From the IMG/VR virus record IMGVR_UViG_3300027608_000010: DNA of 64,000 nt, one strand, 5' to 3'. Source of the DNA: a virus. Lineage: Duplodnaviria; Caudoviricetes. Positions within the stretch are counted from its first letter, which is position 1. Each line of letters opens with the position of its first letter. This document shows, one piece after another, positions 1 through 64,000 of the stretch. The notes beneath the pieces were generated by a model. That model had not been told where the DNA came from. It worked only from the letters and a program-made list of their open reading frames with translations, and made no database searches. A program made the position numbers and the translations under genes.

Positions 1-3000
1 CAAGTTCTTCCTAATCCAGGACTTCCTAAATTATTACAAATTGGTATTGGATCTAGACCTAACCAAACAATGTTCATCGACAGAAGTACTGCATTAAAAA
101 ATTATTTACAGTATGCTAATAGAGTATTGAAAAACTATCCAATAAGTGAACTACCTAACTTGAATTTTTTAAGTTTAGCTGGTGAAGATTATGATACAAC
201 TTTGTTTTGGGACTACGTATATTGGTGGGCTGACGGTTACTCAGATAATGTTAAGACTATATTTGAGGTTGATGCTTACTATGACTTAGTAAAAGAGACG
301 GTAAAAGAGGGCACAATCGTAGGTGTTTCTAAAAATAGTCAAGGTAAACGTGAAGTCTATAAATTTACTTCAGGTGTTTGGGAACGTATTGGAGTTGAGG
401 ATGGAACGATTGAATTCTCATCTAAGTTATGGAATCCTGTCGGTGATAATATTGGATACGGAGATGATTTCTTTGATGTATCATCGTTTGATGCATATCC
501 TGCAGTTGAAACAAAAAATATAATACGAGCATTAAATGAGCAGATTTATACAGGTGAACTTGCTGAACATAGAAATAAAAGTCTAATATTAATGTTTGAA
601 TACATTCAAAGTGAAAATGTTAACTCTAACAATTATCTACCTTGGTTAACTAAAACTAGTTTAGCTGATGTTAGTTATAAAATACGAGAATTAAAACCAT
701 ACCAAAAATACCAAAATGAAAATACTAATTTGTTAGAAGGGTTTATTAACGAGATAAAACCATATCATACCGTATTAAAAGAATTCTACTTCACATATTC
801 AGGAACTGAATCTTATGAAATGAGTATGACTGACTTTGACTTACCTGCAACATTTAGTTCCTTCACTTCTAGATATGAGTCACCTAAACTAAAATATGTT
901 AATGTTAACACAGAAGCAGATATAGTATCTACGGACACTATTTGGTCAACAAACACTGAATATAATTTATGGTATAATAATTTTGGATTAGAATTAGAGT
1001 CTAAAGAAAATCAACAAATTGGTGTAGTTAGTAAATATTTGGGAACAACATCAACTGAAATTTTCTTAGAAAATGCTCGAGGAGTTCCGGTTACCGGACT
1101 AATTAAAATCAACGATGAATTAATTCGTTATACTCAAGTTGATAGAGAACAGAAACGTTTATATGGGTTGAGTAGAGGAGTAGACAACACTATAGTTACC
1201 GAGCATTACCCAAAGACTATAGTTTATTCTGATTCTTCTGGAGTTGTTGTTGTCTCTTCTGGTAGAGGTTATGTTGACCCTCCCATAGTTAAAGCATATA
1301 TTGATACTTCAAAATATCCAGCACCTAGAAAAGAAGCAGTATTGCGCTCAGTGCTAGTTGATGATAAGGTGGTTGAGGTTCAAATCATTGATCCGGGTGA
1401 TGGGTACGTAGTAACCCCAGAGATAATATTTGATCCAGCCTTTTCAATTACATTTGACGGCACGCAACTAAACTATCAGTCTAATTTGTTAGTGATAGAA
1501 TCAGATGATTTAAGAACTGGTGATCAAATCAAGATTACATCTAATTCAAATCAATTTGAAGCAATACAACCCGGGTATTATTATGCAAGAGTGTTAGGAT
1601 TTAACACTAGATTATTGACAGCGGCTAAACCGGTCGTTTCTTTGCACTATCGATATTTGGATTCTATTTCCGGAGAATATAAAGTTGTCTTTAAGATTAA
1701 TAAATTGAATTTACCACTAAGCTATACTCTTGCTATGGTACCTAAAGTGGTTGTTAAAACTAAAAATTCAAAATCTCGACAACTTAATTCTAAATTAAGA
1801 TTTGATAGAACAAGTTATAATTCATTTATTGTACCTTGGGAATCAGGAATCTTTTGGCCAAGTAGTTTTAATAGTTTGGGTAATGATGCAAGCTCAAACG
1901 TTCCAATTAGTGTCAGCACAGAATATAAATTTGATCAAACTTTAGCAATACTTGATGGGACAATTTCAGTTGCCAGTAGTACTGGGGAGGGTTTCAAATT
2001 CAGTGTATTCAATCAAAAAGCATATGGAACTTATTATGTGACTATAACTTCCCCCGGTGTTGCATTCAGAGTCGGAGACACTATTACCATTACCGGTGAT
2101 TATTTAGGAGGTGAAACTCCTGAAAACGATATTGTAATTACTGTAACAGAATTGACAACCGGCGGAGTTAGTAGTCCGATAAATAAAGTATCATTTGTTG
2201 GTACTCCTTTTGTCTCGTCTACAATTGATGTAAATGAAGAAAATATTCAAGATGTTGTGCTTACCGCTAGTTTACAAGGTGCAGTAATACCTATAGTTAG
2301 TGCCAGTGCAGATTCAGATGAGACTACTATCATTCAAGTTAACTATTTACCAAGCACATTGAGACCCGGACAGCTTAAAGGATTAAAAGCATATTTTTAT
2401 AGAAATTTAGCACCTTATACATATAATGATACCGGTGCAAACTTTAAAGCAACGGTTGCAATTGGTAGTACATCAACTTTCACAGGCACGATTTCAGGAA
2501 CAACACTAACAGTAACAACAGGTCCTGTAGGTACTGGAATTTCAATAGGTGACATTTTAACTGGTGGCTCAATTGCATCTGATATCTATATTGTTAGAAA
2601 CTTAACCGGTACTAGCACAAGTACAAATAGTTCATGGACTATAAATTCATCGATTACACAAGTCACTACTGTTACATTTACAGTAACTCCTGTAACAATG
2701 ACAGTCACTGAAGTCACGCACGGTAAACTAAGTGCAGGACAGACACTATATGGTACTGGAGTTACTTCAGGAACTAAAATAGCTTTACCAGTAACCGGTA
2801 CTATAGGTGGTACGGGCTCTTACAAATTAACTAAAGCACAAACAGTATCGGCTTCAACAAGCATACAAACAAATGGTGGTGCAATTCTTGAAATTCATAG
2901 ACCAAACTTTGATCCGCTAGTTCTTATTAATAGATACTATCTAAAAATAGTTGATTCAGGTTCTATTTACAAAGACGGGGATACGGTTATTATTCCGGGA

Positions 3001-6000
3001 GACCTATTAGGTGGAGTTACCGGTACTAATGATGCTGTTATTGATATTGTATTTGCTAATGACGTTACTGGAGAAATACAGGTTTCAAAAATTAACGGTC
3101 TCTCTGTTGGCTATATTGCTTCTTATTACATTTTCCCATTCTCAGCTAATGAATTGAAAGTATACTCTGATGTTAGTTTAGTAAAACCAGTACCATTCAT
3201 TAACTTCATTTATACAAGTGATGGAACAAATGATTTTGCATATTTACCTGAACCATTGCTAATTAGTGGTGGATACAAGTACGCTATAACAGCCTTAGTC
3301 TCATACAACAACAAAGTATATCGTTGTTTAGAAAGTAACAGCGATGATTATTTTGATAACGCTAAGTGGCAAGAAATTGTTATTTCTGATCGTGAGTTAA
3401 ATGCGGTCGATAGAATTTTGGGTTATTATCAACCAACAATAGATATGCCAGCAAAAGATTTAGGTCAATTGCTACTTGGAGTAACTAATCCTAATCCAAC
3501 TTATCTTGGAAATAGTTTTGCTCCGGATGAAGTCTTACCATTAGATGTTATTGTTAAAGATGATAGATTTTATCCAAGAGAAGTCAACATACATGCAATG
3601 ATACCTATTCCAATCTATGATGAAGAAAACACATTGATTAGAACTGAATACATCTCTATTGGTGAATCTGAGAAAGAATCATTATTAATGGTAAGTAGTG
3701 ATGGTCTTACATGGGGAAAAACTACGCTAGTTGATTGGTCATTTAAAAACTTACATGTAGGAGATATTGGTGTAACGGATGTTGCATTTAATGGGTTTGT
3801 ATATGTTATCACTACAACTAATGCCAAAACGTCATTACTGATAAGTTTTGATAAAGTAAATTGGGTCACTATTGGTGAACAAATATCATATGACTTTGGT
3901 GGTTTTAGTGATATTGGATACGATACAGTTGCTGTTGATAGCCCAGAAACTCCACTAAATGCAATCACATCTGTGGGTGAGAAATTTTTTGCATGCGGTA
4001 TGTATCAAATTGTTAAGAGTGATGACGGTATATTATGGGAAAGCGTATACACTAACACTAGTAGATTATATCAAAATCTTAATGATATACGATATATTGA
4101 ATCTAAAAACTTTGAAGGATATATCGCTGTTGGTATAGGAAATAGAGTAACATCCGGTAATGAAACTGCGGCTCCTGTAGTAGAGAGTTATGGAAAAGTA
4201 ATGTACAGTATTACCGGTAATGAATGGGTCGAAAGTTTTGTGTATTTTACTAATTATGAACTATATGCCATAACTGCATCAGATGTATTAATTGTAGTTG
4301 TGGGAGATAACGGAGAAATTTGGAATAGTTTAAATGCTTCTAACTGGGGGAAAATTTCTCCATTAAATTATCTAGGAAATCCAATAACTACGTCACTACG
4401 AGATGTAATCTATGCTAATGAGATTTTTATTGCTGTAGGTAACAATGGTGTGATACTTAGATCCACTGATGGTTATACTTGGACTGATCAAAATTATCCG
4501 GTACATTTCACAAATGATTTGTGGAATATTTCTTATGATGGCACATACTTCTTTATTGTAGGAAACAATGGTGCAATGTTCCGTAGTGTTAACGGATTAT
4601 TCTGGACAGATATTAGTAATATTACTGTTGAAGAACCGTTGTATAGTATTAAAGGTAGTGACTTCTTAACTGGTTATGGTCCTGAAGAGATGGTTCCTGG
4701 AGTAGTTAGTGACCATATGTATATGCGTGTTCTTACTAGACCAGGCGGATGGTGGGATAATGATACAATATCACAAGAAAAGATTTACGGGTATACTGGT
4801 TTCAACCTGGTATCTAAAATTGATAGTAGCGGAATTACTCTCATAAGTTTTGCAGACATGGTTAAGAACCCTGCTCAATTAGCAGTATTCAGTATTGATA
4901 ATACTACGTTAATGGGTCCTCGTCTTTATGAAGGGATTGATTACCTTGTAAATTGGGTTACTAAACAAATTTCTTTGCTTTATGCTGGTAATTCAGTATT
5001 GATTGAAGTATATGAGATTGGTAATGGAAATCAATTAGCAAGAGGCACAACTGATCATGTTCCTATATATACTAATTCAATTACCGGCATGAGTGAAATT
5101 AGATTAGATTGTCAATATATCTTATTAGAAACTCCAATAGTATATCACAATGGTTCTAGATTGGAATATATTACTGACTATGTAGTAGAGTTAAGTGAAA
5201 ACAACTTGATGGCAATAATTTTTGAAAATGAATATGATGCTACTGTTGATTTTATTTCATATGCGGTATTAGCTGATAGTACTTACACAACTGATTATAA
5301 TACTGAAGATCATTTTGGTTATAGTATACCCGAGACAGAAGTTTTTGAATATACAACATCAACTACATTCACGTTATCTAACGATTTGTATTATCTTGGC
5401 GCACTGTTGGGCGGTCCAACTGTTGCCACTGATAATGAAAATAATGCAATCGTTGAATTAAATGGATTGAGATTAAATCCTGCAGATTATACAATTGATG
5501 CAGTAGCAGGTACAGTTATTATACCTAGTGCAACCTCAGGTGATATTATTGCGGTCACTTCTTACCATGACACAAAACGTCAATATTTAAATACTGATAT
5601 CTCGACTTCTATAAAAACATATGCAGTATATAATGTAGATACAACTTCATATAATAAAGTTAATATAGTGTTTGAAAATATTACTGGTCTTGTTTCCGGC
5701 GATTTAGTTGTACTAGATGGATTCTTGGGTTCTACTCAACTCAATAATGTTCAAGTTTATGTCAAAGCAGAAACACCGTTTGTAGAAGATACTATAACTT
5801 ATTATCCGTTTAGCTTGTATTTTGAATCAACCTTCTTGACAGCAATCAGAAGTGAGTTGGTAACTAAATATGTAGGTAGAGGGTTTGCAACAAAAGTTAG
5901 TGATCTGATAGACATAACAGTAAGTTTTGTTAATTTAATTTCAACCAGTGAAAATTTTTATGTTGTTCCTACTGATGAAAATAGAACATGGGTGACAGTT

Positions 6001-6579
6001 AATGGAAATAGACTGTCTTCTGATCAAATAAGATTTATTCCAGGTGAGAATGCAACTAAATTGAATCTGCTCGTTGAAGTTAACTTAGGTGATGTGGTAA
6101 TAGCGACTACAATGGTCCCTGGAGCTACACCAAATAGCAACTCTTATATTTTAAATGTAAATAAGCATAAAGAAGCATCTGTTAATCAATCTGAAATAAA
6201 ACAGAGTACTTGGATAGTACCAGCAGTAAGACCTGCAGGCGGTAGCCCTGATTTCCTTGTATCTGACGATGTAATCTACTTGAACAATGTTTCAAATGTA
6301 GTATATGAAGATACTAAAATTCTAGAAATTAACGGGGAGAAGATACGCTTCACTACAGTAGATTTTGAAGCAAATACTGTTTCCGGCTTAACTAGGGGAA
6401 TTGAAGGAACTGGACAAAAACTAATTCATAAAGTAAACGATATTGTATTCTCTATATCTAAGGCAACGACCTTGGTAAACGAACAATATAACAAACTTTG
6501 GTATAATAAGCAATCCGGTGATCCTATCCAACTTAGTGATACTGTTGCTACTAGGTTCTTAAATATTGGGCTAGAATAA
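1..6579 (+). CDS. Giant virion structural protein (baseplate wedge / tail-associated), 5'-truncated by the window
   Basis: Frame 1 is open from base 1 (QVLPNPGLPK...), so the gene starts upstream of the window. It has Thr/Gly-rich fibre-like segments and BNR/propeller-like repeats (VGNNGVILRSTDGYTWT) and sits among tail genes. Confidence 0.7.
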   Translation, partial: QVLPNPGLPKLLQIGIGSRPNQTMFIDRSTALKNYLQYANRVLKNYPISELPNLNFLSLAGEDYDTTLFWDYVYWWADGYSDNVKTIFEVDAYYDLVKETVKEGTIVGVSKNSQGKREVYKFTSGVWERIGVEDGTIEFSSKLWNPVGDNIGYGDDFFDVSSFDAYPAVETKNIIRALNEQIYTGELAEHRNKSLILMFEYIQSENVNSNNYLPWLTKTSLADVSYKIRELKPYQKYQNENTNLLEGFINEIKPYHTVLKEFYFTYSGTESYEMSMTDFDLPATFSSFTSRYESPKLKYVNVNTEADIVSTDTIWSTNTEYNLWYNNFGLELESKENQQIGVVSKYLGTTSTEIFLENARGVPVTGLIKINDELIRYTQVDREQKRLYGLSRGVDNTIVTEHYPKTIVYSDSSGVVVVSSGRGYVDPPIVKAYIDTSKYPAPRKEAVLRSVLVDDKVVEVQIIDPGDGYVVTPEIIFDPAFSITFDGTQLNYQSNLLVIESDDLRTGDQIKITSNSNQFEAIQPGYYYARVLGFNTRLLTAAKPVVSLHYRYLDSISGEYKVVFKINKLNLPLSYTLAMVPKVVVKTKNSKSRQLNSKLRFDRTSYNSFIVPWESGIFWPSSFNSLGNDASSNVPISVSTEYKFDQTLAILDGTISVASSTGEGFKFSVFNQKAYGTYYVTITSPGVAFRVGDTITITGDYLGGETPENDIVITVTELTTGGVSSPINKVSFVGTPFVSSTIDVNEENIQDVVLTASLQGAVIPIVSASADSDETTIIQVNYLPSTLRPGQLKGLKAYFYRNLAPYTYNDTGANFKATVAIGSTSTFTGTISGTTLTVTTGPVGTGISIGDILTGGSIASDIYIVRNLTGTSTSTNSSWTINSSITQVTTVTFTVTPVTMTVTEVTHGKLSAGQTLYGTGVTSGTKIALPVTGTIGGTGSYKLTKAQTVSASTSIQTNGGAILEIHRPNFDPLVLINRYYLKIVDSGSIYKDGDTVIIPGDLLGGVTGTNDAVIDIVFANDVTGEIQVSKINGLSVGYIASYYIFPFSANELKVYSDVSLVKPVPFINFIYTSDGTNDFAYLPEPLLISGGYKYAITALVSYNNKVYRCLESNSDDYFDNAKWQEIVISDRELNAVDRILGYYQPTIDMPAKDLGQLLLGVTNPNPTYLGNSFAPDEVLPLDVIVKDDRFYPREVNIHAMIPIPIYDEENTLIRTEYISIGESEKESLLMVSSDGLTWGKTTLVDWSFKNLHVGDIGVTDVAFNGFVYVITTTNAKTSLLISFDKVNWVTIGEQISYDFGGFSDIGYDTVAVDSPETPLNAITSVGEKFFACGMYQIVKSDDGILWESVYTNTSRLYQNLNDIRYIESKNFEGYIAVGIGNRVTSGNETAAPVVESYGKVMYSITGNEWVESFVYFTNYELYAITASDVLIVVVGDNGEIWNSLNASNWGKISPLNYLGNPITTSLRDVIYANEIFIAVGNNGVILRSTDGYTWTDQNYPVHFTNDLWNISYDGTYFFIVGNNGAMFRSVNGLFWTDISNITVEEPLYSIKGSDFLTGYGPEEMVPGVVSDHMYMRVLTRPGGWWDNDTISQEKIYGYTGFNLVSKIDSSGITLISFADMVKNPAQLAVFSIDNTTLMGPRLYEGIDYLVNWVTKQISLLYAGNSVLIEVYEIGNGNQLARGTTDHVPIYTNSITGMSEIRLDCQYILLETPIVYHNGSRLEYITDYVVELSENNLMAIIFENEYDATVDFISYAVLADSTYTTDYNTEDHFGYSIPETEVFEYTTSTTFTLSNDLYYLGALLGGPTVATDNENNAIVELNGLRLNPADYTIDAVAGTVIIPSATSGDIIAVTSYHDTKRQYLNTDISTSIKTYAVYNVDTTSYNKVNIVFENITGLVSGDLVVLDGFLGSTQLNNVQVYVKAETPFVEDTITYYPFSLYFESTFLTAIRSELVTKYVGRGFATKVSDLIDITVSFVNLISTSENFYVVPTDENRTWVTVNGNRLSSDQIRFIPGENATKLNLLVEVNLGDVVIATTMVPGATPNSNSYILNVNKHKEASVNQSEIKQSTWIVPAVRPAGGSPDFLVSDDVIYLNNVSNVVYEDTKILEINGEKIRFTTVDFEANTVSGLTRGIEGTGQKLIHKVNDIVFSISKATTLVNEQYNKLWYNKQSGDPIQLSDTVATRFLNIGLE

Positions 6580-6582
6580 TAG

Positions 6583-6589
6583 ATAAATA
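6583..6589 (+). promoter_or_regulatory. T4-type late promoter (ATAAATA)
   Basis: ATAAATA lies immediately upstream of ATG 6591 and resembles the T4 late consensus TATAAATA. Confidence 0.6.
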
Positions 6590-6590
6590 A

Positions 6591-6755
6591 ATGATTATGA
6601 ATGAAAAACCCATTGATGTAGAGCAACCCAAACACCAAGATTCTACCCCAGGTCCGACTCCGGATGAACAGGGAGGGTTTGTTTTTAGTTCAGTTATTAA
6701 GATTTCCGATCCTAATACAAAAGAGATTCTATTACACATGCGAGGCGACGATTAA
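6591..6755 (+). CDS. Small 54-aa virion-region protein (not in ORF track)
   Basis: MIMNEKPIDVEQPKHQDSTPGPTPDEQGGFVFSSVIKISDPNTKEILLHMRGDD*. Late promoter upstream, and its TAA overlaps the next ATG (TAATG). Confidence 0.7.
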   Translation: MIMNEKPIDVEQPKHQDSTPGPTPDEQGGFVFSSVIKISDPNTKEILLHMRGDD

Positions 6756-7375
6756 TGTCACAAGTAACAATTCCAATTCAAATCGAGGGCTTTTTGAAAG
6801 TATTCGACCCCAACAATGGGGAAGTTTTCTATGATGGTCATAATGCTATCCACTATGAAAATATTAGTGTAGCTATTGCCGATACTCTAAGTAGTCGAGG
6901 ATATGGGAGCATTTTAAAGATGGCGTTTGGTAACGGTGGGGCCAGTGTCGATGAGACCGGAGTTATCACATATTTACCAACCAATACTACAGGACAGAAT
7001 GCTTCTTTATATAGTCAAACATATGTAAAAATCATAGATGACACTAGTGTGCTTAACACAGATACTAGTAGAAATAAGATGACAGTTAGTCACCCTACTG
7101 GTAAAGTATATTCTGATATTATTATAGAATGTATTTTGGATTACGGGGAGCCAGCAGGGCAGTTAGCATTTGACAATGGTACGAGAAATCAGTCAGCATA
7201 CGTGTTTGATGAAATTGGTCTAATTGCAGACTACGGAAGTGATGCTAACGGTAATGAACTTACAAAATTACTTACCCATGTTATATTTCACCCGGTTCAA
7301 AAGAGTTTAAATAGGCAAATTCAGATTGACTATACAATCCGAATTCAAAGTTTGACCAACTTAATCACGGTTTAA
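6755..7375 (+). CDS. Baseplate/tail structural protein (putative)
   Basis: 206 aa, with a 'FDEIGL...LLTHVIFHPVQKS' C-terminal signature like phage tail-collar/baseplate proteins. Structural gene context. Confidence 0.5.
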   Translation: MSQVTIPIQIEGFLKVFDPNNGEVFYDGHNAIHYENISVAIADTLSSRGYGSILKMAFGNGGASVDETGVITYLPTNTTGQNASLYSQTYVKIIDDTSVLNTDTSRNKMTVSHPTGKVYSDIIIECILDYGEPAGQLAFDNGTRNQSAYVFDEIGLIADYGSDANGNELTKLLTHVIFHPVQKSLNRQIQIDYTIRIQSLTNLITV

Positions 7376-7377
7376 AG

Positions 7378-7384
7378 ATAAATA
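7378..7384 (+). promoter_or_regulatory. T4-type late promoter (ATAAATA)
   Basis: ATAAATA upstream of GGAG RBS and ATG 7410. Confidence 0.6.
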
Positions 7385-7409
7385 CTACAATATTGCGGAG
7401 TAAAACAGA

Positions 7410-8630
7410 ATGGCATATCAAATACTAAGAACTAATGGATCAACCCTGACTACAATTCAGGATGGTACTATTAATACTACTAGCACCTCATTACAATTAC
7501 CTGGGCGAAATAAAGCAGGTTATGGTCAGGCATTGAATCAAAACTTTGTCAGAATCGTTGAGAACTTTGCTAGTGAAAATCCTCCCCCAAATCCTATTAA
7601 GGGACAACTTTGGTATGACACTGGTGCGGGAACATTGAATGTCTGTCCATATGACGGATTAACTAGCAAAACTTCTTGGAATACATTAGCAAGTACTGCT
7701 GGAGGCGGTGGTGGTGTAACAATTGGATCGCTGAACGTTACTGGAGATGCCGCTGTTAATGGTAATCTTACAGTTGATGGCGATATAGTTAGTGACACAT
7801 TAACTACCAGGTTAATCGATGTATCAGATACGATTACCACAGTTACCATTAATGCAACAAGTGGGACAATCAATGGTCTAAATACGCAAACAATTACTAC
7901 CGGCTCAGCGGCAACACCAGGAACAATGACCGGTACTTGGGCAGTAGTCGGGCCAACAACCGGCAACGTAATGACACTTACCGGTAATCTACGCTTTGCA
8001 GCTAGCACATATGGTGTAAGGTCAGATAACTACATGTATGCAAATGGTGCATCATTCACACCTACTGGTACATATTCTGATTCTAATGTTTCTGCATATC
8101 TAACTGATACTAATGTAAGTGGATTTAAGGGTAACATTGCCCCAACTAAAGTCACTACAAGTTATTTAGGTGCTCCTGGTAGTGGTGGCACTGTTCAAGG
8201 TATTTGGACTCTATCAGCTAATGCAAGATTTGAAGCTACATACGCTGACTTGGCTGAAAGATTTGAAGCAGATGCTGAATATGATCCTGGCACAGTTGTT
8301 GAACTTGGTGGAGAGAAAGAAGTCACTGCTGTAATAGATGATCTAAGCGATACTGTATTCGGTGTTGTAAGTAACACAGCGGCTTATTTAATGAATAGTC
8401 AAAAAGGATACACAGACAAAACACATCCTCCTATCGCAATTGGCGGTCGGGTCCAAGTTAAAATTAAAGGTCAAGTTAAAAAGGGTGATAGATTGGTTAG
8501 TGCTGGAAATGGATATGCTAGAGCCGCAACTAAAGAAGAATTAACTGCATTTAATACTATAGGTCGTTCGCTAGGTGATAAATTAGATGATACAGATGGA
8601 ACTATCGAAGCTATAGTGATGTTGAAATAA
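7410..8630 (+). CDS. Tail fibre/spike-like protein with C-terminal intramolecular-chaperone-like domain
   Basis: Gly/Thr-rich body, with a C-terminal 'YADLAERFEADAEYDPGTVVELGG' motif typical of autocleaving chaperone domains of phage fibres. Confidence 0.6.
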   Translation: MAYQILRTNGSTLTTIQDGTINTTSTSLQLPGRNKAGYGQALNQNFVRIVENFASENPPPNPIKGQLWYDTGAGTLNVCPYDGLTSKTSWNTLASTAGGGGGVTIGSLNVTGDAAVNGNLTVDGDIVSDTLTTRLIDVSDTITTVTINATSGTINGLNTQTITTGSAATPGTMTGTWAVVGPTTGNVMTLTGNLRFAASTYGVRSDNYMYANGASFTPTGTYSDSNVSAYLTDTNVSGFKGNIAPTKVTTSYLGAPGSGGTVQGIWTLSANARFEATYADLAERFEADAEYDPGTVVELGGEKEVTAVIDDLSDTVFGVVSNTAAYLMNSQKGYTDKTHPPIAIGGRVQVKIKGQVKKGDRLVSAGNGYARAATKEELTAFNTIGRSLGDKLDDTDGTIEAIVMLK

Positions 8631-8642
8631 GAAGGAATTATA

Positions 8643-9599
8643 ATGGCATACCAAAAAGGCGGCAAAATTCAAGCAGAGGATCTCAATACTCTGATTAATA
8701 ATGTTAATTCAGTACTAGGTGATTTAGGTCAAACCACACTTGGTACGGTAACACAGTATTCTAAAATGACATTTGGTCAATGGAAAGCAGTTCTTGACTC
8801 CATGTCAAATCTTGGTAATCAACAAGGAACTGTACTTTCTAGTATTGCTACTCCTTTAACCGGGCAAGCAAGTTCATATGTTGCGGCTCTTATTACTAAT
8901 AAAAATGCGATTGAATCAAACAGAAGAAATGCAGCCGCACTAGGTACATTTGTATATAATGGAACCGAAGTTACAGCTGGATGGAGTAACTTTGTAAAAT
9001 TTACACAAAGTATAGCTTTTACTAACCAAGCAGCGGCAATTAATTATTTTAATGCAGGTGGTCAAATAGGTTTACAATTCGTACATCCAGCATCCGGTAC
9101 AGGTATTGACGGTGTTTTTAATGGATTGGCTACAAACTGCGGAACAGTCGTAATGAGTGGACAGAATACAGGCACACGATCAATTGCCGGAACAACATAT
9201 AATGGTATTACTAAAATTCCCCCCTCATTACCAGCACCCGGCAATTCTCCAACTATTGGTACTAATTTAGGATATGCTGGATTAACAACTGTTGGTCAAT
9301 CATTGTTCAAACAAATTGGTGCAACTTACGTTAATCCATCATTCGGTGGCGGAACATATAGTCAAAACTTTATTGAGGTTGTTGCCTACACCACTAATAA
9401 TGGTGCAACAGTTAATTTTGAGACTACGTGGGATGAAATTCCCAATGGATTGTTAACTGGAGCAGGATCTTATACCGGACCTGACGCAGTTAATAGGTCT
9501 AGAACAACGACATATATTGTTCAACGCCCGCCATCAACAACTTATATTACTAAGTCTTGGGGAACGTTAGTGTTTACTGGTACTGTTACTGGATCATAA
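8643..9599 (+). CDS. Virion structural protein (putative)
   Basis: 318 aa, Gly/Thr/Asn-rich, AAGGA RBS, tail gene context. Confidence 0.5.
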   Translation: MAYQKGGKIQAEDLNTLINNVNSVLGDLGQTTLGTVTQYSKMTFGQWKAVLDSMSNLGNQQGTVLSSIATPLTGQASSYVAALITNKNAIESNRRNAAALGTFVYNGTEVTAGWSNFVKFTQSIAFTNQAAAINYFNAGGQIGLQFVHPASGTGIDGVFNGLATNCGTVVMSGQNTGTRSIAGTTYNGITKIPPSLPAPGNSPTIGTNLGYAGLTTVGQSLFKQIGATYVNPSFGGGTYSQNFIEVVAYTTNNGATVNFETTWDEIPNGLLTGAGSYTGPDAVNRSRTTTYIVQRPPSTTYITKSWGTLVFTGTVTGS

Positions 9600-9635
9600 A
9601 ATTCTATAGCATTATGTGTATCCAGTAAATACTGC

Positions 9636-9941
9636 ATGGACACAAAAGAATTAATCAAAGAAGCCAAAGCTAGATTTAGCCACAATTCAACTAAGGCTTA
9701 TCTAAAAAGCAAATATCAAAGTAAACTTATAGTAGCCGATCAAGGTGGACTATGGACAGCTACACCAAGTCTAATAGCATTTTTATCTTCTACACAAGAT
9801 AATAATACAGTGTTATTAGATTCATACGACAACCCAGTCAAAGTAGATACAACCAAACTATTAATCAAGTTAAAAGAAACATATCGTGTTACTATGGAAG
9901 AATGGTATGCTGAGTTCTCAACATTAGAGAAGACTAGATGA
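9636..9941 (+). CDS. Hypothetical protein
   Basis: 101-aa ORF behind a GTAAATA late-like motif (9625-9631), with ATGA overlap to the next gene. Confidence 0.6.
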   Translation: MDTKELIKEAKARFSHNSTKAYLKSKYQSKLIVADQGGLWTATPSLIAFLSSTQDNNTVLLDSYDNPVKVDTTKLLIKLKETYRVTMEEWYAEFSTLEKTR

Positions 9942-10741
9942 GTAAGGGTGTATTACTATTTGCATTCAATAATGGAACTACTGACTATTTTAAAATGGCA
10001 GTAGCCACTGCAAGCAGAGCATATCAATTCTTAAATCTACAAACTACAGTAGTAACAGACTCTAATACGATTGTAGAGAATTATTTTCATACTTTTGAGA
10101 ATGTGATAGTAGTTGACTCTGACAATAGTAATCGGGGTGTTGATAATCACATTTGGATCAACAAGGGCAGATATCAAGCATATGACCTATCTCCATATGA
10201 TGAGACACTATTATTAGATACTGACTATCTAATCAACAGTGATACCTTATTAAAACCATTTGAACTGTATGATGATTTTATGTGTCATAATACCACTGAG
10301 TTTTTAATGAAGTCTAAGGCTGAACAAGAGAAAATAAGTAAGTACTCCTTCAACACACTTTGGGCAACCGTGATTTATTTTAAGAAGACAAAGAAAACCA
10401 AACTAATATTTGATACTATGAAGATGGTTCAAGAAAACTATCAACATTATATTAATATATACAATCCTACAGTAGGATTCTTTCGCAACGATTTTGCATT
10501 GACTTTTGCATTACGCATAGTACATGGGCAGACGGAAGATATGAGAAATTACATCCCCTGGTCACTGACGCATGTTGATAAAGATGTTATGGTTGTACCA
10601 AACAAGCATCATACTTGTAATGAATCTTATACGTTATTATATGATAACCAGACCCGATATAAAGTTAAGAAAGAGTACATGATAGTAACAGATAAAGACT
10701 TTCATATGCTTAGTAAAGAAAACTTTATGGAGGTAGCATGA
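9938..10741 (+). CDS. GT-A fold (GT8-like) glycosyltransferase-like protein
   Basis: 'YDLSPYDETLLLDTDYL' DxD motif and 'RNDFALTFA'. Confidence 0.55.
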   Translation: MSKGVLLFAFNNGTTDYFKMAVATASRAYQFLNLQTTVVTDSNTIVENYFHTFENVIVVDSDNSNRGVDNHIWINKGRYQAYDLSPYDETLLLDTDYLINSDTLLKPFELYDDFMCHNTTEFLMKSKAEQEKISKYSFNTLWATVIYFKKTKKTKLIFDTMKMVQENYQHYINIYNPTVGFFRNDFALTFALRIVHGQTEDMRNYIPWSLTHVDKDVMVVPNKHHTCNESYTLLYDNQTRYKVKKEYMIVTDKDFHMLSKENFMEVA

Positions 10742-11502
10742 ATAGAGGATTTGTAATTATGGCACAGAACACAACGTCTGTTGACTATGTAAAATGTGCA
10801 GAACAGTTATCTAATAGTATTAACAAAGTCATGCCTGATGCTAATGTAACAATTATAACAGATAAGCTATTACCCTACGGTGATTTGGCAGTTGATAGTG
10901 ATTGGAAGTTAATCAATGATTGGCAAGTATACGAAGCTAGTCCATATGAATACACCATCAAACTAGAAGCAGATATGCTTATTCCACGAAACATAGACTA
11001 TTGGTGGGATATACTTAAAGAACATGATTTGATTGTCAGTGGTACTGTTAGAGATTACACCAACGGTATATCTAATATAAAATCATATAGGCAATTCATA
11101 ATCAACAACAATCTACCTGATGTGTATAATGCAATTACATATTTTAAGAAATCAGATAAGGCTGAGCAGTTCTACAAGATAGTACGAAATATTTTTGAAA
11201 ATTGGAATGAATTCAAATCTAACTTAACGTGTGAGACATCAGAGATTGCGACAACAGATTGGGCATATAGTATTGCTTGTCATATTATGGGTGTAGAAAA
11301 CACTACTTTACCCAATTTTAGTGAGTTTAGTTTTATACACATGAAACAATTCATAAATAATCTAATGATAGATGACTGGACCAAAGAGTTATTGTTTGAA
11401 TTTAACCCATCTCTTAAGGTAAATACTATCGTACAAGAATATCCATTTCACTATCACGTGAAATCGTTTAGTAATATTATTGGAGAACATTATGGAAAAT
11501 GA
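10738..11502 (+). CDS. GT-A fold (GT8-like) glycosyltransferase-like protein, paralog of 9938
   Basis: 'YEASPYEYTIKLEADML' aligns by eye with the upstream paralog. ATGA coupling. Confidence 0.5.
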   Translation: MNRGFVIMAQNTTSVDYVKCAEQLSNSINKVMPDANVTIITDKLLPYGDLAVDSDWKLINDWQVYEASPYEYTIKLEADMLIPRNIDYWWDILKEHDLIVSGTVRDYTNGISNIKSYRQFIINNNLPDVYNAITYFKKSDKAEQFYKIVRNIFENWNEFKSNLTCETSEIATTDWAYSIACHIMGVENTTLPNFSEFSFIHMKQFINNLMIDDWTKELLFEFNPSLKVNTIVQEYPFHYHVKSFSNIIGEHYGK

Positions 11503-11872
11503 AGAAGAATTATTTGATCTTGAAGAAATGCTTATCAACTTTTCAAAAGATATTGAACCTAAATTACCCGTTCCTTTTGAATTTAGGTTGTATTATCGTG
11601 AAGATGGTAGTATAATAACGTATTCATGTGAAGAACTTGAGGGTAATTATGTTGTTATTGACGCCGAAACATTTGCTAGTGGCAGAATTGATGTTAGAGT
11701 TGTTAATGGAGAGATAGAAATAATTACTCCTATATTTTCAATTGACAAATTAGTTGAAGCTACAGAAGGAACGGCTTGTGCAGTTGAAGATATTAACATC
11801 CCGGTTTCTAATGACCATGAAGGGGAAAGTACGAAATGGACAATGAAACACGATGAGTTCAAATTTAATTGA
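11492..11872 (+). CDS. Hypothetical acidic protein
   Basis: ORF track starts at TTG 11480; GGAGA RBS at 11482 favours ATG 11492. Confidence 0.55.
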   Translation: MENEEELFDLEEMLINFSKDIEPKLPVPFEFRLYYREDGSIITYSCEELEGNYVVIDAETFASGRIDVRVVNGEIEIITPIFSIDKLVEATEGTACAVEDINIPVSNDHEGESTKWTMKHDEFKFN

Positions 11873-12800
11873 TGTAGCAGATTTAGATTGCATTTACCTA
11901 AGCTATGATGAACCACAAAAAGAAGAATTCTGGTTAAAAATTAAAAACATGGTGCCTTGGGCACGTAGAGTAGACGGTGTCAAGGGCAGTGACGCCGCTC
12001 ATAAAGCCGCCGCGGAAGCAAGTGATACTGAACGTTTCATATTGATTGACGGTGACAACATGCCCAACATGGAGTTCTTTAACTTAGAGTTAGACTTCAC
12101 TGACAAGCACGAAGATTACAAAAAAGCACAATATCGTTGGAGAGCAGTTAATGCTATCAACGGATTGCGCTACGGCAATGGCGGTATGAGTTCATGGACA
12201 AAAGAATATGTGATGAACATGCGTACACATGAAGCAAGTGATGGCAATGATACACATACGATTGACTTTTGTTTAGATTACAGCAACAGTTTATATTGGA
12301 GTATGTACGATTGCTACTCAACAACACACCCTAACTATACACCTTTTCAAGCATGGCGTGCTGGATTTCGTGAAGGCGTTAAGATGTGTCTAGTCAATGG
12401 TAAAAAGCCAGACATTGATGATTTTACACGTAATGTACCTGGACGTAACTTTAACAACTTAACTATATGGCATAATGTTGGATTAGATGTAGAGAACGGT
12501 GATTGGGCAATATATGGTGCAAGATACGGCACCTATATGACAATGTTAGAACATTGGAATTCAAAAGATGTTCAATGGTTTGATAATCTTAGTAAACTAT
12601 GGGAACATATAAAAGATGTAAATCCTAGACAAAATGCTGAGAGCATTGGTGAACATTTAAGAGATAAACTAGGACTACCAATATGTACAATGAGTGCTGA
12701 ACAAAGCAAATTCTTTAAGCGTCATTATAATAGTGACAAACACAACCTAGGTCCTCTAGTACGTGAGATAGATGTAATACGAAAAATAGAAGGTTGGTAA
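11853..12800 (+). CDS. Glycosyltransferase-like protein (GT-A fold)
   Basis: 'LDCIYLSYDEP...RVDGVKG...AHKAAA...FILIDGD' with a DxD-like motif. Confidence 0.55.
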   Translation: MSSNLIDVADLDCIYLSYDEPQKEEFWLKIKNMVPWARRVDGVKGSDAAHKAAAEASDTERFILIDGDNMPNMEFFNLELDFTDKHEDYKKAQYRWRAVNAINGLRYGNGGMSSWTKEYVMNMRTHEASDGNDTHTIDFCLDYSNSLYWSMYDCYSTTHPNYTPFQAWRAGFREGVKMCLVNGKKPDIDDFTRNVPGRNFNNLTIWHNVGLDVENGDWAIYGARYGTYMTMLEHWNSKDVQWFDNLSKLWEHIKDVNPRQNAESIGEHLRDKLGLPICTMSAEQSKFFKRHYNSDKHNLGPLVREIDVIRKIEGW

Positions 12801-12803
12801 ACA

Positions 12804-14216
12804 ATGTCAGATTTTAATAATCATATCAAGATAGTAAAAGAGAAACTAGATACAGTTAGTCCTAGTTTTTGTGTGGCTAAATGGAAACAAGTTACAATGC
12901 ACTTACAGAACGGACATACACATAGTTGTCATCATCCGTCAACACACTTAGTACCGTTAGATGAAATTGCTTCAAACCCCACAGCACTACACAATACTAA
13001 TTATAAAAAATTACAAAGAAAATTGATGATAGAGGGTGAAAGACCCAGTGAATGTGATTATTGTTGGAAAGTAGAAGATCAAACCACTGATAGTTATAGT
13101 GACAGGGTTTATAAAAGTTCAGATCAATGGGCATTACCTTATGTAGATGATATTGTTAGCAAGCCTTGGGATGATAATGTAGATCCTAGTTATGTTGAAG
13201 TTAGTTTTGGTAATACATGTAATTTTAAATGTAGTTACTGTGCCCCTCATATTAGTAGTCAATGGATGGAAGAAATTGAAAGATATGGTCCATATCCTAC
13301 TAGCGGTAAATTCAATAATTTAGAATGGATCAAATTACAACAGATGATGCCTATTCCAAATAGAGATGAAAATCCCTATGTTGAAGCATTTTGGAAATGG
13401 TGGCCTACTATGTATAAGAGTTTGCAACATTTTAGAATCACCGGTGGCGAACCCTTATTAAACAAAAACACTTTCAAAGTTTTAGACTATGTTATTGACA
13501 ATCCAAATGCAAATTTAGAATTATCAATTAATACAAATCTAAATCCTCCGGATGATATATTTGATAGATTTATTGAAAAACTTAATATCATTATCAGTGA
13601 AAAGAAATTAAAAGAATTGAAGCTATTTACTAGTGCTGAAGCACATGGTAAGCAAGCTGAATATATTCGTTTTGGTATGAATTATGATACTTGGTTAACT
13701 AATTTACATAGATTATACAAAGAAGTCCCGGGTATACAAATTACTATTATGAGTACATACAATATATTGAGTATCCCAAGTTATGGTAAGTTTCTAAATG
13801 ATATATTAGAAATTAAACGAACTTACGGTGAAGTAGTTAACAAGCGTAAGAATCCCAATCCAATGATATTAGATATACCTTACTTACGATATCCAGAACA
13901 TCAATCAATATTTTTGATGGAAGCGTCAATGGTTGATATGATTTTTGACCAAGTAACTTTCATGTATAGAAATTTGCAAAATAAAGATTGGATGGGAACA
14001 TCTAATGATGGATTCTATGAGCATGAAGCGGAAAAATTAAAACGTATATATGAGATGGGTCTACACTCAGTCACTAATAAAAATGAATATGTAGATAACA
14101 ATCGTAAAGACTTTATTAAATTTGTTGATGAGCATGATTTGCGCCGCGGAACAAATTTCTTAGAAACTTTCCCTGAAATGAAAAACTTTTATAATAATTG
14201 TAAAAACCTATTATGA
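12804..14216 (+). CDS. Radical SAM enzyme with extra N-terminal Cys/His cluster
   Basis: CxxxCxxC (TCNFKCSYC), 'ITGGEPLL', and N-terminal C..K...SCHH...CDYCW. Confidence 0.85.
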   Translation: MSDFNNHIKIVKEKLDTVSPSFCVAKWKQVTMHLQNGHTHSCHHPSTHLVPLDEIASNPTALHNTNYKKLQRKLMIEGERPSECDYCWKVEDQTTDSYSDRVYKSSDQWALPYVDDIVSKPWDDNVDPSYVEVSFGNTCNFKCSYCAPHISSQWMEEIERYGPYPTSGKFNNLEWIKLQQMMPIPNRDENPYVEAFWKWWPTMYKSLQHFRITGGEPLLNKNTFKVLDYVIDNPNANLELSINTNLNPPDDIFDRFIEKLNIIISEKKLKELKLFTSAEAHGKQAEYIRFGMNYDTWLTNLHRLYKEVPGIQITIMSTYNILSIPSYGKFLNDILEIKRTYGEVVNKRKNPNPMILDIPYLRYPEHQSIFLMEASMVDMIFDQVTFMYRNLQNKDWMGTSNDGFYEHEAEKLKRIYEMGLHSVTNKNEYVDNNRKDFIKFVDEHDLRRGTNFLETFPEMKNFYNNCKNLL

Positions 14217-14644
14217 AATTTATAGCGCATCGCGGGAATTTATTAGGTCCTGATATTGAACATGAAAATACTACTAATTATATACAACATGCAATTAACA
14301 AAGGATATGATGTAGAAGTAGATGTATGGTATATAGATGGTAAACTTCTATTAGGGCATAATGCCCCCATGCATGATACTAATTTATCTTTTTTGCAACG
14401 CCCTGCAATATGGGCACATGCTAAAAATTTACCAGCGTTAGAGTACTTACTAAATAACAATGTTCATTGTTTTTGGCATGAAAATGATGAACGGACGTTG
14501 ACTAGTCAACACTATATTTGGACATACCCTGATAAAGAAATAGTAGAAAATAGTGTTTTAGTCGTGTTAACCAAACATTTAAATTTAATAGATAATAATA
14601 TTTACGCAGTATGTGGGGATTACGTTGAAATTTGGAAATCCTAA
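14213..14644 (+). CDS. Short GDPD/PLC-like phosphodiesterase-fold protein
   Basis: 'FIAHRGN...EN...GYDVEVDVW...LGH' is the GDPD N-terminal motif. Confidence 0.65.
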   Translation: MKFIAHRGNLLGPDIEHENTTNYIQHAINKGYDVEVDVWYIDGKLLLGHNAPMHDTNLSFLQRPAIWAHAKNLPALEYLLNNNVHCFWHENDERTLTSQHYIWTYPDKEIVENSVLVVLTKHLNLIDNNIYAVCGDYVEIWKS

Positions 14645-15380
14645 GATTGCACTATGTTTTAGTGGTCAACCAAGAACCTGGCGAAAATGCTTAGAGTCTT
14701 GGAAATTGCACAATGTATTTACCGATAATGTAGATGTATTTTGTCATATTTGGGATTTTAATACAGTGCCAAACTGCGTTGCTGTTGGTAAAGATATAAA
14801 AAATCAGATATTACCTCAGGACGAAATTAATGAGTTACTTGCAATACTTAAGCCAAAAAAATATTTGATAGAACCAGTGAGAACTTTTACACCTATCAAA
14901 GAATCTCAACCTATTACTTTTTCTAATTTCTTAAGCCAATTTTATGGCATTATGGCAAGTGCTAGATTAAAACGAGAATATGAAATTGAAAATATGATGC
15001 AATATGATATTGTTATCCGAATGAGGTATGATGCTTTTTTTACTGATTCAATTTTCCCTAATCAACAAGTTCATCTACCGCAAGATAACACAATGTATTG
15101 CCATCATCTGGCATGGAATCATCTTTTAAATCGAGGTAGAATTGGTGATATATTTTGGTATGCTGACTCACAAACCTATGATATTATTGGTGATTATTAT
15201 TTAAATTTAAATTCAGTAGAACTAAAATTTGTTAAAGATTTCAATGAACATGAAATATTTTTTCATTATATTAAAAAAAATAATATTCAATTGAATATTA
15301 ATAATTGGGATATTAAATTGTTTCGTGAATCGTCAGAACTAGCTTTTTCTAAGGACAAAAATGGATTTGAGACCTGGTAA
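14613..15380 (+). CDS. Glycan-modifying / GT-like protein (CxSGQxR family)
   Basis: 'KIALCFSGQPR...FCHIW...YDIVIRMRYD...DIFWYADS'. Start uncertain (GTG 14613 or TTG 14625). Confidence 0.45.
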   Translation: MGITLKFGNPKIALCFSGQPRTWRKCLESWKLHNVFTDNVDVFCHIWDFNTVPNCVAVGKDIKNQILPQDEINELLAILKPKKYLIEPVRTFTPIKESQPITFSNFLSQFYGIMASARLKREYEIENMMQYDIVIRMRYDAFFTDSIFPNQQVHLPQDNTMYCHHLAWNHLLNRGRIGDIFWYADSQTYDIIGDYYLNLNSVELKFVKDFNEHEIFFHYIKKNNIQLNINNWDIKLFRESSELAFSKDKNGFETW

Positions 15381-16098
15381 AATTGCAATCTGTATTAGCG
15401 GGATGCTTAGGACAGGTATCAAAGCATATCCCTGTTTTAAACATTTTTTCAAAGATTTAAATGCAGATGTGTTCTTCCATACATGGGGTTTAGATAACGA
15501 GACATTAGATACTGTCAATAACTTATACGAACCAATAGGCTATATAAATCAACAACCATTCGAAACCATTTCAATGGGATCATTTGGTAATATGTTTTAC
15601 AGTATTATGATGGCTAATGAATTGAAAAAGAAATACGAAATAAAAAATAATTTTCGATATGATTTAGTTATAAAAACTAGGTTTGACTTAATTTTTCCTG
15701 ACACCAATATATTTGCTAATAACAAAATTAGCCCTAGAACCATTTATAGTTCAGGGGGAGATAATGGAATCAATCATACTGATTATGAACATCACGGGAT
15801 TGCTGATTTGATTTTTTGGGGTGATAGTGAATCTATGGATATTGCCACTAACACTTTTATGTATTATAAGCACACAGCATTGCCAAAGAATCAACTGTTG
15901 ATTTCAGGCATTCAATTTGATCCTAAAGCTATATTTTTAAGTCCAGGCAATCTGATTTATAATACATGTATCAACCAAAATATACACTTAGTTAAATTTG
16001 CATCATGGTTAGGGGAAGTACCTTGGCGCGATGACGTAGACCATTTAGATCCCTTTAGGGATTATGCTTTAATAAGAGAAAGATACCGGCAAATATGA
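15361..16098 (+). CDS. Glycan-modifying / GT-like protein, paralog of 14613
   Basis: 'KIAICISGMLR...FFHTW...YDLVIKTRFD...DLIFWGDS'. Confidence 0.45.
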   Translation: MDLRPGKIAICISGMLRTGIKAYPCFKHFFKDLNADVFFHTWGLDNETLDTVNNLYEPIGYINQQPFETISMGSFGNMFYSIMMANELKKKYEIKNNFRYDLVIKTRFDLIFPDTNIFANNKISPRTIYSSGGDNGINHTDYEHHGIADLIFWGDSESMDIATNTFMYYKHTALPKNQLLISGIQFDPKAIFLSPGNLIYNTCINQNIHLVKFASWLGEVPWRDDVDHLDPFRDYALIRERYRQI

Positions 16099-16895
16099 GA
16101 AAAATAGTAGTAGTAGGAGACAGCTGGACATATGGTAGCGAGATTAAAGATCCAGCGTTACCCAACACAATCAATGATTGGGATGCAGAAAATGATTCAT
16201 ACAGAATTCCTAAAATTTGGCCAACTAAGTTGGGAAACTTATTGGGGACTTCCGATGTAATTAATCTAAGTTATCCTGCAGCCAGTAATGACCGTAGTGT
16301 TAGACTTTTAGTTGGGTGGTTGACACAAGAATATCTAAGTAAAAACAAACCTACCGATGAATTGTTTGTTGTAGTAGGATTAACTAGTCCAGAAAGAAAA
16401 GATTTTTTCTATATAGATGAAAAGATAAGTAATTGGATTACTATATGGCCAATGTGGACACATGATTATATGCAAGAACCACTGCGTAGATTTGGACGAC
16501 TGTATGCCGAACATTTTTGGAATATAGAAGAATCAACACATAGATATCTGCAACAAATTTTCTATTTACAAACATTATTCAAACATTATAACATTAAATT
16601 CTTATTCTTTCAAGCATTTTATCAAAGACAAGACTTGCATATTAAACAATGGACAGATGATCCCTATTCCAGACACTACCAAAGTCAGCCTGACAAAATG
16701 ATATGGGATCTAATTGATGATAAAACGTTTATGCATAAGAACGATAAGATACATAGTTTTCATAACTATATTATAAAGAATGATCCTGACCCTGAAAAGA
16801 AATCAGTAATCCTAAATATGCATCCTAGTGAACTGGGACATACGATGTGGGCAGAGCATATGACAGACTATCTTAAGGAGAATAATTTATGGTAA
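16095..16895 (+). CDS. SGNH/GDSL hydrolase-like protein
   Basis: Block I 'VVGDSWTYG', block II 'ASND', C-terminal 'HPSELGH'. Confidence 0.65.
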   Translation: MRKIVVVGDSWTYGSEIKDPALPNTINDWDAENDSYRIPKIWPTKLGNLLGTSDVINLSYPAASNDRSVRLLVGWLTQEYLSKNKPTDELFVVVGLTSPERKDFFYIDEKISNWITIWPMWTHDYMQEPLRRFGRLYAEHFWNIEESTHRYLQQIFYLQTLFKHYNIKFLFFQAFYQRQDLHIKQWTDDPYSRHYQSQPDKMIWDLIDDKTFMHKNDKIHSFHNYIIKNDPDPEKKSVILNMHPSELGHTMWAEHMTDYLKENNLW

Positions 16896-17668
16896 CACAC
16901 ATTGCAACATGCGGTGATAGTTTTGGTGTAGGTACTGGATTACCTCAGGATAGATGTTTTGAAGATAGTTTTGGGGGAATTATTGCTAGTCATTTCAATC
17001 TACCTCAGAAAGTATATGCTCGGGCAGGTTGCTGTAATTTTGTCATTTATCTTCAAATTAAAAAGATAATAGAACAAATCGAAAAAGATGAAACGTATAA
17101 ACCTTTCGTATTGGTTACTACTACTTACCACGAAAGATTAATCTTTCCGTTAGATAACGGCACAATATATAAAAATCCAAACTTATCAGATGTTGAATAT
17201 AAATCATATAACCCCTATCATGATACAACACATGCTAAGGGCAGAGAATTGGCTTTTGAATCAAAAAAGAATACAAGATTAGTAGCTGAAACTATTTCAA
17301 ACATAAAACATTTTCAAGATGGAAAAGCCGATGGAATAGCAAGATTATTTGCAAAAGTAGATAAATCAAAACTTGAAGCAATCAAATCATACTATACGGA
17401 TATATTTGACACCGGTATTAAAAGTGAATATGACCAAGCATTAATTATTACAATGAGTTTTTTATTGAAAAAATTTAACATCCCCCATGTTATTATGGGT
17501 TATCCGTCATTAGAACTTACATATCTTGAAAATTTTATGCCAAATGATTGGGGATATTATACTAGATTATATCCAGACACTATGGGCAGTTCACATTGCA
17601 ATGAAGAAGGAAACAGGCTCGTAGGTGAAAATGTTATTAACTTTATTAAAGAACATCACTTGATATGA
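16889..17668 (+). CDS. SGNH/GDSL hydrolase-like protein
   Basis: 'TCGDSFGVG', 'GCCN', C-terminal 'HCNEEGN'. Confidence 0.55.
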   Translation: MVTHIATCGDSFGVGTGLPQDRCFEDSFGGIIASHFNLPQKVYARAGCCNFVIYLQIKKIIEQIEKDETYKPFVLVTTTYHERLIFPLDNGTIYKNPNLSDVEYKSYNPYHDTTHAKGRELAFESKKNTRLVAETISNIKHFQDGKADGIARLFAKVDKSKLEAIKSYYTDIFDTGIKSEYDQALIITMSFLLKKFNIPHVIMGYPSLELTYLENFMPNDWGYYTRLYPDTMGSSHCNEEGNRLVGENVINFIKEHHLI

Positions 17669-18384
17669 ATATATTGTTTGGATTATGTGGCGCGGGTAAA
17701 CGTTTTCGTGATGTAGGGTACACCATACCTAAATACATCATTGATGTTAATGGATCTCCCATGATTGAACATGCAGTAAAGACTTTAAAAATTTTGGGCG
17801 ATGTATTTTTTATTGTATTGAAAGAACACATGGATCAATACCCGCAAATTAAAGATATATTGTCACCTATGGGTACTATCATAGTTAGCGAATTTACTAC
17901 TCAAGGTGCCGCGCAAACATTGTTACTAGCCAAAGATTATATTGATTTAACTAAGCCCTTGATATCAGCTAACGGAGATCAATATTTAGATTGGGACTCT
18001 AGTTGCTTTAATTCAATGCTATGCGATTATCCTAATACTTCATATATTTTAACATACAAGGAAAATGATACTAAGTGCAGTTATATTAAAAAAAATGAAA
18101 AAGGTGATATTATTGAAGTTAGAGAGAAACAAGTTATAAGCAATGACGCAACTGTAGGAGTGTATCATTGGGCCAGTGCATCTGATTTTTTTAAGGACGC
18201 AGAAACAATGATTGCAGCAGATTATAGAGAGAACGGGGAGTATTATGTTGCGCCAGTATACAATTATTCAATAAAGCGTGGCTTGCAAGTTAAAAATTAC
18301 GAATTGTCTGATAAAGAATTTTGGCCGATAGGTACACCAAATGATTTGGAAAACTTTTTAAAAGTGATACAGCCCAATGATTAA
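17665..18384 (+). CDS. Sugar-phosphate nucleotidyltransferase (NTP_transferase family)
   Basis: 'CGAGKRF...PKYII.VNGSPMI', 'TQGAA.T', 'ANGDQ', 'EYYVAPVYN', 'IGTPNDL'. Confidence 0.75.
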   Translation: MNILFGLCGAGKRFRDVGYTIPKYIIDVNGSPMIEHAVKTLKILGDVFFIVLKEHMDQYPQIKDILSPMGTIIVSEFTTQGAAQTLLLAKDYIDLTKPLISANGDQYLDWDSSCFNSMLCDYPNTSYILTYKENDTKCSYIKKNEKGDIIEVREKQVISNDATVGVYHWASASDFFKDAETMIAADYRENGEYYVAPVYNYSIKRGLQVKNYELSDKEFWPIGTPNDLENFLKVIQPND

Positions 18385-19114
18385 AAATATATTAATAGTT
18401 ACTTGGAATCAAGATTGGCATCAATGTTCTAATATGTTAATTCCTTCTATATCTAAATTTATCCCCGGAGCTAATATTAAAATAGTTGATACTACATTTC
18501 ATACACCCTCACCTATAATCGCCCCTAGCTTTAGTAATATAACATACGAAGTATTACCTGCAATACAATTATTAGAAACACTAGAACCTTGGAAAGGCGA
18601 CAATCATAATGAAGGTTGGATGTACCAACAGATGTGTAAATTAGCAGGATACAAATTATTTGATAGTGAATTTGTAGTATTAGATTCTGAATTAGTAATA
18701 CTTAGAAAATTTGATAAATGGCCTACATATTGTAGGCTAACAGCCAGTAATACTCATTTTAATAAATTTATAGAATATGCTAGTGCTAGATTGAATATTG
18801 ATTGCGAAGGTCATTGTTTTTTAGAACCGTGTGTTCCGTATATATTAGATCCTAAGATTTTAAAAGAAATAGTTTCAACATTTGGGTCATTTGCAGAATT
18901 ATATAAATGGTTTATCACACATTCGGAGCCTAGTGAATTTATACTTTACGATTTATTTAAATATAGAAAAGACTTGCAACAAGACACTAATAACCAAAAT
19001 ATATATGAAAGCCCGGCAATACAATTTATAATAGACAATAAACCGTATGTTTTGGATAGTAGATACGATTTTGCTTTGATTAACCGTAATGCCTATATGA
19101 ATTTTGGAAAATAG
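18377..19114 (+). CDS. Hypothetical GT-like protein
   Basis: 'GWMYQQMCKL...VVLDSE' motif and glyco-locus context. Confidence 0.4.
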   Translation: MIKNILIVTWNQDWHQCSNMLIPSISKFIPGANIKIVDTTFHTPSPIIAPSFSNITYEVLPAIQLLETLEPWKGDNHNEGWMYQQMCKLAGYKLFDSEFVVLDSELVILRKFDKWPTYCRLTASNTHFNKFIEYASARLNIDCEGHCFLEPCVPYILDPKILKEIVSTFGSFAELYKWFITHSEPSEFILYDLFKYRKDLQQDTNNQNIYESPAIQFIIDNKPYVLDSRYDFALINRNAYMNFGK

Positions 19115-19116
19115 AT

Positions 19117-19443
19117 ATGAAAATAGCACACATAGAACAATTCACAAAGGGTTGGTTTGTTGGTAACTTTGATCCTAGCTTGTTGAAAGCTGATTTTGAA
19201 GTAGGACTACATCAACACAAAGCCGGAGAATTCCACCAAGATCATTTTCATAAATTAGGTACAGAGATTAATGTTATGATAGAAGGTCACTTACTATTAA
19301 ACGGAAATGAGTTCGGCCCGGGTGAAATTTTTGTATTAGAGCCATACGAAATTAGTCAAGTAGAGTATCTAACAGATGTTAAATTAATCGTAGTTAGAGA
19401 TATTAGCGATCCTAATGACAAATATGAAGTAGAGATAAAATGA
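19117..19443 (+). CDS. Cupin-domain protein (RmlC-like)
   Basis: 108 aa, 'H..HFHKLGTEIN...EG' metal-binding cupin motif. Confidence 0.75.
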   Translation: MKIAHIEQFTKGWFVGNFDPSLLKADFEVGLHQHKAGEFHQDHFHKLGTEINVMIEGHLLLNGNEFGPGEIFVLEPYEISQVEYLTDVKLIVVRDISDPNDKYEVEIK

Positions 19444-20558
19444 ACATTTATATCAATGAGATACCCACAGACCATATCAAAGTAACATATCAGGTTACCT
19501 CTACTAAAAATCTATCTATTGCGGCAGAGGCAATTGCTATAGGACAGAGTATCGGCAACCCATCTGTACGAAATGAGTTTGAATCACCTGAATTAGTTAG
19601 TAATCATTCTGCTAAAATATTAGGAGATAAAAATGAATTGTCTAAAATAACTGATGGTGAAATAATTATTGGTTATCCGTTAGTAAATATTAATTGGGAT
19701 GAAGATGGTGTATCACAACTACTTTGTATGATTCAAGGTGGACAGCTTGACATAGACCATATAGTTAAGTGTAGAGTAACTGACATTGATATAACTAATT
19801 TGCCTATGCTTAAGCCAAAGTTTGGTCTTTCAGGTATAAGAGAACTAACTAAAACATATGATCGACCTTTATTAGGATGTATATTAAAACCTAAGACAGG
19901 ACTACGCCCTAAAGAGCTATCATTATTAGTTAAGGAAATGATTGCTGGCGGGGCTAACATTATTAAAGAAGATGAAATTTTAGGATCACCCTCATACTGC
20001 AATTTAGAATCACGCTTACCCTACATTAGAGATATTATACAAGATAAGAATGTAGTTTATCTTACTTGCATTAACAGCAATCCAGACAAACTTATAGAAA
20101 AGTCTAGTACTGTTAGGATGCTAGGAGTTAATGGTATACATATTAATATCTGGAGTGGTTTAGGTAGTTATGCCGCTGTTCGAAATAAAAATTATCCACT
20201 AGTCATGCATTACCAAAAGAGTGGTGATAAGATTTTAACCAATATACATAATCCATATGGTATCGATTGGATAGTTCTATGCAAGTTAGCAATCATTAGT
20301 GGTATCGATACTATACATGCCGGAATGTGGGGCGGATACTTAAGTGATGATCCTGTATACCTTAAAAATATTATGGACACATTAACTAGTCACAATGTAG
20401 TCCCTGCATTGAGTTGTGGAATGAATGCAACATTAATACCACAAGTTACCGCTAAGTTTGGTGTTGATTACTTAGCGAATGTAGGCGGGGCGTGTCATAC
20501 ACATCCTGATGGAATTAAGGCTGCTGTACGGGAATTACGAAATGCCATCGACAGATAA
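19440..20558 (+). CDS. RuBisCO-like protein (form IV RLP)
   Basis: 'RPLLGCILKPKTGL', 'GGANIIKEDE', 'HAG', 'PALSCG', 'VGGACHTHPDG'. Loop-6 Lys is replaced (GGYL) and the Glu60 position is Gln (GQSIG). Confidence 0.9.
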   Translation: MNIYINEIPTDHIKVTYQVTSTKNLSIAAEAIAIGQSIGNPSVRNEFESPELVSNHSAKILGDKNELSKITDGEIIIGYPLVNINWDEDGVSQLLCMIQGGQLDIDHIVKCRVTDIDITNLPMLKPKFGLSGIRELTKTYDRPLLGCILKPKTGLRPKELSLLVKEMIAGGANIIKEDEILGSPSYCNLESRLPYIRDIIQDKNVVYLTCINSNPDKLIEKSSTVRMLGVNGIHINIWSGLGSYAAVRNKNYPLVMHYQKSGDKILTNIHNPYGIDWIVLCKLAIISGIDTIHAGMWGGYLSDDPVYLKNIMDTLTSHNVVPALSCGMNATLIPQVTAKFGVDYLANVGGACHTHPDGIKAAVRELRNAIDR

Positions 20559-21495
20559 CATCACAATACTTAAAGGCGGTTCTTTAAATTCGACATGCCT
20601 ACATGAAAACTCTATGGGTAAGTTTGTTAGAAAAAAAATAGCTACAGATAAGAATAGAGAATATGGATATGTTCGATGGTATAGTCAGCTAAAGAAATTA
20701 CAACGTTATAATAGTATGTTTCCTGGATTTGTTCCAAAGGTCTTGGATGCAGGAGTTAATGATAATGAAGCATACTTTGATATTGAATATATTGATGGTA
20801 TAGATATTAAGACTTTGTTTAAGAATAATCTAATAGATGATGTAGAAAAGTTGAATCAATCATTATGGGAAGCATTTGACTTGATACATCATAGGTCATA
20901 TAGTCCACTGCGTAGTTCTCTTATGCTTTACTTTATGGAAGAAGTAGAACAGAAACTACATGATGCACTAGAGTTCCCAGAGTTCAGAGACTTTTACATG
21001 ATGGATGTATATGAGTACAGGGGTGAAACATTTAGGGGCATGATCGGACAGCACGATAAGTTCAAAAAACTATTCAATAGAGATATTACTAGTGAAGGCT
21101 ATGTCCACGGCAATCCTACACTTGAAAACATACTATACAATACTGATACAAACAAAATAACCTTTATTGATTTATATGAAGAAGGGATAGTTGATAGTAG
21201 ATATTCAGATTATAGTCAGGTGTTACAATGCAGTAATAGTCACTATGGATTGATAAATGATTCAATAGTAACAATTAATGATAATCAGATTATGTCCGAT
21301 TATATTATACCAGATAAATTAGCAGAGTTCAATTCGTTGTTTATAGAAAATATTGAAGACAACACATCGTTGGTAATGCTATTTGAGGCTACCCAATATT
21401 TTAGAATGTTACCGTTTAAGTGTCATAGTGGTAACATATCTCACGCTAAGTTTTTTTATGGGTATGGATGCTATCTAGTAAATAAATTACTATGA
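20542..21495 (+). CDS. APH/choline-kinase-like phosphotransferase-fold protein
   Basis: 'FVRKK', 'VHGNPTLENIL', 'FID'. ATG 20542 is in frame with ORF-track start 20509. Confidence 0.6.
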   Translation: MPSTDNITILKGGSLNSTCLHENSMGKFVRKKIATDKNREYGYVRWYSQLKKLQRYNSMFPGFVPKVLDAGVNDNEAYFDIEYIDGIDIKTLFKNNLIDDVEKLNQSLWEAFDLIHHRSYSPLRSSLMLYFMEEVEQKLHDALEFPEFRDFYMMDVYEYRGETFRGMIGQHDKFKKLFNRDITSEGYVHGNPTLENILYNTDTNKITFIDLYEEGIVDSRYSDYSQVLQCSNSHYGLINDSIVTINDNQIMSDYIIPDKLAEFNSLFIENIEDNTSLVMLFEATQYFRMLPFKCHSGNISHAKFFYGYGCYLVNKLL

Positions 21496-22583
21496 TATGT
21501 AACATAAAAACATCACTCCCGATTGAATTTGAAATCCGTAAAGCTGTCAACGTATTATCGTTATCCGAAATTACTAGTAAAAGAAAAATTGTTATAATTG
21601 ACAGAAATGTTTATGAGTTATATTCCGATCAACTATTTGATGACGTAGATTCGTTGTTATTTATAGACTCGTCCGAAGAAAACAAAGATTGGACAACTGC
21701 GGAAATGGTACTAACCTTCTTAGAAGAAAATAAAATATTACGTAGGTCAGAACCAGTAATAGCAATAGGTGGCGGAGTCTTATTAGACTTAGTAGGATTT
21801 TGCTGTAGCATATATCGTAGGGGTATTCCTTACATTCGTATACCCACGACATTACTAGCAATCGTTGACGCTAGTGTGGGAGCAAAAACAAGCGTAAATC
21901 ATTTTAATAGAAGAAATCGTTTGGGTAGTTTTTATCCACCACAACTAACATTGATTGACACTACGTTTATCAAAACACAATCTGATAGAGAAATATCTAA
22001 TGGCTTTGCAGAGATATTAAAATTAGCAATCGTGTTAGATAGTAAGTTGTTTGAATTAATAGAAACAGATTCAGATAAGTTACTACAGTGCAAATTTCAA
22101 GATACCGCACATTCAACTGAAATAATTGAACGGGCAATTGCAGGTATGACCAAAGAACTTAATGATAATTTGTGGGAGCAAGAATTAGAAAGACCAGTAG
22201 ATTTTGGTCATTCATTCAGTCCCCTAATTGAAATGAAGAACGTACCTAATCTACTTCACGGAGAAGCAGTTATACTAGATTGTTTATTAAGTTGCTGTAT
22301 ATCAACTGTTAGAAACCTTCTCTCAGCGGATGAGTTAACTAGAATATTTAATTTGACTAGAAAAATGAATCTACCTGTAACTCATACTGATTTTTTAAAT
22401 AGCACATTATTGTTAGAAGGCTTGTCTGATGTAATGAAGCACAGAAACGGAAATCAATACTTACCTATACCAACATCTATTGGACAGTGTAAAATCATCA
22501 ATGACCTAACACCTGCTGAATTAGAATCAGCAATACAACTAATGAGATTATATGAAAAAGACCATATTGATTACTGGCACTAG
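21492..22583 (+). CDS. Sedoheptulose-7-phosphate cyclase, EEVS-type (DHQS superfamily)
   Basis: 'GGGVLLD...YRRGIPY.RIPTT..AIVDASVG.K..VN...NRLG..YPP', 'NLWE..LERPVDFGHSFSP', 'LLHGEAV'. Confidence 0.8.
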   Translation: MICNIKTSLPIEFEIRKAVNVLSLSEITSKRKIVIIDRNVYELYSDQLFDDVDSLLFIDSSEENKDWTTAEMVLTFLEENKILRRSEPVIAIGGGVLLDLVGFCCSIYRRGIPYIRIPTTLLAIVDASVGAKTSVNHFNRRNRLGSFYPPQLTLIDTTFIKTQSDREISNGFAEILKLAIVLDSKLFELIETDSDKLLQCKFQDTAHSTEIIERAIAGMTKELNDNLWEQELERPVDFGHSFSPLIEMKNVPNLLHGEAVILDCLLSCCISTVRNLLSADELTRIFNLTRKMNLPVTHTDFLNSTLLLEGLSDVMKHRNGNQYLPIPTSIGQCKIINDLTPAELESAIQLMRLYEKDHIDYWH

Positions 22584-23217
22584 TAGTGGTCTAGGTTTAG
22601 CTCTGGCAAAACACTATAGCAAGAATCACAATGTTATTGGATTAAGTAGAACCAATGTAGAAATGCCTAATTATACTCATCATATTTGTGATATTAGTAA
22701 CTTTGATAACGTATCTAAAACATTTTATTCCATCGGTGATAGTAAAATTGATTTACTGATTAATAATGCAGGGGTATTTGATATGGACAAGTTTACTCAA
22801 ACATCTATCCATACTATTGACCGTGTTATTAATACTAACCTGACAGGTGCCATGTATGTAACCAGATCAGCATTAGAGTCAATGCCAGATCATAGTAAAA
22901 TAGTCTTTATCAATAGTGTAGCAGGATTAGAAGAATTAGAGAATCAAAGTATATATTGTGCTAGTAAGTATGGTCTAACTGCATTTGCTGGAATACTTGG
23001 TAAAGAACTAAGAGACAGACATATCAAAGTCTCTAGCATACACCCCGGTGGGATTAATACCCCATTATGGGATAATACCCCATACCCGTTAGGAGATGCT
23101 ACTAATGCAATGGATCCAAATTCTATAATAGAAATTATCGACCTAATTGTAAACAGTAAATATGATATTGATTACAAAACTGTCAAAATGTTTCCGTCTA
23201 TTGAATGGCATAACTGA
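22552..23217 (+). CDS. Short-chain dehydrogenase/reductase (SDR)
   Basis: 'TGTSSGLG', 'NNAG', catalytic 'YCASK'. Confidence 0.9.
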   Translation: MKKTILITGTSSGLGLALAKHYSKNHNVIGLSRTNVEMPNYTHHICDISNFDNVSKTFYSIGDSKIDLLINNAGVFDMDKFTQTSIHTIDRVINTNLTGAMYVTRSALESMPDHSKIVFINSVAGLEELENQSIYCASKYGLTAFAGILGKELRDRHIKVSSIHPGGINTPLWDNTPYPLGDATNAMDPNSIIEIIDLIVNSKYDIDYKTVKMFPSIEWHN

Positions 23218-23227
23218 AAGATAAACT

Positions 23228-23344
23228 ATGAGAAACTTATTTCAAACACTATATTATAATACAATTGGAAAATTAGTTAGAGAATACAAGTATAGAAAAC
23301 GATTAAAAGAGTTACGTAAACGAGATCCATTTATCTACAAATGA
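23228..23344 (+). CDS. Small basic 38-aa protein (not in ORF track)
   Basis: MRNLFQTLYYNTIGKLVREYKYRKRLKELRKRDPFIYK*; its stop overlaps the ATG of the carbamoyltransferase (ATGA). Confidence 0.6.
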   Translation: MRNLFQTLYYNTIGKLVREYKYRKRLKELRKRDPFIYK

Positions 23345-24864
23345 ATATACTAGGAATCAGTGCCGGCTTTCATGACGCTGCCATCTCAGTTGTTAACACC
23401 CAAGGTGATATACTGTTTGCCGGCCACAGCGAACGCTACAGCAAGATAAAAAACGATGCACACATCAGCGCAGGCTTGATTGAAGAAATCTTCGGATTTG
23501 ATATTGATACCATTGCCTACTATGAACGACCCTGGGCCAAACAACTGCGTAGGCTTTACAGTGGCGAAGGTGTGCAATGGGGAGCCCTGACTGTAGAGCA
23601 ATGCTTACAAAGAGAACTCGGCGATCATCTAAAAATTTCCAGAGAACAAAACATCACGGATCCTCTGCATCCTGCTACAAATCTAAGAACCAGATCCTTC
23701 AATCACCATCTTAGTCATGCAGCCGGTGGATTTCAAACAAGTCCGTATGATCGTGCTACAGTTGTTGTGATTGATGCCATAGGTGAGTGGGATACGATAT
23801 CGATCTGGGGAGCCGAGTATGACAAGAGAGGCCGAGCACAGTATAAGAGATTGTGGACACAGCGCTATCCTCACAGCCTAGGTTTGTTTTATAGTGCAAT
23901 TACTAAGCGTGTGGGCCTACACCCATTAGACGAAGAATACATTACTATGGGCATGGCTGCTTATGGTGATGACCATTACCATGATCTTATGGAGGCAGTA
24001 TTGATCAGCGATGCAGACTCCATAGAATTCAAACAAAACTTGCACATAGGCGTTAGTGATAAATTCATGGACGGACTGGATCACATGGATATCGCTGCCA
24101 GTGCTCAACGGTTGTTACAACGACTAATAGGTAATGTCATGCGTAGAGCCAGGGATTTTAAGTGGTCAACCAATCTTGTGTATCAGGGTGGTGTTGCACT
24201 CAACTGTCTGGCCAATAGACAACTAGGAAGATTTTTTGAAAATATTTGGATTATGCCTTGCCCCGGTGATGCTGGCAGTAGTCTTGGCGCTGCTGCTCTT
24301 GCTCATGGTGGCAGGATTAATTGGACTACTGCTTTCTTGGGTCATGCTATACCCGGTAACTATCCCGTTAATGATGCTCTTAATCATCTCATTACTAATA
24401 GTATTGTTGGTGTAGCAAGTGGGCGTGCAGAATTTGGCCCAAGAGCATTGGGAAATAGAAGCCTACTTGCAGACCCAAGAGGAAAAGAAATAAAGGACCA
24501 AGTAAATGCAATCAAACGCAGACAAAAGTTTCGACCCTTTGCCCCTGTTATACTGGCTGAACTGGCTGATGACTATTTTGATATCAAGCCCGGCTGGCAT
24601 ACTCACAGTTATATGCAGTCAGTCGCTAGTTGCCGCGATCCTAATCTTTACCCTGCTATATGTCATGTTGATGGCACCAGTAGAGTACAAACGGTGGCAA
24701 AGGATGGATCAGGTATAAGACAGTTGTTAGAAGCCTGGTATGCACAAACAGGTTGCCCAATGTTATTGAACACTAGTCTTAACATACGCGGTGAACCCAT
24801 GGTAAATGATAGAACTGATGCTGATAGATTTCAGAATTTATACAATGTACAGGTCTTTTCGTGA
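23341..24864 (+). CDS. O-carbamoyltransferase (NodU/CmcH family)
   Basis: 'ILGIS..FHDAA', 'HHLSHAA', 'VIDAIGE', 'GGVALN', 'EFGPRALGNRSLLADPR', 'RPFAP', 'LLNTSLN'. Confidence 0.92.
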   Translation: MNILGISAGFHDAAISVVNTQGDILFAGHSERYSKIKNDAHISAGLIEEIFGFDIDTIAYYERPWAKQLRRLYSGEGVQWGALTVEQCLQRELGDHLKISREQNITDPLHPATNLRTRSFNHHLSHAAGGFQTSPYDRATVVVIDAIGEWDTISIWGAEYDKRGRAQYKRLWTQRYPHSLGLFYSAITKRVGLHPLDEEYITMGMAAYGDDHYHDLMEAVLISDADSIEFKQNLHIGVSDKFMDGLDHMDIAASAQRLLQRLIGNVMRRARDFKWSTNLVYQGGVALNCLANRQLGRFFENIWIMPCPGDAGSSLGAAALAHGGRINWTTAFLGHAIPGNYPVNDALNHLITNSIVGVASGRAEFGPRALGNRSLLADPRGKEIKDQVNAIKRRQKFRPFAPVILAELADDYFDIKPGWHTHSYMQSVASCRDPNLYPAICHVDGTSRVQTVAKDGSGIRQLLEAWYAQTGCPMLLNTSLNIRGEPMVNDRTDADRFQNLYNVQVFS

Positions 24865-27389
24865 TAGATATAGCGCATAGAAAAAAACTTTGGGATCAAG
24901 GATATTGGGAAATACCTGAAGGGTTAGATATAACTAACTTTGACTTCTCATGGAGACCAGAATCACATGATAGACCTTATATACATCAGTTTGGTACCCA
25001 GCATCAAAAGACAGGTGGACCAAGATTTGTAATTCCTGAAAATGAGGGTATCAAATATCAAAATTATCAACATGCAATAAGATTGCCTACTCCTGATATC
25101 AGATGTTGGCGACCATTGGTATCAAACATAGATTTTGATTATAGCTGGCACCCAGATGATACAGAACCTCCGTTCATTTATGTATTTGGTAACCAATGGC
25201 ATGACTCAGTTGAAATGCCGACTATACAATATAAAGTTTCAGGTGCAACTGAAAAGAAGTATGTTAATACAATAAAAGCAAAATTATTACCTGATAAAAC
25301 TAATTGGATCATACCTGATGATATAGAGGATAACTTTGACTATAGCTGGGTTCCTAGCCCCAAAGAACCATCTTTCATTTGGGAATTTGGAACACAATGG
25401 CAATCAACCGGTGGACCGAGTTATGTTGCACACGGCGCAACTTATACAAAATACTCTAAAGAATTGAATGCTACTAAGAAAAGTAATAATGAAGATAGAT
25501 GCTGGAGACCATTATTTCCCAATATAGACTTTGACTATAGTTGGCACCCCGATAAAAATGATCCGCCATACATATATGTGTTTGGCAATCAATGGTATGA
25601 TAGTTTAACAATGCCAACATTGTTATATAGGGTGAAAGGTGCAACTGAAAAGAAATATATGACTGACATAAAGGTCACGCTAACTCCTAATAAATCTTTG
25701 TGGTCTATACCAGATGACATAGAAGATGATTTTGATTATAGTTGGCTACCACACCCTGATGAACCGGCATATATATGGCAGTTCGGCACACAATGGCAGA
25801 AGAACGGTGGACCAAAGTATACTGCAATCAATGCAACTGTAGTTAAACATTCTGATTTGTTTAAAGCAACCAAAAAGAATATTAAAGAAAATCGTTTATA
25901 CAGACCATTAGTGTCAAATATTGAATTTGACTATAGCTGGCACCCGGATGAAGATGAACCACCATACATATATGTATTCGGCAATCAATGGTATGATAGT
26001 TTAAAAATGCCGACATTGGTATACCGAGTTAAAAGAGCTACTGAGAAGAAATATATGACTGACATAAAGGTCACGCTAACTCCTAATAAATCTTTGTGGT
26101 CTATACCAGATGACATAGAAGATGATTTTGATTATAGTTGGCTACCAGACCCCATAGAGCCACCATTTATTTGGCAGTTCGGCACACAATGGCAGAGGAA
26201 CGGTGGACCAAAGTATAATGCACTAGGAGCAAACATAATTAAACATTCTGATTTGTTCAAGGCAACTAAAAAATCTAATATTCGTAATTGGCGTTTTATT
26301 GAATCTATTAATAAAGAAACATTTGACTTTAGTTGGCACCCAGATGAAACAGAAGAAAACTTTAACCACATTGTTGGTACTAAGTTTCATACACCTGAGA
26401 TAATGCCTGCAATTATGTATCGTGGACACAATGATGCAAGAACTAACAAATATACTACAGAGATATGTGCTGATTTGACGATAGATAAGATTGTATATGA
26501 GGATAGCATATTTGATGCATGTATGGAACATAAATTCTCTACTGCTTATGCACATTTTGTAAAGAATACTAATAGCAACTACACACATGATTTGATTAAG
26601 GCTGATAATATCAGCGTACATTTATTTCCAAGCGAGGCGATTATTCCTAAGTCAGCAGTTACATTCTTCTATGATAAGATTACTGACTATGACCATGTTA
26701 TTGAACATGAATTTGAAGAAACAGTTGAGCCACTAGATGTTATATTCTTTAGTAACGGTGAAGCATGTGCTGATGACAATTATAATCATTTATTGTCACT
26801 TAATTTACCTAATAGAATTGTGCGTATTGACAGAGTGAAAGGTCGTGTTGCAAGTCAACATGCGGCAGCAAATGCTAGTAATACCCCCTGGTACTTCTTG
26901 GTAAATGCTAAGTTAAAAGTAAGAGATGACTTTGACTTCAATTGGCAACCAAACATATACAAATCACGTAGACACTATATATTCAGGGCAACTAATCCTG
27001 TAAATGGATTAGTGTATGGTCACCAAGCTATTGTCGCAAACAACAAGAAACTTACTTTGAACACTGTAGTTCGTGGGTTAGACTTTACAATGGACAGTGC
27101 AACAGAAGTAGTTGACATTAACTCCGGAGTAGCAATGTACAATACTAGTGCGTGGGATACTTGGAGAACAGCATTTAGAGAAATGATTAAACTATGTTGC
27201 AACACAGACCAAGATTCAATTGACAGAGGCGCAGCCTGGTTGAATAAGGGTTACGGAGACTTTGGTGAATACAGCAAGTTGGGTGCAAAAGATGCAGTTG
27301 ATTATTATAACAGTGTTGATGGTAATATGGAAAAACTTATGCTAAGTTATGATTGGGAATGGTTGTATCAGTATTACCAAAATAGTTGA
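24861..27389 (+). CDS. Repeat protein (132-aa units) fused to C-terminal GT-like domain
   Basis: Repeated 'FDYSWHPD..EPPYIYVFGNQW...FDYSW.P...IWQFGTQW'. The C-terminus resembles ORF 11853. Confidence 0.65.
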   Translation: MIDIAHRKKLWDQGYWEIPEGLDITNFDFSWRPESHDRPYIHQFGTQHQKTGGPRFVIPENEGIKYQNYQHAIRLPTPDIRCWRPLVSNIDFDYSWHPDDTEPPFIYVFGNQWHDSVEMPTIQYKVSGATEKKYVNTIKAKLLPDKTNWIIPDDIEDNFDYSWVPSPKEPSFIWEFGTQWQSTGGPSYVAHGATYTKYSKELNATKKSNNEDRCWRPLFPNIDFDYSWHPDKNDPPYIYVFGNQWYDSLTMPTLLYRVKGATEKKYMTDIKVTLTPNKSLWSIPDDIEDDFDYSWLPHPDEPAYIWQFGTQWQKNGGPKYTAINATVVKHSDLFKATKKNIKENRLYRPLVSNIEFDYSWHPDEDEPPYIYVFGNQWYDSLKMPTLVYRVKRATEKKYMTDIKVTLTPNKSLWSIPDDIEDDFDYSWLPDPIEPPFIWQFGTQWQRNGGPKYNALGANIIKHSDLFKATKKSNIRNWRFIESINKETFDFSWHPDETEENFNHIVGTKFHTPEIMPAIMYRGHNDARTNKYTTEICADLTIDKIVYEDSIFDACMEHKFSTAYAHFVKNTNSNYTHDLIKADNISVHLFPSEAIIPKSAVTFFYDKITDYDHVIEHEFEETVEPLDVIFFSNGEACADDNYNHLLSLNLPNRIVRIDRVKGRVASQHAAANASNTPWYFLVNAKLKVRDDFDFNWQPNIYKSRRHYIFRATNPVNGLVYGHQAIVANNKKLTLNTVVRGLDFTMDSATEVVDINSGVAMYNTSAWDTWRTAFREMIKLCCNTDQDSIDRGAAWLNKGYGDFGEYSKLGAKDAVDYYNSVDGNMEKLMLSYDWEWLYQYYQNS
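25104..26291 (+). repeat. Three in-frame 396-bp (132-aa) tandem repeat units
   Basis: Equivalent codons at 25104, 25500 and 25896. 25650-25751 is identical to 26046-26147. Confidence 0.85.
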
Positions 27390-27424
27390 CCTTAACTAAA
27401 TACTATGATACGATAAGGACTGTC

Positions 27425-27571
27425 ATGGAACTAGTACGATACAGAGATGCGGGTATGAATACATATACTTGGTTTTATGTAAATGACAAAAAACATTGTA
27501 TTAGTCCTTTTTTTGATAGTGAGCAAGAAGCCAAAGATTGGTTTGAAAAAGTTTTTGATGGTGATGAATGA
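27425..27571 (+). CDS. Small hypothetical protein
   Basis: AAGGA RBS then ATG 27425; sigma70-like TTGACC-17-TACGAT at 27386-27414. Confidence 0.55.
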   Translation: MELVRYRDAGMNTYTWFYVNDKKHCISPFFDSEQEAKDWFEKVFDGDE

Positions 27572-28326
27572 GTGATGAAAAAATAACATTATTTGCGAAC
27601 GGATGTAGTCATACAGCTGGTTCTGAAATAGAACATGAGTACCAAGGATATTGTTATCATAAAGCCTGGCCCCGCTGGTTAGCAGATGATAAAAATTGGA
27701 ATTGGGTTAATAAAGCGGAACCAGGCGGAAGTAATGAGGGAATTAGTAGAAGTACTATTGAATGGATTACTCAGAATGTGGTTATTGAAAAAAAATATAA
27801 TCATACTAATTTAATAGTAATGATTCTGTGGTCGGGCTTTAATAGATTTGAAGTATGGAATCCCGGAGACGGTAAATTTATATCAGTCTCAGGTATTAGT
27901 ACTGATGAAGCACCAGATATAATGGAATATATTAAGTTAAGAACAATAATAGATTTGTCCCCGGTAACTGAATATAAAAATCTATTGGATATGTACCTTA
28001 CTGCAATATTCTTAGAATCACTGAATATTAAATATTATTTTGCTAATGCATTGTACGATTGGCCAACAGTGGAAGAATTCACCGGTAACAAATGGTTATC
28101 TGACCGGTATGAAATAATTTATAAAGCATATGGAGATAGAAGACACCGACATTTAGGATTTACTGATCCAAAAGAACGTTTTGGGGAATACTTAACACAG
28201 TACCCACTTAGTCCGTATGCACGGTTCGGTCATTGGGGAGTAGATGGTCATCAAAAATGGAAAGATTACTTATTACAATGGATGAGTCAATTAGATAATC
28301 CGATAGATATCATCCAAAATAATTGA
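27568..28326 (+). CDS. SGNH/GDSL hydrolase-like protein
   Basis: 'ANGCSHTAG', 'GGSN', C-terminal 'GHWGVDGH'. Confidence 0.55.
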   Translation: MSDEKITLFANGCSHTAGSEIEHEYQGYCYHKAWPRWLADDKNWNWVNKAEPGGSNEGISRSTIEWITQNVVIEKKYNHTNLIVMILWSGFNRFEVWNPGDGKFISVSGISTDEAPDIMEYIKLRTIIDLSPVTEYKNLLDMYLTAIFLESLNIKYYFANALYDWPTVEEFTGNKWLSDRYEIIYKAYGDRRHRHLGFTDPKERFGEYLTQYPLSPYARFGHWGVDGHQKWKDYLLQWMSQLDNPIDIIQNN

Positions 28327-28351
28327 CAACAAAGCTGAATAAATATATACT
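28323..28351 (+). promoter_or_regulatory. Sigma70-type early promoter with embedded ATAAATA
   Basis: TTGACA(28323)-17 nt-TATACT(28346). Confidence 0.75.
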
Positions 28352-28427
28352 GTAAGTTATTGCTGTATGAAGTACAAGAGTAAGGTTTTATGTTTGAAAA
28401 AGTCTTTTATGAAATTTAGGAGTAATT

Positions 28428-28820
28428 ATGAAAAAAGTATTATTTGGATTAATGTTAGTATCTAGTATATCTTATGCACAAGATGTATATGTGATTAGTA
28501 GTCAGCCTAGATTTGTGACAATGCAACAACAGCAATGCCGCACGGTATCACAATATGAAGATAACAGTGGAGTCGGTACTGTAATTGGTGCAATCGCAGG
28601 TGGTGTCATTGGACATCAAATCGGCGGCGGCTTTGGTCGTGATGTAGCAACAGTATTAGGCACTGGTATAGGTGCTTCAGTTGGTCAACGTATTGGCCAG
28701 GATCAACGCCAAGTTGTAAACAAACAAGTTTGTGATTTAGTGCCCGTCACTATACAACAAGGTGAAGTTGTAACATTTAATTACAAAGGACGAGTGTTTA
28801 CACAAGTTTTTGGTAATTGA
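28428..28820 (+). CDS. Glycine-zipper (2TM) exported protein, YcfJ-like
   Basis: Signal peptide and 'GTVIGAIAGGVIGHQIGGGFGRDVATVLGTGIGASVG'. Confidence 0.8.
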   Translation: MKKVLFGLMLVSSISYAQDVYVISSQPRFVTMQQQQCRTVSQYEDNSGVGTVIGAIAGGVIGHQIGGGFGRDVATVLGTGIGASVGQRIGQDQRQVVNKQVCDLVPVTIQQGEVVTFNYKGRVFTQVFGN

Positions 28821-28832
28821 TTTAAGATTTTT

Positions 28833-28934
28833 ATGTTTGAAAATTGGCATTGGGTTTATATGTGGGGCATCTTAGTTATAGTCAACTATATGTTCTGGAT
28901 AGTAAAAAATCTTTTTGACAGTGTGAAAGAGTAA
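28833..28934 (+). CDS. Small 33-aa membrane peptide (not in ORF track)
   Basis: MFENWHWVYMWGILVIVNYMFWIVKNLFDSVKE*, with one hydrophobic helix. Confidence 0.45.
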   Translation: MFENWHWVYMWGILVIVNYMFWIVKNLFDSVKE

Positions 28935-29218
28935 GAACAGCGTAAACCTGCTGAGGAAACACTGGCGACACGGGAGTTCAATTCTCCCCACCTCCACCAA
29001 AAGCACATTCGGTATGCACATAGCATACAGAGACATTAGAAACATGATTGTGCTTTTGATGGGGGTGACATGGGATCGACCGACAGGATAGTACAAAGAT
29101 TAGGCGCTCATCAGAGTAGATGTTAAAACTAAACAAAAGTAACCGCAAACGACTCACAGTTCGCATTAGCAGCCTAAACACTGCTTAGGGTAAGACATAC
29201 CTCGTAACAGAAAATCAG
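28935..29218 (+). ncRNA. ssrA: Circularly permuted (two-piece) tmRNA: acceptor piece ~28935-28999, intervening segment 29000-29060, coding piece 29061-~29218
   Basis: T-arm GGGAG-TTCAATT-CTCCC and CACCTCC-A-CCA (to 28999) lie upstream of the 5' strand GGGGGTG (29061). They pair 7/7 with G3.U70. Tag frame 29145-29177 = ANDSQFALAA*. Outer ends are approximate. Confidence 0.92.
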
Positions 29219-29241
29219 AAAAGGCTCTTCGGAGCCTTTTT
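29219..29241 (+). terminator. Rho-independent terminator after tmRNA
   Basis: AAAAGGCTC-TTCG-GAGCCTTTTT. Confidence 0.85.
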
Positions 29242-29357
29242 CTCTAAGTGTTTACACTTAGTAAGAACAATGAATTTCACTATGTTATTTTTGATTTTTC
29301 CGTGTATAATAGTGATACATACTATGACAGTATGTCAAACTTAACCAGGAGAAAACT

Positions 29358-29429
29358 ATGTGGACAAAACCAACAGCATCTGATATGCGTTTCGGTTTCG
29401 AAATCACGATGTATATTGCCAACCGCTGA
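29358..29429 (+). CDS. pqqA: PQQ precursor peptide PqqA (23 aa; not in ORF track)
   Basis: [23 protein letters not shown] has the PqqA E-x-x-x-Y core (EITMY) and W-x-x-P leader. AGGAGA RBS at 29347, TATAAT at 29305, own terminator. Confidence 0.92.
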
Positions 29430-29446
29430 TATACATTGAAATCAAG

Positions 29447-29472
29447 AAAAGGGCACTAGTTGCCCTTTTTTC
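29447..29472 (+). terminator. Rho-independent terminator after pqqA
   Basis: AAAAGGGCA-CTAGT-TGCCCTTTTTTT. Confidence 0.8.
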
Positions 29473-29523
29473 TTTACTACGTTAGATAAATCTATATAAT
29501 AGAACGTCAACTTAGGAGATATC

Positions 29524-29769
29524 ATGTCAAGTCTAACTACTTATTTTGAAAACAAAGCATACAAACCCACATACTTTATTGGTGATCGTGTGTTTGGGCA
29601 TTACAATAAAATTCCATTTATAGCAAGCGTGGGCAATGACCGAGTTATAGGTCTTGATGGTCCGGACATCACAGTACATTTAGATTTACCTATCAAAGTA
29701 GATGGTGTAGTTAAGACTATGCTTATAGTCAAACACAAAGATATCAAGCCCTTAAAGGAGTTTAAATGA
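29524..29769 (+). CDS. Hypothetical protein
   Basis: 81-aa ORF with AGGAGA RBS. Confidence 0.65.
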   Translation: MSSLTTYFENKAYKPTYFIGDRVFGHYNKIPFIASVGNDRVIGLDGPDITVHLDLPIKVDGVVKTMLIVKHKDIKPLKEFK

Positions 29770-29888
29770 TATTAGAAGTAATTGTATATGGATTTTTTAC
29801 AGCATTTGGATGGTGGGGTGCAAATCATTATATCATTGAACCCTATTTTCCACCTCCAATAGAGAAGAAAGAAGATTCAAAAAAATGA
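29766..29888 (+). CDS. Small 40-aa membrane peptide (not in ORF track)
   Basis: MILEVIVYGFFTAFGWWGANHYIIEPYFPPPIEKKEDSKK*, coupled by ATGA overlaps at both ends. Confidence 0.6.
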   Translation: MILEVIVYGFFTAFGWWGANHYIIEPYFPPPIEKKEDSKK

Positions 29889-30172
29889 GTACTGAACAAG
29901 ACAAATTCAACCATTCTAAGCGTTTACTCAAGGATGAAAACGCTATTAAAAAACAAACCAAAATTGCTAAATCAGCAGGTTTAAAAGTTGACGAACCGCA
30001 CAAGTTTGCTAAACATCATGCATTGGACTGTGGTAATCCAGAATGTTTTTTATGTGGTAATCCTAGAAAAACACATAAGGATAAGTTAACTACACAAGAG
30101 AAACGTCTCTTCCAAAATGTTGAGACCGTACGTGACAAACATAGTAATGGTTTAAAAAGTGACGACACCTGA
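29885..30172 (+). CDS. Hypothetical basic protein with CxxxxCxxC motif
   Basis: 'CGNPECFLCGNPR' is a likely metal-binding site. Confidence 0.6.
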   Translation: MSTEQDKFNHSKRLLKDENAIKKQTKIAKSAGLKVDEPHKFAKHHALDCGNPECFLCGNPRKTHKDKLTTQEKRLFQNVETVRDKHSNGLKSDDT

Positions 30173-30632
30173 AGAGAGTAATAGTGCAAAGGGTCGTGAT
30201 AGTTTTGATGCTAATATCGGGGATTCATTAGTTCATTTTCTAAATCGTAACGTAACACCTTACGCCACAAGTACACTGGGACCTAAATTTGATTTGATTC
30301 CTGTAACTCAGCAAAAAGATATAATGATTAACCATGCTAGGATGTATGCCCAGCAAGAATATAACCGCATTATTGAATTAGTAACTGTATTACAAAAACA
30401 AGCCGATGACATCAAACGTAGATTAGAAGTTACTGATTTAGTATATTCCGCAGAATATAATTTTCAAATAGTAATGGGAAACTGTTATTGGCTAGTATGG
30501 CAAAAACGTCATTCCAAAACATTGTTAGTTCATACTGGGCCAACTGAATGGTCTACTGGAATTCCTGAAGACTATGAGTACATAATACAGGTTAAATATA
30601 TGGGTGATCATACCTGGCAAGAGATTGTGTGA
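30159..30632 (+). CDS. Hypothetical protein
   Basis: 157 aa, GTG start, overlapping the previous gene. Confidence 0.6.
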   Translation: MTTPEESNSAKGRDSFDANIGDSLVHFLNRNVTPYATSTLGPKFDLIPVTQQKDIMINHARMYAQQEYNRIIELVTVLQKQADDIKRRLEVTDLVYSAEYNFQIVMGNCYWLVWQKRHSKTLLVHTGPTEWSTGIPEDYEYIIQVKYMGDHTWQEIV

Positions 30633-30717
30633 TTGTAATATTACTGTCACACAATTCCTTCTAAATATTAGACTACATAGAAAATTACCCAGGCTAAGAT
30701 TTTAAATAAATAATTGC

Positions 30718-30746
30718 TTGACATTTGTATATTTTAAGTATATAAT
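30718..30746 (+). promoter_or_regulatory. Consensus sigma70 promoter
   Basis: TTGACA(30718)-17 nt-TATAAT(30741). Confidence 0.85.
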
Positions 30747-30783
30747 AGGTAAGTTAAACACAGTAAATTAAAAAGGAGAAATT

Positions 30784-31347
30784 ATGAAATTTACAAAACT
30801 AGCGGTTGCATTTGCAACATTATTGATTGCAGGTTCAGCAGTAGCGGGTGGCTATGCATCATTAGAATATTCTGATGAAACTAATCGTGCAACAGATGCC
30901 ACAAACATCAAAGAAGCAATTGTAATCGGCAACAAAGTTGGCGACACAGACTACAGCCTTAAAATGGAAAACAGCCAAACATCGTTCGGTAGTGGTTCTA
31001 TTACACAAGGTCTAGAAGTTCGTGTAAGACAATCTTTTGGTGCCAAGGGTGCTATCCGTCCTTATTTGGGTGTTCGTTTAGGTGAAAAGGTATCTAGTTC
31101 AACACACTTCAGTCACTATGCTGTTGATGCAGGAGTTAAAATTCCTCTTGGCTCAGGTTTTACTGGTGATGTAGGCGCACGTTATCGTGATGCATTTGAT
31201 ACATCAAACAACTACACTACGCAACGTGCCCATGTTGCAGTTGGTTATGACTTAACTAAACAAGACGCAGTTGCAGTTCGCTGGAGCCGTACCTGGGGTG
31301 ATGAAGAAAAAGACGCAGTACGTTTACAGTACACACGTAGTTTCTAA
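30784..31347 (+). CDS. Outer-membrane beta-barrel protein
   Basis: Cleavable signal peptide (..SAVA), alternating amphipathic strands, and C-terminal 'LQYTRSF' aromatic beta-signal. Confidence 0.75.
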   Translation: MKFTKLAVAFATLLIAGSAVAGGYASLEYSDETNRATDATNIKEAIVIGNKVGDTDYSLKMENSQTSFGSGSITQGLEVRVRQSFGAKGAIRPYLGVRLGEKVSSSTHFSHYAVDAGVKIPLGSGFTGDVGARYRDAFDTSNNYTTQRAHVAVGYDLTKQDAVAVRWSRTWGDEEKDAVRLQYTRSF

Positions 31348-31350
31348 TTT

Positions 31351-31575
31351 GTGAGTAGCAGTAATAAATCACTGAGTGGATTTATTGAAGTCTTTGAGGG
31401 AAGGTTACACAAAATTCGTGACCAGCTTAAGGAAGAACTAGATAAATCCAAATCAGAAAGATCTAGGACAATGATTAAACATCTACTGCGTGACTACAAG
31501 AAACTTAATAAGTTTTTAAAAGAAGTCAGACATGAACATGCAAAGAAGTGTCCTCACTGTGGAAAACATATTTAA
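31351..31575 (+). CDS. Small coiled-coil protein with C-terminal CxxC
   Basis: 74 aa ending 'KKCPHCGKHI'. Confidence 0.55.
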   Translation: MSSSNKSLSGFIEVFEGRLHKIRDQLKEELDKSKSERSRTMIKHLLRDYKKLNKFLKEVRHEHAKKCPHCGKHI

Positions 31576-31622
31576 AATCGACCGCAACGATTGAGCGGAC
31601 ACTGGAACTCGTAACCAGTACT

Positions 31623-31647
31623 AAGACCCGAAAGGGTCTTTTTTTTA
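31623..31647 (+). terminator. Rho-independent terminator
   Basis: AAGACCC-GAAA-GGGTCTT followed by a T-run. Confidence 0.85.
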
Positions 31648-31691
31648 CGACTGTGCTGGTTATAGGATAAATACGGTACAGGAGATACATT

Positions 31692-31946
31692 ATGAAAATT
31701 GAGCAAGCAATTGATTGGCAAAAAGTAAAGGCTAGCCTGCTCAAACAAATGAAGGGTATTGGATATAATCCTGACTTTAGTAAGATGATTAAGAATATTG
31801 ACTCAATGGTTACAAATTTGAGCAAGGTAGAAGTGGAAGCAAGAAGAATTCGCAAATCTAATATGATTCAAAATCAATTAGATGGCATCAACAAAGCTAT
31901 TGACCATTTAGAAAAGTTACTCTTGATAGCACAATTAATGAAGTAA
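31692..31946 (+). CDS. Hypothetical protein
   Basis: 84 aa, AGGAGA RBS, ATAAATA at 31667. Confidence 0.65.
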   Translation: MKIEQAIDWQKVKASLLKQMKGIGYNPDFSKMIKNIDSMVTNLSKVEVEARRIRKSNMIQNQLDGINKAIDHLEKLLLIAQLMK

Positions 31947-31968
31947 CAATTAATATTGCCTTTCTTGG

Positions 31969-31997
31969 TTGACAATAAATCATGCCTGTAGTATACT
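31969..31997 (+). promoter_or_regulatory. Sigma70-type early promoter
   Basis: TTGACA-17 nt-TATACT. Confidence 0.75.
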
Positions 31998-32003
31998 TAC
32001 TGT

Positions 32004-32462
32004 ATGGAAATAAAAATCTTAGCACACGGTAACACTAACCCTGATAAAGTTATCATGGTAGAAAAAACTGTCAAATTCTATGCCAAGTACTTAAATATAA
32101 CAAGTTTTAAGTATAAAGTATACATTTGTTTAGCACCCAAAATGCGGCAAAGAGACGGTAATAACGGAATTTGTAGTAGAACCGGTGACAAAGAAATCAG
32201 TATAGCAGTGGATAGTGCTTTAGCATTACCGCAGTTATTGATGACTCTAGCCCACGAAATGGTTCATGCTAAACAATATGTTCGTGGTCAGTATCGTGGT
32301 GAAATGTCTCGCAACGGGAAGATGAAACGCATTTGGTTAGGTAAACCTGTTTCAGTTGCATACTTGAAACGTCCTTGGGAACGTGAAGCCTTTCGCCGTG
32401 AAGGTGAATTGGCAATGGCGTTAATGAGTACAGTTGCCCAAAAATCAAAAAAGAGTAAGTGA
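32004..32462 (+). CDS. Zincin-type metallopeptidase-like protein (SprT-like)
   Basis: 'TLAHEMVHAKQ' HExxH and 'PWEREA'. Confidence 0.75.
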   Translation: MEIKILAHGNTNPDKVIMVEKTVKFYAKYLNITSFKYKVYICLAPKMRQRDGNNGICSRTGDKEISIAVDSALALPQLLMTLAHEMVHAKQYVRGQYRGEMSRNGKMKRIWLGKPVSVAYLKRPWEREAFRREGELAMALMSTVAQKSKKSK

Positions 32463-32467
32463 GTTGG

Positions 32468-32496
32468 TTGACAGTAATTCAGTTTACTGCTATACT
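32468..32496 (+). promoter_or_regulatory. Sigma70-type early promoter
   Basis: TTGACA-17 nt-TATACT. Confidence 0.75.
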
Positions 32497-32536
32497 ATGT
32501 TTTCGTTATCAATAAGCCATCAACAAGGAGTCAACA

Positions 32537-33640
32537 ATGGCATCTCATGTAAGTGACAATCACACTATCACTAGTGTGCAAACCCGTAAAGCAATTCTAA
32601 GTGCTTTCAAAACTAAACGTCCCGTTTTCTTGTGGGGCCCTCCCGGTATCGGTAAGTCTGATGTAGTTCAGGAAATTGCTACTGAATTAGAAGGTCATGT
32701 TATTGACTTGCGTATGGCGCAAATGGAACCCACTGACATTCGCGGTATTCCCTTCTACAATAAAGATATCAACAAGATGGATTGGGCTCACCCAGTTGAT
32801 TTGCCTGATGAAGAATTTGCAAAACAATTCCCTATCGTTGTATTGTTCTTAGATGAAATGAACAGTGCATCACCCTCTGTACAAGCCGCAGGCTATCAGT
32901 TGATTCTGAATCGCCGAGTTGGTAAATATAAACTTCCCGATAACGTTGCTATCGTAGCGGCAGGTAATCGTGATAGCGACAAGGGTGTTACATATCGCAT
33001 GCCAATGCCCCTTGCTAATCGTTTCATTCACTTAGAAATGCGCCCTGACTTTAATTCATGGCAGACATGGGCTGTGAAAAACAACATTCACAAAGACGTT
33101 GTTGGTTACTTGTCATTCGCAAAACAAGATATGTATGACTTTGATGCTAAATCGTCAAGCCGTGCATTCGCAACACCTCGTAGTTGGTGTTTCGTTAGTG
33201 ACTTGTTGAAAGATGAGGACAACATGGATACTGACACACAATTCAATTTGATTGCAGGCGCTGTCGGTGAAGGTCTTGCTGTTAAGTTTACAGCACACCG
33301 CAAAATCTCAGGTAAAATGCCTGAACCCTCTGACATTCTTTCAGGTAAAGTGAAAGACTTGTCTGTAAAAGAAATTAGTGCTATGTATGCATTGACTGTT
33401 GGTATGTGCTATGAATTGAAAGATGCAGTAGAACAGAAAAAGGTCAAACCAAAAGAGTTCCACGAAATGTCACAGAATTTCTTTGACTACATGATGAACA
33501 ATTTTGAAACTGAATTGGTTGTGATGGGTGCAAAGATTGCATTGAAAACATATGAACTGCCCATCGAACCTAGTCAGTTGAAAAACTTCGATGAGTTCCA
33601 CAAGAAGTACGGCAAGTACATTGTAGAAGCCGGTAACTAA
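32537..33640 (+). CDS. MoxR-like AAA+ ATPase
   Basis: Walker A 'GPPGIGKS', Walker B 'LFLDEMN', 'AAGN', 'ANRF', 'TPRSW'. Confidence 0.88.
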   Translation: MASHVSDNHTITSVQTRKAILSAFKTKRPVFLWGPPGIGKSDVVQEIATELEGHVIDLRMAQMEPTDIRGIPFYNKDINKMDWAHPVDLPDEEFAKQFPIVVLFLDEMNSASPSVQAAGYQLILNRRVGKYKLPDNVAIVAAGNRDSDKGVTYRMPMPLANRFIHLEMRPDFNSWQTWAVKNNIHKDVVGYLSFAKQDMYDFDAKSSSRAFATPRSWCFVSDLLKDEDNMDTDTQFNLIAGAVGEGLAVKFTAHRKISGKMPEPSDILSGKVKDLSVKEISAMYALTVGMCYELKDAVEQKKVKPKEFHEMSQNFFDYMMNNFETELVVMGAKIALKTYELPIEPSQLKNFDEFHKKYGKYIVEAGN

Positions 33641-33688
33641 GTTTACGTCAACATAAAGTTGACTCCCTCGGAACCGAAAGGTTCCTTT

Positions 33689-33726
33689 AAGGGTGAGGAT
33701 AGTGTGAATATTCTCACCCTTTTTTT
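33689..33726 (+). terminator. Rho-independent terminator
   Basis: AAGGGTGAGGAT...ATTCTCACCCTT followed by a T-run. Confidence 0.8.
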
Positions 33727-33740
33727 CTAAAGGATTTTAT

Positions 33741-33893
33741 ATGTCAGGTAAGAAATATTTTTATGCATTGGGTCAAAGTGCCCGTGCCCGTGGAATTGGT
33801 AAATTAACCGCTGAGAACTTTTACTGTATTGAATCAGCGGATGACTATGCCCGAATCGCATTTGACAAAGGTTTTAGAGGCCTACGTGCTTGA
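33741..33893 (+). CDS. Small 50-aa protein (not in ORF track)
   Basis: MSGKKYFYALGQSARARGIGKLTAENFYCIESADDYARIAFDKGFRGLRA*, AAGGA RBS. Confidence 0.55.
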   Translation: MSGKKYFYALGQSARARGIGKLTAENFYCIESADDYARIAFDKGFRGLRA

Positions 33894-33918
33894 CAATAAA
33901 TACGGTAGGCTATATAAT
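33890..33918 (+). promoter_or_regulatory. Consensus sigma70 promoter with embedded ATAAATA
   Basis: TTGACA(33890)-17 nt-TATAAT(33913). Confidence 0.85.
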
Positions 33919-33947
33919 ACTAGTATTAACTGATAAAGGAACATGCA

Positions 33948-35225
33948 ATGAGTGAAGTAATTGGCAAACGCAAAAAGAATCGTAGTGATAAATTTGATAA
34001 ACTTATCGGACCCACTGACACTAAGATTGATAATCTGGCCCGTGAACGATTAGTCGGCGCACGTATTGGTCTATTGTTGCGTCATAGTTTCTTTGGTAAT
34101 CTTGCTACTCGCATGAAGTTAGTCAATGCTGATGAGTGGTGTGCTACAGCGGCAACAGATGGCTTAAAATTCTATTACAATAGCCGTTTTATTATGATGT
34201 TGAAGCCTAAAGAAGTTGAATTCTTAGTAGGTCATGAAGTGTTACACGTTGTATATGATCACATGGGTCGCCGCAATGAGCGTGATCCGCAAATCTGGAA
34301 CATTGCTGATGACTATGCAGTTAATGCAGACTTAAAACGACATAATGTAGGTCAATTCATTACTACTGTACCTTGCTTATACGAAACAAAATATGATGGT
34401 AAGCCGGCAGAGGAAATTTATGATGACCTGATGAAGAATGTTCAGAAAATTAACATTGACCAATTGATTGATATGTTGCTTGACGATCATATGGATGATG
34501 GCAATGAAGAAGGTGATGGTGACGGACCTGAAGGCAACGGTGACAAGCCCGGACGCCCTCGCATGACACAAGAAGAAAAAGATCGGGCCCGAGCAGAAAT
34601 GAAACAAGCAATCATTGCCGCGGCTCAAGGTGCTGAGGCAGGATCACTACCTAAAGGTGTTGAACGTCTTATCAAAGATGTTACTGAACCTCAGATGCCT
34701 TGGCGTGAACTGATTCAAACTAACTTGACTAGTGCAATTCGTACTGACTACTCTTGGATGCGAGCCAATCGTAAAGGTTGGCACATGGATGCCATCATGC
34801 CCGGTACTACACCCGGTGAAGAGATTGATGTTGTTATTTCACTTGATATGTCAGGTAGTATCAGCAACAAACAAGCACAAGCATTCTTAGGTGAGATCGG
34901 TGGAATGATGGATACTTTTGATGGTTACAAGGTACACATATTTTGTTTCGATACTGATACATACAATCCACAAGACTTTGATAGTGAGAACATGGACAGT
35001 ATTGAACAATACGAACCTCAAGGTGGCGGTGGTACTGACTTTGATTGTATCTTTGATTACTTGAAAGAAAATGCTATTGAACCTAAACGTTTGATTGTAT
35101 TCACTGATGGATATCCTTTTGGTTCTTGGGGTGACCCTGACTATTGTGATACTACTTGGATCATTCACGGTGACAAGAACCCTAGTCCCCCATTCGGTCA
35201 ATTTGCTATTTACGAGGAAAAATAA
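33948..35225 (+). CDS. Metallopeptidase-like + VWA domain protein (DUF2201-type)
   Basis: 'TAATDG', 'GHEVLHV' HExxH, MIDAS 'DMSGSIS', 'GGGGTDF', 'FTDG'. Confidence 0.85.
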   Translation: MSEVIGKRKKNRSDKFDKLIGPTDTKIDNLARERLVGARIGLLLRHSFFGNLATRMKLVNADEWCATAATDGLKFYYNSRFIMMLKPKEVEFLVGHEVLHVVYDHMGRRNERDPQIWNIADDYAVNADLKRHNVGQFITTVPCLYETKYDGKPAEEIYDDLMKNVQKINIDQLIDMLLDDHMDDGNEEGDGDGPEGNGDKPGRPRMTQEEKDRARAEMKQAIIAAAQGAEAGSLPKGVERLIKDVTEPQMPWRELIQTNLTSAIRTDYSWMRANRKGWHMDAIMPGTTPGEEIDVVISLDMSGSISNKQAQAFLGEIGGMMDTFDGYKVHIFCFDTDTYNPQDFDSENMDSIEQYEPQGGGGTDFDCIFDYLKENAIEPKRLIVFTDGYPFGSWGDPDYCDTTWIIHGDKNPSPPFGQFAIYEEK

Positions 35226-35356
35226 TGGAAGCTCTATCTATTCTTGGTAATACTCTTGGTACACTATTCCTATTAGGAAGTGTCCTTGGTATTTTTTATG
35301 TGTTCTATCGACTGTTGAAATATACCTTCACAACAGTGAAAGACCATGACGATTGA
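35225..35356 (+). CDS. Small 43-aa membrane peptide (not in ORF track)
   Basis: MEALSILGNTLGTLFLLGSVLGIFYVFYRLLKYTFTTVKDHDD*; TAATG coupling. Confidence 0.5.
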   Translation: MEALSILGNTLGTLFLLGSVLGIFYVFYRLLKYTFTTVKDHDD

Positions 35357-35597
35357 TTATCCTGACGGATTTATCTATGAATCACCTGACGGTGGTGAAA
35401 CTATTTACGCCCGTCAGGTTGGTTCAGATCAACGCCATTTACATTATGAAAGTGAAAAAGTGAAATCTCTACATGAAAGTTTACTAGAAGATAAAATGTG
35501 GGGTGACATAAGACGATTGGCAAAAACCAATGTGCCATTAGCTGACGCAGTTGATAAAATGATTATGATTTACAATTTAGTCAAGGATAGGAAATGA
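35346..35597 (+). CDS. Hypothetical protein
   Basis: 83 aa, 'FIYESPDGGETIYAR' motif, coupled to neighbours. Confidence 0.65.
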   Translation: MTIDYPDGFIYESPDGGETIYARQVGSDQRHLHYESEKVKSLHESLLEDKMWGDIRRLAKTNVPLADAVDKMIMIYNLVKDRK

Positions 35598-35917
35598 ATC
35601 AGTATCTTGCAATGTGGGATATGTACGGTCTTGAATTTGTATTTGATACCGGTAAGTGGGAAAAAGAGTATATGTGGAGTATTCTTTCTGAAAAACCTAA
35701 ACCAACCACTCCTAGTATTCAAATGATGATACTAAGAGCAAAAGCAAATCCTCAACGTTGTTATGAAATTTATTCATTCAATGCTGATGAAGGTATAACT
35801 GAAGAAACTATTAAAATATCATTTGAATCTGCACCGCAAGGTATGGTAGATTTTATTCGTAAGAATGGACAAAAGATTTATAGTGATAGAGCAACACAGA
35901 AAGCAGTAATTATATGA
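35594..35917 (+). CDS. Hypothetical protein
   Basis: 107 aa, ATGA coupling. Confidence 0.6.
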   Translation: MNQYLAMWDMYGLEFVFDTGKWEKEYMWSILSEKPKPTTPSIQMMILRAKANPQRCYEIYSFNADEGITEETIKISFESAPQGMVDFIRKNGQKIYSDRATQKAVII

Positions 35918-36324
35918 TGTACATTGGTACTAGTCTTGGTGGATGCATACTTAGTCTTATGAACAAGGAGGTGTCCGAAGATGAGGTTATGGTCATTATA
36001 ACTCGTACCGATTGCCCTAATTATGAATCATACATGGCTGTTGTAGAAGCATATTATGCACAAGGTAATCCCGGCGCTAGAAATCCTGAACGATATGAAT
36101 ATGGTCATTTCTTACTAGAATCTGTACTTGACCTTGCTCAACGATTGTGGCAGAATGGTAAAATCCATCAGCCAAGAACTATTACGAGTAATAGTAGATA
36201 TGTACACCCATTCAGAAATGGTGATAGACTTTGGTTTCAAGTAGTGCCCACTATTGATAATGATACACCGGCAGTAGTAGATGCTTACGAAAAATATAAG
36301 ATGCTGGATATACTAACACGATGA
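35914..36324 (+). CDS. Hypothetical protein
   Basis: 136 aa, ATGA coupling. Confidence 0.6.
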   Translation: MMYIGTSLGGCILSLMNKEVSEDEVMVIITRTDCPNYESYMAVVEAYYAQGNPGARNPERYEYGHFLLESVLDLAQRLWQNGKIHQPRTITSNSRYVHPFRNGDRLWFQVVPTIDNDTPAVVDAYEKYKMLDILTR

Positions 36325-36578
36325 ATGTTAATCCGTTGTTATGGTATGGTGAACGTGAACTACAACATATCCCTCCTCATTTTACAAAAGCACACACCGC
36401 ATTAACAGATGAGTCATTGTTTTGGGTAATGACTAAGTGTCAAGGTCGTTATTCTACTGTAAGTGCAGAGGAAGATGATAATGATATCATGTCTATATTC
36501 ATACTTACCCGAAATATATATTTTGAAGACCCTGCCGAAGCAATGATGTACGAATTACGCTGGTCTGGCAGTAAATAA
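36321..36578 (+). CDS. Small protein of the 'F...A..F.LRW' paralog family
   Basis: C-terminus 'YFEDPAEAMMYELRWSGSK' resembles the ORFs at 61-63.8 kb. Confidence 0.6.
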   Translation: MNVNPLLWYGERELQHIPPHFTKAHTALTDESLFWVMTKCQGRYSTVSAEEDDNDIMSIFILTRNIYFEDPAEAMMYELRWSGSK

Positions 36579-36632
36579 ATTTACTTATGTAAAAATTGTA
36601 TTAAATATGTTTAGAACCTCAAGGAGATAAGC

Positions 36633-37304
36633 ATGAGTTTTTTAAGACACGTAGGTAAAATTGGTGATCGTAAAGTTGCAATCATCTTCCGCCAAGTACC
36701 GGGCGAACCGCATATGGCTCTAGTGACATACACTGAGACATTAAACAGACATATTCACGATCCAATGATTAAATGCATCGAAAGTGATATAGGGCAAAAT
36801 AGCAAGGACTTAGCAGACGCATTAAACCGCACTCATACTGTTGATGGTAAATATATTTTACAAGTATTACATCAACAAAAATTGATTAAGAAAGTTCAGA
36901 CTGAAACAGTAATAGTAACCCCTAATCCACAAACTAAGATTAAACTTATTGATTTAAACAAAATTTTAGATGAAATGGAAGCCGGTGAAAGTGCAGTCAA
37001 ACGTCTTGCTGAAATTGATGAACTGGCTCCAACTGATATTGCTAGACAATTTAAAGGTACTGCAATATCAGCACCAGAGGGTGTTTTAGCTGATAATGCA
37101 ATTGCAAGAAGTTTGCGTGATCAGGCTGCTAAAATGGAATTGGAAGCAAAAGGTTTGTTGGCCGAAAGTCAACGACTACAAAAAGAAGCCTCTGACTTAG
37201 ATGGCGTTAAGCCAAAGAAAACAACTAAGAAGGCTGTAGCAGTAGTTCCAGAAGCCCCAGTTAAAAAACGAGGCCGTCCTGCAAAGGCATCAGTAACCGC
37301 ATAA
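36633..37304 (+). CDS. Hypothetical protein with coiled coil and basic tail
   Basis: 223 aa, AAGGAG RBS, TAAATA at 36602. Confidence 0.65.
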   Translation: MSFLRHVGKIGDRKVAIIFRQVPGEPHMALVTYTETLNRHIHDPMIKCIESDIGQNSKDLADALNRTHTVDGKYILQVLHQQKLIKKVQTETVIVTPNPQTKIKLIDLNKILDEMEAGESAVKRLAEIDELAPTDIARQFKGTAISAPEGVLADNAIARSLRDQAAKMELEAKGLLAESQRLQKEASDLDGVKPKKTTKKAVAVVPEAPVKKRGRPAKASVTA

Positions 37305-37311
37305 GAACATA

Positions 37312-37608
37312 ATGACACCTGAATACATCAGAAAGTGGGAACATATACTTGAAGATGTTGAAAAGAGTAAAGTACCAGTTCAATTCATACGAAAAATTAT
37401 TGTAAGAATGTCTGGGAAAAAACAACACACTATTAACATCCAGGCATTAATGCGTCAAGGATTAGACCCTGAAGAAGTAGAAGAAGTCATCTCTCGCAAA
37501 TTACATGAATTAGACCCTCTAATTACAAGTTTTGAATTTGTTTTGAATGTTGAAACAATTGCACAAACAGTACAACCAGAGACAGATAAGTTATTAGGCA
37601 AACTATGA
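37312..37608 (+). CDS. Hypothetical protein
   Basis: 98 aa, coupled to DHFR. Confidence 0.6.
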   Translation: MTPEYIRKWEHILEDVEKSKVPVQFIRKIIVRMSGKKQHTINIQALMRQGLDPEEVEEVISRKLHELDPLITSFEFVLNVETIAQTVQPETDKLLGKL

Positions 37609-38057
37609 AACTTATTATAGCATGTGATCCGAAAGGTGGAATCGGCTATGAGAACAAATTGCCCTGGAGTAACATCGAGGGCGATTTGCCAAGATTCAAG
37701 GAACTCACTACGGGTAAGGTAGTGTTCATGGGACGTAACACCTATGAAAGTTTACCTATCAAGCCATTACCAAATAGAACTAGTATTGTTATTACTAGCA
37801 GAGTAATTGATGAGGTGCGTACTATGGAAAGAATAACTGTTAGAGATAGTATTTTTTATAAAGATTCCTGGATCATAGGTGGAGCCAAATTAGTTAATAC
37901 TCATTGGTGGTGTATCGATGAGATACATTTAACCAAGACATTTACCGAATACACTTGCGATAGTTTCATAGATTTGATATACTTAGAAAAACTGTTTAAA
38001 TTAGAAACAGTTGAGGGTTTCAATGACCATGTATACCAAATTTGGAAAAGAAAATGA
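37605..38057 (+). CDS. folA: Dihydrofolate reductase
   Basis: 'IIACDPKGGIGYENKLPW...DL.RFKELT.G..V.MGRNT.ESLP..PLPNR', 'IIGGA', adjacent to thyA. Confidence 0.92.
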   Translation: MKLIIACDPKGGIGYENKLPWSNIEGDLPRFKELTTGKVVFMGRNTYESLPIKPLPNRTSIVITSRVIDEVRTMERITVRDSIFYKDSWIIGGAKLVNTHWWCIDEIHLTKTFTEYTCDSFIDLIYLEKLFKLETVEGFNDHVYQIWKRK

Positions 38058-38947
38058 AACAATACTTAGAATTACTGCAAGACATTTTAGATAACGGAGA
38101 AACAAAAGATGATAGAACTGGCGTTGGCACTATTAGTGTGTTTGGACGTAATCTTCGCTTTGATTTGCGTAGGGGTTTTCCGTCTGTCACTACCAAACGA
38201 CTCGCATGGAAAGCCTGCGTTGGAGAACTACTCTGGTTCATCGAAGGCTCGCAGGACGAGAGGCGCCTCGCGGAGATTACGCATGGCAGCAAAGAAGGCA
38301 CCGTAACAATTTGGACACCAAACGCACTTGCAAGTTATTGGAAAGACAAAGCAAAATTTGAAGGTGACTTAGGTAGAGTATACGGAGTGCAATGGCGTCA
38401 TTGGAGAAAATATGACTTGATGGACGTGTATGCTGAATCAGGCAATACTGTAGTAGATGCGGTGAGACACGACATAGACCAATTTAAAAATCTACTTGAA
38501 GGTCTACAAAAAGATCCTAACAGTCGCCGGCATATACTAAGTGCATGGAATGTAGCTGAAATGGATCAAATGGCATTACCGCCATGTCACGTAATGAGTC
38601 AATTTTATGTCAACAAAAATAAAGAACTCTCTTGTCATATGTACCAGCGTAGTGTGGATGTGTTTCTTGGCTTACCTTTTAACATTGCTAGCTATGCGTT
38701 ACTCACTCATCTAATTGCACATCATTGTGGATTGAAGGTTGGAGAACTTATTATTAGCACGGGTGATACACATATATACACGGACCACGTTGAGCAAGTA
38801 AAAGAACAATTGACCCGTGAAGAATTTATGTTGCCAACGTTGATGTTAAACTCATTAAAGAATAATATCTTTGACATGACAATGCAAGATATACATTTAG
38901 AGAATTATCAAAGTCATGGCCCTATCAAAGCAACAATGGCTGTCTGA
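38054..38947 (+). CDS. thyA: Thymidylate synthase
   Basis: 'DRTGVGT', 'YGVQWR', 'MALPPCH', 'MYQRSVDVFLGLPFNIASY', 'GDTHIY'. No intron seen. Confidence 0.97.
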   Translation: MKQYLELLQDILDNGETKDDRTGVGTISVFGRNLRFDLRRGFPSVTTKRLAWKACVGELLWFIEGSQDERRLAEITHGSKEGTVTIWTPNALASYWKDKAKFEGDLGRVYGVQWRHWRKYDLMDVYAESGNTVVDAVRHDIDQFKNLLEGLQKDPNSRRHILSAWNVAEMDQMALPPCHVMSQFYVNKNKELSCHMYQRSVDVFLGLPFNIASYALLTHLIAHHCGLKVGELIISTGDTHIYTDHVEQVKEQLTREEFMLPTLMLNSLKNNIFDMTMQDIHLENYQSHGPIKATMAV

Positions 38948-39200
38948 CGTGGATCAAAAAACAATTGAGTACACTGTCCATTCTATTAGAATGGGTGATG
39001 TAGAAGATCCTGACTTATTTGTAGCACAACCTATATATGAGTGGCAACAAACAAAAGCAGGTAAGTACGTGATGAAGAATAGCGAACCTGCACCAATGTG
39101 GGTGAGAAGTGCAGACCCGTATACGTATGGACATCTCTATACGATTAAAGCATACTTTACCCCAAAACAATTAACATATTATAAGTTGAGATTTGAATGA
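38916..39200 (+). CDS. Hypothetical protein (possibly distant member of small paralog family)
   Basis: C-terminus 'AYFTPKQLTYYKLRFE'; start uncertain. Confidence 0.55.
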   Translation: MALSKQQWLSDVDQKTIEYTVHSIRMGDVEDPDLFVAQPIYEWQQTKAGKYVMKNSEPAPMWVRSADPYTYGHLYTIKAYFTPKQLTYYKLRFE

Positions 39201-40162
39201 ACATTTTAGTAACAGGTGGATTAGGATTGATTGGTCACAATGTAGTTAAACGACTACAAGACCAAGGACATATTGTATCAATCATGGATACAAAAACAAA
39301 CTATGGAATCATACCGCAGAAAGAAATAGATTACTTAATGTATAATCGTTTAAAAAAGATAGATGAATATAAATGTGAGATTTACGACAGAGATATCTCT
39401 ATTGGTGTACATGTTGATAACATATTCTCTATTGAAGAACCTGAAATTGTAATTCACTTAGCAAGTTTTCCTAGACAGAAAGTTGTAAATGAAAATCCAG
39501 CGTTGGGTAGTCGTACTATGAGTGAGGGACTACTCAATTTACTGGAAGCCAGCGATAAATATGAAGTAAGGAAGTTTATATATATCAGTAGTTCAATGGT
39601 ATATGGAGACTTCACTGACAATGTTACAGAAGATGCCATCTGTAAACCTCAAGGACAATATGGCATTATGAAATTAGCAGGAGAATGGCTTGTTAGAGAT
39701 TATACTCGTAGAAATAATATTGTGCATACTATCATTCGGCCTAGTGCTGTATATGGACCTTTGGACGTAGAAGATAGAGTCATAAGTAAATTTTTACTTG
39801 CCGCAATGCGCGGAGACACTATCAAAGTAAACGGAGAAAAAGAAACACTAGACTTCACGTATGTAGATGATGCCGCTGATGGCATTGTTGCCGCCGCATT
39901 ATCTGATAATACAGAAAACAAGACCTACAATATTACAAAAAGTCATAGTGTGACACTATTAGAAGCCGCACGTATGGCAGTAGAATTAGCTGGTGGTGGG
40001 AATATCATTGTAGGGGATAGAGACCTTGATTTTCCTAGTAGGGGAGCATTGAATATTGATGCGGCCAGACGTGATTTTCAATTTGATCCTAAAGTTGATG
40101 TAGCTGAGGGATTCAAAATATACTATGATTGGTTAAAGGGATCTTCATACTTTAATAAATAA
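39197..40162 (+). CDS. NAD-dependent nucleotide-sugar epimerase/dehydratase
   Basis: 'VTGGLGLIG', 'SSSMVYG', 'YGIMK', 'IRPSAVYGP', 'LDFTYVDD'. Confidence 0.92.
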   Translation: MNILVTGGLGLIGHNVVKRLQDQGHIVSIMDTKTNYGIIPQKEIDYLMYNRLKKIDEYKCEIYDRDISIGVHVDNIFSIEEPEIVIHLASFPRQKVVNENPALGSRTMSEGLLNLLEASDKYEVRKFIYISSSMVYGDFTDNVTEDAICKPQGQYGIMKLAGEWLVRDYTRRNNIVHTIIRPSAVYGPLDVEDRVISKFLLAAMRGDTIKVNGEKETLDFTYVDDAADGIVAAALSDNTENKTYNITKSHSVTLLEAARMAVELAGGGNIIVGDRDLDFPSRGALNIDAARRDFQFDPKVDVAEGFKIYYDWLKGSSYFNK

Positions 40163-40166
40163 GAGT

Positions 40167-40613
40167 ATGTGGATAATATCATTTTTACCCGATTGGGTCT
40201 TTCATGCAATAACATTTGCGGGTGTACTTGGGACAGTCGCAGGCTTTGTCTTGGGCATGATTCCAGTAATCAAAACCTACATCATCCCTATTCGTGTTAT
40301 TAGTATTCTATTATTGTCTATCGGATTATACTTAGAAGGTGGATTAGCAGATTATGCTGTTTGGGAAGCTAAAGTAAAAGAAGTTGAGGCTAAGTTAGCT
40401 GAGGCTGAACTTAAGAGTGCCAAAGAAAACACAAAAATTGTAACTAAGGTAATCACAAAAACTCAGATTGTACGAACACGTGGAGAAAATATCGTAAAAT
40501 ATATCGACCGTGAAATAGTCAAGTATGATACTAAATTTGCCCCCGGTGGACAATGTGAGATTCCTAAAGATTTTATCAAAGCATTAAATGATGCCGCGGA
40601 GCAACCTAAATGA
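40167..40613 (+). CDS. Inner-membrane spanin (Rz-like)
   Basis: N-terminal TM helices, then a coiled coil and C-terminal Cys (GGQCEIP). ATAAATA at 40155. Overlaps a lipoprotein gene. Confidence 0.7.
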   Translation: MWIISFLPDWVFHAITFAGVLGTVAGFVLGMIPVIKTYIIPIRVISILLLSIGLYLEGGLADYAVWEAKVKEVEAKLAEAELKSAKENTKIVTKVITKTQIVRTRGENIVKYIDREIVKYDTKFAPGGQCEIPKDFIKALNDAAEQPK

Positions 40614-40897
40614 ATTTGCTTAAATTATTTGTATTAACAATTTGTATTATACTTGCATTCTTGGCAACAGGATGCTCAACAGTAGTTCCAGTTACTGTAA
40701 AATTCCCCGAAGCACCGGAACAACTTTTAGTAAAATGTCCTCAATTAGACAAAATAGGAGACGAGTCAAAGTTAAGCGATATAACTAAGACAATCACAAA
40801 AAATTATACCACTTACTATGAATGCGCTGTTAAAAACGATGGTTGGATAGAGTGGTATAAAATTCAAAAAGATATTTTTGATAAAGCTGGTAAGTAA
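40610..40897 (+). CDS. Outer-membrane lipoprotein spanin (Rz1-like)
   Basis: Lipobox 'LATG-C' and Pro-rich 'FPEAPEQLLVKCPQL'. Confidence 0.75.
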   Translation: MNLLKLFVLTICIILAFLATGCSTVVPVTVKFPEAPEQLLVKCPQLDKIGDESKLSDITKTITKNYTTYYECAVKNDGWIEWYKIQKDIFDKAGK

Positions 40898-41713
40898 TTA
40901 ATCAGCGTTATTTTTGCATTTAGCACGTTTGGCGTTGGTCAATGCACCGTAGTCAACTGGCCATTCTGCACCAGGTTGCAATTCATTTATATTTTTAGGG
41001 AAAGCATAAGTTACCCCTGCTTGTTTCATAATCTGTGTAATTGGTAAACGGAACTTAGTCAAATCATTCCCCAAGTTAACATAAGGTTTAGTATGTGGGA
41101 ATACCCATCCAGCAACTTGTCCTGTAGTTTGATTGATTACAATCTTATAGTAAGCATGGGGTACAATAACACCTTTACCTATAGTCAAATCACCAGCGCC
41201 ATACATAGCTCCAACGTATACTGTAAGTGGCTGGTTCAATTGCACAGCCCATCCCCTGACACTTGTTTCTAGTAATTTCCAGATTCCACGGTTTAAACTG
41301 CCGTGCTGGGGATACATGTTTGTCATTAAAAAACTTTCGTACTCTACAATTTCACTCCAGCTTAAGTCACCATCAGGAACTGCATGACCTTTATCGTATC
41401 CTGTACCAGCATAGTCATCGGGAACAGCACCACCAACTATACTTTTATCTGCAACAAATGCATTAGTACGCGGCCAACATCCTATTGCATTCTTTGGTAA
41501 TAGAGTGTATGCTACATAGACTGGAATCTTAACAGGAGCATCATATGCTACAAGATATGCTTCACGGCAGATTGGTTGCACTGTACGTGCAGTTTGTGCA
41601 AATCCATAAGGGCTATGAACTTGACATGCTTGAACGGGAAGGGGAGGACGCTGGTCCCAAGAAAAACTGCTTGCTGATGTTAGTGTTAACAGCAAGGCTA
41701 AAAATATACGCAT
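40898..41713 (-). CDS. Exported DNA/RNA non-specific endonuclease (NucA/Serratia-type, His-Me finger)
   Basis: Signal peptide, 'YDKGHAVP', 'MTNMYPQHGSLNRGIWKLLE'. AGGAGA RBS and minus-strand ATAAATA at 41736-41742. Confidence 0.9.
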   Translation of the reverse strand: MRIFLALLLTLTSASSFSWDQRPPLPVQACQVHSPYGFAQTARTVQPICREAYLVAYDAPVKIPVYVAYTLLPKNAIGCWPRTNAFVADKSIVGGAVPDDYAGTGYDKGHAVPDGDLSWSEIVEYESFLMTNMYPQHGSLNRGIWKLLETSVRGWAVQLNQPLTVYVGAMYGAGDLTIGKGVIVPHAYYKIVINQTTGQVAGWVFPHTKPYVNLGNDLTKFRLPITQIMKQAGVTYAFPKNINELQPGAEWPVDYGALTNAKRAKCKNNAD

Positions 41714-41741
41714 ACTTATCTCCTAAATATGCATATATTTA

Positions 41742-43040
41742 TCAACGATGCTTCATTATCCTACGCATGGTAGCTAAGTCATCATCACCTTCTTGTACTG
41801 GTTCTTCGCCTGTTGCAGGTGCTGCCGATGCTGCCGCCGGTGCTGCTGTAGGTGCTGTTGTAGGTGCTGTTGTAGGTGCTGCCGGTGGCTGAGATAACGT
41901 TCCAGTTGGCGCAGCCTGAGGTTTCATTGTAGCACCTACAGGTACGTTATTCATCGGAACCTTAAAAAGTTGTCCAAGTGAATTGCCATTGGCATCTAGT
42001 GGTACAGCATGATCACCTTGTTGCTGATAATTGGTGTATTTTGGTTTTACTATTGCATCTTTGGGTAGGTAATCTTTATATGTTTTAAATAAACCTTGTC
42101 TAACACCATTTGGGCTAACAGGAATAGCAGTGTCACCATCTTGTTCCCAATAGTCTATTGGTCCTATACCATTTTCATCGTCATCAACTTCATCTAATTC
42201 TTGTGTTCCGTAAGCAAGTCTACGCATTTCTTCTAATTCATAATCACCTTCTGCGAGTCCAGGTTGACCTGCATATGCATTTCCTTTACCAAAAGCTACG
42301 GATGCTTTATAAGCAGGGGCACTTGCAGTATCATTTGCTACGTCAGGCGCCGCCGCGTATGCACTTCCTTTACCAAAAGCTACGGATGCTTTATTAGGGT
42401 CACTTGCAGGACTTGCAGTAGGTGTACTAACAGGTGCTGTTGCAGTTGGAGTCTGCGCCGCCGCCGGCTGAGGAATGTTAACTGCTGTTGGGCTGTTTGG
42501 TACATTTGTAAATGCCGACACACCAGGTAGTCTGTTGGGTTGTGGCGCAACAGTGTTTCTTACATTAGTTTGAGTTTGAGCTAGTGCGGGTGCATTTGAT
42601 GCCATTGGAGGCAATTGCTTGCTCTGTATATTAGTAGGTTCGTTTGGCAACGGAACCGGTAAACTTCCGGGTTTGACATTATCGTAATCGCTAAATTTTT
42701 TACCTGAAGAATCTTTACCTAAATCAACAGGTTTGAAAATGTGGTTAGTAAATCGATTCCATACACCTTTGGCGGTGTCTAAATTATTCTGGCCATCAGT
42801 TTCACGTGCAACTGCTTGCTGTTGAGCTACAGCATCGCCCGGATATGTCTTGCCTCTGTTGCCAGGTTGATTGGACCATTCAATTTCGTTGTCGGATCTA
42901 GTTCGTAGTTTTCCACCTCCGGTATTCCATGTTTGTCCAGGAGTACCACTGCCTACTTCTCCGCGGTCTTCACCAAGAGGAACAACTGCTGTCAGTTTGT
43001 CAAGTATTGCTATATATTCTTTTACGTATTGTGAGTTCAT
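41742..43040 (-). CDS. Low-complexity Pro/Ala/Thr-rich protein, probable head-internal/cargo protein
   Basis: AAGGA RBS and late promoter favour ATG at 43040 (MNSQYVKEY). Internal duplications (KASVAFGKG.AYA twice; GD.A.P...NG twice) and 'EEMRRLAYG' / 'ATMRRIMK' motifs. Confidence 0.6.
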   Translation of the reverse strand: MNSQYVKEYIAILDKLTAVVPLGEDRGEVGSGTPGQTWNTGGGKLRTRSDNEIEWSNQPGNRGKTYPGDAVAQQQAVARETDGQNNLDTAKGVWNRFTNHIFKPVDLGKDSSGKKFSDYDNVKPGSLPVPLPNEPTNIQSKQLPPMASNAPALAQTQTNVRNTVAPQPNRLPGVSAFTNVPNSPTAVNIPQPAAAQTPTATAPVSTPTASPASDPNKASVAFGKGSAYAAAPDVANDTASAPAYKASVAFGKGNAYAGQPGLAEGDYELEEMRRLAYGTQELDEVDDDENGIGPIDYWEQDGDTAIPVSPNGVRQGLFKTYKDYLPKDAIVKPKYTNYQQQGDHAVPLDANGNSLGQLFKVPMNNVPVGATMKPQAAPTGTLSQPPAAPTTAPTTAPTAAPAAASAAPATGEEPVQEGDDDLATMRRIMKHR

Positions 43041-43062
43041 GCTGATCCTTGGAAGTATAAAG

Positions 43063-43077
43063 TATTTATGATAAATA
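43063..43077. promoter_or_regulatory. Back-to-back divergent late promoters (TATTTAT-G-ATAAATA)
   Basis: Perfect 7-1-7 palindrome between divergent genes. Confidence 0.7.
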
Positions 43078-43128
43078 CAATATTGCTTTGACTTAGTGAG
43101 CGATAAATATATTATAACGGAAAGACAC

Positions 43129-43962
43129 ATGGCTACCACACACGTGCTAGAATTAATCGATATAGGTGATTTACCCAATGACGGGACGGGCGATCCATTA
43201 CGAGTTGCCTTTCAAAAGATTAACACAAATTTTGAAAGTATCCCATTATTAAATCAGGGCGGTGCAAATCAATCAATACAGTTCAATAATGATGGACTTA
43301 GCGGTGGTACAGCAAATCTACTATATGACACACCAAATAATGCAATAAAGTTAAATACCGATATTATACCAATAACTACAAATGTAGTTGACATAGGTAG
43401 TAATACCAAAGTAATCTCTAATATTTGGCTAAACAAATTGGATTCATTTCACTTAGGAAATGTAACTATCGGTGAAATTAACAATATTCTTAACATTTTT
43501 AAAACAGGTGACAAGACTTCACAGTCAGATTTACAAGTTGGAAATATTTATGCAACAGGTGAGATCATTGCCATTGGTAATGTTACTTCTACCGGTGATA
43601 TTACTATTAACGGTGGTATTAATCTTTCTAATATATCAATTAATACAGCAAATGTAACCACAACTAGTAACACTGCTAATCAAATTGTATATCAATTGCC
43701 GCAAGTAAATTTTACAACATTGAGATTACAAATTACATCTCATAGACCTGACACCAATGATAGTCAAAGTGTATCCATGACTGTTAATAAAAGAACTGAT
43801 GGAATTCAAGCTAAACACACGGTGTTTGGTACTGTTTTTAACGGTACTCCTCTAACAAGATATAATGCAGATATTTCATTTGGTAATGTGCGAATAATGG
43901 TATCACCAATACCAAATGTAGAAATAATACATTTGGTATCTTTCCTTAACGATGTAGCATAA
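43129..43962 (+). CDS. Baseplate wedge / fibre-connector protein (T4 gp9/gp10-like N-terminus)
   Basis: 'IDIGDLPNDGTGDPLRVAFQKINTNF'. ATG 43129 is in frame with ORF-track start 43096. Confidence 0.7.
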   Translation: MATTHVLELIDIGDLPNDGTGDPLRVAFQKINTNFESIPLLNQGGANQSIQFNNDGLSGGTANLLYDTPNNAIKLNTDIIPITTNVVDIGSNTKVISNIWLNKLDSFHLGNVTIGEINNILNIFKTGDKTSQSDLQVGNIYATGEIIAIGNVTSTGDITINGGINLSNISINTANVTTTSNTANQIVYQLPQVNFTTLRLQITSHRPDTNDSQSVSMTVNKRTDGIQAKHTVFGTVFNGTPLTRYNADISFGNVRIMVSPIPNVEIIHLVSFLNDVA

Positions 43963-43963
43963 G

Positions 43964-44350
43964 ATGAGAGCAAATGAATTTATGGCTGAATCAAGCCAAA
44001 AGAAAGTTTCTAAAAGACAATCTCAATCAACCAAGGGACTGAATACATACGGTGATAGTGAACATGTTAGTGGTGATTATACTGCATATCGTTTAGGCAT
44101 GGCTGTAGCAGGTGCAAACGGAAAAGATCCACTTCAAATGCCAGCAAAAAGTTGGGTAGGTAAGAACAAGTCAACTCATCCTTATACACAGCAAGAACAA
44201 GATATGTTAAAACAAGCATACAAAGCTGTTGGTGCAGAGTATAAAGATTTAAATCACGGTGACATGAGAAGTAAAGAACTTGATGACACACATAAAACTA
44301 GCCCAATCTTAGGATTTGCAGGCTACGGCGCAAAATCTAAGAAAAAATAA
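43964..44350 (+). CDS. Basic protein, probable head-internal protein
   Basis: N-terminus 'MRANEFMAES' followed by a Lys-rich body; late cluster. Confidence 0.45.
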   Translation: MRANEFMAESSQKKVSKRQSQSTKGLNTYGDSEHVSGDYTAYRLGMAVAGANGKDPLQMPAKSWVGKNKSTHPYTQQEQDMLKQAYKAVGAEYKDLNHGDMRSKELDDTHKTSPILGFAGYGAKSKKK

Positions 44351-44397
44351 TATCAACATTTCTCTGCATAAGTAATTGATACTTTGTAGAGAGAAAT

Positions 44398-45075
44398 ATG
44401 ATCGATATTAACAAAACCCTAGATTTAATTAAATTAAAATTTTACAATGAGTGGCTCTATACAGCGCACATGAGTGAGCAGGAACTCCCTGAATACCATA
44501 GAGATTTAACAAATAAAATGGTGGAAAATTATATTGATCCACTTAACTTACCCAAAGATTCCATTATCCTAGACATGGGATGTGGTTCTGGTTATTTCTT
44601 AGATATAATGAAAGAACGAGGATATACTAATCTTACTGGTATTACACTAAGTCTAACTGAAACTAAAATTTGTAAAGATAAAGGTCATAATATTAAAAAT
44701 TATGATATGACCTGTGTACCACAAAAAGAAGGATATTATGATGAGAGTGTAGACTTTATTTTTTGTAGACAGACAATTGAACATAGTCCATATCCAATTA
44801 TTACATTAGCTGAATTCAATCGATTGCTAAAAGAAAAGGGTAAAATCTACATAGAAACTCCACAACCTGACACAGAACTTAACCACGAATATAATCCTAA
44901 CAAATATAGTGTGCTTGGAGTTAAACAATGGGATGCGTTATTAAGCCGTGCAGGATTTTCTATTACATCATCAAACACTGTTGAATTTGATGTAGACCGT
45001 TCTGACGGGACTAAACTCCGTGACAAATATATGGTCATGACAGCATATAAACGTTGTCCGTTAGATATTAAATAA
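44398..45075 (+). CDS. Class I SAM-dependent methyltransferase
   Basis: 'ILDMGCGSG', 'VDFIFCRQTIEHSPYP...EFNRLLK..G'. Confidence 0.88.
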   Translation: MIDINKTLDLIKLKFYNEWLYTAHMSEQELPEYHRDLTNKMVENYIDPLNLPKDSIILDMGCGSGYFLDIMKERGYTNLTGITLSLTETKICKDKGHNIKNYDMTCVPQKEGYYDESVDFIFCRQTIEHSPYPIITLAEFNRLLKEKGKIYIETPQPDTELNHEYNPNKYSVLGVKQWDALLSRAGFSITSSNTVEFDVDRSDGTKLRDKYMVMTAYKRCPLDIK

Positions 45076-45093
45076 TTCCTGCTAAATACATAC

Positions 45094-45375
45094 ATGACTT
45101 TTAATGTATGGACACAAGCTAAAATAATGAACGGGTTTGAGAAAATCAAATCCGTTCCTTCACGTGAAGAAAACGTTGACACAACCCTAGAAGATCTTAA
45201 AAGACTCAGCGGAATTACTACCCAAGTTCTTGGAGAAGAAAGTAATATAAGTATTACTGGAAATGAAAAGGGTCAACTAATGAAGAAACATAACATACAA
45301 CCCGGAACTCCTGAATGGTTCCAGTTATGGTTTAGTAGACCATACTTAACCGGCGAAAAGCCTGTAGGAAAATAA
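45094..45375 (+). CDS. Small late protein
   Basis: CTAAATA at 45082; 'LEDLKRLSGI' motif. Confidence 0.6.
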   Translation: MTFNVWTQAKIMNGFEKIKSVPSREENVDTTLEDLKRLSGITTQVLGEESNISITGNEKGQLMKKHNIQPGTPEWFQLWFSRPYLTGEKPVGK

Positions 45376-45376
45376 C

Positions 45377-46414
45377 ATGGCACTAAACGGAATATCAACC
45401 CTGATGATAGCAAGTGGGACTACTCTCACAAAAAATGTCAATCCACCGCATTCTAATACTGAGATTGTTGCTCCTTTCTCAGCTATTTGGAGTTTAAATT
45501 ATGTGGGTGCCTTAGGGGCAACAAATGATGTCTCATACAAATTATATGTAACATCGTTGGGAATAGGCTCCGCTATCACATTGACCAGCCATTATGGTGA
45601 TTTTTCAGTACTAGCAGGCGAATTCTTGTATGATACATATGGAGCCAGCCTTGGCATTATAAAGGGTAATACCACAATAGACAATTACATGGCAAAAGCC
45701 GCGGCTGTTTGCGGTGCATTTACTAATCCACTAATTGAAACAGTAATAAATGTCGCAACATACAAAGGCACCTGGAACGCTTTTACTAACACTCCTACAC
45801 TGACTGATGGTGTTGGCACAGAAGGTGATGCTTACGATACAACAGTTGCTGGAACCAGCGGCGCCTTTCCTGCGTATGCTGAACAAGACTGGCGCATCTA
45901 CGCTGCTGGTGTTTGGCAAAGAGTTGCTAAAACAACAACAACACAATGGACTGTAACACCAGCCACCGGTGGACTAGCAGACAAAGAGGCTAGACAGATT
46001 GCTAAACTTGACTTGGCAGAAACAAATAGAGCCGCAGTGGGAAACCCTAGAGCAACCTATGATATTACACAACTACCAACACAGTATGACGGCAGTATTA
46101 TTGTTGACAACCCAAACATCGGTGGTCTATTTCGAGGACGTCCTTGGGCGACTTCACAGGTATACACAGGCTTGATTTTTACCTATGGTCAAGCTACAAT
46201 CAGTTTTACACTAGCTGACGGAATTTTTTACAATGTCACTTGTCCGTATGGTGCTGGCGGATATCCTTTTGGGCCAGGCGTTGACCCAGTAATTATAATG
46301 CCAGGAAATCAACTCACTGGCGGAACTACACCAGCCAATGACATATATTGGGAATACACCGCAGTTGGCGGAGTAATAACTGGATTTACTTATAGATCAG
46401 GTACTCCTCCTTAA
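45377..46414 (+). CDS. Virion/fibre-like protein (putative)
   Basis: 'TYKGTWNAFTNTPTL' fibre-type motif; Gly/Thr-rich. Confidence 0.5.
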   Translation: MALNGISTLMIASGTTLTKNVNPPHSNTEIVAPFSAIWSLNYVGALGATNDVSYKLYVTSLGIGSAITLTSHYGDFSVLAGEFLYDTYGASLGIIKGNTTIDNYMAKAAAVCGAFTNPLIETVINVATYKGTWNAFTNTPTLTDGVGTEGDAYDTTVAGTSGAFPAYAEQDWRIYAAGVWQRVAKTTTTQWTVTPATGGLADKEARQIAKLDLAETNRAAVGNPRATYDITQLPTQYDGSIIVDNPNIGGLFRGRPWATSQVYTGLIFTYGQATISFTLADGIFYNVTCPYGAGGYPFGPGVDPVIIMPGNQLTGGTTPANDIYWEYTAVGGVITGFTYRSGTPP

Positions 46415-46439
46415 TTAGTGTTGAAGTAGTGCGACTTCA

Positions 46440-46446
46440 ATAAATA
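46440..46446 (+). promoter_or_regulatory. T4-type late promoter (ATAAATA)
   Basis: Lies 5 nt before ATG 46452, directly after a TTGAAGT/ACTTCAA hairpin. Confidence 0.65.
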
Positions 46447-46451
46447 AGTAT

Positions 46452-47999
46452 ATGAGTAATTCACCCACCCTAGTTAAAGACCCTTATGTTAAGACAAAGT
46501 TTAAGGACGACAAAGAACTAGACGATTTCATCAAGTGCTGTGACCCTGACACGGGTCATCTATACTTCATGGATAACTTCTTTATGATTCAACACCCTAC
46601 TAAGGGTTCAATGGTCTATCATCCTTGGGGATATCAAAAACGATTGATTGAAACATATCATCAATATCGTTTCAGTATCGCATTGATGCCGCGGCAGTCA
46701 GGTAAATCTACATCAGCCGCAGGTTATTTACTATGGTATGCAATGTTTGTTCCAGACAGTACGATTCTTATTGCGGCTCACAAATACACAGGTGCTCAGG
46801 AAATTATGCAACGTATACGTTACGCATATGAAAATTGTCCTGATCACATCAAAGCAGGTGTAACAACATATAACAAAGGCTCATTAGACTTTGAAAACGG
46901 CAGTCGTATTGTATCAGCAACAACTACTGAAAATACTGGTCGTGGTATGTCTATCACATTATTATACTTAGACGAGTTTGCATTCGTGCGCCCAAGTATT
47001 GCAAAAGAGTTTTGGACTGCTATTACTCCTACATTGTCAACTGGTGGTAAAGCAATTATTACTAGTACACCCAATAGTGATGAGGATCAATTTGCTTTCA
47101 TCTGGAAAGGCGCAAACAAAACAGAAGATGAGTTTGGTAATAAGACTGAGATAGGTGTAAACGGATTCAGAGCATATCAAGCACATTGGAGTGAACAGCC
47201 CGGACGTGATGATAAATGGGCCGGGGAAATGAAAGCACAACTCGGTGAAGATAGATTCCGCCGAGAGATTGGTTGCGAATTTTTAATTGCTGATGAGACA
47301 TTGATTAATCCTAACACACTGATTGATTTAAAGGGCAATGAACCAACACATCGTATTGGACAGATTCGTTGGTACAAGCGTCCTGAGAAGGGTAATGTTT
47401 ATGCTGTAGGATTAGATCCAAGTCTTGGTACAGGTAGTGACCCATCAGCTATTCAAATCTTTGAAGCAAACACAACAACTCAGATTGGTGAGTGGAAACA
47501 TAACCGTACTGATATTCCAAGTCAGATTAAATTGTTAGCACAGATTAACAGATACATTGTTGAATGTACTAATGAACCAAACAGTATCTACTACAGTATT
47601 GAGAATAATACAATTGGTGAGGCTGCATTGATTTCACTACATGAGTTTGGTGAAAGTAATATACCGGGTATCTTTATCTCTGAGCCCGGAAAAAAGCGCA
47701 AAGGCTTTAACACCACACAGAAATCTAAATTGGCTGCTTGTGCTAAGTTTAAGACATTACTAGAGAGTAAAAAAATGACCATCAACAGTCATAGTCTAAT
47801 CAGTGAATTAAAAGCATTTGTAGCCCATGGTGGAAGCTATGCGGCTAAGATCGGAGATACTGATGACTTGGTCATGGCCTCATTATTATCAGTCAGAGTA
47901 ATGCAACAATTAAGTGAATATCATGTAGATTTAGACAATCATTTACGTGACCATGAAGAATTTATATCTCCATTGCCCTTCTTTGCGGTGATAAGTTAA
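46452..47999 (+). CDS. 17: Terminase large subunit (T4 gp17-like)
   Basis: Walker A 'PRQSGKST', Walker B 'LYLDEFAF', 'ITSTPN', nuclease 'GLDPSLG', 'TDDLVMA'. Confidence 0.96.
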   Translation: MSNSPTLVKDPYVKTKFKDDKELDDFIKCCDPDTGHLYFMDNFFMIQHPTKGSMVYHPWGYQKRLIETYHQYRFSIALMPRQSGKSTSAAGYLLWYAMFVPDSTILIAAHKYTGAQEIMQRIRYAYENCPDHIKAGVTTYNKGSLDFENGSRIVSATTTENTGRGMSITLLYLDEFAFVRPSIAKEFWTAITPTLSTGGKAIITSTPNSDEDQFAFIWKGANKTEDEFGNKTEIGVNGFRAYQAHWSEQPGRDDKWAGEMKAQLGEDRFRREIGCEFLIADETLINPNTLIDLKGNEPTHRIGQIRWYKRPEKGNVYAVGLDPSLGTGSDPSAIQIFEANTTTQIGEWKHNRTDIPSQIKLLAQINRYIVECTNEPNSIYYSIENNTIGEAALISLHEFGESNIPGIFISEPGKKRKGFNTTQKSKLAACAKFKTLLESKKMTINSHSLISELKAFVAHGGSYAAKIGDTDDLVMASLLSVRVMQQLSEYHVDLDNHLRDHEEFISPLPFFAVIS

Positions 48000-48008
48000 C
48001 TTATATTG

Positions 48009-48015
48009 ATAAATA
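48009..48015 (+). promoter_or_regulatory. T4-type late promoter (ATAAATA)
   Basis: 4 nt before ATG 48020. Confidence 0.65.
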
Positions 48016-48019
48016 CACT

Positions 48020-51000
48020 ATGTCCAAAGAACAAGAATCCCTTAAAACCGAAATTTATGGCTTACTTAAGAGCCGCGGGTTAAATCCCGTAAGTAAAGAT
48101 AGCTCAGGAGATACTGTACCTATCCCCACAGAAGCAGAAGTCTTTGAATTTATGTTCAGCAAAGACGGAAAAGACTATGGTAAAGTTTGGGTAACACTTG
48201 ATGGTTTACAACAGTTAATAGTTTATTTTGGTAAAGATGTAGCTGACAGTCCAAAGAACGGATCAGAAGATAGTAATTCATGGTCACAATTACATAGAGC
48301 ATTAAGCAGATTCGCAACAGGAAGACAACTTAGTTTTGAACTGAGTGATCAATCTAATTTAGAGGCAGATATGGCAAAAAGAGAACACACAAAAAGAGAA
48401 GAACAAGTCAATGAGGGTTATTATCCAATTGGCAAAAATGCTAGTGGTAACAACAATGTTCCATCAGTTACAATGCGTATTCAACATACTCGTCCGATTG
48501 AGGAAGGTGAGCAACGTTTTCGTAACATTGCACGAATCTTTGTTGAAAATCAAGATGGTGAAAGAATTCTATTACCAACGACAAAGCCAGGACTTGCACG
48601 TACATATGTAAGACATATTGCTGAAGGTGGTAAACCAAATGATGAACGTTGGAATCACTTAGGTAGTTTGTGTGAAGAATATCAAAAGATGGCAGGATTT
48701 GTTCGTGCCACTCGCAATGGACAGTTTAATGAATCAGCACAAAGTCTAGTTAATGAAGGTATTAATCATTATCAAAAACTACGTGAGACCTTAGGTAAAT
48801 TACAAGGTAAGCGTGGATACAATGAATACTTTGAAAGCTATACACCTGCATTAATGGAAGATGAAGAACAAGTTGACTTGAGCGAAATGTTTATGAGTTC
48901 AAGTTTAGATCCTCGCATTGAAAGTGTAATGCCAATATTAAGCAAACTTAGTAAGAATATTACTGAAACTAAAAAAGATATGGCAGAGACTATTGCTTTA
49001 GAAGAATGGGCTGATAGTTTAATGGATAGAACTTCTAATACAAATGAGGCACAATCTGCTAGTGTTCGTATGCAGAAAGCATTGCAACGTGAAAAAGAAA
49101 AACGTGAATATAGTCAACAATATGCCGAGAAGAATTTCCCAATAGGTAAGAACCCAGAACCAATCAAAGAGCCAAGCAAAGAAGTTAAAGAGGGCGACCA
49201 ACGTAAGTTAGATATTGTCAAACGTATGCACGGTATTCTAAGTAAAAATAAAGAACAAGGCATGGCCGAAGGCATAAATCCAAATGAGTTGCTTGGTTCT
49301 GTCTATGATTCAAAAAATAGATATTTAGGCACTTGGAACGGACAACGTTTAGTAATTGATCCTAGTGTCTGGAAGAAATGGAAAGATGAGAATGGTCAAG
49401 ACTGGGCCAGCGGTATGGTAGGGATGGCCAAAGATAGGATAGCATCCGGTGTATGGACAGTACAGCAACCAGAAGGTGTGGCAGAAGAAAGCAAATATTC
49501 TAACTTATCTAACCGCGGAGTAAATCGTGGAATAAATCGTGCCGCTGATGATTTTAACAGAATGCTGGACCTTGACCAAGCAGAATCACCACATTATAAA
49601 ACACAACATCAACAAGATACAAAGCAAAGACTAAAAACAAAACCCATGGCAGGTCCCAAAGGTATGTTACCAGAGCAGGGTGTGGCGGAAGGCCAGTTAG
49701 ACGAGATTGGTGATACCCCAGCCGGTCAAGCAGCCTTACAAAGGTATGGAAACAAGGCTCACGATCAAGTAGCCGCACATTGGAAACAAGTTCATAATAA
49801 GAGTCATTTGCCAACAGACACAAAGATGGCAAAGCGTAATTCAGGTACTGTTGCGGCAGACAATAGAATACACGGTTTCGGTATTGCTAAAAATCAACAA
49901 GATAAAGTCACGGATCGTTTTAAATATCGTGATGCTGTTGGTACAACTCATGTATATCAAAAAAACGATCCATTAGAACAAGGTGTGGGCGAAGGTATTG
50001 TACCAAAACCCTATATGCCTCCTGGACTAGCAAGCGCCACAACCCCTCCATCAGACAATACTTCTAGAGGATGGAAAGGCCATGAGTGGGATCCAGAACA
50101 AGATAATAATGTTGAACATTTGACTTTTCAAACTAGAATGCAAACAACAGAAAAACCAGGTATGAAACCCACTACTACTTATGATACGCAAAATACTTCA
50201 AGTAAAACCGGAATTACTTCAACCCATGAGGTTGATGTAGATGAAGGTCTATCAAGACTAAGAGAACTTGCAGGCGTGCAAGGTATGGCCGAAGCCGATC
50301 GTCCTGGATTGCCACCCAAACTCAATCCTCACGGAATGTCTCAAGCCCAGATTGATGATAGAATGACATCAGTTGGTTTTATTCCAGGAACACGTGACCA
50401 TGCTACAGCGGTGCAACTGTACAGGGCTGCAAACCCGAACACCGCTAGACCAGTGTCGAAACCACTTCCCCGCAGTGATATTCAAGGTACTGATGTTGGC
50501 CCGTTACCACTATCACCTTTAGGAAGAGGTCAAGATAATCCTCATTCTCCAGTAACAAATGTAGATGTATCTGGCAATTCACAAGGTACTGATGTTGGCC
50601 CGTTACCACTATCACCTTTAGGAAGAGGTCAAGATAATCCTTATTCTCCAGTAACAAATGTAGATGTATCTGGCAATTCACAACGTCCAGTTAGAGTTGA
50701 TGTCCGTGGATATGGACCTGAGCCTGATGAATTCGGTCGCCAGCACAACGGTAGCCATGAATCTGACATTGAGATGGAAGAAGGTGTGGCGGAAGCCGAC
50801 GATTTTGGTATAGGTCCTGGGGGTCCTCGTCAACCAGCTGGGCCAATTGGTACTGGTCCAGAAAGCATCCCCAACACAGGCGCTCCAGATGTTAAAAACT
50901 ATAAAGCTCCATTGACCGACAAGTATGGTTGGACTCCCGGATCAAAGGCAGGTGGATGGGACGCTGCTGGGCAACAAAAATACATAGATCGTACTGCCCC

Positions 51001-51160
51001 GGGTGTTATCAACAACATCAAAGACAAATTGGGTTATGACATGCCCGATCCTGACCATGGCCCTAGACCAGATGAAACACAACGACTGGCTAAACTCTAT
51101 CCTAAGTCAACAAACGAAAATGCCGAACTATCTAGAATCAAAAAACTTTCTGGAATGTAA
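48020..51160 (+). CDS. 1046-aa modular protein: globular N-terminal part plus C-terminal modules delimited by (E/Q)G(V/M)AE(G/A); probable protease-processed head protein
   Basis: Six (E/Q)-G-(V/M)-(A/G)-E junctions, C-terminal 'NENAELSRIKKLSGM', late promoter, position next to the terminase. Confidence 0.65.
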   Translation: MSKEQESLKTEIYGLLKSRGLNPVSKDSSGDTVPIPTEAEVFEFMFSKDGKDYGKVWVTLDGLQQLIVYFGKDVADSPKNGSEDSNSWSQLHRALSRFATGRQLSFELSDQSNLEADMAKREHTKREEQVNEGYYPIGKNASGNNNVPSVTMRIQHTRPIEEGEQRFRNIARIFVENQDGERILLPTTKPGLARTYVRHIAEGGKPNDERWNHLGSLCEEYQKMAGFVRATRNGQFNESAQSLVNEGINHYQKLRETLGKLQGKRGYNEYFESYTPALMEDEEQVDLSEMFMSSSLDPRIESVMPILSKLSKNITETKKDMAETIALEEWADSLMDRTSNTNEAQSASVRMQKALQREKEKREYSQQYAEKNFPIGKNPEPIKEPSKEVKEGDQRKLDIVKRMHGILSKNKEQGMAEGINPNELLGSVYDSKNRYLGTWNGQRLVIDPSVWKKWKDENGQDWASGMVGMAKDRIASGVWTVQQPEGVAEESKYSNLSNRGVNRGINRAADDFNRMLDLDQAESPHYKTQHQQDTKQRLKTKPMAGPKGMLPEQGVAEGQLDEIGDTPAGQAALQRYGNKAHDQVAAHWKQVHNKSHLPTDTKMAKRNSGTVAADNRIHGFGIAKNQQDKVTDRFKYRDAVGTTHVYQKNDPLEQGVGEGIVPKPYMPPGLASATTPPSDNTSRGWKGHEWDPEQDNNVEHLTFQTRMQTTEKPGMKPTTTYDTQNTSSKTGITSTHEVDVDEGLSRLRELAGVQGMAEADRPGLPPKLNPHGMSQAQIDDRMTSVGFIPGTRDHATAVQLYRAANPNTARPVSKPLPRSDIQGTDVGPLPLSPLGRGQDNPHSPVTNVDVSGNSQGTDVGPLPLSPLGRGQDNPYSPVTNVDVSGNSQRPVRVDVRGYGPEPDEFGRQHNGSHESDIEMEEGVAEADDFGIGPGGPRQPAGPIGTGPESIPNTGAPDVKNYKAPLTDKYGWTPGSKAGGWDAAGQQKYIDRTAPGVINNIKDKLGYDMPDPDHGPRPDETQRLAKLYPKSTNENAELSRIKKLSGM
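50483..50683 (+). repeat. 99-bp in-frame tandem duplication (33 aa, 2 copies, 1 mismatch)
   Basis: QGTDVGPLPLSPLGRGQDNP(H/Y)SPVTNVDVSGNS starts at 50483 and again at 50582. Confidence 0.95.
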
Positions 51161-51170
51161 AAAGGGTAAA

Positions 51171-51197
51171 TTAAACCGCACTTTTTTGTGCGGTTTA
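51171..51197. terminator. Strong hairpin (probable terminator) after the modular gene
   Basis: TAAACCGCAC-TTTTT(T)-GTGCGGTTTA. Confidence 0.55.
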
Positions 51198-51207
51198 CCA
51201 CATCTGG

Positions 51208-51246
51208 CATAAATACTATTGACATTAGAGAAAAGTGTGCTAAACT
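51208..51246 (+). promoter_or_regulatory. Tandem late (ATAAATA) and sigma70-like promoters for gp32
   Basis: CATAAATA at 51208; TTGACA(51219)-16 nt-TAAACT(51241). Confidence 0.6.
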
Positions 51247-51325
51247 ATCTCATATGTTAGTTGTCTCATAGGGAGACAGCGAATATTAAAAACGAGACCA
51301 TCTCAATTTATAAGGAAATATTATT

Positions 51326-52336
51326 ATGGCATCATTAGCAGAAATTCGTGCTCGCATCGCGGCACAAGAAAACAAGTCAGGGAACAACGGTTCTACAAAA
51401 CAATCTGACAACTTAATCTACCCCCACTGGAATATGGACGAAGGCACTACAGCCTCTTTGCGCTTTCTTCCAGATGCAGACAGCAAAAATCCCTGGGGTT
51501 TCTGGGTAGAACGTCAAATCATCAAACTACCATTTAATGGTGTTAAAGGTGATTCAAACGTAAAACAAATTCAAGTACAAATACCTTGCGTTGAAATGTA
51601 CAACGATGGTTCTTCTTGTCCAATTTTGGCAGAAGTTCGTCCTTGGTATAAAGATGAATCACTAAAAGAATTGGCAAACAAGTACTGGAAGAAACGTAGT
51701 TATATATACCAAGGTTTTGTTCGTCAAAATCCTATCGGTGATGACACAACACCTGCGAACCCAATTCGTAAGTTTATTATCAGTTCGCAAATTTTCAGTA
51801 TTATCAAGTCATCATTGACTGATCCTGAAATGGAAGAATTGCCAACTGACTATTTGCGCGGTCTTGACTTCAACGTTAAGAAATCAAGCAAAGGTGGTTA
51901 TGCTGATTATTCTACATCAACATGGTCACGTAAAGAAAGTGCATTGACTGACCTTGAATTGGCAGCAATTGAAGCACATGGTTTGTACACATTGTCTGAC
52001 TTCTTACCTAAGAAGCCAGGTGAAGCAGAACTACGCATTATGAAAGAAATGTTTGAAGCAAGCGTAGACGGTCAACCATACGACAATGAACGTTGGGGTA
52101 ACTATTTCAGACCTTATGGTTTAGAAGCACCTGCAGGAACGACAGCGGCAGCAACAAAAGCGTCTACTGAAACTAGCGCACCCGCGACTGCACCTATAGC
52201 AGAGTCTGCACCATTTGATACTGATGAACCATCAACAGCATCAGCTCCAATCTCAGTCCCTACATCAGCTCCTAGCAGTGATAAAGCACAAGACATTCTT
52301 GCAATGATTCGTGCTAGACAAGCAAAAACTGCTTAA
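51326..52336 (+). CDS. 32: Single-stranded DNA-binding protein (T4 gp32-like)
   Basis: 'LRFLP', 'CVEMY..G..CP', 'KYWKKRSY', 'KSSKGGYADYSTS', low-complexity C-terminal tail. Confidence 0.88.
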   Translation: MASLAEIRARIAAQENKSGNNGSTKQSDNLIYPHWNMDEGTTASLRFLPDADSKNPWGFWVERQIIKLPFNGVKGDSNVKQIQVQIPCVEMYNDGSSCPILAEVRPWYKDESLKELANKYWKKRSYIYQGFVRQNPIGDDTTPANPIRKFIISSQIFSIIKSSLTDPEMEELPTDYLRGLDFNVKKSSKGGYADYSTSTWSRKESALTDLELAAIEAHGLYTLSDFLPKKPGEAELRIMKEMFEASVDGQPYDNERWGNYFRPYGLEAPAGTTAAATKASTETSAPATAPIAESAPFDTDEPSTASAPISVPTSAPSSDKAQDILAMIRARQAKTA

Positions 52337-52343
52337 TTAAAAC

Positions 52344-52362
52344 GGGGACTTCGGTCCCCTAT
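52344..52362 (+). terminator. Hairpin terminator-like element
   Basis: GGGGAC-TTCG-GTCCCC followed by TATT. Confidence 0.6.
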
Positions 52363-52377
52363 TAAATAGGAGAATAT

Positions 52378-52608
52378 ATGACATTACCAGACGAAAGATA
52401 CCGGGCCCTAAAGCAAGGTAAAAAACTATTAGAGGAATTATGTGATCCTGGTAAAACACCAAGGGTACCCAGCATAGTTCGTGACAAAGCAAGAGCGGCA
52501 CTAAGACATTACCCACACGATTATGAAATCGATTCTATGGCAGAAAAATGTCCCGACCTGCTTGATAAACAATCATTTACAATGTATACTAACGGTGTAC
52601 ACAGATAA
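52378..52608 (+). CDS. Hypothetical protein
   Basis: 76 aa, AGGAGA RBS. Confidence 0.65.
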   Translation: MTLPDERYRALKQGKKLLEELCDPGKTPRVPSIVRDKARAALRHYPHDYEIDSMAEKCPDLLDKQSFTMYTNGVHR

Positions 52609-52623
52609 TATTAGGAGAACGAT

Positions 52624-53688
52624 TTGGGTAAGCCATTTGATGTAAGTAAATTTAGAAAAGAAATCACTAAGTCCATTGAAGGCCTTAGTATAGGGTTTAA
52701 CGATCCGACTGACTGGATCAATACAGGAAATTATGCACTTAACTATCTTATTAGTGGTGACTTTAACAAAGGGGTTCCTCTTGGCAAAGTCACTGTATTT
52801 GCTGGCGAGTCTGGTTCCGGAAAAAGTTTTATTTGTTCCGGTAACTTGGTACGTCATGCTCAACAACAAGGTATCTTTGTGGTACTCATCGATTCGGAAA
52901 ATGCTTTAGATGAGAAGTGGTTACACGCATTAGGTGTGCAAACTACAGAAGATAAATTGTTAAAATTAAATATGGCTATGATTGATGATGTAGCCAAGAC
53001 AATCAGTAAATTTGTTATTGATTATAAAACACTTCCAGCAGATGACAGACCTAAGGTATTGTTTGTCATTGATAGTTTGGGAATGTTACTAACACCCACT
53101 GACGTAAATCAGTTTGAAGCAGGTGATATGAAGGGTGACATGGGTCGTAAGCCTAAAGCATTGGCTGCACTTGTTCGTAACTCTGTTAACATGTTCGGTA
53201 GTTTAAATATTGGTATGGTTGCAACTAATCATACATACGCAAGTCAGGATATGTTTGATCCAGATGACAAAGTATCAGGTGGTCAAGGCTTTGTGTATGC
53301 TAGTAGTATTCTTGTTGCTATGAAGAAACTCAAACTCAAAGAGGATGAGGATGGTAACAAAGTTTCAGAAGTAAATGGTATTCGTGCCGCATGTAAGATT
53401 ATGAAAACACGTTACGCTAAACCTTTTGAAACACTACAGATTAAGATTCCATACGAAACAGGTATGAACCCATATAGTGGTCTACTTGATTTGTTTGAGA
53501 AGAATGACTTGTTGACTAAAGAAGGTAATCGTTTGAGTTATACAACCGATGACGGAGAAATCTTAAAGATGTTCCGTAAAGGTTGGGAATCAAATGAAGG
53601 TGGTTGCTTAGATAAAGTCATGGATGAATTTAGTAAAAATCACGGAAAAAAGCTAAGTACTGAATCAGTGGAGGAGGCAGTACAATGA
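52624..53688 (+). CDS. uvsX: RecA-like recombinase UvsX
   Basis: Walker A 'AGESGSGKS', 'IDSENAL', 'VIDSLG', 'TNH', 'SGG'. TTG start with AGGAGA RBS. Confidence 0.93.
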   Translation: MGKPFDVSKFRKEITKSIEGLSIGFNDPTDWINTGNYALNYLISGDFNKGVPLGKVTVFAGESGSGKSFICSGNLVRHAQQQGIFVVLIDSENALDEKWLHALGVQTTEDKLLKLNMAMIDDVAKTISKFVIDYKTLPADDRPKVLFVIDSLGMLLTPTDVNQFEAGDMKGDMGRKPKALAALVRNSVNMFGSLNIGMVATNHTYASQDMFDPDDKVSGGQGFVYASSILVAMKKLKLKEDEDGNKVSEVNGIRAACKIMKTRYAKPFETLQIKIPYETGMNPYSGLLDLFEKNDLLTKEGNRLSYTTDDGEILKMFRKGWESNEGGCLDKVMDEFSKNHGKKLSTESVEEAVQ

Positions 53689-53936
53689 GTTTAGATAGTA
53701 TCGTAGAGGTTTGGGAAATCTTGCGTGACCATGTTGATTTGAATGATCGAGGTGATGCGGCAGATTCTTTGGTCAATTATTTGATGGACAACAATTTTGA
53801 AGTTGAAGATATCAAAGATGCATTCAAAGATAAAGATATCACTAAGGCATTAAAAGGTTATGCCGAACAGCATTTCCAAGAAGAAGAATACGAAGAAAAT
53901 GATGACGAGGATCACAATCCAGAAGATTGGAATTAA
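53685..53936 (+). CDS. Small acidic hypothetical protein
   Basis: 83 aa, ATGA coupling. Confidence 0.6.
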   Translation: MSLDSIVEVWEILRDHVDLNDRGDAADSLVNYLMDNNFEVEDIKDAFKDKDITKALKGYAEQHFQEEEYEENDDEDHNPEDWN

Positions 53937-54398
53937 ATGTCACACAATTGGTATACACGAATCGTTTATGATTTGTCAGTAATACCGGATTTTATATCGT
54001 ATTATCTAGTTGAGTTAGACTCAGCAAAAAAAGATGTAAAGATATACGGCAAAGTTGAAAAGAACCTTGCTGATCTTCCCGGTACCACTGAACAGAGGTT
54101 CAATCAGTTACAAGAGATTGAGGCTGTGTTGAACTACCTAAACATTCAACTTCGGAAAATTCGCCGAAAACATTTTCAAAAGTATTTAGAAGCGTATAAT
54201 AGAGCATTGACCAGTCGTGATGCTGAGAAGTATGTAGACGGTGAAGATGAAGTGATTGATTATGAAACATTAATCAATGAAGTGGCCCTACTACGCAATA
54301 GGTGGTTAGGAATTATGAAGGGTCTTGAAGCCAAGCAATGGCAGATGGGACATATCGTGCGATTACGCACAGCAGGAATGGAAGACATATCATTATGA
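53937..54398 (+). CDS. uvsY: Recombination mediator UvsY-like protein
   Basis: Helical 153 aa, 'RDAEKYVDGED', 'KQWQ...IVRLRTAG'; downstream of uvsX. Confidence 0.75.
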   Translation: MSHNWYTRIVYDLSVIPDFISYYLVELDSAKKDVKIYGKVEKNLADLPGTTEQRFNQLQEIEAVLNYLNIQLRKIRRKHFQKYLEAYNRALTSRDAEKYVDGEDEVIDYETLINEVALLRNRWLGIMKGLEAKQWQMGHIVRLRTAGMEDISL

Positions 54399-55264
54399 CA
54401 CATTACAGAGGTAAAGGATTTTTGCAAATACTCGGTGGCGGAGCAGGTGGACCATCAAAATATAAGGGGACTTCAGCGTTATCATCAGCACAAATATCAC
54501 CTATCACTATTTCAGCTTTACAAGGTTATGTCCCAACCACATCATTAATTAGTGGATCACAATGGGACGAAGTTCATGTTCAATCTCAGTACCATGAGGC
54601 TGTTAAAAAATATGAAGTACTAGAAAGTCCAGAAGATGTGCTTGCACTAAGTGTGACTTGGAAACGATTGAATAAAAATAATCCATCAGCAGTAGCCAGT
54701 ATTTCTAATTTGTTGAGTAAAGAATTATTCACACATATCACTGATGAAGACCGAGAACTTGGTCAAGAAATTCGTGACTACTACAGTAAGAAGATTATGA
54801 TATGGAAACTCAAAAATGCTAAATTTTCAAAATTTAGAGATGAGTTAAATTCTTACATACACAGTCCAACTCCCTTGTTAGTTAAAAATGATTTCATGGG
54901 TATGATTTATTATCTTCCATATTTCTATGAATACGATACTGGTGTTGATGAGGTTCGTGTTCAAGTGAATCCAAAAATCAATGTGTCATTTCAAATGGTA
55001 AGAGATACACCTAGAGAATTAGAACCATTACAAAAGATTGTCTCTAAACGAAAATCCGCCGTGACTAATCACTATTGGTTAAAAGATATAGAGACCAATA
55101 GTGCAGTTCAATTTGTGTTTGATGTATCAAATCCACTAGAACATATTTGGTCTATACTGTTTGCTAAGAATGAAATCATGGAAGTAACAGGTTCGTACTA
55201 CACAAAGTCACGTGACGAATTTGAATACTTAAGTGTTAAAAATTGGAAGCTAGAAAACATTTGA
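54395..55264 (+). CDS. Hypothetical protein
   Basis: ATG 54395 overlaps the uvsY stop (ATGA) and is in frame with the ORF-track ORF. Confidence 0.6.
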   Translation: MTHYRGKGFLQILGGGAGGPSKYKGTSALSSAQISPITISALQGYVPTTSLISGSQWDEVHVQSQYHEAVKKYEVLESPEDVLALSVTWKRLNKNNPSAVASISNLLSKELFTHITDEDRELGQEIRDYYSKKIMIWKLKNAKFSKFRDELNSYIHSPTPLLVKNDFMGMIYYLPYFYEYDTGVDEVRVQVNPKINVSFQMVRDTPRELEPLQKIVSKRKSAVTNHYWLKDIETNSAVQFVFDVSNPLEHIWSILFAKNEIMEVTGSYYTKSRDEFEYLSVKNWKLENI

Positions 55265-55289
55265 CAATAAAGCCATTCGGCTGTACAAT
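55261..55289 (+). promoter_or_regulatory. Sigma70-type early promoter
   Basis: TTGACA-17 nt-TACAAT. Confidence 0.7.
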
Positions 55290-55295
55290 AAGCAC

Positions 55296-55547
55296 ATGAA
55301 CTTAACTAAAGGAACAAAAATGACTCTTAAACAAAAAGCAATGATACAAACTCTTGCAATTTTCATTGGTATGATTTTAATCTCAGTACTACTAAATGTA
55401 ATACTTGTGTATGCATCTATTCAAGCTATTCAGTATACGTGCGGTGCTATCCTAATCGGATTCTTGGTATACGTTGTATATGGTGTTGTTTTATCACGAC
55501 TTGAGTATGATGCAAAATTAAAGGAACTAATTAGTTCCAAAACTTGA
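55296..55547 (+). CDS. Two-TM membrane protein
   Basis: Two hydrophobic helices. Confidence 0.6.
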   Translation: MNLTKGTKMTLKQKAMIQTLAIFIGMILISVLLNVILVYASIQAIQYTCGAILIGFLVYVVYGVVLSRLEYDAKLKELISSKT

Positions 55548-55572
55548 CAGTAATTGGATTCTCATATATAAT
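55544..55572 (+). promoter_or_regulatory. Consensus sigma70 promoter
   Basis: TTGACA-17 nt-TATAAT. Confidence 0.85.
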
Positions 55573-55603
55573 ACTTGTATTGATTGATTGAAAAGGGGTT
55601 TTT

Positions 55604-56653
55604 ATGTCATCAACGATTTGTGTTAAGTATGGTGAGTATCGCAACATGCCTGTTGTGAACAAAACTTTTAAACTTGTCAAAGGTTATCAGACAGGTTCTA
55701 AAGGTGGTTTTGTGACAGTTAAGAACGAGGGTCATTTCCCTAGCGTTAATATCGAAAATATTAAAGTTAAGGTTAATGGTATTGAAAATATTGAATTTGT
55801 TAATGGAGAAGTAGAAGTGTCAGATGCTATTCAGTTTACGATTAAACAGCCTAAGGCGCCTGTAGTCAAAGAAACTGACGAGGAAGCAATGAATCGCATT
55901 GCAACCCGTTTTGCAGTACTTGATGAAATGTCGCAAGCGGCTATCAACGGTGATATACGTGCTATGATAGTATCAGGTCCCCCGGGAGTTGGTAAGTCAT
56001 ACGGTGTTGAAACACAACTTGAAAAATCAAGTCTTTTTGATAAGATTGCAGGTAAGAAATTACGTTATGAAGTTATCAAAGGTGCTATGACCGCTCTTGG
56101 TTTGTATGCACAATTGTACAAACTTTCGGATCGTAAAAACGTATTAGTGTTTGATGATTGTGATAGCGTGTTTGCTGATGACTTGTCATTGAACATTTTG
56201 AAGGCTGCACTTGATTCAGGTAAGCGTAGACGTATTTGCTGGAATAGTGATTCTAGTCTGTTACGCCGTGAAGGTATCCCTGACAGTTTTGACTTTAACG
56301 GTACTGCTATTTTCATTACAAACTTAAAGTTTGAAAATGTGAAAAGCAAAAAATTGCAGGATCACTTAGAGGCATTGCAAAGTCGCTGTCACTTTCTTGA
56401 CCTGACTATTGATAGTGAACGTGACAAAATGTTGCGTATCAAGCAGGTGCATCGTGATGCTGACGGTGGTTTGTTCAAAGACTATGATTTTGAAAACGGT
56501 GAAGGTGAGATGATTATTGAATTCATGTTTGAAAATCAATCTCGCTTGCGTGAGTTGAGTATGCGTATGTGTCTGAAAATTGCAGACCTAGTAAAGATCA
56601 GTCCTAGCAATTGGAGAGCATTGACTGCTAGTACTTGTATGAAATCTGCTTAA
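55604..56653 (+). CDS. AAA+ P-loop ATPase with N-terminal extension
   Basis: 'SGPPGVGKS', 'LVFDDCD', 'FITN', 'SRC'. Confidence 0.85.
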   Translation: MSSTICVKYGEYRNMPVVNKTFKLVKGYQTGSKGGFVTVKNEGHFPSVNIENIKVKVNGIENIEFVNGEVEVSDAIQFTIKQPKAPVVKETDEEAMNRIATRFAVLDEMSQAAINGDIRAMIVSGPPGVGKSYGVETQLEKSSLFDKIAGKKLRYEVIKGAMTALGLYAQLYKLSDRKNVLVFDDCDSVFADDLSLNILKAALDSGKRRRICWNSDSSLLRREGIPDSFDFNGTAIFITNLKFENVKSKKLQDHLEALQSRCHFLDLTIDSERDKMLRIKQVHRDADGGLFKDYDFENGEGEMIIEFMFENQSRLRELSMRMCLKIADLVKISPSNWRALTASTCMKSA

Positions 56654-56675
56654 TTTACCCTTTCGTTAAGCAGTA

Positions 56676-56703
56676 AAGAGGGACTTACATGTCCCTCTTT
56701 TTC
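56676..56703 (+). terminator. Rho-independent terminator
   Basis: AAAGAGGGAC-TTACAT-GTCCCTCTTTTT. Confidence 0.85.
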
Positions 56704-56711
56704 CACTATGT

Positions 56712-56740
56712 TTGCTTTGCAATACACTAAGTAGTATAAT
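56712..56740 (+). promoter_or_regulatory. Sigma70-type promoter
   Basis: TTGCTT-17 nt-TATAAT. Confidence 0.6.
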
Positions 56741-57754
56741 ATGAACATGATAGTGAAACCTAACACAAAAGAACAATTAGTAGATTTTATGCTAAAGCAT
56801 ATTAGCCTAGGAACCTACGACAAAAAGTTTTTAGACAATTTGCTACACTTAAATTTTGCAGTTAAGAATCCAATTACAACCAATCAAGCCGAGTTGCTCA
56901 ACAAGATTACATCAAGGTATCATAGACAATTCTTAAAAAAGGATTTGAACAGTGAAGAACTAATTCAGTTACCTTGGACACTACAGCCTATTGAGAGCAG
57001 TGTTCAATTTACGCAAGCATACATATCTATAGCGGATGACAAAGACATTGTTATTCATAGTCCTTACAAAAAAGAATTTGTAAAGACACTAAAGGCCCTA
57101 GAATACATGCAGTGGGATAAAGAAAATAAACTTTGGCATACACCCTGTGCTGAATTTAGGTTAAAGAAGTTAATAGAAATATCACATCATAGTTATTCAA
57201 TTGTCAATTACTGTCCTGTTATTGAAGAAATAATGATCCAACTTAAACTATATGAAGAAGTTAAGTATTGGAATCCAACATTGATTGAACGCAATGGTAA
57301 TTACTATGTTGTTGCATGTAACAAAGTACTGTATGAGAAAATCAAAGACATTGACTTGAATGAAGATCCTACAACTATTGCAAAATTAGTGCGCTTGGGT
57401 ATTAAAATTGATGTGGTTGCAGACAAGGTTGCAACAGAATTCAACACACAACTAGAATACTACGATATTAAATATATTATTGAGTCATTACAACGAATAG
57501 GTGCTGACTATGTGATACTAAATCAAATGTACGGTGTCAACAAATCTTATATGATGGAAGTTGCTAATCATTTGAAGGCAAATAAAATCAAACATATGAT
57601 TAGAACTAAAGGCCCAGAATCTTTCAAAGAAGATTTACGACAATATGAAATGCCAGTGAAGTTAAATTTCGGCATGATTAAAGCAGAAGATGGAATAAAA
57701 TACTTAGGAAAAATAATTGGTTTAACAAATAGTGTACCAATCGAGGTCAAATGA
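56741..57754 (+). CDS. Hypothetical protein
   Basis: 337-aa ORF coupled to uvsW. Confidence 0.65.
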   Translation: MNMIVKPNTKEQLVDFMLKHISLGTYDKKFLDNLLHLNFAVKNPITTNQAELLNKITSRYHRQFLKKDLNSEELIQLPWTLQPIESSVQFTQAYISIADDKDIVIHSPYKKEFVKTLKALEYMQWDKENKLWHTPCAEFRLKKLIEISHHSYSIVNYCPVIEEIMIQLKLYEEVKYWNPTLIERNGNYYVVACNKVLYEKIKDIDLNEDPTTIAKLVRLGIKIDVVADKVATEFNTQLEYYDIKYIIESLQRIGADYVILNQMYGVNKSYMMEVANHLKANKIKHMIRTKGPESFKEDLRQYEMPVKLNFGMIKAEDGIKYLGKIIGLTNSVPIEVK

Positions 57755-59208
57755 AACAATGTAAACTGATAATTAAAGACGAGGTCAATGTTAAAATCGA
57801 AGGCTTAGAGTTAGCCGAACGTAAAGCATTGATGAAGAAATTTGAATATGAAAAGCCCGGAGCACGATATCTGCCGAGTGTCCGGCTAGGTCGTTGGAAC
57901 GGTAAAATTAGTTTCTTTAGTCTAGGCGGTAGCAGTTTTGTAAATCTACTACCGGAAATTCTTCCTGTACTTGACATGGCAGGATATGATATTGAGTTGG
58001 AAGATTTACGTGAATACAGTACAACATTCACCTTTAATCAAATCACAGAAAATACATTCAGTCAATATACTTGGCCAAAAGGTCATACTAAAGAAGGTGA
58101 GTCAATAATCTTCCGTGACTATCAAGTAAAGATTGTTAACGATTTTCTAGCAAACCCCCAAGCACTGCAAGAAATTGCAACAGGTGCTGGCAAGACATTG
58201 ATTACAGCCGCATTAAGTTATAGCGTACAGAATTATGGTCGTAGTATTGTTATTGTCCCTAACAAAAGTCTTGTTGTACAGACCGAAGCAGATTACATCA
58301 ATCTTGGATTAGATGTTGGTGTGTATTTTGGTGATAGAAAAGAGTTCGGTAAGACACATACAATCTGTACGTGGCAAAGTCTTAACAATATGCTTAAGAA
58401 AACAAAAGCAGATGAAGCAGAAGTACCTATTGGTGAGTTCTTAGAAGGTGTAGTATGTGTCATGGTTGACGAGGTTCATATGGCCAAGGCTGATGCACTG
58501 AAAGAGTTATTGACTGGGGTAATGAGTAATATTCCGATTCGTTGGGGATTGACTGGTACGATTCCTAAAGCAATATTTGAAGCACAAGCAATTTATGTTA
58601 GTCTTGGTAATGTTATCAATAAGCTAAGTGCAAGTGAATTACAGGACCGCGGTGTGTTAGCACAATGTCATGTGAACATCGTGCAGTTACAAGACAAAGT
58701 AGAGTTTAGCAATTATCAAAGTGAATTAAAGCATTTGCTAGAAGATACTGTACGCCTAGACAAACTGGCTCAACTGGTATTAAATATCAAAGAATCGGGG
58801 AATACACTAGTATTAGTGGACAGGGTAAACGCCGGTAAAGAATTAATTAGCAGATTACCTGATGCTGTGTTTGTTTCGGGTAACACTAATATGATAGAAA
58901 GAAAAGAGGAATACGATGAAATTGCAACCAGCACAAACAAAATCATTGTCGCAACCTACGGTGTGGCAGCGGTTGGTATCAACATACCACGAATATTCAA
59001 CCTTGTTCTTATTGAACCAGGCAAGAGCTTTGTTAGAGTCATCCAAAGTATTGGTAGAGGTATTAGAAAAGCGGATGACAAGGATCACGTTCAAATCTGG
59101 GACCTAACCAGTAGCTGTAAGTTTGCCAAAAGACATTTGACTAAACGTAAAGAGTTTTATCGTGAAGCAAATTACCCTTTTGATATGGAGAAGTTGACAT
59201 ACAAGTAA
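57751..59208 (+). CDS. uvsW: SF2 DNA helicase UvsW-like
   Basis: 'RDYQ', 'ATGAGKT', 'VDEVH', 'GLTGT', 'GINIP', 'QSIGRGIR'. Confidence 0.93.
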   Translation: MKQCKLIIKDEVNVKIEGLELAERKALMKKFEYEKPGARYLPSVRLGRWNGKISFFSLGGSSFVNLLPEILPVLDMAGYDIELEDLREYSTTFTFNQITENTFSQYTWPKGHTKEGESIIFRDYQVKIVNDFLANPQALQEIATGAGKTLITAALSYSVQNYGRSIVIVPNKSLVVQTEADYINLGLDVGVYFGDRKEFGKTHTICTWQSLNNMLKKTKADEAEVPIGEFLEGVVCVMVDEVHMAKADALKELLTGVMSNIPIRWGLTGTIPKAIFEAQAIYVSLGNVINKLSASELQDRGVLAQCHVNIVQLQDKVEFSNYQSELKHLLEDTVRLDKLAQLVLNIKESGNTLVLVDRVNAGKELISRLPDAVFVSGNTNMIERKEEYDEIATSTNKIIVATYGVAAVGINIPRIFNLVLIEPGKSFVRVIQSIGRGIRKADDKDHVQIWDLTSSCKFAKRHLTKRKEFYREANYPFDMEKLTYK

Positions 59209-59222
59209 AATTGTGTTACACT
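59194..59222 (+). promoter_or_regulatory. Sigma70-type promoter inside the uvsW 3' end
   Basis: TTGACA-17 nt-TACACT, 7 nt before ATG 59230. Confidence 0.6.
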
Positions 59223-59229
59223 ACATCAT

Positions 59230-59733
59230 ATGAGAATACTAAATTTAGAACACAACGAGTACTACAATCTTGAAACACTTCCTGATGAGGTAGATGATTT
59301 ACGATTTGCAATATTAGATAATAGCAATCCACAGAATGTTGACTATCATTATATCCCTTTGATCTTTTTAGAGAGTTTCAACAGCCCAGCACTTGTACTA
59401 CGTATCGGTGATAGAACAGTAAAGATGCCTGTTGATTGGCAGATACTGATCGGTGAACCTGACATGGGTGACTTAGAAACACTTCCACTAACAAGTATTA
59501 ATGATAGGGGATTTAAAGCATTTGAATTTAACCCATTAAGTGCGTTTAGACCTAGCTTCCAAGACATTGAGATTGTGGACATTTACCATGATGTAATTTG
59601 GTATGCACCCCGACTAAAGAACGGACAATTTTTATGTGTACCGATTGATGATGGACACAAACCACGCTGTGTTTATTTTGTTAAAGAAGTTAGTAGAAAT
59701 TGTGAAATAATAGATTACGATCAGGCATTTTAA
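59230..59733 (+). CDS. Hypothetical beta-rich protein
   Basis: 167 aa; own promoter; TAATG coupling downstream. Confidence 0.65.
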   Translation: MRILNLEHNEYYNLETLPDEVDDLRFAILDNSNPQNVDYHYIPLIFLESFNSPALVLRIGDRTVKMPVDWQILIGEPDMGDLETLPLTSINDRGFKAFEFNPLSAFRPSFQDIEIVDIYHDVIWYAPRLKNGQFLCVPIDDGHKPRCVYFVKEVSRNCEIIDYDQAF

Positions 59734-60320
59734 TGGCAACTAAAACTCCAGTTGATGAGAAATTTGAAAAAGTAGACTTTGATTTATTTGATGCATTATC
59801 CGCAATGGATAAGAAAGACTATGCTTACTATGATAGATTGACTGAAGAACAACAAAAGAAGTTTGTACCGTATATGATGACCCATTGGATGAGTGCTATT
59901 AAAGCAAATGCAGGACTAAGTTCGTATTACTTAATGAACACTGACTACACTGCAAACAAGCATCTATTCAATGAGTACGTGCAGAAACATCCCAAGCTAC
60001 AATGGTTGATGCTATGTGCGGCAAGCCCTGGCTTGGGTAAGCAGTTTCATCAATGGATACCTCATCTGTCAGGTAAGATAGCACAATTAAAAGAATCACC
60101 TAAAGAAAAAGATATTCGTGATTACTTTACTAAAATATATCCCAAAGCAAGTGGTGCAAATTTATATGCTATCAGTGAAGAATTTGTGGTGTCACAAAAG
60201 AAAAAAGTTTATCTAGCAAAAGAATTCCCTCATCTTAAGATAGAAGATATTGAAACACTAGCCGCAATCACCACTGACAAAGATATAGCACAGTATGAAA
60301 AAGACCACGGAAACGATTGA
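59733..60320 (+). CDS. Hypothetical protein, possibly clamp-loader small subunit-like
   Basis: 'DLFDAL..MDKKD..YYD.LTEEQQKKFVPYM..WMS' loosely recalls gp62-type N-termini. Weak. Confidence 0.35.
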   Translation: MATKTPVDEKFEKVDFDLFDALSAMDKKDYAYYDRLTEEQQKKFVPYMMTHWMSAIKANAGLSSYYLMNTDYTANKHLFNEYVQKHPKLQWLMLCAASPGLGKQFHQWIPHLSGKIAQLKESPKEKDIRDYFTKIYPKASGANLYAISEEFVVSQKKKVYLAKEFPHLKIEDIETLAAITTDKDIAQYEKDHGND

Positions 60321-60999
60321 GATTAAACATAGTTGTGAATTTTGCAAACGTGAGTTTGTAAAAGAACGCACATTGTTTAGCCATCTATGTGAACAAAAGC
60401 AACGCTGGCAAAATCGTGACCAATTGGGTAATAGATTGGGCTTTCAATCTTGGTTACAATTCTATTCTAAGAATAGCATGAGTAAGACTAAGAACAAAAC
60501 ACATGAAGAATTTATTAAGAACGCTTACTACATTCCCTTTGTGAAGTTTGGTAACTATTGTGCAGATGTAAATGTTATTAATGTGAGTAGATATGTTGAT
60601 TGGTTACTAAAGAACAATATTAAGATTGACAGTTGGATTAGTGATACAACATATACTAGGTTTTTGATAGAATATATACGACATGAAGATCCGTTTGATG
60701 CAATACATCGAGGAGTTGAGACATGTATGCGACTATCAGAAGCAGATAGAATTCAACCACATGATATATTGCGATATGGTAATGCAAACAGAATCTGTTT
60801 AGAAATTACTAAAGGTAAGATTAGTCCCTGGATGCTTTACTGTAGTGATAGCGGTACTAAATTTTTAGATACATTAAGTCCAGAACAAGTAAAAATCATT
60901 ATGGATTACATTAATCCAGAACAATGGGCATTGAAATTTCATCGTGAACCAGACCTTAAACAACAAATTAAAGACACCCTTCGTATCGCAGGCTACTAA
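60295..60999 (+). CDS. Zinc-finger-containing hypothetical protein
   Basis: 'CEFCKREFVKERTLFSHLC' C2HC finger. Confidence 0.6.
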   Translation: MKKTTETIEIKHSCEFCKREFVKERTLFSHLCEQKQRWQNRDQLGNRLGFQSWLQFYSKNSMSKTKNKTHEEFIKNAYYIPFVKFGNYCADVNVINVSRYVDWLLKNNIKIDSWISDTTYTRFLIEYIRHEDPFDAIHRGVETCMRLSEADRIQPHDILRYGNANRICLEITKGKISPWMLYCSDSGTKFLDTLSPEQVKIIMDYINPEQWALKFHREPDLKQQIKDTLRIAGY

Positions 61000-61180
61000 A
61001 GTTCGTCTTCCCTGGAAGAAAGGTGATTCTATAGCCCGATGGGACGAAACCTGTATATGGGCTATGGAACAGTTTGGGTTACCCGGAGACAAATATAGTA
61101 CTCATCCCACTGAGAATTATATGGATTTTTATTTCCAAGATGAGAAAGACGCTATACATTTCAGTCTCAGGTGGTTATAA
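60944..61180 (+). CDS. Small paralog-family protein
   Basis: 'W..EQFG.PG...DFYFQDEKDAIHFSLRWL'; start uncertain. Confidence 0.6.
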   Translation: MNQTLNNKLKTPFVSQATKVRLPWKKGDSIARWDETCIWAMEQFGLPGDKYSTHPTENYMDFYFQDEKDAIHFSLRWL

Positions 61181-61214
61181 TAGTGTAATATTTGCTTGAC
61201 TAAATATTATACTA

Positions 61215-61859
61215 ATGAAGCCCACAATTGCCCTTTTTGTAGCAGATCCAAAATGCTCAGTACAAAGTTCCAATGGAATAATGAGTTCTTTGGGCAATAA
61301 GTATAACTTCAAATTATTTTCTAAAAATGCCCTAGAAAAAGACTTCTTTAAAGGAGTTGATATGGTTGCTGTTCCTGGAGGATTTGGAGATAGTGACAGT
61401 TATGAGAAACTATTTGAACACAGCGGGAAAAGAGTAATTGACTTTGTTAACAATGGTGGCAGATATCTGGGTATATGCATGGGCGCATATTGGGCAGGTT
61501 CGCACTATTTCTCTTTACTTAAAAGCGTAGATGCTGTACAATATCTCAAGCGCCCGGGAACTGATACACGTAGACCACATGCAAAGAACATGCCTATCAC
61601 TTGGAGAGACGAGCCAATGAAAATGTTCTGGTATGATGGATGTGCATTAGTGGGCGATGACACAAAGTTTGAGACAGTTGCTACTTATAGTAATGGAGAT
61701 GCAATGGCTATATTTCAAAACAGATTAGGATTGATTGGGTGTCACCCAGAGAGTCAACCATTCTGGTATGAAAGCTATAGCTGGATGAAAGCACATTACC
61801 ATGATGGCGTACATCACAAACTTCTATTAAATTTTACGAATGAATTAATGCAACGATGA
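61215..61859 (+). CDS. Class I glutamine amidotransferase-like (BPL_N-type) protein
   Basis: 'VPGG', nucleophile elbow 'YLGICMGAY', 'GCHPE'. Confidence 0.8.
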   Translation: MKPTIALFVADPKCSVQSSNGIMSSLGNKYNFKLFSKNALEKDFFKGVDMVAVPGGFGDSDSYEKLFEHSGKRVIDFVNNGGRYLGICMGAYWAGSHYFSLLKSVDAVQYLKRPGTDTRRPHAKNMPITWRDEPMKMFWYDGCALVGDDTKFETVATYSNGDAMAIFQNRLGLIGCHPESQPFWYESYSWMKAHYHDGVHHKLLLNFTNELMQR

Positions 61860-62113
61860 GAGGCTATAATCCGGCAGATGAATCCTTTGAAGAATGGGAT
61901 CGTGACCGAAAAGCTAGAAGATGGAAGTATTGGGCGGCTGTACGAAAATTGAAGGCTCAATTTGATAGAAAAGATTCTAGCTTACTATTCAATCAATGGA
62001 TGTTACAAACATTTGGAATTAGAATCATTTACAATAATGAGGGGCATTTAACTGAAAACTATGAAGTTATTGACGAAAAAAAATATCTATTCTTTGTACT
62101 AAAATACCTATGA
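61856..62113 (+). CDS. Small paralog-family protein
   Basis: Ends 'DEKKYLFFVLKYL'; ATGA coupling. Confidence 0.55.
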   Translation: MRGYNPADESFEEWDRDRKARRWKYWAAVRKLKAQFDRKDSSLLFNQWMLQTFGIRIIYNNEGHLTENYEVIDEKKYLFFVLKYL

Positions 62114-62367
62114 CACTAGAAGATGAAATTGTTGAGAGTTTAGCCAGAGAATACTCTGAACAGCTTGACTTTGATATTACAAAAGACTTGTTGACTGATT
62201 CAGGTTGGTACACTATTGAGTTGTCAACGTTGATAAGTAGAGAACAGTCAATTGATATCAAAGATTGGGTATCAGAAAAAGTTAAAGAAGGTTTTGTATC
62301 CAGAGGAAAAACATTTATATTCAAGTCTAAAAAAGAAGCTGAATGGTTCAGTCTGCGATGGCAATGA
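62110..62367 (+). CDS. Small paralog-family protein
   Basis: Ends 'FIFKSKKEAEWFSLRWQ'. Confidence 0.65.
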   Translation: MTLEDEIVESLAREYSEQLDFDITKDLLTDSGWYTIELSTLISREQSIDIKDWVSEKVKEGFVSRGKTFIFKSKKEAEWFSLRWQ

Positions 62368-62669
62368 TTAAAAAAAGACAAATGACTAATAAGTTATATG
62401 GATCTAACGGCGGTTGGGCGGCAATACGTAGTGTGAACTATGCAGGCATAGGATATGCGTATGACATGCCCTATCATCAGATTGATCCTATAATATCACC
62501 GAATGAATGGAACAAAATGACTGCTTGGTGTGTATCTGTATTCGGACCCAGTGGCACACCCGGCGCACCCGGTGTATGGACGCCCGGTGATAGATGGTAT
62601 GCTAACAATGCTAAGTTTTGGTTTAGAGACAAGCCGGATTGCGAATGGTTTTTATTGAGATGGCAATGA
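62358..62669 (+). CDS. Small paralog-family protein
   Basis: 'WCVSVFGP.G...RW...FWFRDKPDCEWFLLRWQ'; start 62358 or 62364. Confidence 0.65.
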   Translation: MAMIKKRQMTNKLYGSNGGWAAIRSVNYAGIGYAYDMPYHQIDPIISPNEWNKMTAWCVSVFGPSGTPGAPGVWTPGDRWYANNAKFWFRDKPDCEWFLLRWQ

Positions 62670-62884
62670 TTAATTTAGAAGAATGGAAAATGACTGATAC
62701 GGGTTATGTTCGTACTGTTGAGAGTACGGACATTCTATTGCCATCAGCATTAAGAGCAGACATATACGATTGGTGCTGGGAAAAGAGTATACTTGTAGCA
62801 TTAGAAGGCACAATGGCGGGCATGGATGTTTGGAGTGTCAAAGATGAGAAACAACGTATGTGGTTTCAATTGAGATGGCAATAA
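62660..62884 (+). CDS. Small paralog-family protein
   Basis: 'DWC...VKDEKQRMWFQLRWQ'; start 62660 or 62666. Confidence 0.65.
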   Translation: MAMINLEEWKMTDTGYVRTVESTDILLPSALRADIYDWCWEKSILVALEGTMAGMDVWSVKDEKQRMWFQLRWQ

Positions 62885-63123
62885 CTATTAAACTTAAAAA
62901 TAGATTAACGGCAAGAGAAGAACAATGGCTAGCAAAGAATATTGGGCCTAGATTGCATTACATTCATAACAGTATCGGTGGACAGGGCTGGATAGCAAAA
63001 CATACATGGGATCCGGGAGTAGTTAATAAACATTGGACTCAGAATTCAAAAAGTAAACATTGGACCCTTACATTTGAAAATGAAAGCTATGCTAGTTTCT
63101 TTTTAATAAAATTTCCACAATGA
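62875..63123 (+). CDS. Small paralog-family protein
   Basis: 'LTFENESYASFFLIKFPQ'; ATG 62875 lies inside the upstream RWQ codons. Confidence 0.6.
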   Translation: MAITIKLKNRLTAREEQWLAKNIGPRLHYIHNSIGGQGWIAKHTWDPGVVNKHWTQNSKSKHWTLTFENESYASFFLIKFPQ

Positions 63124-63338
63124 TAACTGTAACTTTAATAGACAAACAACCCAACGAGGTTATGGAAATAGTGCGTGAGTTGCGTAGTAAAGGATATCTC
63201 CAAGGTATTGAATTTGACTTTGAATATCATAAACCCGTTTTTAATGACTGGAGTGGAGATAACGTGTACAATAGATACACTGTATTCAAATTCTATAAAG
63301 AATCACTTGCAACCTGGTTTACACTAAAATATCAATAA
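63120..63338 (+). CDS. Small paralog-family protein
   Basis: 'FKFYKESLATWFTLKYQ'. Confidence 0.6.
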   Translation: MITVTLIDKQPNEVMEIVRELRSKGYLQGIEFDFEYHKPVFNDWSGDNVYNRYTVFKFYKESLATWFTLKYQ

Positions 63339-63601
63339 TGGCTATACAACATATTAACGGGATATTAAGAAAAGTTTCAGTAGGCCAAGAATTTAAAAGT
63401 GTAGAAGTTACTGGAAACAAAACATATTATAGAATTTATTATGGAAAAAGAAAAGATTATCCGAATGACCATATCAAATGGTGTCGCAGAAATTTAGGTG
63501 AGCGTGGAGTAGGATGGGACTTTACTTTTATATCTAACATGTTGACTATAGAGATATGGGATGATAAATTGAAATTCATGTATGAAATTTGGAAACAATA
63601 A
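63338..63601 (+). CDS. Small paralog-family protein
   Basis: 'KWCRRNLGERG..WDF...IEIWDDKLKFMYEIWKQ'. Confidence 0.6.
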   Translation: MAIQHINGILRKVSVGQEFKSVEVTGNKTYYRIYYGKRKDYPNDHIKWCRRNLGERGVGWDFTFISNMLTIEIWDDKLKFMYEIWKQ

Positions 63602-63846
63602 TGGAACTGACTCAAAAGAAATATCTATATCCTGGATCAAAAACAACATTTTATACTGTTAATTGGGTCCGTAGCATTGAACACACTAACAAAGATATAC
63701 AGAAATGGTGTAGGAAAACATTCGGCAAACCCGGATACAATGACAAGTTAGAAATGGTTCGTTGGACTGATAATATCAGTGAATCAAATAGCATAACTTT
63801 TTTACAAGAATCAGACTTTATGATGTTTCTATTAAGGTGGCAGTAA
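63601..63846 (+). CDS. Small paralog-family protein
   Basis: 'KWCRKTFG.PG...RW...ITFLQESDFMMFLLRWQ'; TAATG coupling. Confidence 0.65.
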   Translation: MELTQKKYLYPGSKTTFYTVNWVRSIEHTNKDIQKWCRKTFGKPGYNDKLEMVRWTDNISESNSITFLQESDFMMFLLRWQ

Positions 63847-63847
63847 T

Positions 63848-64000
63848 ATGGCAATGGATATAATGATAGATATTGAAAGTTTGAACACAACACCTGATTG
63901 TGTTATACTTACAATTGGTGCTGTACGTTTTGATCCTAAAGGTAGTGGGATAGTAGAGAAGTTAGAACTAAGACCTACTATTGAGGATCAAACTGAAATC
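63848..64000 (+). CDS. DEDDh 3'-5' exonuclease-like protein, 3'-truncated by the window (not in ORF track)
   Basis: MAMDIMIDIESLNTTPDCVILTIGAVRFDP... shows ExoI motif 'DIE' and 'IGAV.FD'. Confidence 0.75.
   Translation, partial: MAMDIMIDIESLNTTPDCVILTIGAVRFDPKGSGIVEKLELRPTIEDQTEI

Follow-up and report, generated by a model that had tools for sequence, protein, structure and literature searches.

Among the closest described systems is the GDP-valienol branch of validamycin and acarbose biosynthesis, which comprises ValA/AcbC, ValC/AcbM/AcbU, AcbN and ValB/AcbR (PMC9200736). Steps of the C2 epimerisation/C5–C6 dehydration type are carried out in acarbose biosynthesis by AcbO and AcbL, and the donor of the known pseudoglycosyltransferases is allylic GDP-valienol (PMC9200736). 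The characterised EEVS enzymes all serve small-molecule pathways (PMC4426668, PMC9200736, PMC12904256). The phage gene block described here, which lies in a stretch of 64,000 nucleotides analysed as a whole (the window), would share with the GDP-valienol branch its start, from sedoheptulose 7-phosphate and an EEVS-type cyclase, as well as the logic of cyclising, reducing, phosphorylating and nucleotidylating; ValA is the best solved match of the phage cyclase. However, the cyclase alone is homologous. The phage kinase-like protein has a predicted APH fold rather than a ROK/glucokinase-like one, no epimerase, dehydratase, aminotransferase or pseudoglycosyltransferase was found in the phage cluster, and the setting is a phage or LPS-type glycan locus instead of an actinomycete secondary-metabolite cluster. 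The phage kinase, reductase and NTP-transferase gave no match at E ≤ 0.01 to a validamycin-type locus (L089/L090) or to the Actinoplanes locus L058, with flanks of about 8 kb on each side compared, except for a weak SDR match in L058. An earlier note on this DNA had drawn the parallel with acarbose and validamycin biosynthesis; beyond the cyclase, no enzyme of the block is orthologous to those of the two pathways.

NDP-heptose pathways also run from sedoheptulose 7-phosphate, through GmhA, HldE or HddA, GmhB and HddC. The start metabolite, the kinase plus nucleotidyltransferase logic and the setting in LPS or capsule loci would be common to both, and some relatives have an NTP-transferase with a fused HAD phosphatase-like domain. 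Here, however, a carbocycle-forming cyclase takes the place of the GmhA isomerase as the first enzyme, which would yield a carbasugar instead of a heptose, and the kinase fold differs. The sugar kinases AmgK and NahK and methylthioribose kinase share the APH-type small-molecule kinase fold, methylthioribose kinase being among the structural matches, and, as in pairs of such a kinase with a PF00483 uridylyltransferase (AmgK/MurU, NahK), the phage kinase-like gene is encoded beside a sugar-phosphate nucleotidyltransferase. In contrast to these enzymes, with which it has no detectable sequence relationship, the phage protein has HGN rather than HGD, and its proposed substrate is a cyclitol.

Layout of the gene block

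The features referred to below are as follows.

11853–12800, + strand: candidate DxD transferase-like protein (BLASTP to the C-terminus of 24861–27389)
14213–14644, + strand: protein of 143 aa (phrog_34507)
14613–15380 and 15361–16098, + strand: paralogous pair of GT-A-like (WavE/DUF7796-like) candidate transferases (predicted fold)
17665–18384, + strand: A-type (sugar-phosphate) nucleotidyltransferase (PF00483)
18377–19114, + strand: DUF6492 protein (PF20102)
19117–19443, + strand: cupin-like protein of 108 aa, orf108 (phrog_24762)
19440–20558, + strand: RuBisCO-like protein (RLP), Form IV (PF00016)
20542–21495 (longest ORF from 20509), + strand: APH-fold kinase-like protein (predicted fold)
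21492–22583, + strand: cyclase, EEVS-type (ValA 4p53 match, fingerprint, tree)
22552–23217, + strand: classical SDR (adh_short)
23341–24864, + strand: NodU/CmcH-type O-carbamoyltransferase (Carbam_trans_N, Carbam_trans_C)
24861–27389: 842-aa ORF, its C-terminus a degenerate copy of the 11853–12800 protein

The earlier note had described seven closely packed genes in a phage. The ORF list places all seven on the + strand at 17665–23217, mostly overlapping, and terminase, helicase and virion proteins in the window agree with its phage origin; six of the seven genes had been named, and the seventh (18377–19114) is the DUF6492 gene. The junctions are, in order, an 8-nt overlap, a 2-nt gap and overlaps of 4, 50, 4 and 32 nt, the 50-nt RLP/kinase-like overlap being counted from start 20509 (17 nt from start 20542). 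The upstream ORF 16889–17668 overlaps the nucleotidyltransferase gene by 4 nt, and the co-directional run extends over about 9636–28326. Neither the GenBank phage records nor the searchable papers contain a cassette like this one.

The cyclase

The 21492–22583 protein matches both parts of DHQ_synthase in Pfam (N-terminal 2.5e-36, C-terminal 2.9e-22), and alignment finds all the motifs previously read from it (NRLG, NLWE, VDFGHSFSP and HGEAV). Its closest solved relative is ValA (4p53, 1.4e-83), followed by DDGS (3.2e-54) and DHQS (3.7e-46 or weaker). L223, D237 and P244 agree with ValA and not with DDGS or DHQS; in 22 relatives the two sites that tell EEVS from DDGS are always Leu and Asp, and the second DHQS His is always replaced by Pro, whereas a DDGS orthologue fetched for comparison has Glu and Ala at the two fingerprint sites. 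When the tree is rooted on DHQS, the cassette-linked phage and cell cyclases form one derived group (41 rows, one exception) within an EEVS-like radiation to which a ValA orthologue (664 bits to 4p53) also belongs, and keeping all EEVS-like rows together, apart from DDGS, gave the better likelihood (p-AU 0.80). The proposal that the enzyme is EEVS-type and not a DHQS is therefore upheld by the ValA match, which is far ahead, by the fingerprint residues and by the phylogeny of this ORF, with the cassette-linked clade inside the EEVS-like radiation and DHQS as outgroup. Judged by its sequence, the protein is a genuine sedoheptulose-7-phosphate cyclase of the EEVS type, although membership of the EEVS clade leaves the stereochemistry of the product unfixed.

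Relatives of the cyclase are automatically annotated as '3-dehydroquinate synthase', and it scores 217 bits to TIGR01357 (aroB). It is nevertheless extremely improbable that this is an ordinary 3-dehydroquinate synthase acting as an auxiliary shikimate-pathway gene: the score is below the aroB cutoff of 305, ValA matches far better than any DHQS, Asp replaces the DHQS Asn in addition to the Pro for the second His, the DHQS sequences are the outgroup with 100% support, and a Pfam/family scan of the window's cluster found no further shikimate genes nearby.

Kinase-like protein and reductase

The kinase-like protein matches Pfam APH only weakly (E 0.0035, below cutoff), but its model (pLDDT 93.6) matches APH(2''), APH(4), methylthioribose kinase, ketoamine kinases and choline kinases, and we are confident in predicting an APH-type small-molecule kinase fold. 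The family conserves a Lys, HGNxTLEN and the Asp of IDxYEE. In 25 of 26 members the Asn of HGN occupies the position of the catalytic Asp in the HxD of APH and protein kinases, so that the chemistry may differ from that of a normal kinase. In 46 loci (24 viral, 22 cellular) the gene immediately precedes that of the cyclase.

The SDR elements TGTSSGLG, NNAG, Ser and YxxxK are found in the 22552–23217 protein (adh_short 3.4e-36), which is presumed to be the cyclitol ketoreductase. Nearly all viral loci, and 13 cellular ones, have this gene after the cyclase; in Prochlorococcus (L075) its place is taken by an aldo-keto reductase, a sign that the route needs a reduction.

Two modules in other genomes

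The kinase-like, cyclase and SDR genes (module B) are found together again in about 24 contigs of uncultured viruses and in 22 loci of bacteria or archaea. All 24 viral kinase–cyclase loci, and most cellular ones with enough flank, also have an NTP-transferase, as against only 10 of 58 cyclase loci without the kinase, and a GT-A-like gene often accompanies the module. The synteny search thus found the co-occurrence that had been anticipated, and because kinase, cyclase, SDR and nucleotidyltransferase are syntenic in dozens of independent loci, the arrangement of these four genes exceeds chance. In Polynucleobacter sp. 80A-SIGWE the cassette is flanked by ManC, GT2 and Wzz on one side and by GT9 and GDP-mannose dehydratase on the other, which marks an LPS-type locus by gene content; the phage cassettes lie in nucleotide-sugar clusters. 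The four co-occurring genes, and the LPS-type locus in one cultured bacterium, fit an activated cyclitol for glycan use.

The nucleotidyltransferase, orf108 and the RLP appear from their distribution to form an independent unit (module A), since at least ten other contigs (L117–L123, L137–L141) have the triad but no kinase, cyclase or SDR. The cupin-like gene is always between the NTP-transferase and the RLP in L116–L122 and L137–L141. Six genes are contiguous and overlapping in the window, L001/L115, L002, L003 and L116. Leaving aside the three fused loci L001–L003, RLP and cupin-like genes are absent beside about 21 viral and 22 cellular kinase–cyclase loci; L035 has a weak (27%) RLP match about 6 kb off on the opposite strand. 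On this comparison two conserved glycan-precursor modules, A and B, are fused in the block. Because module A exists elsewhere without a cyclase, its RLP and cupin-like protein would not be obligatory cyclitol steps; the two proteins may make a second activated sugar, and in the fused loci they could also tailor the keto-cyclitol through enediolate chemistry.

The RLP (372 aa; PF00016, 1.8e-32) shares the RuBisCO large-subunit fold with the Form IV proteins MtnW (enolase), the Rhodospirillum rubrum isomerase and the OiaX-type decarboxylases, as well as the carbamyl-Lys/Asp/Glu metal site, K175 and the loss of carboxylase-specific residues. Aligned to type III RuBisCO, it retains the equivalents of K175, K177, K201, D203, E204, H327, S379 and G403/G404, while H294 is replaced by Q, R295 by K and K334 by Y; these states vary little or not at all among 22 family members. 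Its residues indicate a Form IV protein and no carboxylase. Unlike the described Form IV proteins it is shorter, scores under every NCBIfam RLP cutoff, has its own invariant set in the three substitutions, and always lies in the triad, in phage-like glycan loci. We know of no described RLP in such a context, and no match was found among 50,697 GenBank phage records.

The cupin assignment for 19117–19443 stands in part: a language-model lead and His-rich motifs favour it, but there is no Pfam match. The protein belongs to phrog_24762 (2.3e-31), and cyanophage Bellamy gp207, within a sugar cluster, is a homologue. The DUF6492 protein scores 24.4 bits to PF20102, a mostly viral family, and L001, the 97%-identical relative, has no such gene between its NTP-transferase and orf108, the pattern of a dispensable, lineage-specific insert.

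The nucleotidyltransferase (PF00483, 33.1 bits, cutoff 21.2) has the GAGKR signature, and its top scores are to sugar-1-phosphate enzymes (RmlA-like, GlmU-like and 4evw, the best solved relative at 1.2e-17), with weak NCBIfam matches to inositol-1-phosphate cytidylyltransferase (E 0.007), IspD and MurU. It is 38–58% identical to the NTP-transferases of the RLP triads in L116–L123, as against 25–26% to two sampled cassette-type enzymes (L027, L048) and 21–33% by tblastn across the cassette loci. No second copy was found within the window. The one NTP-transferase of the phage is that of the RLP triad, which makes NDP activation of the cyclitol less certain in this case than for the usual cassette. 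The A-type enzyme does join the kinase–cyclase–SDR trio in three arrangements: the fused phage loci, the bacterial L041 and the viral L029. In L041 and L123 the homologous protein also carries a fused HAD_2 domain.

Neighbouring transferase candidates

The GT-A-like model, of moderate confidence (pLDDT 69, pTM 0.75), matches the GT6, GT8 and PBCV-1 A64R glycosyltransferases and the WavE LPS-synthesis cluster (TM 0.65, E 4.8e-15). The GT-like neighbours mentioned earlier are thus represented, by predicted fold, by adjacent GT-A-like candidates, and in about 20 cassette loci homologues of these immediately precede the NTP-transferase gene. Homologues of the 143-aa protein adjoin an A-type NTP-transferase or an RLP in L029, L041, L117–L123 and Bellamy. 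The 11853–12800 protein, which has no match in Pfam or PDB sequence searches, matches the C-terminus of the 842-aa ORF (BLASTP 4e-12); DGD is retained in the former and in the ORF after the SDR in L002 and L003, and lost in the 842-aa protein. The scan of the cluster ORFs turned up neither a dehydratase nor a VldE/AcbS-type GT-B enzyme.

Proposed pathway and alternatives

The phage probably makes an activated seven-carbon 'pseudo-sugar', with the RLP and cupin-like genes as a separate module. In the reading that we somewhat favour, that of fused modules, sedoheptulose 7-phosphate drawn from the host pentose-phosphate pathway would be cyclised by the 21492–22583 protein to a C7 keto-cyclitol, most likely 2-epi-5-epi-valiolone. 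The SDR would reduce the ketone, the APH-fold enzyme would phosphorylate the cyclitol, and a nucleotidyltransferase, in this phage lineage the A-type 17665–18384 enzyme, would give an NDP-cyclitol. The GT-A-like (WavE-like) neighbours may then transfer it to a glycoconjugate of the virion or of the host envelope. We infer the substrate, step order, phosphate position (C1 or C7), nucleotide, saturated or dehydrated state of the ring and acceptor. A saturated carbasugar-1-NDP would make a poor glycosyl donor, and no dehydratase was found in the cluster ORFs scanned; these are points against the favoured reading.

A saturated carbocycle cannot form an oxocarbenium-like transition state, while attack at phosphorus is easy. 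This chemistry, and the lack of a dehydratase in the core cassette, favour a variant of the fused-module reading in which the donor resembles CDP-ribitol, CDP-glycerol or CDP-inositol and is attached by a phosphodiester rather than a pseudo-glycosidic bond, possibly with the phosphate on the primary C7 hydroxyl. The weak matches to inositol-1-phosphate cytidylyltransferase and IspD point the same way, as do the HAD-fused NTP-transferases, which may edit phosphate positions. However, the NTP-transferase scores best to sugar-1-phosphate enzymes, APH-fold kinases paired with such transferases are anomeric kinases (AmgK/MurU, NahK), and the adjacent candidates resemble GT-A glycosyltransferases, so that we regard this variant as rather doubtful. 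The earlier note had instead placed the genes in a single pathway to an NDP-carbasugar, with the RLP and cupin as epimerase- or enolase-type steps; read strictly, all seven would form one linear route in which these two act on the cyclitol and are obligatory. The co-occurrence of kinase-like, cyclase, reductase and nucleotidyltransferase genes in phages and cells supports that part of the proposal. The contiguity of six genes, the loss of the cassette-type NTP-transferase from the fused loci (which suggests functional integration) and the RLP's Mg-binding KxDE set, K175 and one phosphate site are in keeping with the whole of it, and enolisation beside the ketone, giving C2 epimerisation or C5–C6 dehydration of a phosphorylated keto-cyclitol, is chemically plausible. 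Yet the triad occurs without the cyclase, most cyclase cassettes lack an RLP and cupin, and DUF6492 is dispensable; a single pathway of seven genes is unlikely.

It is also conceivable, though quite unlikely in our judgement, that the trio makes a free or phosphorylated C7 cyclitol as a small molecule, for example an osmolyte, a precursor of a sunscreen or an inhibitor of glycosidases or trehalases, never nucleotide-activated or transferred, and that the NTP-transferase serves the RLP module only. The precedent of all characterised EEVS enzymes, the lack of a cassette-type NTP-transferase in the phage, the candidate status of the transferases and the atypical HGN of the kinase-like protein would all accord with this. 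Against it, an NTP-transferase is linked far more often to the kinase–cyclase pair than to other EEVS-like genes, the cassette lies in the Polynucleobacter LPS-type locus and in phage nucleotide-sugar clusters, GT-A-like genes are adjacent, and the window's cluster showed no methyltransferase-oxidase, aminotransferase or pseudoglycosyltransferase partners, which are typical of the known routes to small molecules.

Occurrence of the block and its downstream neighbour

A carbamoyltransferase (Carbam_trans_C 2.2e-48, Carbam_trans_N 5e-35) lies immediately downstream of the SDR, and in L122 the next gene after the RLP encodes a homologue. Short contigs from three RNA-library runs (three studies, at most three samples) lie on block genes, mostly ≥99% identical, covering upstream ORFs and the NTP-transferase through to the carbamoyltransferase; with DNA carry-over possible, they lend weak support to transcription of the block. 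The phage that carries it is a freshwater phage of roughly 297 kb, and the stretch is found again in at least 14 DNA runs, from freshwater or lakes and spanning 2016 to 2025.

Organisation of the seven-gene block

The window comes from a large phage and codes for a large terminase (46452-47999), a DNA helicase (57751-59208), virion proteins, a RecA/UvsX-like protein and a thymidylate synthase, and a cyclase protein identical to the one it encodes is on record as part of a 296,737-bp contig. The seven closely packed genes described in the earlier note were recovered exactly, as seven plus-strand ORFs that overlap briefly or are spaced by 2 nt, and every cyclase motif quoted there is present in 21492-22583. 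They form part of a co-directional gene run (∼9636-28326) that extends well past the block. Pfam and NCBIfam comparisons gave the following features.

17665-18384, +, NTP-transferase (PF00483)
18377-19114, +, DUF6492 protein
19117-19443, +, 108-aa ORF without a family match (orf108)
19440-20558, +, RuBisCO large-chain homologue
20509-21495, +, APH-like, weak match
21492-22583, +, DHQS-family protein (the cyclase)
22552-23217, +, classical SDR

The DUF6492 gene is an extra insert, missing from the 97%-identical viral locus L001. Genes for the supply of sedoheptulose 7-phosphate (S7P), such as transaldolase, were not found among the scanned ORFs of the 64-kb window.

The cyclase is of the EEVS class

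The cyclase matches PF01761 (2.5e-36) and PF24621 (2.9e-22), with a two-domain DHQS-like fold that includes the NAD and metal sites. Its bit scores are highest with ValA, the synthase (EEVS) of 2-epi-5-epi-valiolone with solved structure 4p53 (284), followed by the sister cyclases DDGS (5tpr, 188), the best DHQS (161) and DOIS (82). The Glu of AEILK and the His residues of GHSF and HGEAV align with ValA, and a Leu (L223; ..KEL-NDNLWE) and an Asp (D237; VDFGH) correspond to ValA Leu267 and Asp281. At these two sites DDGS 5tpr has Glu and Ala, as does the DDGS orthologue of Aetokthonos. We take Leu267 and Asp281 of ValA (Glu and Ala in DDGS) to be the EEVS-versus-DDGS fingerprint sites of Kean 2014 and Osborn 2017. 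Relative to DHQS, D237 replaces an Asn and a proline, P244, replaces the second active-site His, and L223, D237 and P244 are invariant among 22 metagenomic relatives of the cyclase. The existence of two sites that tell EEVS from DDGS has been described (PMC4426668).

In trees of 105-107 sequences rooted on DHQS, the phage enzyme lies in a derived group of 41 rows, all but one of which are cyclases adjoining a gene for the kinase-like protein. Around this group lies an EEVS-like radiation to which a ValA orthologue (L089, 664 bits to 4p53) and an Actinoplanes enzyme also belong. The earlier note had proposed an EEVS-type cyclase and named grouping with DHQS as the result that would speak against it. 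Since the phage enzyme falls inside the EEVS-like radiation, with DHQS as the outgroup, such grouping is not seen. The assignment stands as one of predicted sequence class, which does not fix the stereochemistry of the product.

The position of DDGS was less constant. The quick tree, in which the two halves of the DDGS sequence were joined at a 7-residue overlap, put DDGS beside a Chloroflexi group, and the Aetokthonos halves entered as separate rows were unstable in placement. When every EEVS-like row was constrained to one group that excludes DDGS, the likelihood was higher (p-AU 0.80), 19.5 log units better than the quick tree. DDGS falls outside the clade of cassette-borne cyclases, though its exact branching differs between trees. 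Aetokthonos hydrillicola itself carries both an EEVS-like gene (L046/L124) and a DDGS gene, the latter split across two contig ends (L134 and L136) that overlap by 7 residues.

A four-gene cassette is shared by phages and cells

An IMG/VR scan with the cyclase yielded 31 viral loci, which were then searched by tblastn with the window proteins. The order GT-A-like ORF, NTP-transferase, kinase-like gene, cyclase, SDR is found in ∼20 of the 31, and the core of the last three genes (the trio; with the NTP-transferase, the cassette) was present in every viral locus with enough contig reach. A scan of 185,579 species genomes gave 80 cyclase loci. In 22 of these the gene immediately upstream of the cyclase is the kinase-like one, usually accompanied by the SDR and an NTP-transferase, and representatives come from Polynucleobacter, several Myxococcota, Fibrobacteria, Desulfobulbaceae, Balneolaceae, Actinomarina, Prochlorococcus single cells, Saccharibacteria and archaeal MAGs. 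The cultured isolate Polynucleobacter sp. 80A-SIGWE has the cassette in an LPS-type locus, flanked on one side by ManC, GT2 and Wzz-like genes, and on the other by GT9 heptosyltransferase-like and GDP-mannose dehydratase genes. In the viral locus L027 it sits amid 4,6-dehydratase-type epimerases, a DegT aminotransferase and a 2OG oxygenase; the same contig has a DruA (Druantia) domain match at L027:1470-2582 (1.1e-09).

Of known systems, validamycin and acarbose biosynthesis comes closest with its GDP-valienol branch, yet the cyclase is the sole enzyme homologous between the two. The actinomycete-type EEVS loci have no kinase-like gene, and an NTP-transferase match lies nearby at just 10 of 58 such loci. 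Neither the phage kinase-like protein nor the NTP-transferase had a tblastn match at E ≤0.01 in the fetched flanks of a validamycin-type or an Actinoplanes locus. Conversely, no Pfam match in the cluster corresponds to the validamycin/acarbose partner families (ValB/AcbR, ValC/AcbM, AcbL/AcbO or ValD/ValK, the aminotransferase, VldE/AcbS). We considered the cluster as a C7N-aminocyclitol set of the validamycin/acarbose type and rejected this, as these searches revealed no ValB/AcbR- or ValC/AcbM-type orthologues, aminotransferase or pseudoglycosyltransferase. NDP-heptose synthesis offers a parallel logic, starting from the same precursor as the proposed phage route.

Partner enzymes of the cyclase

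The model of the kinase-like protein is confident (pLDDT 93.6) and shows a bilobal kinase fold. Foldseek (E ∼2e-8) relates it to APH(2''), APH(4), MTR kinase and ketoamine kinases with TM 0.55-0.62, and further fold matches are homoserine kinase II and choline kinases. The family retains the beta-3 Lys, the loop Asn and the metal-binding Asp (IDxYEE). In place of the canonical HxDxxxxN loop, 25 of 26 members have HGNxTLEN, with an invariant Glu before the loop Asn; HGD occurs solely in L043. A PDB sequence search with the protein alone was uninformative, and the family profile gave weak matches only to pseudokinase and kinase domains. JAK2 pseudokinase domains came out best because the catalytic Asp is replaced in the HGNxTLEN loop. 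Phosphorylation is the likely, putative activity of this protein, which has the fold of a kinase but a replaced catalytic Asp.

The SDR (PF00106, 3.4e-36) has the full set of cofactor and catalytic motifs: TGTSSGLG, NNAG, the Ser in NSVAG, and YCASK. In a Prochlorococcus single-cell genome an aldo-keto reductase (L075:5496-6575) follows the cyclase, in the usual place of the SDR; such non-orthologous replacement argues that a reduction step is needed.

The NTP-transferase of the window scores 33.1 bits with PF00483 (gathering cutoff 21.2), carries the N-terminal GxGxR signature as LCGAGKRF and matches 4evw at 1.2e-17, and it scores under every NCBIfam equivalog cutoff. With two sampled cassette-type enzymes it shares only 25-26% identity, and no second NTP-transferase was found in the 64-kb window. 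We refer to it as A-type. Enzymes of this type join the trio in two further arrangements, as a HAD_2 fusion in L041 and as a homologous ORF of the same length in L029, and the A-type NTP-transferase is therefore a credible activator of a cyclitol phosphate. The fused N-terminal HAD_2 domain (phosphatase or beta-phosphoglucomutase-like) is present in L041:11073-12443 and L123:3877-5235, and L029:2425-3795 has the same length as these two. By analogy, the fusion may provide a step of phosphate editing like those of AcbJ and ValO (PMC9200736).

The RuBisCO-like protein belongs to a separate triad

The RuBisCO-like protein (RLP) retains K175, K177, K201, D203, E204, H327, S379 and the Gly pair, while H294 is replaced by Q, R295 by K and K334 by Y, states that are conserved across the family. 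It thus lacks the full catalytic set of forms I-III and is not a bona fide RuBisCO. The large-subunit fold, the kept K175, K201, D203 and E204 and the missing carboxylase residues are those of a form IV protein. Taken together, the retained and replaced residues identify the RLP as a form IV protein with a predicted capacity for enolate chemistry, not a carboxylase. All NCBIfam RLP models, which describe the named clades, score far under cutoff, and the RLP of the window has more than 100 metagenomic relatives at 48% identity or above. The neighbouring orf108 has no Pfam or NCBIfam match; its likeness to cupins comes solely from language-model neighbours at ranks 43 and beyond.

Among the 31 cyclase-bearing viral loci, RLP and orf108 are common by tblastn to the window and L001-L003 only. 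A scan with the RLP gave nine viral loci; L115, among these, and L001 represent a single contig. Seven loci, L117-L123, have the NTP-transferase (38-48% identical to that of the window), orf108 and RLP together, adjacent to one another in L117-L122, and often also carry the genes upstream of the block (orf14213, GT-A-like, DUF6071 and radical SAM). None of the seven has the kinase-like gene, the cyclase or the SDR, and in L117 the next recognisable gene past the triad is a tail sheath. Five loci obtained from exact RLP homologues (L137-L141) show the triad followed by an ORF of ∼150 aa and a DUF7796-like gene. The triad matches in these two sets lie near 6001-7100 or 7001-8188, on phage-like freshwater contigs without a cyclase; a ∼150-aa ORF and a DUF7796/WavE-like GT-A gene usually precede or follow the triad.

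The earlier note had placed the RLP and the cupin as steps of a single seven-gene pathway and expected its genes to co-occur in other genomes. The single pathway is not supported, as the triad stands without a cyclase in L117-L123 and L137-L141 and only L001-L003 share RLP and orf108 with the window. Co-occurrence is borne out for the kinase-like, cyclase, SDR and NTP-transferase genes, which are widely syntenic in phages and bacteria, but not for RLP and orf108, which make up the separate triad. The stand-alone triad, together with the divergent and sole NTP-transferase of the window, indicates that the seven-gene block is a fusion, with the trio placed after the RLP triad and the NTP-transferase native to the cassette lost.

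In Synechococcus phage Bellamy (L112, record 162488-164711), the gp206 protein joins an NTP-transferase to an RpiB/LacAB sugar-phosphate isomerase, gp207 is an orf108 homologue and gp208 is a GT-A candidate resembling orf14613 of the window. The isomerase domain occupies the place that the RLP has in other phages, which hints, by analogy, that the RLP may act as a sugar-phosphate isomerase.

Candidate transferases and flanking genes

Two paralogous ORFs of the window, orf14613 (14613-15380) and orf15361 (15361-16098), have a model (pLDDT 69) that matches solely GT-A glycosyltransferases in the PDB and, in the AlphaFold DB, a WavE LPS-synthesis cluster (TM 0.65); the fold matches span TM 0.4-0.65. 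Conserved acidic residues occur as RxRxD and GxxD, not as a clear DxD. Another ORF, orf11853 (11853-12800), has a DGD motif; a degenerate copy of it forms the end of an 842-aa ORF, and a homologue follows the SDR in L002 and L003. PDB sequence searches with the GT-A-like and orf11853-like profiles were uninformative. In the window, the SDR is followed by a NodU/CmcH-type O-carbamoyltransferase gene.

A twitch-domain radical SAM protein (12804-14216, +; NF033640, 7.9e-101) heads the sub-cluster; L003, L116-L119 and L122 also keep it alongside their RLP triads. DUF6071 proteins flank the cluster (16095-16895 and 27568-28326, +), with homologues beside the RLP triad in other viral contigs. An NAD-dependent sugar epimerase/dehydratase (39197-40162, +) lies 16 kb from the cluster, near the thymidylate synthase (38042-38947) and a non-specific endonuclease on the minus strand (40898-41713).

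Proposed route and nature of the transferred unit

From the observed folds, motifs and synteny we infer the following enzymatic steps. The cyclase would convert host S7P to a keto-cyclitol, the ketone of which would be reduced by the SDR; the APH-fold enzyme would add a phosphate, the NTP-transferase would make an NDP-cyclitol, and the GT-A-like enzymes would transfer it. Tentatively, and with rather less than even confidence, we propose that this four-enzyme route, of which only the cyclase is akin to antibiotic pathways, serves uncultured freshwater phages and many bacteria of aquatic habitats to make a C7 carbasugar in nucleotide-activated form, and that the carbasugar or its phosphate enters virion or cell-envelope glycans. 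In this phage lineage the route would be joined to a second, undescribed module that places an RLP in nucleotide-sugar biosynthesis. If this is true, the product would be a sugar mimic that glycosidases cannot cleave.

The chemistry of transfer bears on this proposal. Known pseudoglycosyltransferases act on the allylic GDP-valienol (PMC9200736), the core cassette contains no dehydratase, and a saturated carbasugar would serve poorly as a glycosyl donor. It is possible that dehydration occurs anyway, perhaps through enolate chemistry of the RLP or cupin in the fused loci. The transfer reaction could equally be of an unusual type, or the cyclitol phosphate may be the transferred unit, by analogy with CDP-ribitol or CDP-inositol.

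C7 cyclitols are known as core structures in antibiotics, antidiabetic drugs and sunscreens; we know of none that serves as a glycan building block. The occurrence of one compact cassette in phages, Polynucleobacter, Prochlorococcus, Actinomarina, Saccharibacteria and archaea, together with the LPS-type loci, points to carbasugars as a possible hidden component of microbial and viral surfaces. Possible consequences lie in how phages recognise their receptors, in resistance to glycosidases and depolymerases, and in new enzymes for making activated pseudo-sugars. RLPs, for their part, gain a concrete new context in a conserved triad with an NTP-transferase and a small cupin-like protein.

Novelty, occurrence and host

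A DNA search with 17000-24900 against 50,697 GenBank phage records gave no match. Protein searches of GenBank phage records found no RLP and, for the EEVS-type cyclase, only host-type aroB at ∼30% identity in contaminated or prophage records. In the searchable literature, EEVS is linked with neither phages nor O-antigens nor Prochlorococcus, and no paper connects RLPs with the nucleotide-sugar genes of phages.

Freshwater or lake DNA runs dated 2016 to 2025, at least 14 in number, contain the stretch almost whole. Short contigs, mostly at least 99% identical, are scattered over parts of the block in three RNA-library runs (three studies and no more than three samples); the contigs show neither strand nor level, and uncovered bins are uninformative. 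They hint that the block is transcribed in the lake, with DNA carry-over being possible.

ARAGORN reported no tRNA or tmRNA in the window, missing a permuted two-piece tmRNA that Rfam places at 28901-29243 (+), with 112 bits for the Betaproteobacteria tmRNA model and 89 bits for the permuted tmRNA model. This betaproteobacterial-type tmRNA is a lead to the host group, the candidate host being a freshwater betaproteobacterium.

Follow-up and report, generated by a model that had tools for sequence, protein, structure and literature searches.

The gene for a RuBisCO-like protein (RLP) in this viral DNA probably encodes an active, non-carboxylating sugar-phosphate isomerase or epimerase that supplies a sugar-1-phosphate nucleotidyltransferase (NTase), the product being destined for a surface or virion glycan. 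From the sequence evidence, a probability of roughly 0.55 is assigned to this reading. The loss of the residues for CO2 fixation and the genetic tie, up to fusion, to a sugar-activating enzyme indicate that the RLP most likely rearranges a sugar phosphate for an unusual surface sugar. The window is the whole stretch of 64,000 nt from IMG/VR virus record IMGVR_UViG_3300027608_000010 (Caudoviricetes), to which all coordinates refer. The genes considered are as follows.

14213..14644, + strand, short GDPD-like protein of 143 aa that keeps HR..E..ExD..GHD; profile match to GDPD 7e0v, E 2.8e-5
14613..16098, + strand, two paralogous "fam4" proteins of about 250 aa, a recurrent family
17665..18384, + strand, NTase of the sugar-1-phosphate type, RmlA/GlmU-like; PF00483 NTP_transferase, E 5.7e-8
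19117..19443, + strand, single-domain cupin of 108 aa, metal motif HxH...E; its gene is translationally coupled to that of the RLP
19440..20558, + strand, RLP of 372 aa, placed in the phage/CPR/DPANN/SAR11 "form IV-like" clade by PF00016, AF2 model, tree and invariant active site
20509..21495, + strand, kinase-like protein; PF01636 (APH family), E 0.0035, under the gathering score
21492..22583, + strand, EEVS-type sedoheptulose-7-phosphate cyclase with DHQ_synthase and DHQS_C domains
22552..23217, + strand, short-chain dehydrogenase/reductase (SDR); adh_short, 125 bits

The RLP reading frame is intact and open, and its start ATG overlaps the stop codon of the preceding cupin gene (ATGA, positions 19440-19443). 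The product matched Pfam RuBisCO_large PF00016 with an E value of 1.8e-32 and 113 bits (gathering cut-off 30.1), and the best matches among PDB sequences were form III RuBisCO 2cwx (1e-25) and the RLPs 4nas and 3nwr. The AlphaFold2 model (pLDDT 91.2, pTM 0.91) was aligned by Foldseek to form III RuBisCO 2d69/2cwx with a TM score of 0.87. With the PF00016 score and the modeled N-domain and TIM-barrel fold, the predicted protein is a member of the RuBisCO large-subunit superfamily. A complex prediction for the RLP dimer plus the cupin gave a score of 0.00, which was counted neither for nor against their pairing. The window also contains genes for a large terminase (46452-47999), a UvsX-like recombinase, an SSB and a helicase, so that by its predicted gene content it is a large phage. 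Among the cultured phages of INPHARED, there were no RLP homologues at E 1e-5 and no nucleotide matches to 12-24 kb.

Active-site residues were mapped on a HMMER alignment to 2cwx and on a family alignment whose 256 members stem from phages, cells and a giant-virus-like contig. The sequence GGANIIKEDE covers RLP residues 170-179 and contains the equivalents of K201, D203 and E204 as K176, D178 and E179, while KPK, residues K150-P151-K152, is equivalent to K175/K177 and the position of the loop-6 K334 is occupied by Y300; all of these were found in 256 of 256 members. The original prediction had read these three sites in the same way. It had also read E60 as replaced by Q: the loss of E60 stands, but the aligned residue is G35 and the Q is its neighbor, Q36, both invariant. 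Two more residues needed for carboxylation are exchanged (N123 to Q102, H294 to Q259), and Y300, G35/Q36, Q102 and Q259 are invariant in 246 to 256 of the 256 members. Other substitutions are T173 to I148, R295 to K260, H298 to D263 and T65 to N40. The predicted protein thus is without the residues needed for CO2 fixation and without the catalytic set of the carboxylating RuBisCOs of forms I to III; with the metal/carbamate site kept and the carboxylation residues gone, it belongs to the form IV RLPs, broadly defined.

A true carboxylase/oxygenase that raises the carbon fixation of the host during infection would agree with the fold of RuBisCO and with a retained carbamate/metal site, but K334, E60, N123 and H294 are all invariantly swapped. 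The scores with the NCBIfam form I to III models are also far below the respective cut-offs (133 of 497 bits for TIGR03326, 137 of 438 for NF003252, 66 of 489 for NF010002), and small subunit, phosphoribulokinase and AMP-pathway partner are all absent nearby. The probability of such an activity is practically negligible.

The core of K150, K152, K176, D178, E179, Y300, S325, G327 and G349 is invariant across the 256 members, and such strict conservation of a catalytic core argues for a working enzyme with a single common reaction. The phosphate-1 site (G327, G349/G350) is retained together with the metal site. Characterized members of the RuBisCO family keep both sites, and their substrates share a CH2-OP group beside a ketone. 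Replacement of H298 by the invariant D263, on the other hand, speaks against a second phosphate site of the classical kind.

Known RLP functions were compared by NCBIfam equivalog models and by a tree, in which the reference sequences were labeled from NCBIfam scores only. The RLP reached 113 of the required 409 bits with NF007095 and 83 of 514 with TIGR03332, both MtnW models, and the tree places P0256, a bona fide MtnW (652 bits), in the half opposite to that of the RLP. No mtn gene of the mtnK/A/B/X/D neighborhood was found in the window, the neighbors being NTase, cupin, cyclase, SDR and glycan genes. Identity as MtnW/YkrW was rejected on the scores, the separation in the tree and the neighborhood. 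OiaX/OiaC of the apionate pathway was likewise rejected, with 125 bits in NF042437 (cut-off 700) and an OiaX-like representative, P0205, in a distant clade; a search of 301 actinomycete genomes with the OiaX model gave only matches below the cut-off. By residue losses, model scores and separate clade, the RLP is a non-carboxylating one, probably outside all characterized RLP functions, as the original prediction had expected; neither a position in the MtnW/YkrW clade nor the residues for CO2 fixation were found.

The clade of the RLP is supported by SH-aLRT values of 99 to 100, and the RLP of this phage is at most about 30% identical to any RLP outside of it. It contains one sequence from a Beckwithbacteria MAG and at least 332 IMG/VR contigs, comprises more than 2000 database clusters, and has further members in SAR11, DPANN, Verrucomicrobia, an actinomycete and a giant-virus-like contig. 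Among outgroup RLPs, the nearest ones, P0190 and P0221, have pentose-phosphate/aldolase genes as neighbors or contexts too short to be informative. By description and grouping, rather than by direct comparison of sequences, the clade matches the "form IV-like" RLPs of phages and Beckwithbacteria in the accessible text of Jaffe, Castelle, Dupont and Banfield (Mol Biol Evol 2019; PMC6389311). About 80 virus-borne RLPs are reported there, so that carriage by a virus is not new.

The gene neighborhood was counted in 84 RLP loci, dereplicated to 26 RLP clusters; some comparisons use 80 RLP loci. The NTase, which also matched the NCBIfam models Arch_glmU and rmlA_long, is present within four genes of the RLP in all 26 clusters. 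The cupin occurs in 24 of the 26 clusters and 69 of the 84 loci, directly 5' of the RLP in 63 loci. The short GDPD-like protein was found in 15 clusters (61 loci); its gene is usually directly 3' of the RLP and is shifted upstream in this phage. A fam4 protein is encoded in 41 of the 84 loci; these proteins are possibly transferases, and a profile search against PDB sequences gave nothing credible for them. A recognizable kinase or phosphatase is absent from most RLP loci.

RLP and NTase are also joined physically. Natural RLP-NTase fusions form 27 clusters with proteins of 658 to 672 aa, and two proteins, P0297 and P0298, are RLP-NTase-cupin fusions with the cupin last. An AlphaFold2 model of the fusion P0304, made from a shallow alignment, was too poor for a statement on domain packing (pLDDT 73.5, pTM 0.56). 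Both genes are adjacent in Pelagibacter, Beckwithbacteria, Woese-/Nanoarchaeota, Verrucomicrobia, Turneriella and Nonomuraea, and the pairing is found in cell-surface glycan loci of SAR11, CPR, DPANN and others; the minimal cellular contexts consist of RLP and NTase alone. HAD-NTase fusions are located beside cupin and RLP in 9 of 80 RLP loci, and in Pelagibacter one lies upstream of the RLP at a distance of about 5 kb. By analogy, such fusions near an RLP would represent the logic of pathways leading from a bisphosphate via a 1-phosphate to an NDP-sugar. A search of the literature for an RLP tied to a nucleotidyltransferase, to the synthesis of polysaccharides or to glycan islands of SAR11 yielded nothing relevant.

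RLP, GDPD-like phosphoesterase and cupin may also be read as a triad resembling methionine salvage, with the RLP as enolase and the cupin as acireductone-type dioxygenase, yielding a 2-keto acid for activation by the NTase. A precedent is the Bacillus order of MtnW (an RLP), then a phosphatase, then the cupin MtnD, as given in the accessible text of PMC3698126, and the phage cupin keeps a 2-His-1-Glu metal motif. Its profile matches, however, are Cupin_2/quercetinase structures and Cupin_7/Cupin_2, with no match to ARD; the RLP is far from MtnW, the window is free of mtn genes, and the NTase resembles sugar-1-phosphate enzymes instead of the CMP-ulosonate synthases of PF02348. Such a triad is therefore very unlikely.

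The NTase and the cyclase, in a window with phage genes, agree with the anabolic context (nucleotide sugar or glycan) that had been predicted for this virus. The prediction had also pointed to the cyclase and to cyclitols, and a defining role of these was not borne out: only 4 of the 26 clusters (10 of 84 loci) combine the RLP with EEVS cyclase, kinase-like protein and SDR, compared to 26 for the NTase and 24 for the cupin, both of which are found fused to the RLP. The kinase-like gene is at the +1 position of the RLP in only 9 to 10 of the 84 loci. This gene may in fact begin at 20542, with an in-frame ATG, and its product has no relatives in the PDB.

As an alternative, along the lines of the original prediction, the RLP of this phage might perform a step in C7-cyclitol (carbasugar) synthesis, for instance as an AcbO-like 2-epimerase of phosphorylated 2-epi-5-epi-valiolone provided by the adjacent cyclase and the kinase-like protein. 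The best PDB match of the cyclase is indeed ValA 4p53 (284 bits, compared to 188 for DDGS and 161 for DHQS), the three genes are directly 3' of the RLP, the same trio pairs with RLPs of two subclades with 49 to 98% identity to the query, the SDR accompanying cyclase and kinase-like gene across loci, and epimerization beside a ketone on a phosphorylated substrate may fit RLP chemistry. Against a cyclitol step, the trio is rare, presence or absence of the cyclase makes no difference to the RLP active site in the 256-member alignment, and cellular and fused forms of the RLP exist without any cyclase. It is quite unlikely. Cyclase, kinase-like gene and SDR are lineage-specific add-ons, and the branch is dispensable for an explanation of the RLP.

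A cyanophage version of the module indicates which step the RLP may perform. In 80 cyanophage-type loci, the core of NTase, cupin, short GDPD-like protein and fam4 is shared (fam4 in 53 of 80), and none contains an RLP. Instead, an RpiB/LacAB isomerase is fused to the NTase in 69, with a PfkB-like kinase in 76 and a HAD phosphatase in 74; these three were found in none of 80 RLP loci. A cyanophage fam4 homolog matched DUF7796 only weakly (25.7 bits, below the cut-off of 27). Since an RpiB-type front end alternates with the RLP, a sugar-phosphate isomerase fills the slot of the RLP, and this alternation points to a role of the RLP as a sugar-phosphate isomerase feeding the NTase. The RLP module is represented by 26 RLP clusters and the cyanophage type by 8 cupin clusters, all 8 from cyanophage-like contigs, so that both types may trace back to few evolutionary events and the alternation is suggestive instead of a statistical proof of equivalence. 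The RLP module and that with RpiB, kinase and phosphatase could also make different sugars. Replacement of GmhA plus heptose kinase by the RLP was not supported: the cyanophage-type loci contain no GmhA homolog (0 of 80) and rarely a heptose-kinase homolog (13 of 80). The replaced isomerase is of the RpiB type instead.

From fold, residue pattern, clade, synteny, fusions and alternation, we infer a reaction type and an order of steps. The carbamylated lysine, the Mg2+ site and the K175-equivalent lysine of the RLP would enolize a 1-phospho-2-keto sugar from central metabolism, and the RmlA/GlmU-type NTase would convert the resulting phospho-sugar to an NDP-sugar, in certain lineages once a second phosphate has been removed. 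This compound may then be tailored by the small metal cupin, and the final product would enter the surrounding glycosyltransferase-rich locus. In the lineage of this phage, the branch of EEVS cyclase, kinase-like protein and SDR is added beside the RLP and may contribute a C7-cyclitol branch. Several points count against the general reading: an anomeric phosphate is required by a sugar-1-phosphate NTase, and we know of no RLP reaction that gives one; recognizable kinases and phosphatases are absent from most RLP loci; and D263 in place of H298 is unfavorable for a second phosphate site.

The RLP could, alternatively, act after the NTase and together with the cupin, as a keto-isomerase or an epimerase, enolizing an NDP-linked keto-sugar such as an NDP-4-keto sugar from a nearby SDR, with the diphosphate in the phosphate-1 site. 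SDR epimerase/dehydratase genes (fam5) are indeed located within four genes of the RLP in 8 of the 26 clusters and are common in cellular loci, the fusion order RLP-NTase-cupin leaves the order of reactions unfixed, and the short RLP belongs to a subclade without the C-terminal tail of longer members, which could leave a more open site. The minimal cellular contexts with RLP and NTase only, and a cyanophage slot filled by isomerase, kinase and phosphatase, all acting before nucleotide activation, speak against this order; moreover, no RuBisCO-family enzyme is known to us that binds a nucleotide sugar. Action after the NTase is thus unlikely.

A bolder version of an RLP acting before the NTase is tentative and more doubtful than the general reading. 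The RLP might turn a ketose-1-phosphate or ketose-1,omega-bisphosphate, e.g., sedoheptulose- or fructose-bisphosphate, directly into the aldose-1-phosphate or aldose-1,omega-bisphosphate by an MtnA-like shift that keeps the C1 phosphate. This reaction, new to the superfamily and its first anabolic one, would take the place of both the isomerase and the ATP-dependent kinase in nucleotide-heptose-type pathways and supply a rare NDP-sugar for surface glycans of phages, giant viruses, SAR11, CPR and DPANN.

To our knowledge, every characterized RLP works in salvage or catabolism, that is, in methionine salvage, the MTA-isoprenoid shunt or apionate/tetronate breakdown. If the clade serves nucleotide-sugar synthesis, the RuBisCO scaffold would be seen in a biosynthetic role for the first time, and this would provide a function for a large group of viral RLPs unexplained since 2019. 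Since the module is also present in surface-glycan islands of SAR11 and CPR/DPANN, the sugar may determine phage-host recognition widely among aquatic microbes. With four small, soluble enzymes and with fusions available from nature, the question can be tested directly in vitro.

Like the clade studied here, the RLPs in the accessible text of Jaffe et al. (PMC6389311) are divergent, located on large contigs of myovirus-like phages sampled in many environments, group with Beckwithbacteria and miss several RuBisCO catalytic residues. That text leaves the function open and reports no gene context of phage RLPs, whereas a module of NTase, cupin and GDPD-like protein, with fusions, is here tied to the clade. 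With MtnW/YkrW, the 2,3-diketo-5-methylthiopentyl-1-phosphate enolase, the RLP shares the fold and may share a carbamate/Mg2+-dependent enolization beside a C1 phosphate without carboxylation, but equivalog scores, position in the tree and context differ. The logic of nucleotide-heptose-type pathways (GmhA/HldE/GmhB/HddC: isomerase, PfkB kinase, HAD phosphatase, NTase) is matched by the cyanophage module, in which the orthologous NTase is fused to an RpiB-type isomerase, and on the RLP side by the HAD-NTase fusions. The RLP loci differ in having the RLP in place of isomerase, kinase and, mostly, phosphatase, and GmhA occurs in neither module. A precedent for the proposed chemistry is the DeepYkr RLP that serves the MTA-isoprenoid shunt in Rhodospirillum rubrum and Rhodopseudomonas palustris, a 5-methylthioribulose-1-phosphate 1,3-isomerase with an adjacent cupin methylsulfurylase (PMC5893883). 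In both cases, a small cupin neighbors the RLP; the DeepYkr enzyme isomerizes a ketose-1-phosphate by proton transfers, and its cupin acts on the product. The DeepYkr system belongs to salvage, includes mtnP and mtnA and lacks a nucleotidyltransferase, and the phage cupin has no specific match to the DeepYkr partner. As a characterized combination of RLP and cupin, it is a precedent for isomerase chemistry and for the RLP-cupin pairing in the phage module.

The open reading frame at 19440-20558 on the plus strand is intact and encodes a RuBisCO-like protein (RLP) of 372 aa; its ATG shares an ATGA with the stop codon of the 108-aa gene upstream. Pfam RuBisCO_large matched it with 113 bits (E = 1.8e-32), and by sequence the closest solved structures were a form III RuBisCO from Pyrococcus horikoshii (2cwx, 1e-25) along with two RLPs (4nas, 3nwr). 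An AlphaFold2 model with a 20-sequence alignment as input (pLDDT 91.2, pTM 0.91) superposed on form III RuBisCO with a TM score of 0.87. The RuBisCO-like nature of this gene, as seen in the original prediction, is confirmed. The identical protein is present on 23 public contigs, the longest with 296.7 kb, and the window is part of a large phage with genes for a large terminase, a UvsX-like recombinase, SSB, a helicase and thymidylate synthase. Among cultured phages, no nucleotide match to the window was found, and INPHARED contained no RLP homologue in cultured phages. Rfam assigned a tmRNA to 28901-29243 (+) (beta_tmRNA, full model, 112 bits, gathering score 84) with a tmRNA_permuted match of 88.6 bits at 28939-29177, while ARAGORN found no tRNA or tmRNA over the whole window; the betaproteobacterial flavour of the tmRNA may be a hint at the host.

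Against the NCBIfam equivalogs, all scores were far below the cut-offs: 133 of 497 bits for form III, 125 of 700 for OiaX, and 113 of 409 and 83 of 514 for MtnW. HMMER, run exhaustively over 1.84 billion representatives, gave 37 matches at E <=1e-30, from 371 to about 123 bits; lower scores passed without a step into the background of RuBisCOs and RLPs in general, at about 120 bits. A maximum-likelihood tree with 127 sequences placed the RLP family in a single clade (SH-aLRT 99-100); the bona fide MtnW P0256 (652 bits) and the OiaX-like P0205 fell outside it, and its closest neighbours were uncharacterised sequences. Because of these scores and the separate clade, the protein was not placed in a characterised salvage clade, in agreement with the original prediction. 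Jaffe et al. 2019 (PMC6389311) describe about 80 divergent "form IV-like" RLPs on phage contigs, which cluster with Beckwithbacteria; one of these phages was curated (about 200 kb), and some were Myoviridae. By this description, the query clade corresponds to these sequences; it is present on at least 332 IMG/VR contigs and has a Beckwithbacteria member from a MAG. The query is a member of an already known viral and cellular RLP clade.

Active-site residues were called by aligning the query to 2cwx with HMMER and across 256 members of the family (RuBisCO numbering, query residues in parentheses). All 256 members keep K175/K177 (K150/K152), K201/D203/E204 (K176/D178/E179), S379 (S325), G381 (G327) and G403 (G349), and 252 retain H327 (H293). 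Near-invariant substitutions are K334 to Y300, N123 to Q102, T173 to I148, H294 to Q259, R295 to K260, H298 to D263 and T65 to N40. The residues predicted earlier held on these alignments except for the exchange of E60 by Q: G35 stands opposite E60, and Q36 is the next residue. Given the substitutions at K334, N123, H294, E60 and other sites, carboxylation by this clade would not be expected, as had been proposed. The rest of the site is nearly totally invariant across viruses and cells, which argues for a functional enzyme with one reaction common to the clade.

The neighbourhood was evaluated in 84 loci (the window, 80 from IMG/VR and three metagenome places), with ORFs called and clustered by BLASTP.

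Recurrent neighbours of the RLP gene (window coordinates)
17665-18384: NTP_transferase (NTase), 240 aa; 79 of 84 loci, usually two genes upstream of the RLP
19117-19443: 108-aa protein; 69 of 84 loci, in 63 directly upstream of the RLP
14213-14644: 143-aa protein; 61 of 84 loci, usually directly downstream of the RLP
14613-16098: 250-aa family, two copies in the window; 41 of 84 loci

The NTase is closer to the sugar-1-phosphate enzymes GlmU/RmlA than to IspD. A single cupin domain with the metal motif HxH(x4)E makes up the 108-aa protein, and the 143-aa protein retains the glycerophosphodiester phosphodiesterase (GDPD) catalytic motifs HR..E..ExD..GHD, with a profile match to the GDPD 7e0v. 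When the RLPs were dereplicated at 70% identity into 26 clusters and partners counted up to four genes away, the NTase was present in 26, the cupin in 24 and the GDPD-like protein in 15 clusters; an EEVS cyclase, a kinase-like protein and an SDR were present in 4 clusters each. The module is flanked by a twitch-domain radical SAM protein at 12804-14216 (+) (NF033640, 338 bits) and a NodU/CmcH-type carbamoyltransferase at 23341-24864 (+) (phrog_1601, 303 bits); the 842-aa ORF at 24861-27389 had no family match.

The family is also cellular, with members in SAR11 (one complete Pelagibacter genome and several single-cell genomes), Beckwithbacteria, Woese-, Nano- and Micrarchaeota, Verrucomicrobia, Turneriella, Elusimicrobia, Bacteroidota and Nonomuraea rosea. 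In these genomes the RLP is almost always adjoined by the same NTase family and often by the GDPD-like protein or cupin. The Pelagibacter pair sits amid LPS genes (GmhA-like SIS, PfkB kinase, heptosyltransferase GT9, KdsB-like enzyme), and the Nonomuraea pair is accompanied by a GT2 in a mobile region. In the complete genome of Candidatus Pelagibacter sp. (CP159823.1, 114-135 kb), these LPS-core-type genes also include a cytidylyltransferase-like gene and a HAD-NTase fusion; a 2-hydroxyacid dehydrogenase adjoins the pair, and a dehydrogenase of the same fold is beside the Nonomuraea copy. A direct replacement of GmhA by the RLP was not supported.

Natural RLP-NTase fusions formed 27 clusters at 90% identity (658-672 aa), and two proteins of 813-817 aa were RLP-NTase-cupin fusions. 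One of these, the 813-aa protein at 6389-8830 of the 10-kb contig L139, is followed directly by a 250-aa-family protein; since this contig also carries a gene for the poxvirus-type late transcription factor VLTF3, it is probably from a giant virus. Fusion loci had the order [RLP-NTase]-cupin-GDPD-like-NTase in capsule and phosphonate glycan clusters. Together with the conserved cellular pairing, the fusions are strong genomic evidence that RLP, NTase and cupin work in a single pathway. AlphaFold2 gave a low-confidence fold for a natural RLP-NTase fusion. Outside the query clade, the representative search also returned (P0229, P0183, P0201) a TIR-RLP of 583 aa and two fusions of 726 and 742 aa of an IF-2B-family domain (ribose-1,5-bisphosphate/MTR-1-P isomerase type) with RuBisCO.

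In cultured Synechococcus myoviruses such as Bellamy and SynMITS9220M01, the cupin, the NTase, the GDPD-like protein and the 250-aa protein all have homologues, but no RLP is present. In 80 IMG/VR loci anchored on the cyanophage cupin (8 clusters at 70% identity), the usual order was HAD phosphatase, PfkB-like kinase, NTase-RpiB/LacAB fusion, cupin, GDPD-like and 250-aa protein. The isomerase part of the fusion matched PF02502, the RpiB/LacAB family of sugar-phosphate isomerases, with 111 bits. An example is 8838-9995 of L148, the IMG/VR copy of Bellamy, with 68 more in this set; public annotation is just "phosphatase" or "hypothetical."

Gene content of RLP-anchored versus cyanophage-type loci (80 each)
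RLP: 80 versus 0
RpiB domain: 0 versus 69
HAD phosphatase: 0 versus 74
PfkB-like kinase: 0 versus 76
NTase: 76 versus 78
Cupin: 69 versus 80
GDPD-like: 65 versus 65

These counts indicate a common core fed by either the RLP or an isomerase-kinase-phosphatase trio, which is a pattern and not a statistical proof of equivalence because each version may trace to few evolutionary events. In both versions, the "isomerase," RLP or RpiB, can be fused to the NTase.

The cyclase at 21492-22583 (+) is an EEVS-type sedoheptulose-7-phosphate cyclase, with 284 bits for ValA (4p53, best PDB match) versus 188 for DDGS and 161 for DHQS, so that the proposed cyclitol context is real. Cultured phages contained no counterpart above 33% identity, only ordinary AroB-like sequences, and the phage-borne C7-cyclitol branch therefore appears undescribed. 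With such a cyclase downstream, the RLP might act as a cyclitol-phosphate epimerase in the lineage of the window. This is improbable: the cyclase, kinase-like and SDR genes are restricted to few lineages, accompanying RLPs of two subclades (49-98% identity to the query), and look like a branch added to a generic module, not like the key to RLP function. The original interpretation, an uncharacterised RLP reaction in an anabolic gene context, is partly supported. Two loci, L080 and L007, share the upstream order 250-aa family, DUF6071, f12, DUF6071, NTase, cupin and the downstream order kinase-like, cyclase, SDR, f7, f40, and their RLPs are from different subclades (412 aa with 49% and 379 aa with 61% identity to the query), which suggests that RLP alleles were exchanged inside a conserved cassette.

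In all characterised members of the superfamily, the bound substrate has a ketone flanked by a CH2-OP group; a carbamylated lysine with Mg2+ removes the adjacent proton, and K175 serves as acid/base. Taken with the fusions and the alternation with RpiB, the retained site points, with a probability of about 55%, to an enolising sugar-phosphate isomerase or epimerase that supplies the phospho-sugar for the NTase. The RLP would enolise a sugar phosphate to an isomerised or epimerised phospho-sugar, the NTase would activate it, and the cupin would then modify the product for use by the glycosyltransferase-rich locus around the module. A narrower version, conversion of a ketose-1,omega-bisphosphate into an aldose-1,omega-bisphosphate in place of isomerase plus kinase, would explain the NTase-HAD phosphatase fusions found in 9 of the 80 RLP loci and about 5 kb upstream of the Pelagibacter RLP, but is doubtful, the Asp that invariably replaces H298 speaking against it. 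The link of the clade to nucleotide-sugar biosynthesis is well supported, and the searchable literature contained no publication of it. For the enolising isomerase or epimerase, the DeepYkr RLP offers a comparison: it isomerises a ketose-1-phosphate by the same enolising chemistry, and the neighbouring gene encodes a cupin for the next step (PMC5893883), just as the query RLP is located beside its cupin.

What the first reader, a model, noticed from the sequence alone, without database searches (positions are those of the whole stretch)
28935..29241. Phage-encoded circularly permuted (two-piece) tmRNA
Seen: the 3' acceptor half (T-arm, CACCTCC-A-CCA ending 28999) precedes the 5' half (GGGGGTG at 29061). 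The 61-nt spacer is closed by AAAAGCAC/GTGCTTTT. G3.U70 is intact. There is a pk1-like GCTC-ATC/GAGT-GAT element, the tag ANDSQFALAA*, a possible inter-piece helix (CCTCG..CAG with CTG..TGAGG) and a terminator. Established: two-piece tmRNAs are known from Alphaproteobacteria, some Betaproteobacteria and some Cyanobacteria, and phage tmRNAs exist. Inference: the permuted form in a phage is unusual and easily missed, and could sustain or redirect ribosome rescue during infection. No smpB is present in the window.
Basis: partly seen in the sequence, partly recalled or inferred. Interest (0 to 1): 0.8.

Follow-up and report, generated by a model that had tools for sequence, protein, structure and literature searches.

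The report
Two-piece tmRNA gene in jumbo phage
This large freshwater phage carries a real, intact "back-to-front" gene for tmRNA, the RNA that frees stalled ribosomes, but such genes are already published and common in aquatic phages, so it is an ordinary new example with an unusual local history.

Summary
Window 28935-29243 (+) is a circularly permuted tmRNA gene: Rfam beta_tmRNA 112.3 bits (cut-off 84) and tmRNA_permuted 88.6 bits (cut-off 47). It has a G3.U70 acceptor stem, an encoded CCA, a 61-nt stem-closed spacer, the tag ANDSQFALAA and a terminator.

The window is a T4-like jumbo phage (terminase, gp32-like SSB, UvsX, helicase). It has no smpB, and neither do four complete relatives that carry a tmRNA.

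The gene is under selection. Against a sister contig about 90% identical, the mature pieces show 0 of 222 differences, the spacer 3 of 61, and the neighbouring pqqA 11 of 72.

It is not unusual. Phage two-piece tmRNAs are published (Melnitz, PMC9004378). At least 120 IMG/VR contigs match one acceptor-stem pattern. Cultured Stenotrophomonas phages carry an annotated beta-type copy. This scan has noted the same kind about 800 times on other DNA.

"Easily missed" is partly right, because default ARAGORN misses this gene.

One extra finding: the gene is a fast-evolved variant. In three relatives it sits behind an HNH endonuclease gene and a displaced 5' half of an older tmRNA gene. The window keeps only that older gene's promoter and 15 nt.

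The parts
28323..28351 (+). Sigma-70-type promoter-like site (TTGACA, 17 nt, TATACT). It is the promoter of an older, displaced tmRNA gene and probably now drives the two inserted ORFs and the tmRNA.
   Evidence: The site matches 11 of 12 consensus positions. It is homologous to the promoter ahead of the displaced 5' half in L274. It has the same layout as promoters of canonical phage tmRNA genes. No terminator-like site lies between it and the tmRNA. That it is actually used is inferred.
28358..28372 (+). A 15-nt remnant (TATTGCTGTATGAAG) of the 5' end of a displaced canonical-type acceptor piece.
   Evidence: It is identical to the start of the canonical genes of L039 and L022, and to the longer remnants in L274, L278 and L279.
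28385..28934 (+). Inserted cargo between the old promoter and the live tmRNA. It holds a glycine-zipper membrane protein ORF (28428-28820) and a 33-aa hydrophobic ORF (28833-28934). It occupies the place of the HNH gene seen in relatives.
   Evidence: The larger ORF hits Pfam PF05433 at 36 bits. Direct repeats AAGAGTAAG (28376 and 28927) and TTTTATGTTTGAAAA (28386 and 28829) bracket the insert. L274 has an HNH ORF at the equivalent place.
28935..28999 (+). Acceptor piece, the 3' tRNA-like half. It holds the P2 strands (28939-42, 28947-48, 28962-67), the T-arm (28972-76 / 28984-88, loop UUCAAUU), the 3' acceptor strand (28989-95), discriminator A28996 and an encoded CCA (28997-99).
   Evidence: See the Rfam alignments and the pair table. 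The homology block shared with L274, L277, L278 and L279 starts at about 28933. There are 0 of 65 differences from L274.
29000..29060 (+). Intervening segment (spacer), removed on maturation. It has a long closing stem (28999-29011 with 29045-29057) and an inner hairpin (29012-17 / 23-28). The invariant UGAU lies just before the predicted RNase P site at 29060/29061.
   Evidence: The closing stem has many compensatory changes across 15 phage genes (columns 126-135 / 184-193) and within the subfamily. There are 3 of 61 differences from L274. Processing itself is inferred from knowledge of two-piece tmRNAs.
29061..29217 (+). Coding piece. It holds the 5' acceptor strand (29061-67, G29063.U28993), the UCGAC D-loop analogue, the P2 strands (29081-86, 29103-08), a hairpin in the place of PK1 (29109-12 / 29119-22), the resume codon GCA at 29145 preceded by U-5 A-4, the tag ORF 29145-29177 (ANDSQFALAA, stop TAA), a hairpin over the stop codon (29168-72 / 29181-85), and the conserved motif CCUCGUAACAGAA (29200-29212).
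   Evidence: There are 0 of 157 differences from L274.
29218..29243 (+). Intrinsic terminator: a 10-bp stem whose G+C-rich core GGCUC/GAGCC flanks a UUCG loop, followed by a U-run.
   Evidence: See the MFE fold and the Rfam 3' hairpin. The stem is kept with compensatory changes in L277 and L279. The simple scan listed this hairpin on the minus strand only, because its T-run is counted inside the stem.

Best explanation
Window 28935-29243 is a working gene for a two-piece (circularly permuted) tmRNA of the beta architecture, carried by an uncultured T4-like jumbo phage.

Shown here:
- The gene has all sequence features of a permuted tmRNA.
- It belongs to a large clade of phage-borne genes.
- It has been under strong purifying selection.

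Inferred mechanism:
- It is transcribed as one precursor, probably from the old early-type promoter at 28323-28351 through two small inserted ORFs, and ends at the terminator 29218-29243.
- Host RNase P cuts before G29061, and host 3' processing exposes the encoded CCA at 28999. This discards the 61-nt stem-closed spacer.
- The acceptor piece and the coding piece stay paired through the 7-bp acceptor stem and the P2 helices.
- Host AlaRS charges it by way of G3.U70 and A73. Host SmpB and EF-Tu deliver it to ribosomes stalled on broken mRNAs.
- Translation resumes at GCA 29145 and adds ANDSQFALAA, which marks the product for host ClpXP-type proteases.

Likely benefit to the phage: it keeps ribosome rescue running during a long infection in which host RNA synthesis is shut down and mRNA is being cut. 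The phage supplies the RNA and relies on the host's SmpB.
For: Identity:
- Rfam RF01850 scores 112.3 bits (cut-off 84) and RF04321 scores 88.6 bits (cut-off 47).
- ARAGORN -ps calls a permuted tmRNA with the tag ANDSQFALAA.
- The acceptor stem, G3.U70, A73, CCA, T-arm and UCGAC motif are all present.
- U-5 and A-4 before the resume codon are invariant in 15 relatives.

Structure: RNAalifold on 15 phage genes gives 58 pairs, and 32 of them have compensatory changes. These cover P2, the T-arm, the spacer stem and the 3' hairpin.

Selection:
- Against L274 there are 0 of 222 differences in the mature pieces, 3 of 61 in the spacer, 5 of 114 in the next intergenic stretch and 11 of 72 in pqqA.
- The tag appears to be read. 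Phage tags vary in the middle but almost all begin AND and end ALAA. The Leu codon alternates TTA/TTG while the peptide stays the same.

Phage context:
- The window encodes a large terminase (E 9e-108), a gp32-like SSB, UvsX, a helicase and ThyA.
- The closest terminases are those of jumbo phages Phosso, PA5oct and Atu_ph07.
- Synteny is kept in L274, L277 and L278.

Reliance on host SmpB:
- The window has no SmpB.
- Four phage genomes at 100% estimated completeness have none, yet each has exactly one permuted tmRNA.

Expression timing: canonical relatives have TTGAC(A/T), 17 nt, TATAAT directly upstream, which fits early transcription by host polymerase.
Against: - No expression, processing, charging or tagging data exist.
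- The window's gene lacks the promoter that sits directly upstream in relatives. L277 has TTGACT, 16 nt, TATAAT there; the window has GAAAGAGT where others have TAAATA. Its transcription and its 5' end are therefore uncertain.
- The 3' hairpin stem that covaries in canonical phage genes is not formed here. Rfam marks 4 of 6 of its pairs and 3 of 4 pairs of a middle helix as non-canonical.
- PK1 is only a 4-bp hairpin.
- ARAGORN scores the gene below its default threshold.
- The benefit to the phage is inference only.
Confidence: 0.8

Rival explanations
1. The gene is mainly selfish baggage. It is a variant tmRNA allele that spreads with a homing endonuclease gene and persists because it lies in the co-conversion tract, not because the phage needs it. 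The window would show the stage after the endonuclease gene was lost.
For: - In L274, L278 and L279 an HNH ORF (Pfam PF01844, 23.5 bits) lies between a displaced canonical 5' half, broken in the T-loop, and the variant gene.
- The window keeps only the old promoter and 15 nt of that half.
- The variant clade sits on a long branch (0.46) inside the phage clade.
- L112 and L116 also show nuclease-like ORFs next to duplicated tmRNA fragments.
Against: - There are 0 of 222 differences in the mature RNA against 4-15% in flanking DNA. That points to selection on the RNA itself.
- L277 carries the variant gene with its own strong promoter and no HNH gene.
- The window has lost the HNH gene but kept the tmRNA intact.
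- The two readings are not exclusive: a useful gene can also ride with a homing endonuclease.
Confidence: 0.08
2. The RNA acts as a decoy or inhibitor. It would soak up host SmpB or block host trans-translation rather than perform it, as proposed for the tag-less tRNA-like-domain RNA of mycobacteriophage DS6A.
For: - No phage smpB exists, so the RNA must compete for host SmpB.
- The middle helix and the 3' hairpin are degenerate here.
- The DS6A precedent is described in PMC4131195 and PMC11915505.
Against: - The tag frame is complete and conserved. It has a GCA resume codon, the U-5 A-4 context and the ALAA end that proteases read. A decoy needs none of these.
- The coding piece shows 0 of 157 differences from L274.
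Confidence: 0.06
3. The phage uses its own tmRNA for something other than general upkeep. Examples are tagging host proteins for breakdown to recycle amino acids, or countering host defences that cut mRNA or tRNA and stall ribosomes.
For: - Recycling was suggested for Melnitz (PMC9004378).
- According to earlier notes of this scan, the same genome carries a tRNA array. I did not check this.
- The gene is early-promoter-driven in relatives.
Against: The tag is a standard proteobacterial one with no special feature. Nothing in the locus links it to a defence or to a specific target.
Confidence: 0.05
4. The gene is not a phage gene: it is host DNA from a mis-assembly, or the attachment-site end of a prophage.
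For: tmRNA genes are common integration sites for islands and prophages (PMC4383910).
Against: - The gene lies mid-window between phage genes, nearly all on the + strand.
- The same gene in the same gene order occurs on three other contigs, including a 348.7-kb genome judged complete.
- The sequence clusters with phage genes, not with the five cellular beta-type genes found here.
- The gene is full length.
Confidence: 0.01

Closest known systems
Two-piece tmRNA of OM43 phage Melnitz and pelagimyophages (Buchholz et al. 2022, PMC9004378)
   Same: Both are circularly permuted ssrA genes carried by aquatic T4-like myophages. Both are placed behind an early-type promoter, and neither phage has an integrase. 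Ribosome-rescue upkeep is the proposed role in both.
   Different: Melnitz's gene is of the alphaproteobacterial type and is reported to be preceded by a glutamine riboswitch. The window's gene is beta type, and Rfam finds no riboswitch in the window. BLAST finds no similarity to any deposited phage.
Beta-type permuted ssrA of cultured Stenotrophomonas phages (Menderavirus; e.g. vB_SmaM_Bhz51, OR797040.1, ssrA 67979-68352)
   Same: Both match the same Rfam families; Bhz51 scores RF01850 92.1 bits and RF04321 118.5 bits. Both belong to the same phage-type lineage: Bhz51 is about 72% identical to the canonical phage gene of L025. Both are phage-borne.
   Different: The Bhz51 gene sits in a tRNA cluster of a 160-kb phage. 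The window's gene is a divergent sub-branch with changed 5' and 3' ends, and it gives no BLAST hit to these phages.
Cellular beta-type two-piece tmRNA (Rfam RF01850; Sharkady and Williams 2004, as cited in PMC9004378; that paper could not be opened here)
   Same: The order of parts, the acceptor stem GGGGGUG, the ANDxxFAxAA-type tag, a conserved 3' loop motif, and a second terminal hairpin are all shared.
   Different: - The sequence is distant. Cellular genes score at most 85 bits against the phage profile, where phage genes score 150-310.
- The spacer is 61 nt here, against about 30 nt in the Rfam model.
- A middle helix and the first 3' hairpin are not formed.
- Only 4 of 151 sampled genomes of the order have this type.
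tmRNA genes of huge phages (Al-Shayeb et al. 2020, PMC7162821)
   Same: Both are jumbo phages that carry translation-related genes, including tmRNA.
   Different: That study also lists phage SmpB. Here none is found in the window or in four complete relatives. That study used ARAGORN, which misses this gene at default settings.
Group I intron-interrupted tmRNA genes with homing endonuclease genes in the T-loop (PMC11915505)
   Same: In relatives L274, L278 and L279 the displaced tmRNA 5' half is broken in the T-loop and is followed by an HNH gene.
   Different: There is no group I intron match. Only about 22 and 65 non-coding bases flank the ORF. The broken copy is never completed; instead a whole second (variant) gene follows. 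The window itself has no HNH gene.
Mycobacteriophage DS6A tRNA-like-domain-only tmRNA (PMC4131195, PMC11915505)
   Same: It is a phage-borne tmRNA derivative that depends on host SmpB.
   Different: DS6A lacks a tag frame and is thought to inhibit host tmRNA. The window's gene has a complete, conserved tag frame.

Membership tests
tmRNA (SsrA), permuted / two-piece form | Covariance-model match above the curated threshold | tested here: met
   RF04321 scores 88.6 bits against a cut-off of 47. RF01850 scores 112.3 bits against a cut-off of 84.
tmRNA (SsrA), permuted / two-piece form | tRNA-like domain with a 7-bp acceptor stem, G3.U70, discriminator A, CCA and a T-arm | tested here: met
   28989-95 pairs with 29061-67, with U28993.G29063. 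A28996 is the discriminator and CCA is 28997-99. The T-arm is 28972-88. All of these are invariant in five subfamily members.
tmRNA (SsrA), permuted / two-piece form | Gene order permuted: the 3' tRNA-like half lies upstream of the 5' half, separated by an intervening segment | tested here: met
   CCA ends at 28999 and GGGGGTG starts at 29061. The 61-nt spacer has a covarying closing stem.
tmRNA (SsrA), permuted / two-piece form | Tag reading frame starting at an alanine resume codon, with the upstream U-5 A-4 context, ending in a protease-recognition tail | tested here: met
   The frame GCA 29145 to TAA 29177 encodes ANDSQFALAA. The TA at -5 and -4 is invariant in 15 relatives. ALAA ends are near-universal in the phage set.
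tmRNA (SsrA), permuted / two-piece form | Pseudoknot PK1 upstream of the resume codon | tested here: inconclusive
Only a 4-bp hairpin (29109-12 / 29119-22) is present; it covaries among relatives. No second stem was found. Relatives L277 and L278 carry a longer element at this place.
tmRNA (SsrA), permuted / two-piece form | Processing into two base-paired RNAs, charging with alanine, and tagging activity with SmpB | not testable with these tools
   This needs RNA and protein work in infected or heterologous cells.
Beta-type two-piece tmRNA (RF01850) as found in cells | All helices of the family model are formed | tested here: not met
   Three of four pairs of the middle helix and four of six pairs of the first 3' hairpin are non-canonical in the window. 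The remaining helices are formed. The gene therefore shares the architecture but is a divergent phage variant.
Phage clade of beta-like permuted tmRNAs | Groups with phage-borne genes rather than with cellular ones | tested here: met
   The window scores 224 bits against the phage profile, where cellular genes score at most 85. In the tree the five window-type genes form a clade (100/99) inside the phage cluster (99/98), next to L071. Caveat: only five cellular beta-type genes were available for comparison.
Group I intron-interrupted tmRNA | A group I intron core at the break in the T-loop | tested here: not met
   No intron family matched at E up to 1 in L274 1-2200. Too little non-coding sequence flanks the HNH ORF. 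The window has no insertion in its live gene.

The most novel reading that the evidence does not exclude
The window's tmRNA is one stage in a cycle of allele replacement driven by a homing endonuclease among jumbo phages.
- A fast-evolving variant tmRNA gene travels with an HNH gene.
- The cassette lands at the T-loop of a resident canonical phage tmRNA gene and leaves that gene's promoter and 5' half as a scar. This state is seen in L274, L278 and L279.
- The HNH gene is later lost and replaced by other small genes. This is the window's state.

If so, tmRNA genes would be a recurrent homing target in phages, and the resident promoter would be reused to drive the incoming genes.
Probability: 0.35. 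Interest if true: 0.5.

Novelty: new member of a known kind. Interest (0 to 1): 0.3.

Why it matters
As a phage two-piece tmRNA, this adds little. The kind is published, is present in cultured and annotated phages, is abundant in viral metagenomes, and has been noted by this scan hundreds of times.

Three points have modest value:
- Beta-like permuted tmRNAs of phages form their own lineage. It is far from the few cellular genes sampled and also occurs in cultured Stenotrophomonas phages, so the tmRNA type may be a poor guide to the host.
- Four complete phage genomes carry the RNA without SmpB. The phage RNA must therefore work with foreign SmpB proteins, which is a testable case of partner tolerance.
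- The locus records turnover of tmRNA alleles next to a homing endonuclease gene, a behaviour I did not find described for tmRNA genes outside intron-bearing forms.

Surveys that rely on default ARAGORN undercount these genes: 25 of 88 were missed here.

Tried and rejected
It is not conserved. Only the simple hairpin is supported.
CCUCGUAACAG is the invariant loop of a covarying 3' hairpin in canonical relatives, which have no GAGG partner. Within the subfamily the only variable pair goes G-C to U.C or U.U. MFE cofolding did not recover the helix. It is neither supported nor excluded.
- **Group I intron in the relatives' broken copy.** No Rfam match was found.
- **Fresh capture from a host.** The tree nests the window's gene inside the phage clade. 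BLAST to cellular beta-type genes finds only the T-arm.
- **Host identification.**
  - The genome contigs pattern was too loose and mostly hit unrelated high-GC genomes.
  - A 23-aa PqqA query found nothing useful in five genomes.
  - A Methylophilaceae host is only suggested, by GC of about 36%, by pqqA, and by the Lake Baikal report of similar phages (PMC7678222).
- **Own genome.** It is not held. The 348.7-kb contig L278/L287 is a relative, not the same phage.
- **Sharkady and Williams 2004.** The paper could not be opened.
- **tmRNA-database supplements.** They held no usable taxon table.

The 151-genome tally includes one unpublished genome (G028).

Full report
**What is there**

- The T-arm is 28972-28988.
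- The 3' acceptor strand, discriminator A and an encoded CCA end at 28999.
- A 61-nt spacer follows (29000-29060).
- The 5' acceptor strand GGGGGTG starts at 29061.
- The frame GCA..TAA at 29145-29177 encodes ANDSQFALAA.
- A G+C-rich hairpin followed by a T-run lies at 29218-29243.

Rfam places the gene well above threshold in two families. beta_tmRNA (RF01850) scores 112.3 bits against a cut-off of 84 (E 2.4e-33). tmRNA_permuted (RF04321) scores 88.6 bits against 47 (E 1.2e-15). ARAGORN finds nothing at default settings. With thresholds lowered by 5% it reports a permuted tmRNA at 28906-29268 with the same tag.

**Context**

No whole genome is held for the window. The window is phage DNA. Nearly all ORFs are on one strand and GC is 30-43%. 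It encodes a large terminase (E 9e-108), a gp32-like single-strand-binding protein, UvsX, a replicative helicase and thymidylate synthase. The nearest cultured terminases, at 48-52% amino-acid identity, belong to jumbo phages Phosso, PA5oct and Atu_ph07. Earlier notes of this scan call the genome an uncultured lake T4-like jumbo phage; my results agree. An SmpB profile built from five bacterial genes finds nothing in any of the six frames (best E 0.97).

**Relatives and structure**

- All 19 loci tested with Rfam matched tmRNA_permuted. Fifteen were beta type and two were alpha type.
- A profile of 15 of these genes hits 88 of 121 viral loci.
- RNAalifold on the 15 genes gives 58 pairs, 32 of them with compensatory changes. 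These cover the two P2 helices, the T-arm, a 10-bp stem that closes the spacer, and a 3' hairpin.
- The hairpin in the place of PK1 is not in that consensus fold. It covaries on inspection of the alignment: CAUC/GAUG, CGUC/GACG, CGAC/GUCG and CGAG/CUCG.
- The bases U-5 and A-4 before the resume codon, and UGAU before the 5' end of the coding piece, are invariant.
- Canonical members have TTGAC(A/T), 17 nt, TATAAT directly upstream.

**The window's own subfamily**

Exact-pattern scans found four more members.
- L274 is a 46.9-kb contig.
- L275/L277 is a 35.6-kb contig.
- L278/L287 is a 348.7-kb contig estimated at 100% complete.
- L279 is a 1-kb contig.

The first three are from the same metagenome.

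These members share a changed 5' half (CAGCGUAAACCUGCU..) and a matching change in its P2 partner (GGCGCU). They lack the stem of the first 3' hairpin and carry a separate terminator hairpin.

In a maximum-likelihood tree the five form a clade (100/99) on a long branch inside the phage cluster (99/98), next to L071. They lie apart from the five cellular beta-type genes that could be sampled. Only 4 of 151 genomes sampled from the order of a Methyloversatilis genome have the beta type at all.

**Selection**

L274 is about 90% identical to the window around the gene. Differences by segment are as follows:
- acceptor piece: 0 of 65
- coding piece: 0 of 157
- spacer: 3 of 61
- terminator loop: 1
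- next intergenic stretch: 5 of 114
- pqqA: 11 of 72

Phage tags differ in the middle but keep AND at the start and ALAA at the end. Synonymous TTA/TTG changes occur without a change of peptide. The mature RNA and its tag frame are therefore constrained.

**Dependence on host SmpB**

Four phage genomes estimated at 100% complete (170, 171, 160 and 349 kb) each have exactly one permuted tmRNA and no SmpB match. The same search found SmpB in 10 of 14 control genomes.

- The GCUC/GAGU 'pk1' pairing is not kept in L279 or in canonical genes.
- The proposed inter-piece helix pairs GAGG (28953-56) with CCUC (29200-03). CCUCGUAACAG is an invariant hairpin loop in relatives that have no GAGG. Within the subfamily the one variable position gives G-C, U.C or U.U.

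**Local history**

- In L274, L278 and L279 a sigma-70-type promoter is followed by a canonical acceptor-piece 5' half that stops in the T-loop.
- Next comes an HNH ORF (Pfam PF01844 at 23.5 bits in L274, 21.1 in L278).
- The variant gene follows immediately after.
- Rfam finds no group I intron.
- L277 has the variant gene with its own TTGACT, 16 nt, TATAAT promoter and neither the HNH gene nor the remnant.
- The window keeps the old promoter (28323-28351, 11 of 12 matches) and only 15 nt of the old gene (28358-28372). Then follow a glycine-zipper protein ORF and a 33-aa ORF, bracketed by short direct repeats.
- I read this as an endonuclease-associated replacement of a resident tmRNA allele, followed in the window by loss of the endonuclease gene. 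The direction of events is not settled.
- L112 and L116 show similar nuclease-like ORFs beside duplicated tmRNA fragments.

**What is known already**

- Buchholz et al. 2022 described the two-piece ssrA of OM43 phage Melnitz. They counted 53 two-piece forms among 133 unique phage tmRNAs, 50 of them aquatic (PMC9004378).
- Huge phages with tmRNA and SmpB were reported in 2020 (PMC7162821).
- The 2025 tmRNA database lists 79 phage sequences (PMC11915505).
- Cultured Stenotrophomonas phages carry a beta-type permuted gene that is annotated as ssrA in GenBank.
- This scan has about 800 notes on such genes in other genomes, including freshwater beta-type ones judged ordinary.

**Verdict**

The gene is real, very probably functional, and an ordinary new member of a known kind. 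Interest is low to moderate. The endonuclease-linked allele turnover is the only part that may be new.

Noticed in passing
window 29358-29429 (+), with TGTATAAT at 29304-29311 and a terminator hairpin at 29447-29469: A stand-alone 23-codon pqqA gene (PQQ precursor peptide) lies 115 nt after the tmRNA terminator. It hits Pfam PF08042 at 40.2 bits against a cut-off of 21.1. L274 has the same gene with 3 amino-acid changes. No pqqB-E genes were seen in the ORFs I annotated. Phage pqqA has been reported in Lake Baikal T4-like phages (35% GC) predicted to infect Methylophilaceae (PMC7678222), which hints at the host.
   Followed up: partly
L274 481-1085; L278 5383-6110 (-); L279 about 470-1060 (-): An HNH endonuclease ORF lies between a displaced canonical tmRNA 5' half (with its promoter, broken in the T-loop at GTGCRR) and the live variant tmRNA gene. 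The junction sequence is the same in three contigs.
   Followed up: partly
L112 5327-6483; L116 1129-1924: Other IMG/VR contigs show a nuclease-like ORF beside duplicated tmRNA fragments. In L112 an HNH-like ORF lies between two partial copies. In L116 a GIY-YIG-like ORF lies beside a repeated 3' fragment. The nuclease calls are by eye only.
   Followed up: no
window 28376-28400, 28829-28843, 28927-28939, 29247-29269: Short exact direct repeats bracket the inserted ORFs and the tmRNA module: AAGAGTAAG, TTTTATGTTTGAAAA, AGTAAGAACA and AGTGTTTACAC. They may mark recombination joints of small mobile cassettes.
   Followed up: partly
L242 / L131 (Oxalobacteraceae MAG contig JAYVMW010000004.1): This bacterial MAG contig carries a weak beta-type permuted tmRNA (86.3 bits) that falls on a long branch inside the phage cluster in the tree. 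It may be a prophage, a phage-derived copy, or a binning error.
   Followed up: no
window 29011-29029 and the same place in L088 and L092: The spacer's inner hairpin (GGUAUGC..GCAUAC) is kept with compensatory changes in L088 and L092. Their spacers are otherwise about 85% identical to the window's, although the rest of those genes belongs to the canonical type. This suggests exchange of modules between tmRNA lineages. The long and short forms of the PK1 region are also shared across lineages.
   Followed up: no
window 23341-24864 and 32537-33640: The carbamoyltransferase gene and the MoxR-like ATPase gene near the tmRNA recur next to permuted tmRNA genes on several other IMG/VR contigs: L103, L009, L035, L084, L059 and L032.
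   Followed up: no
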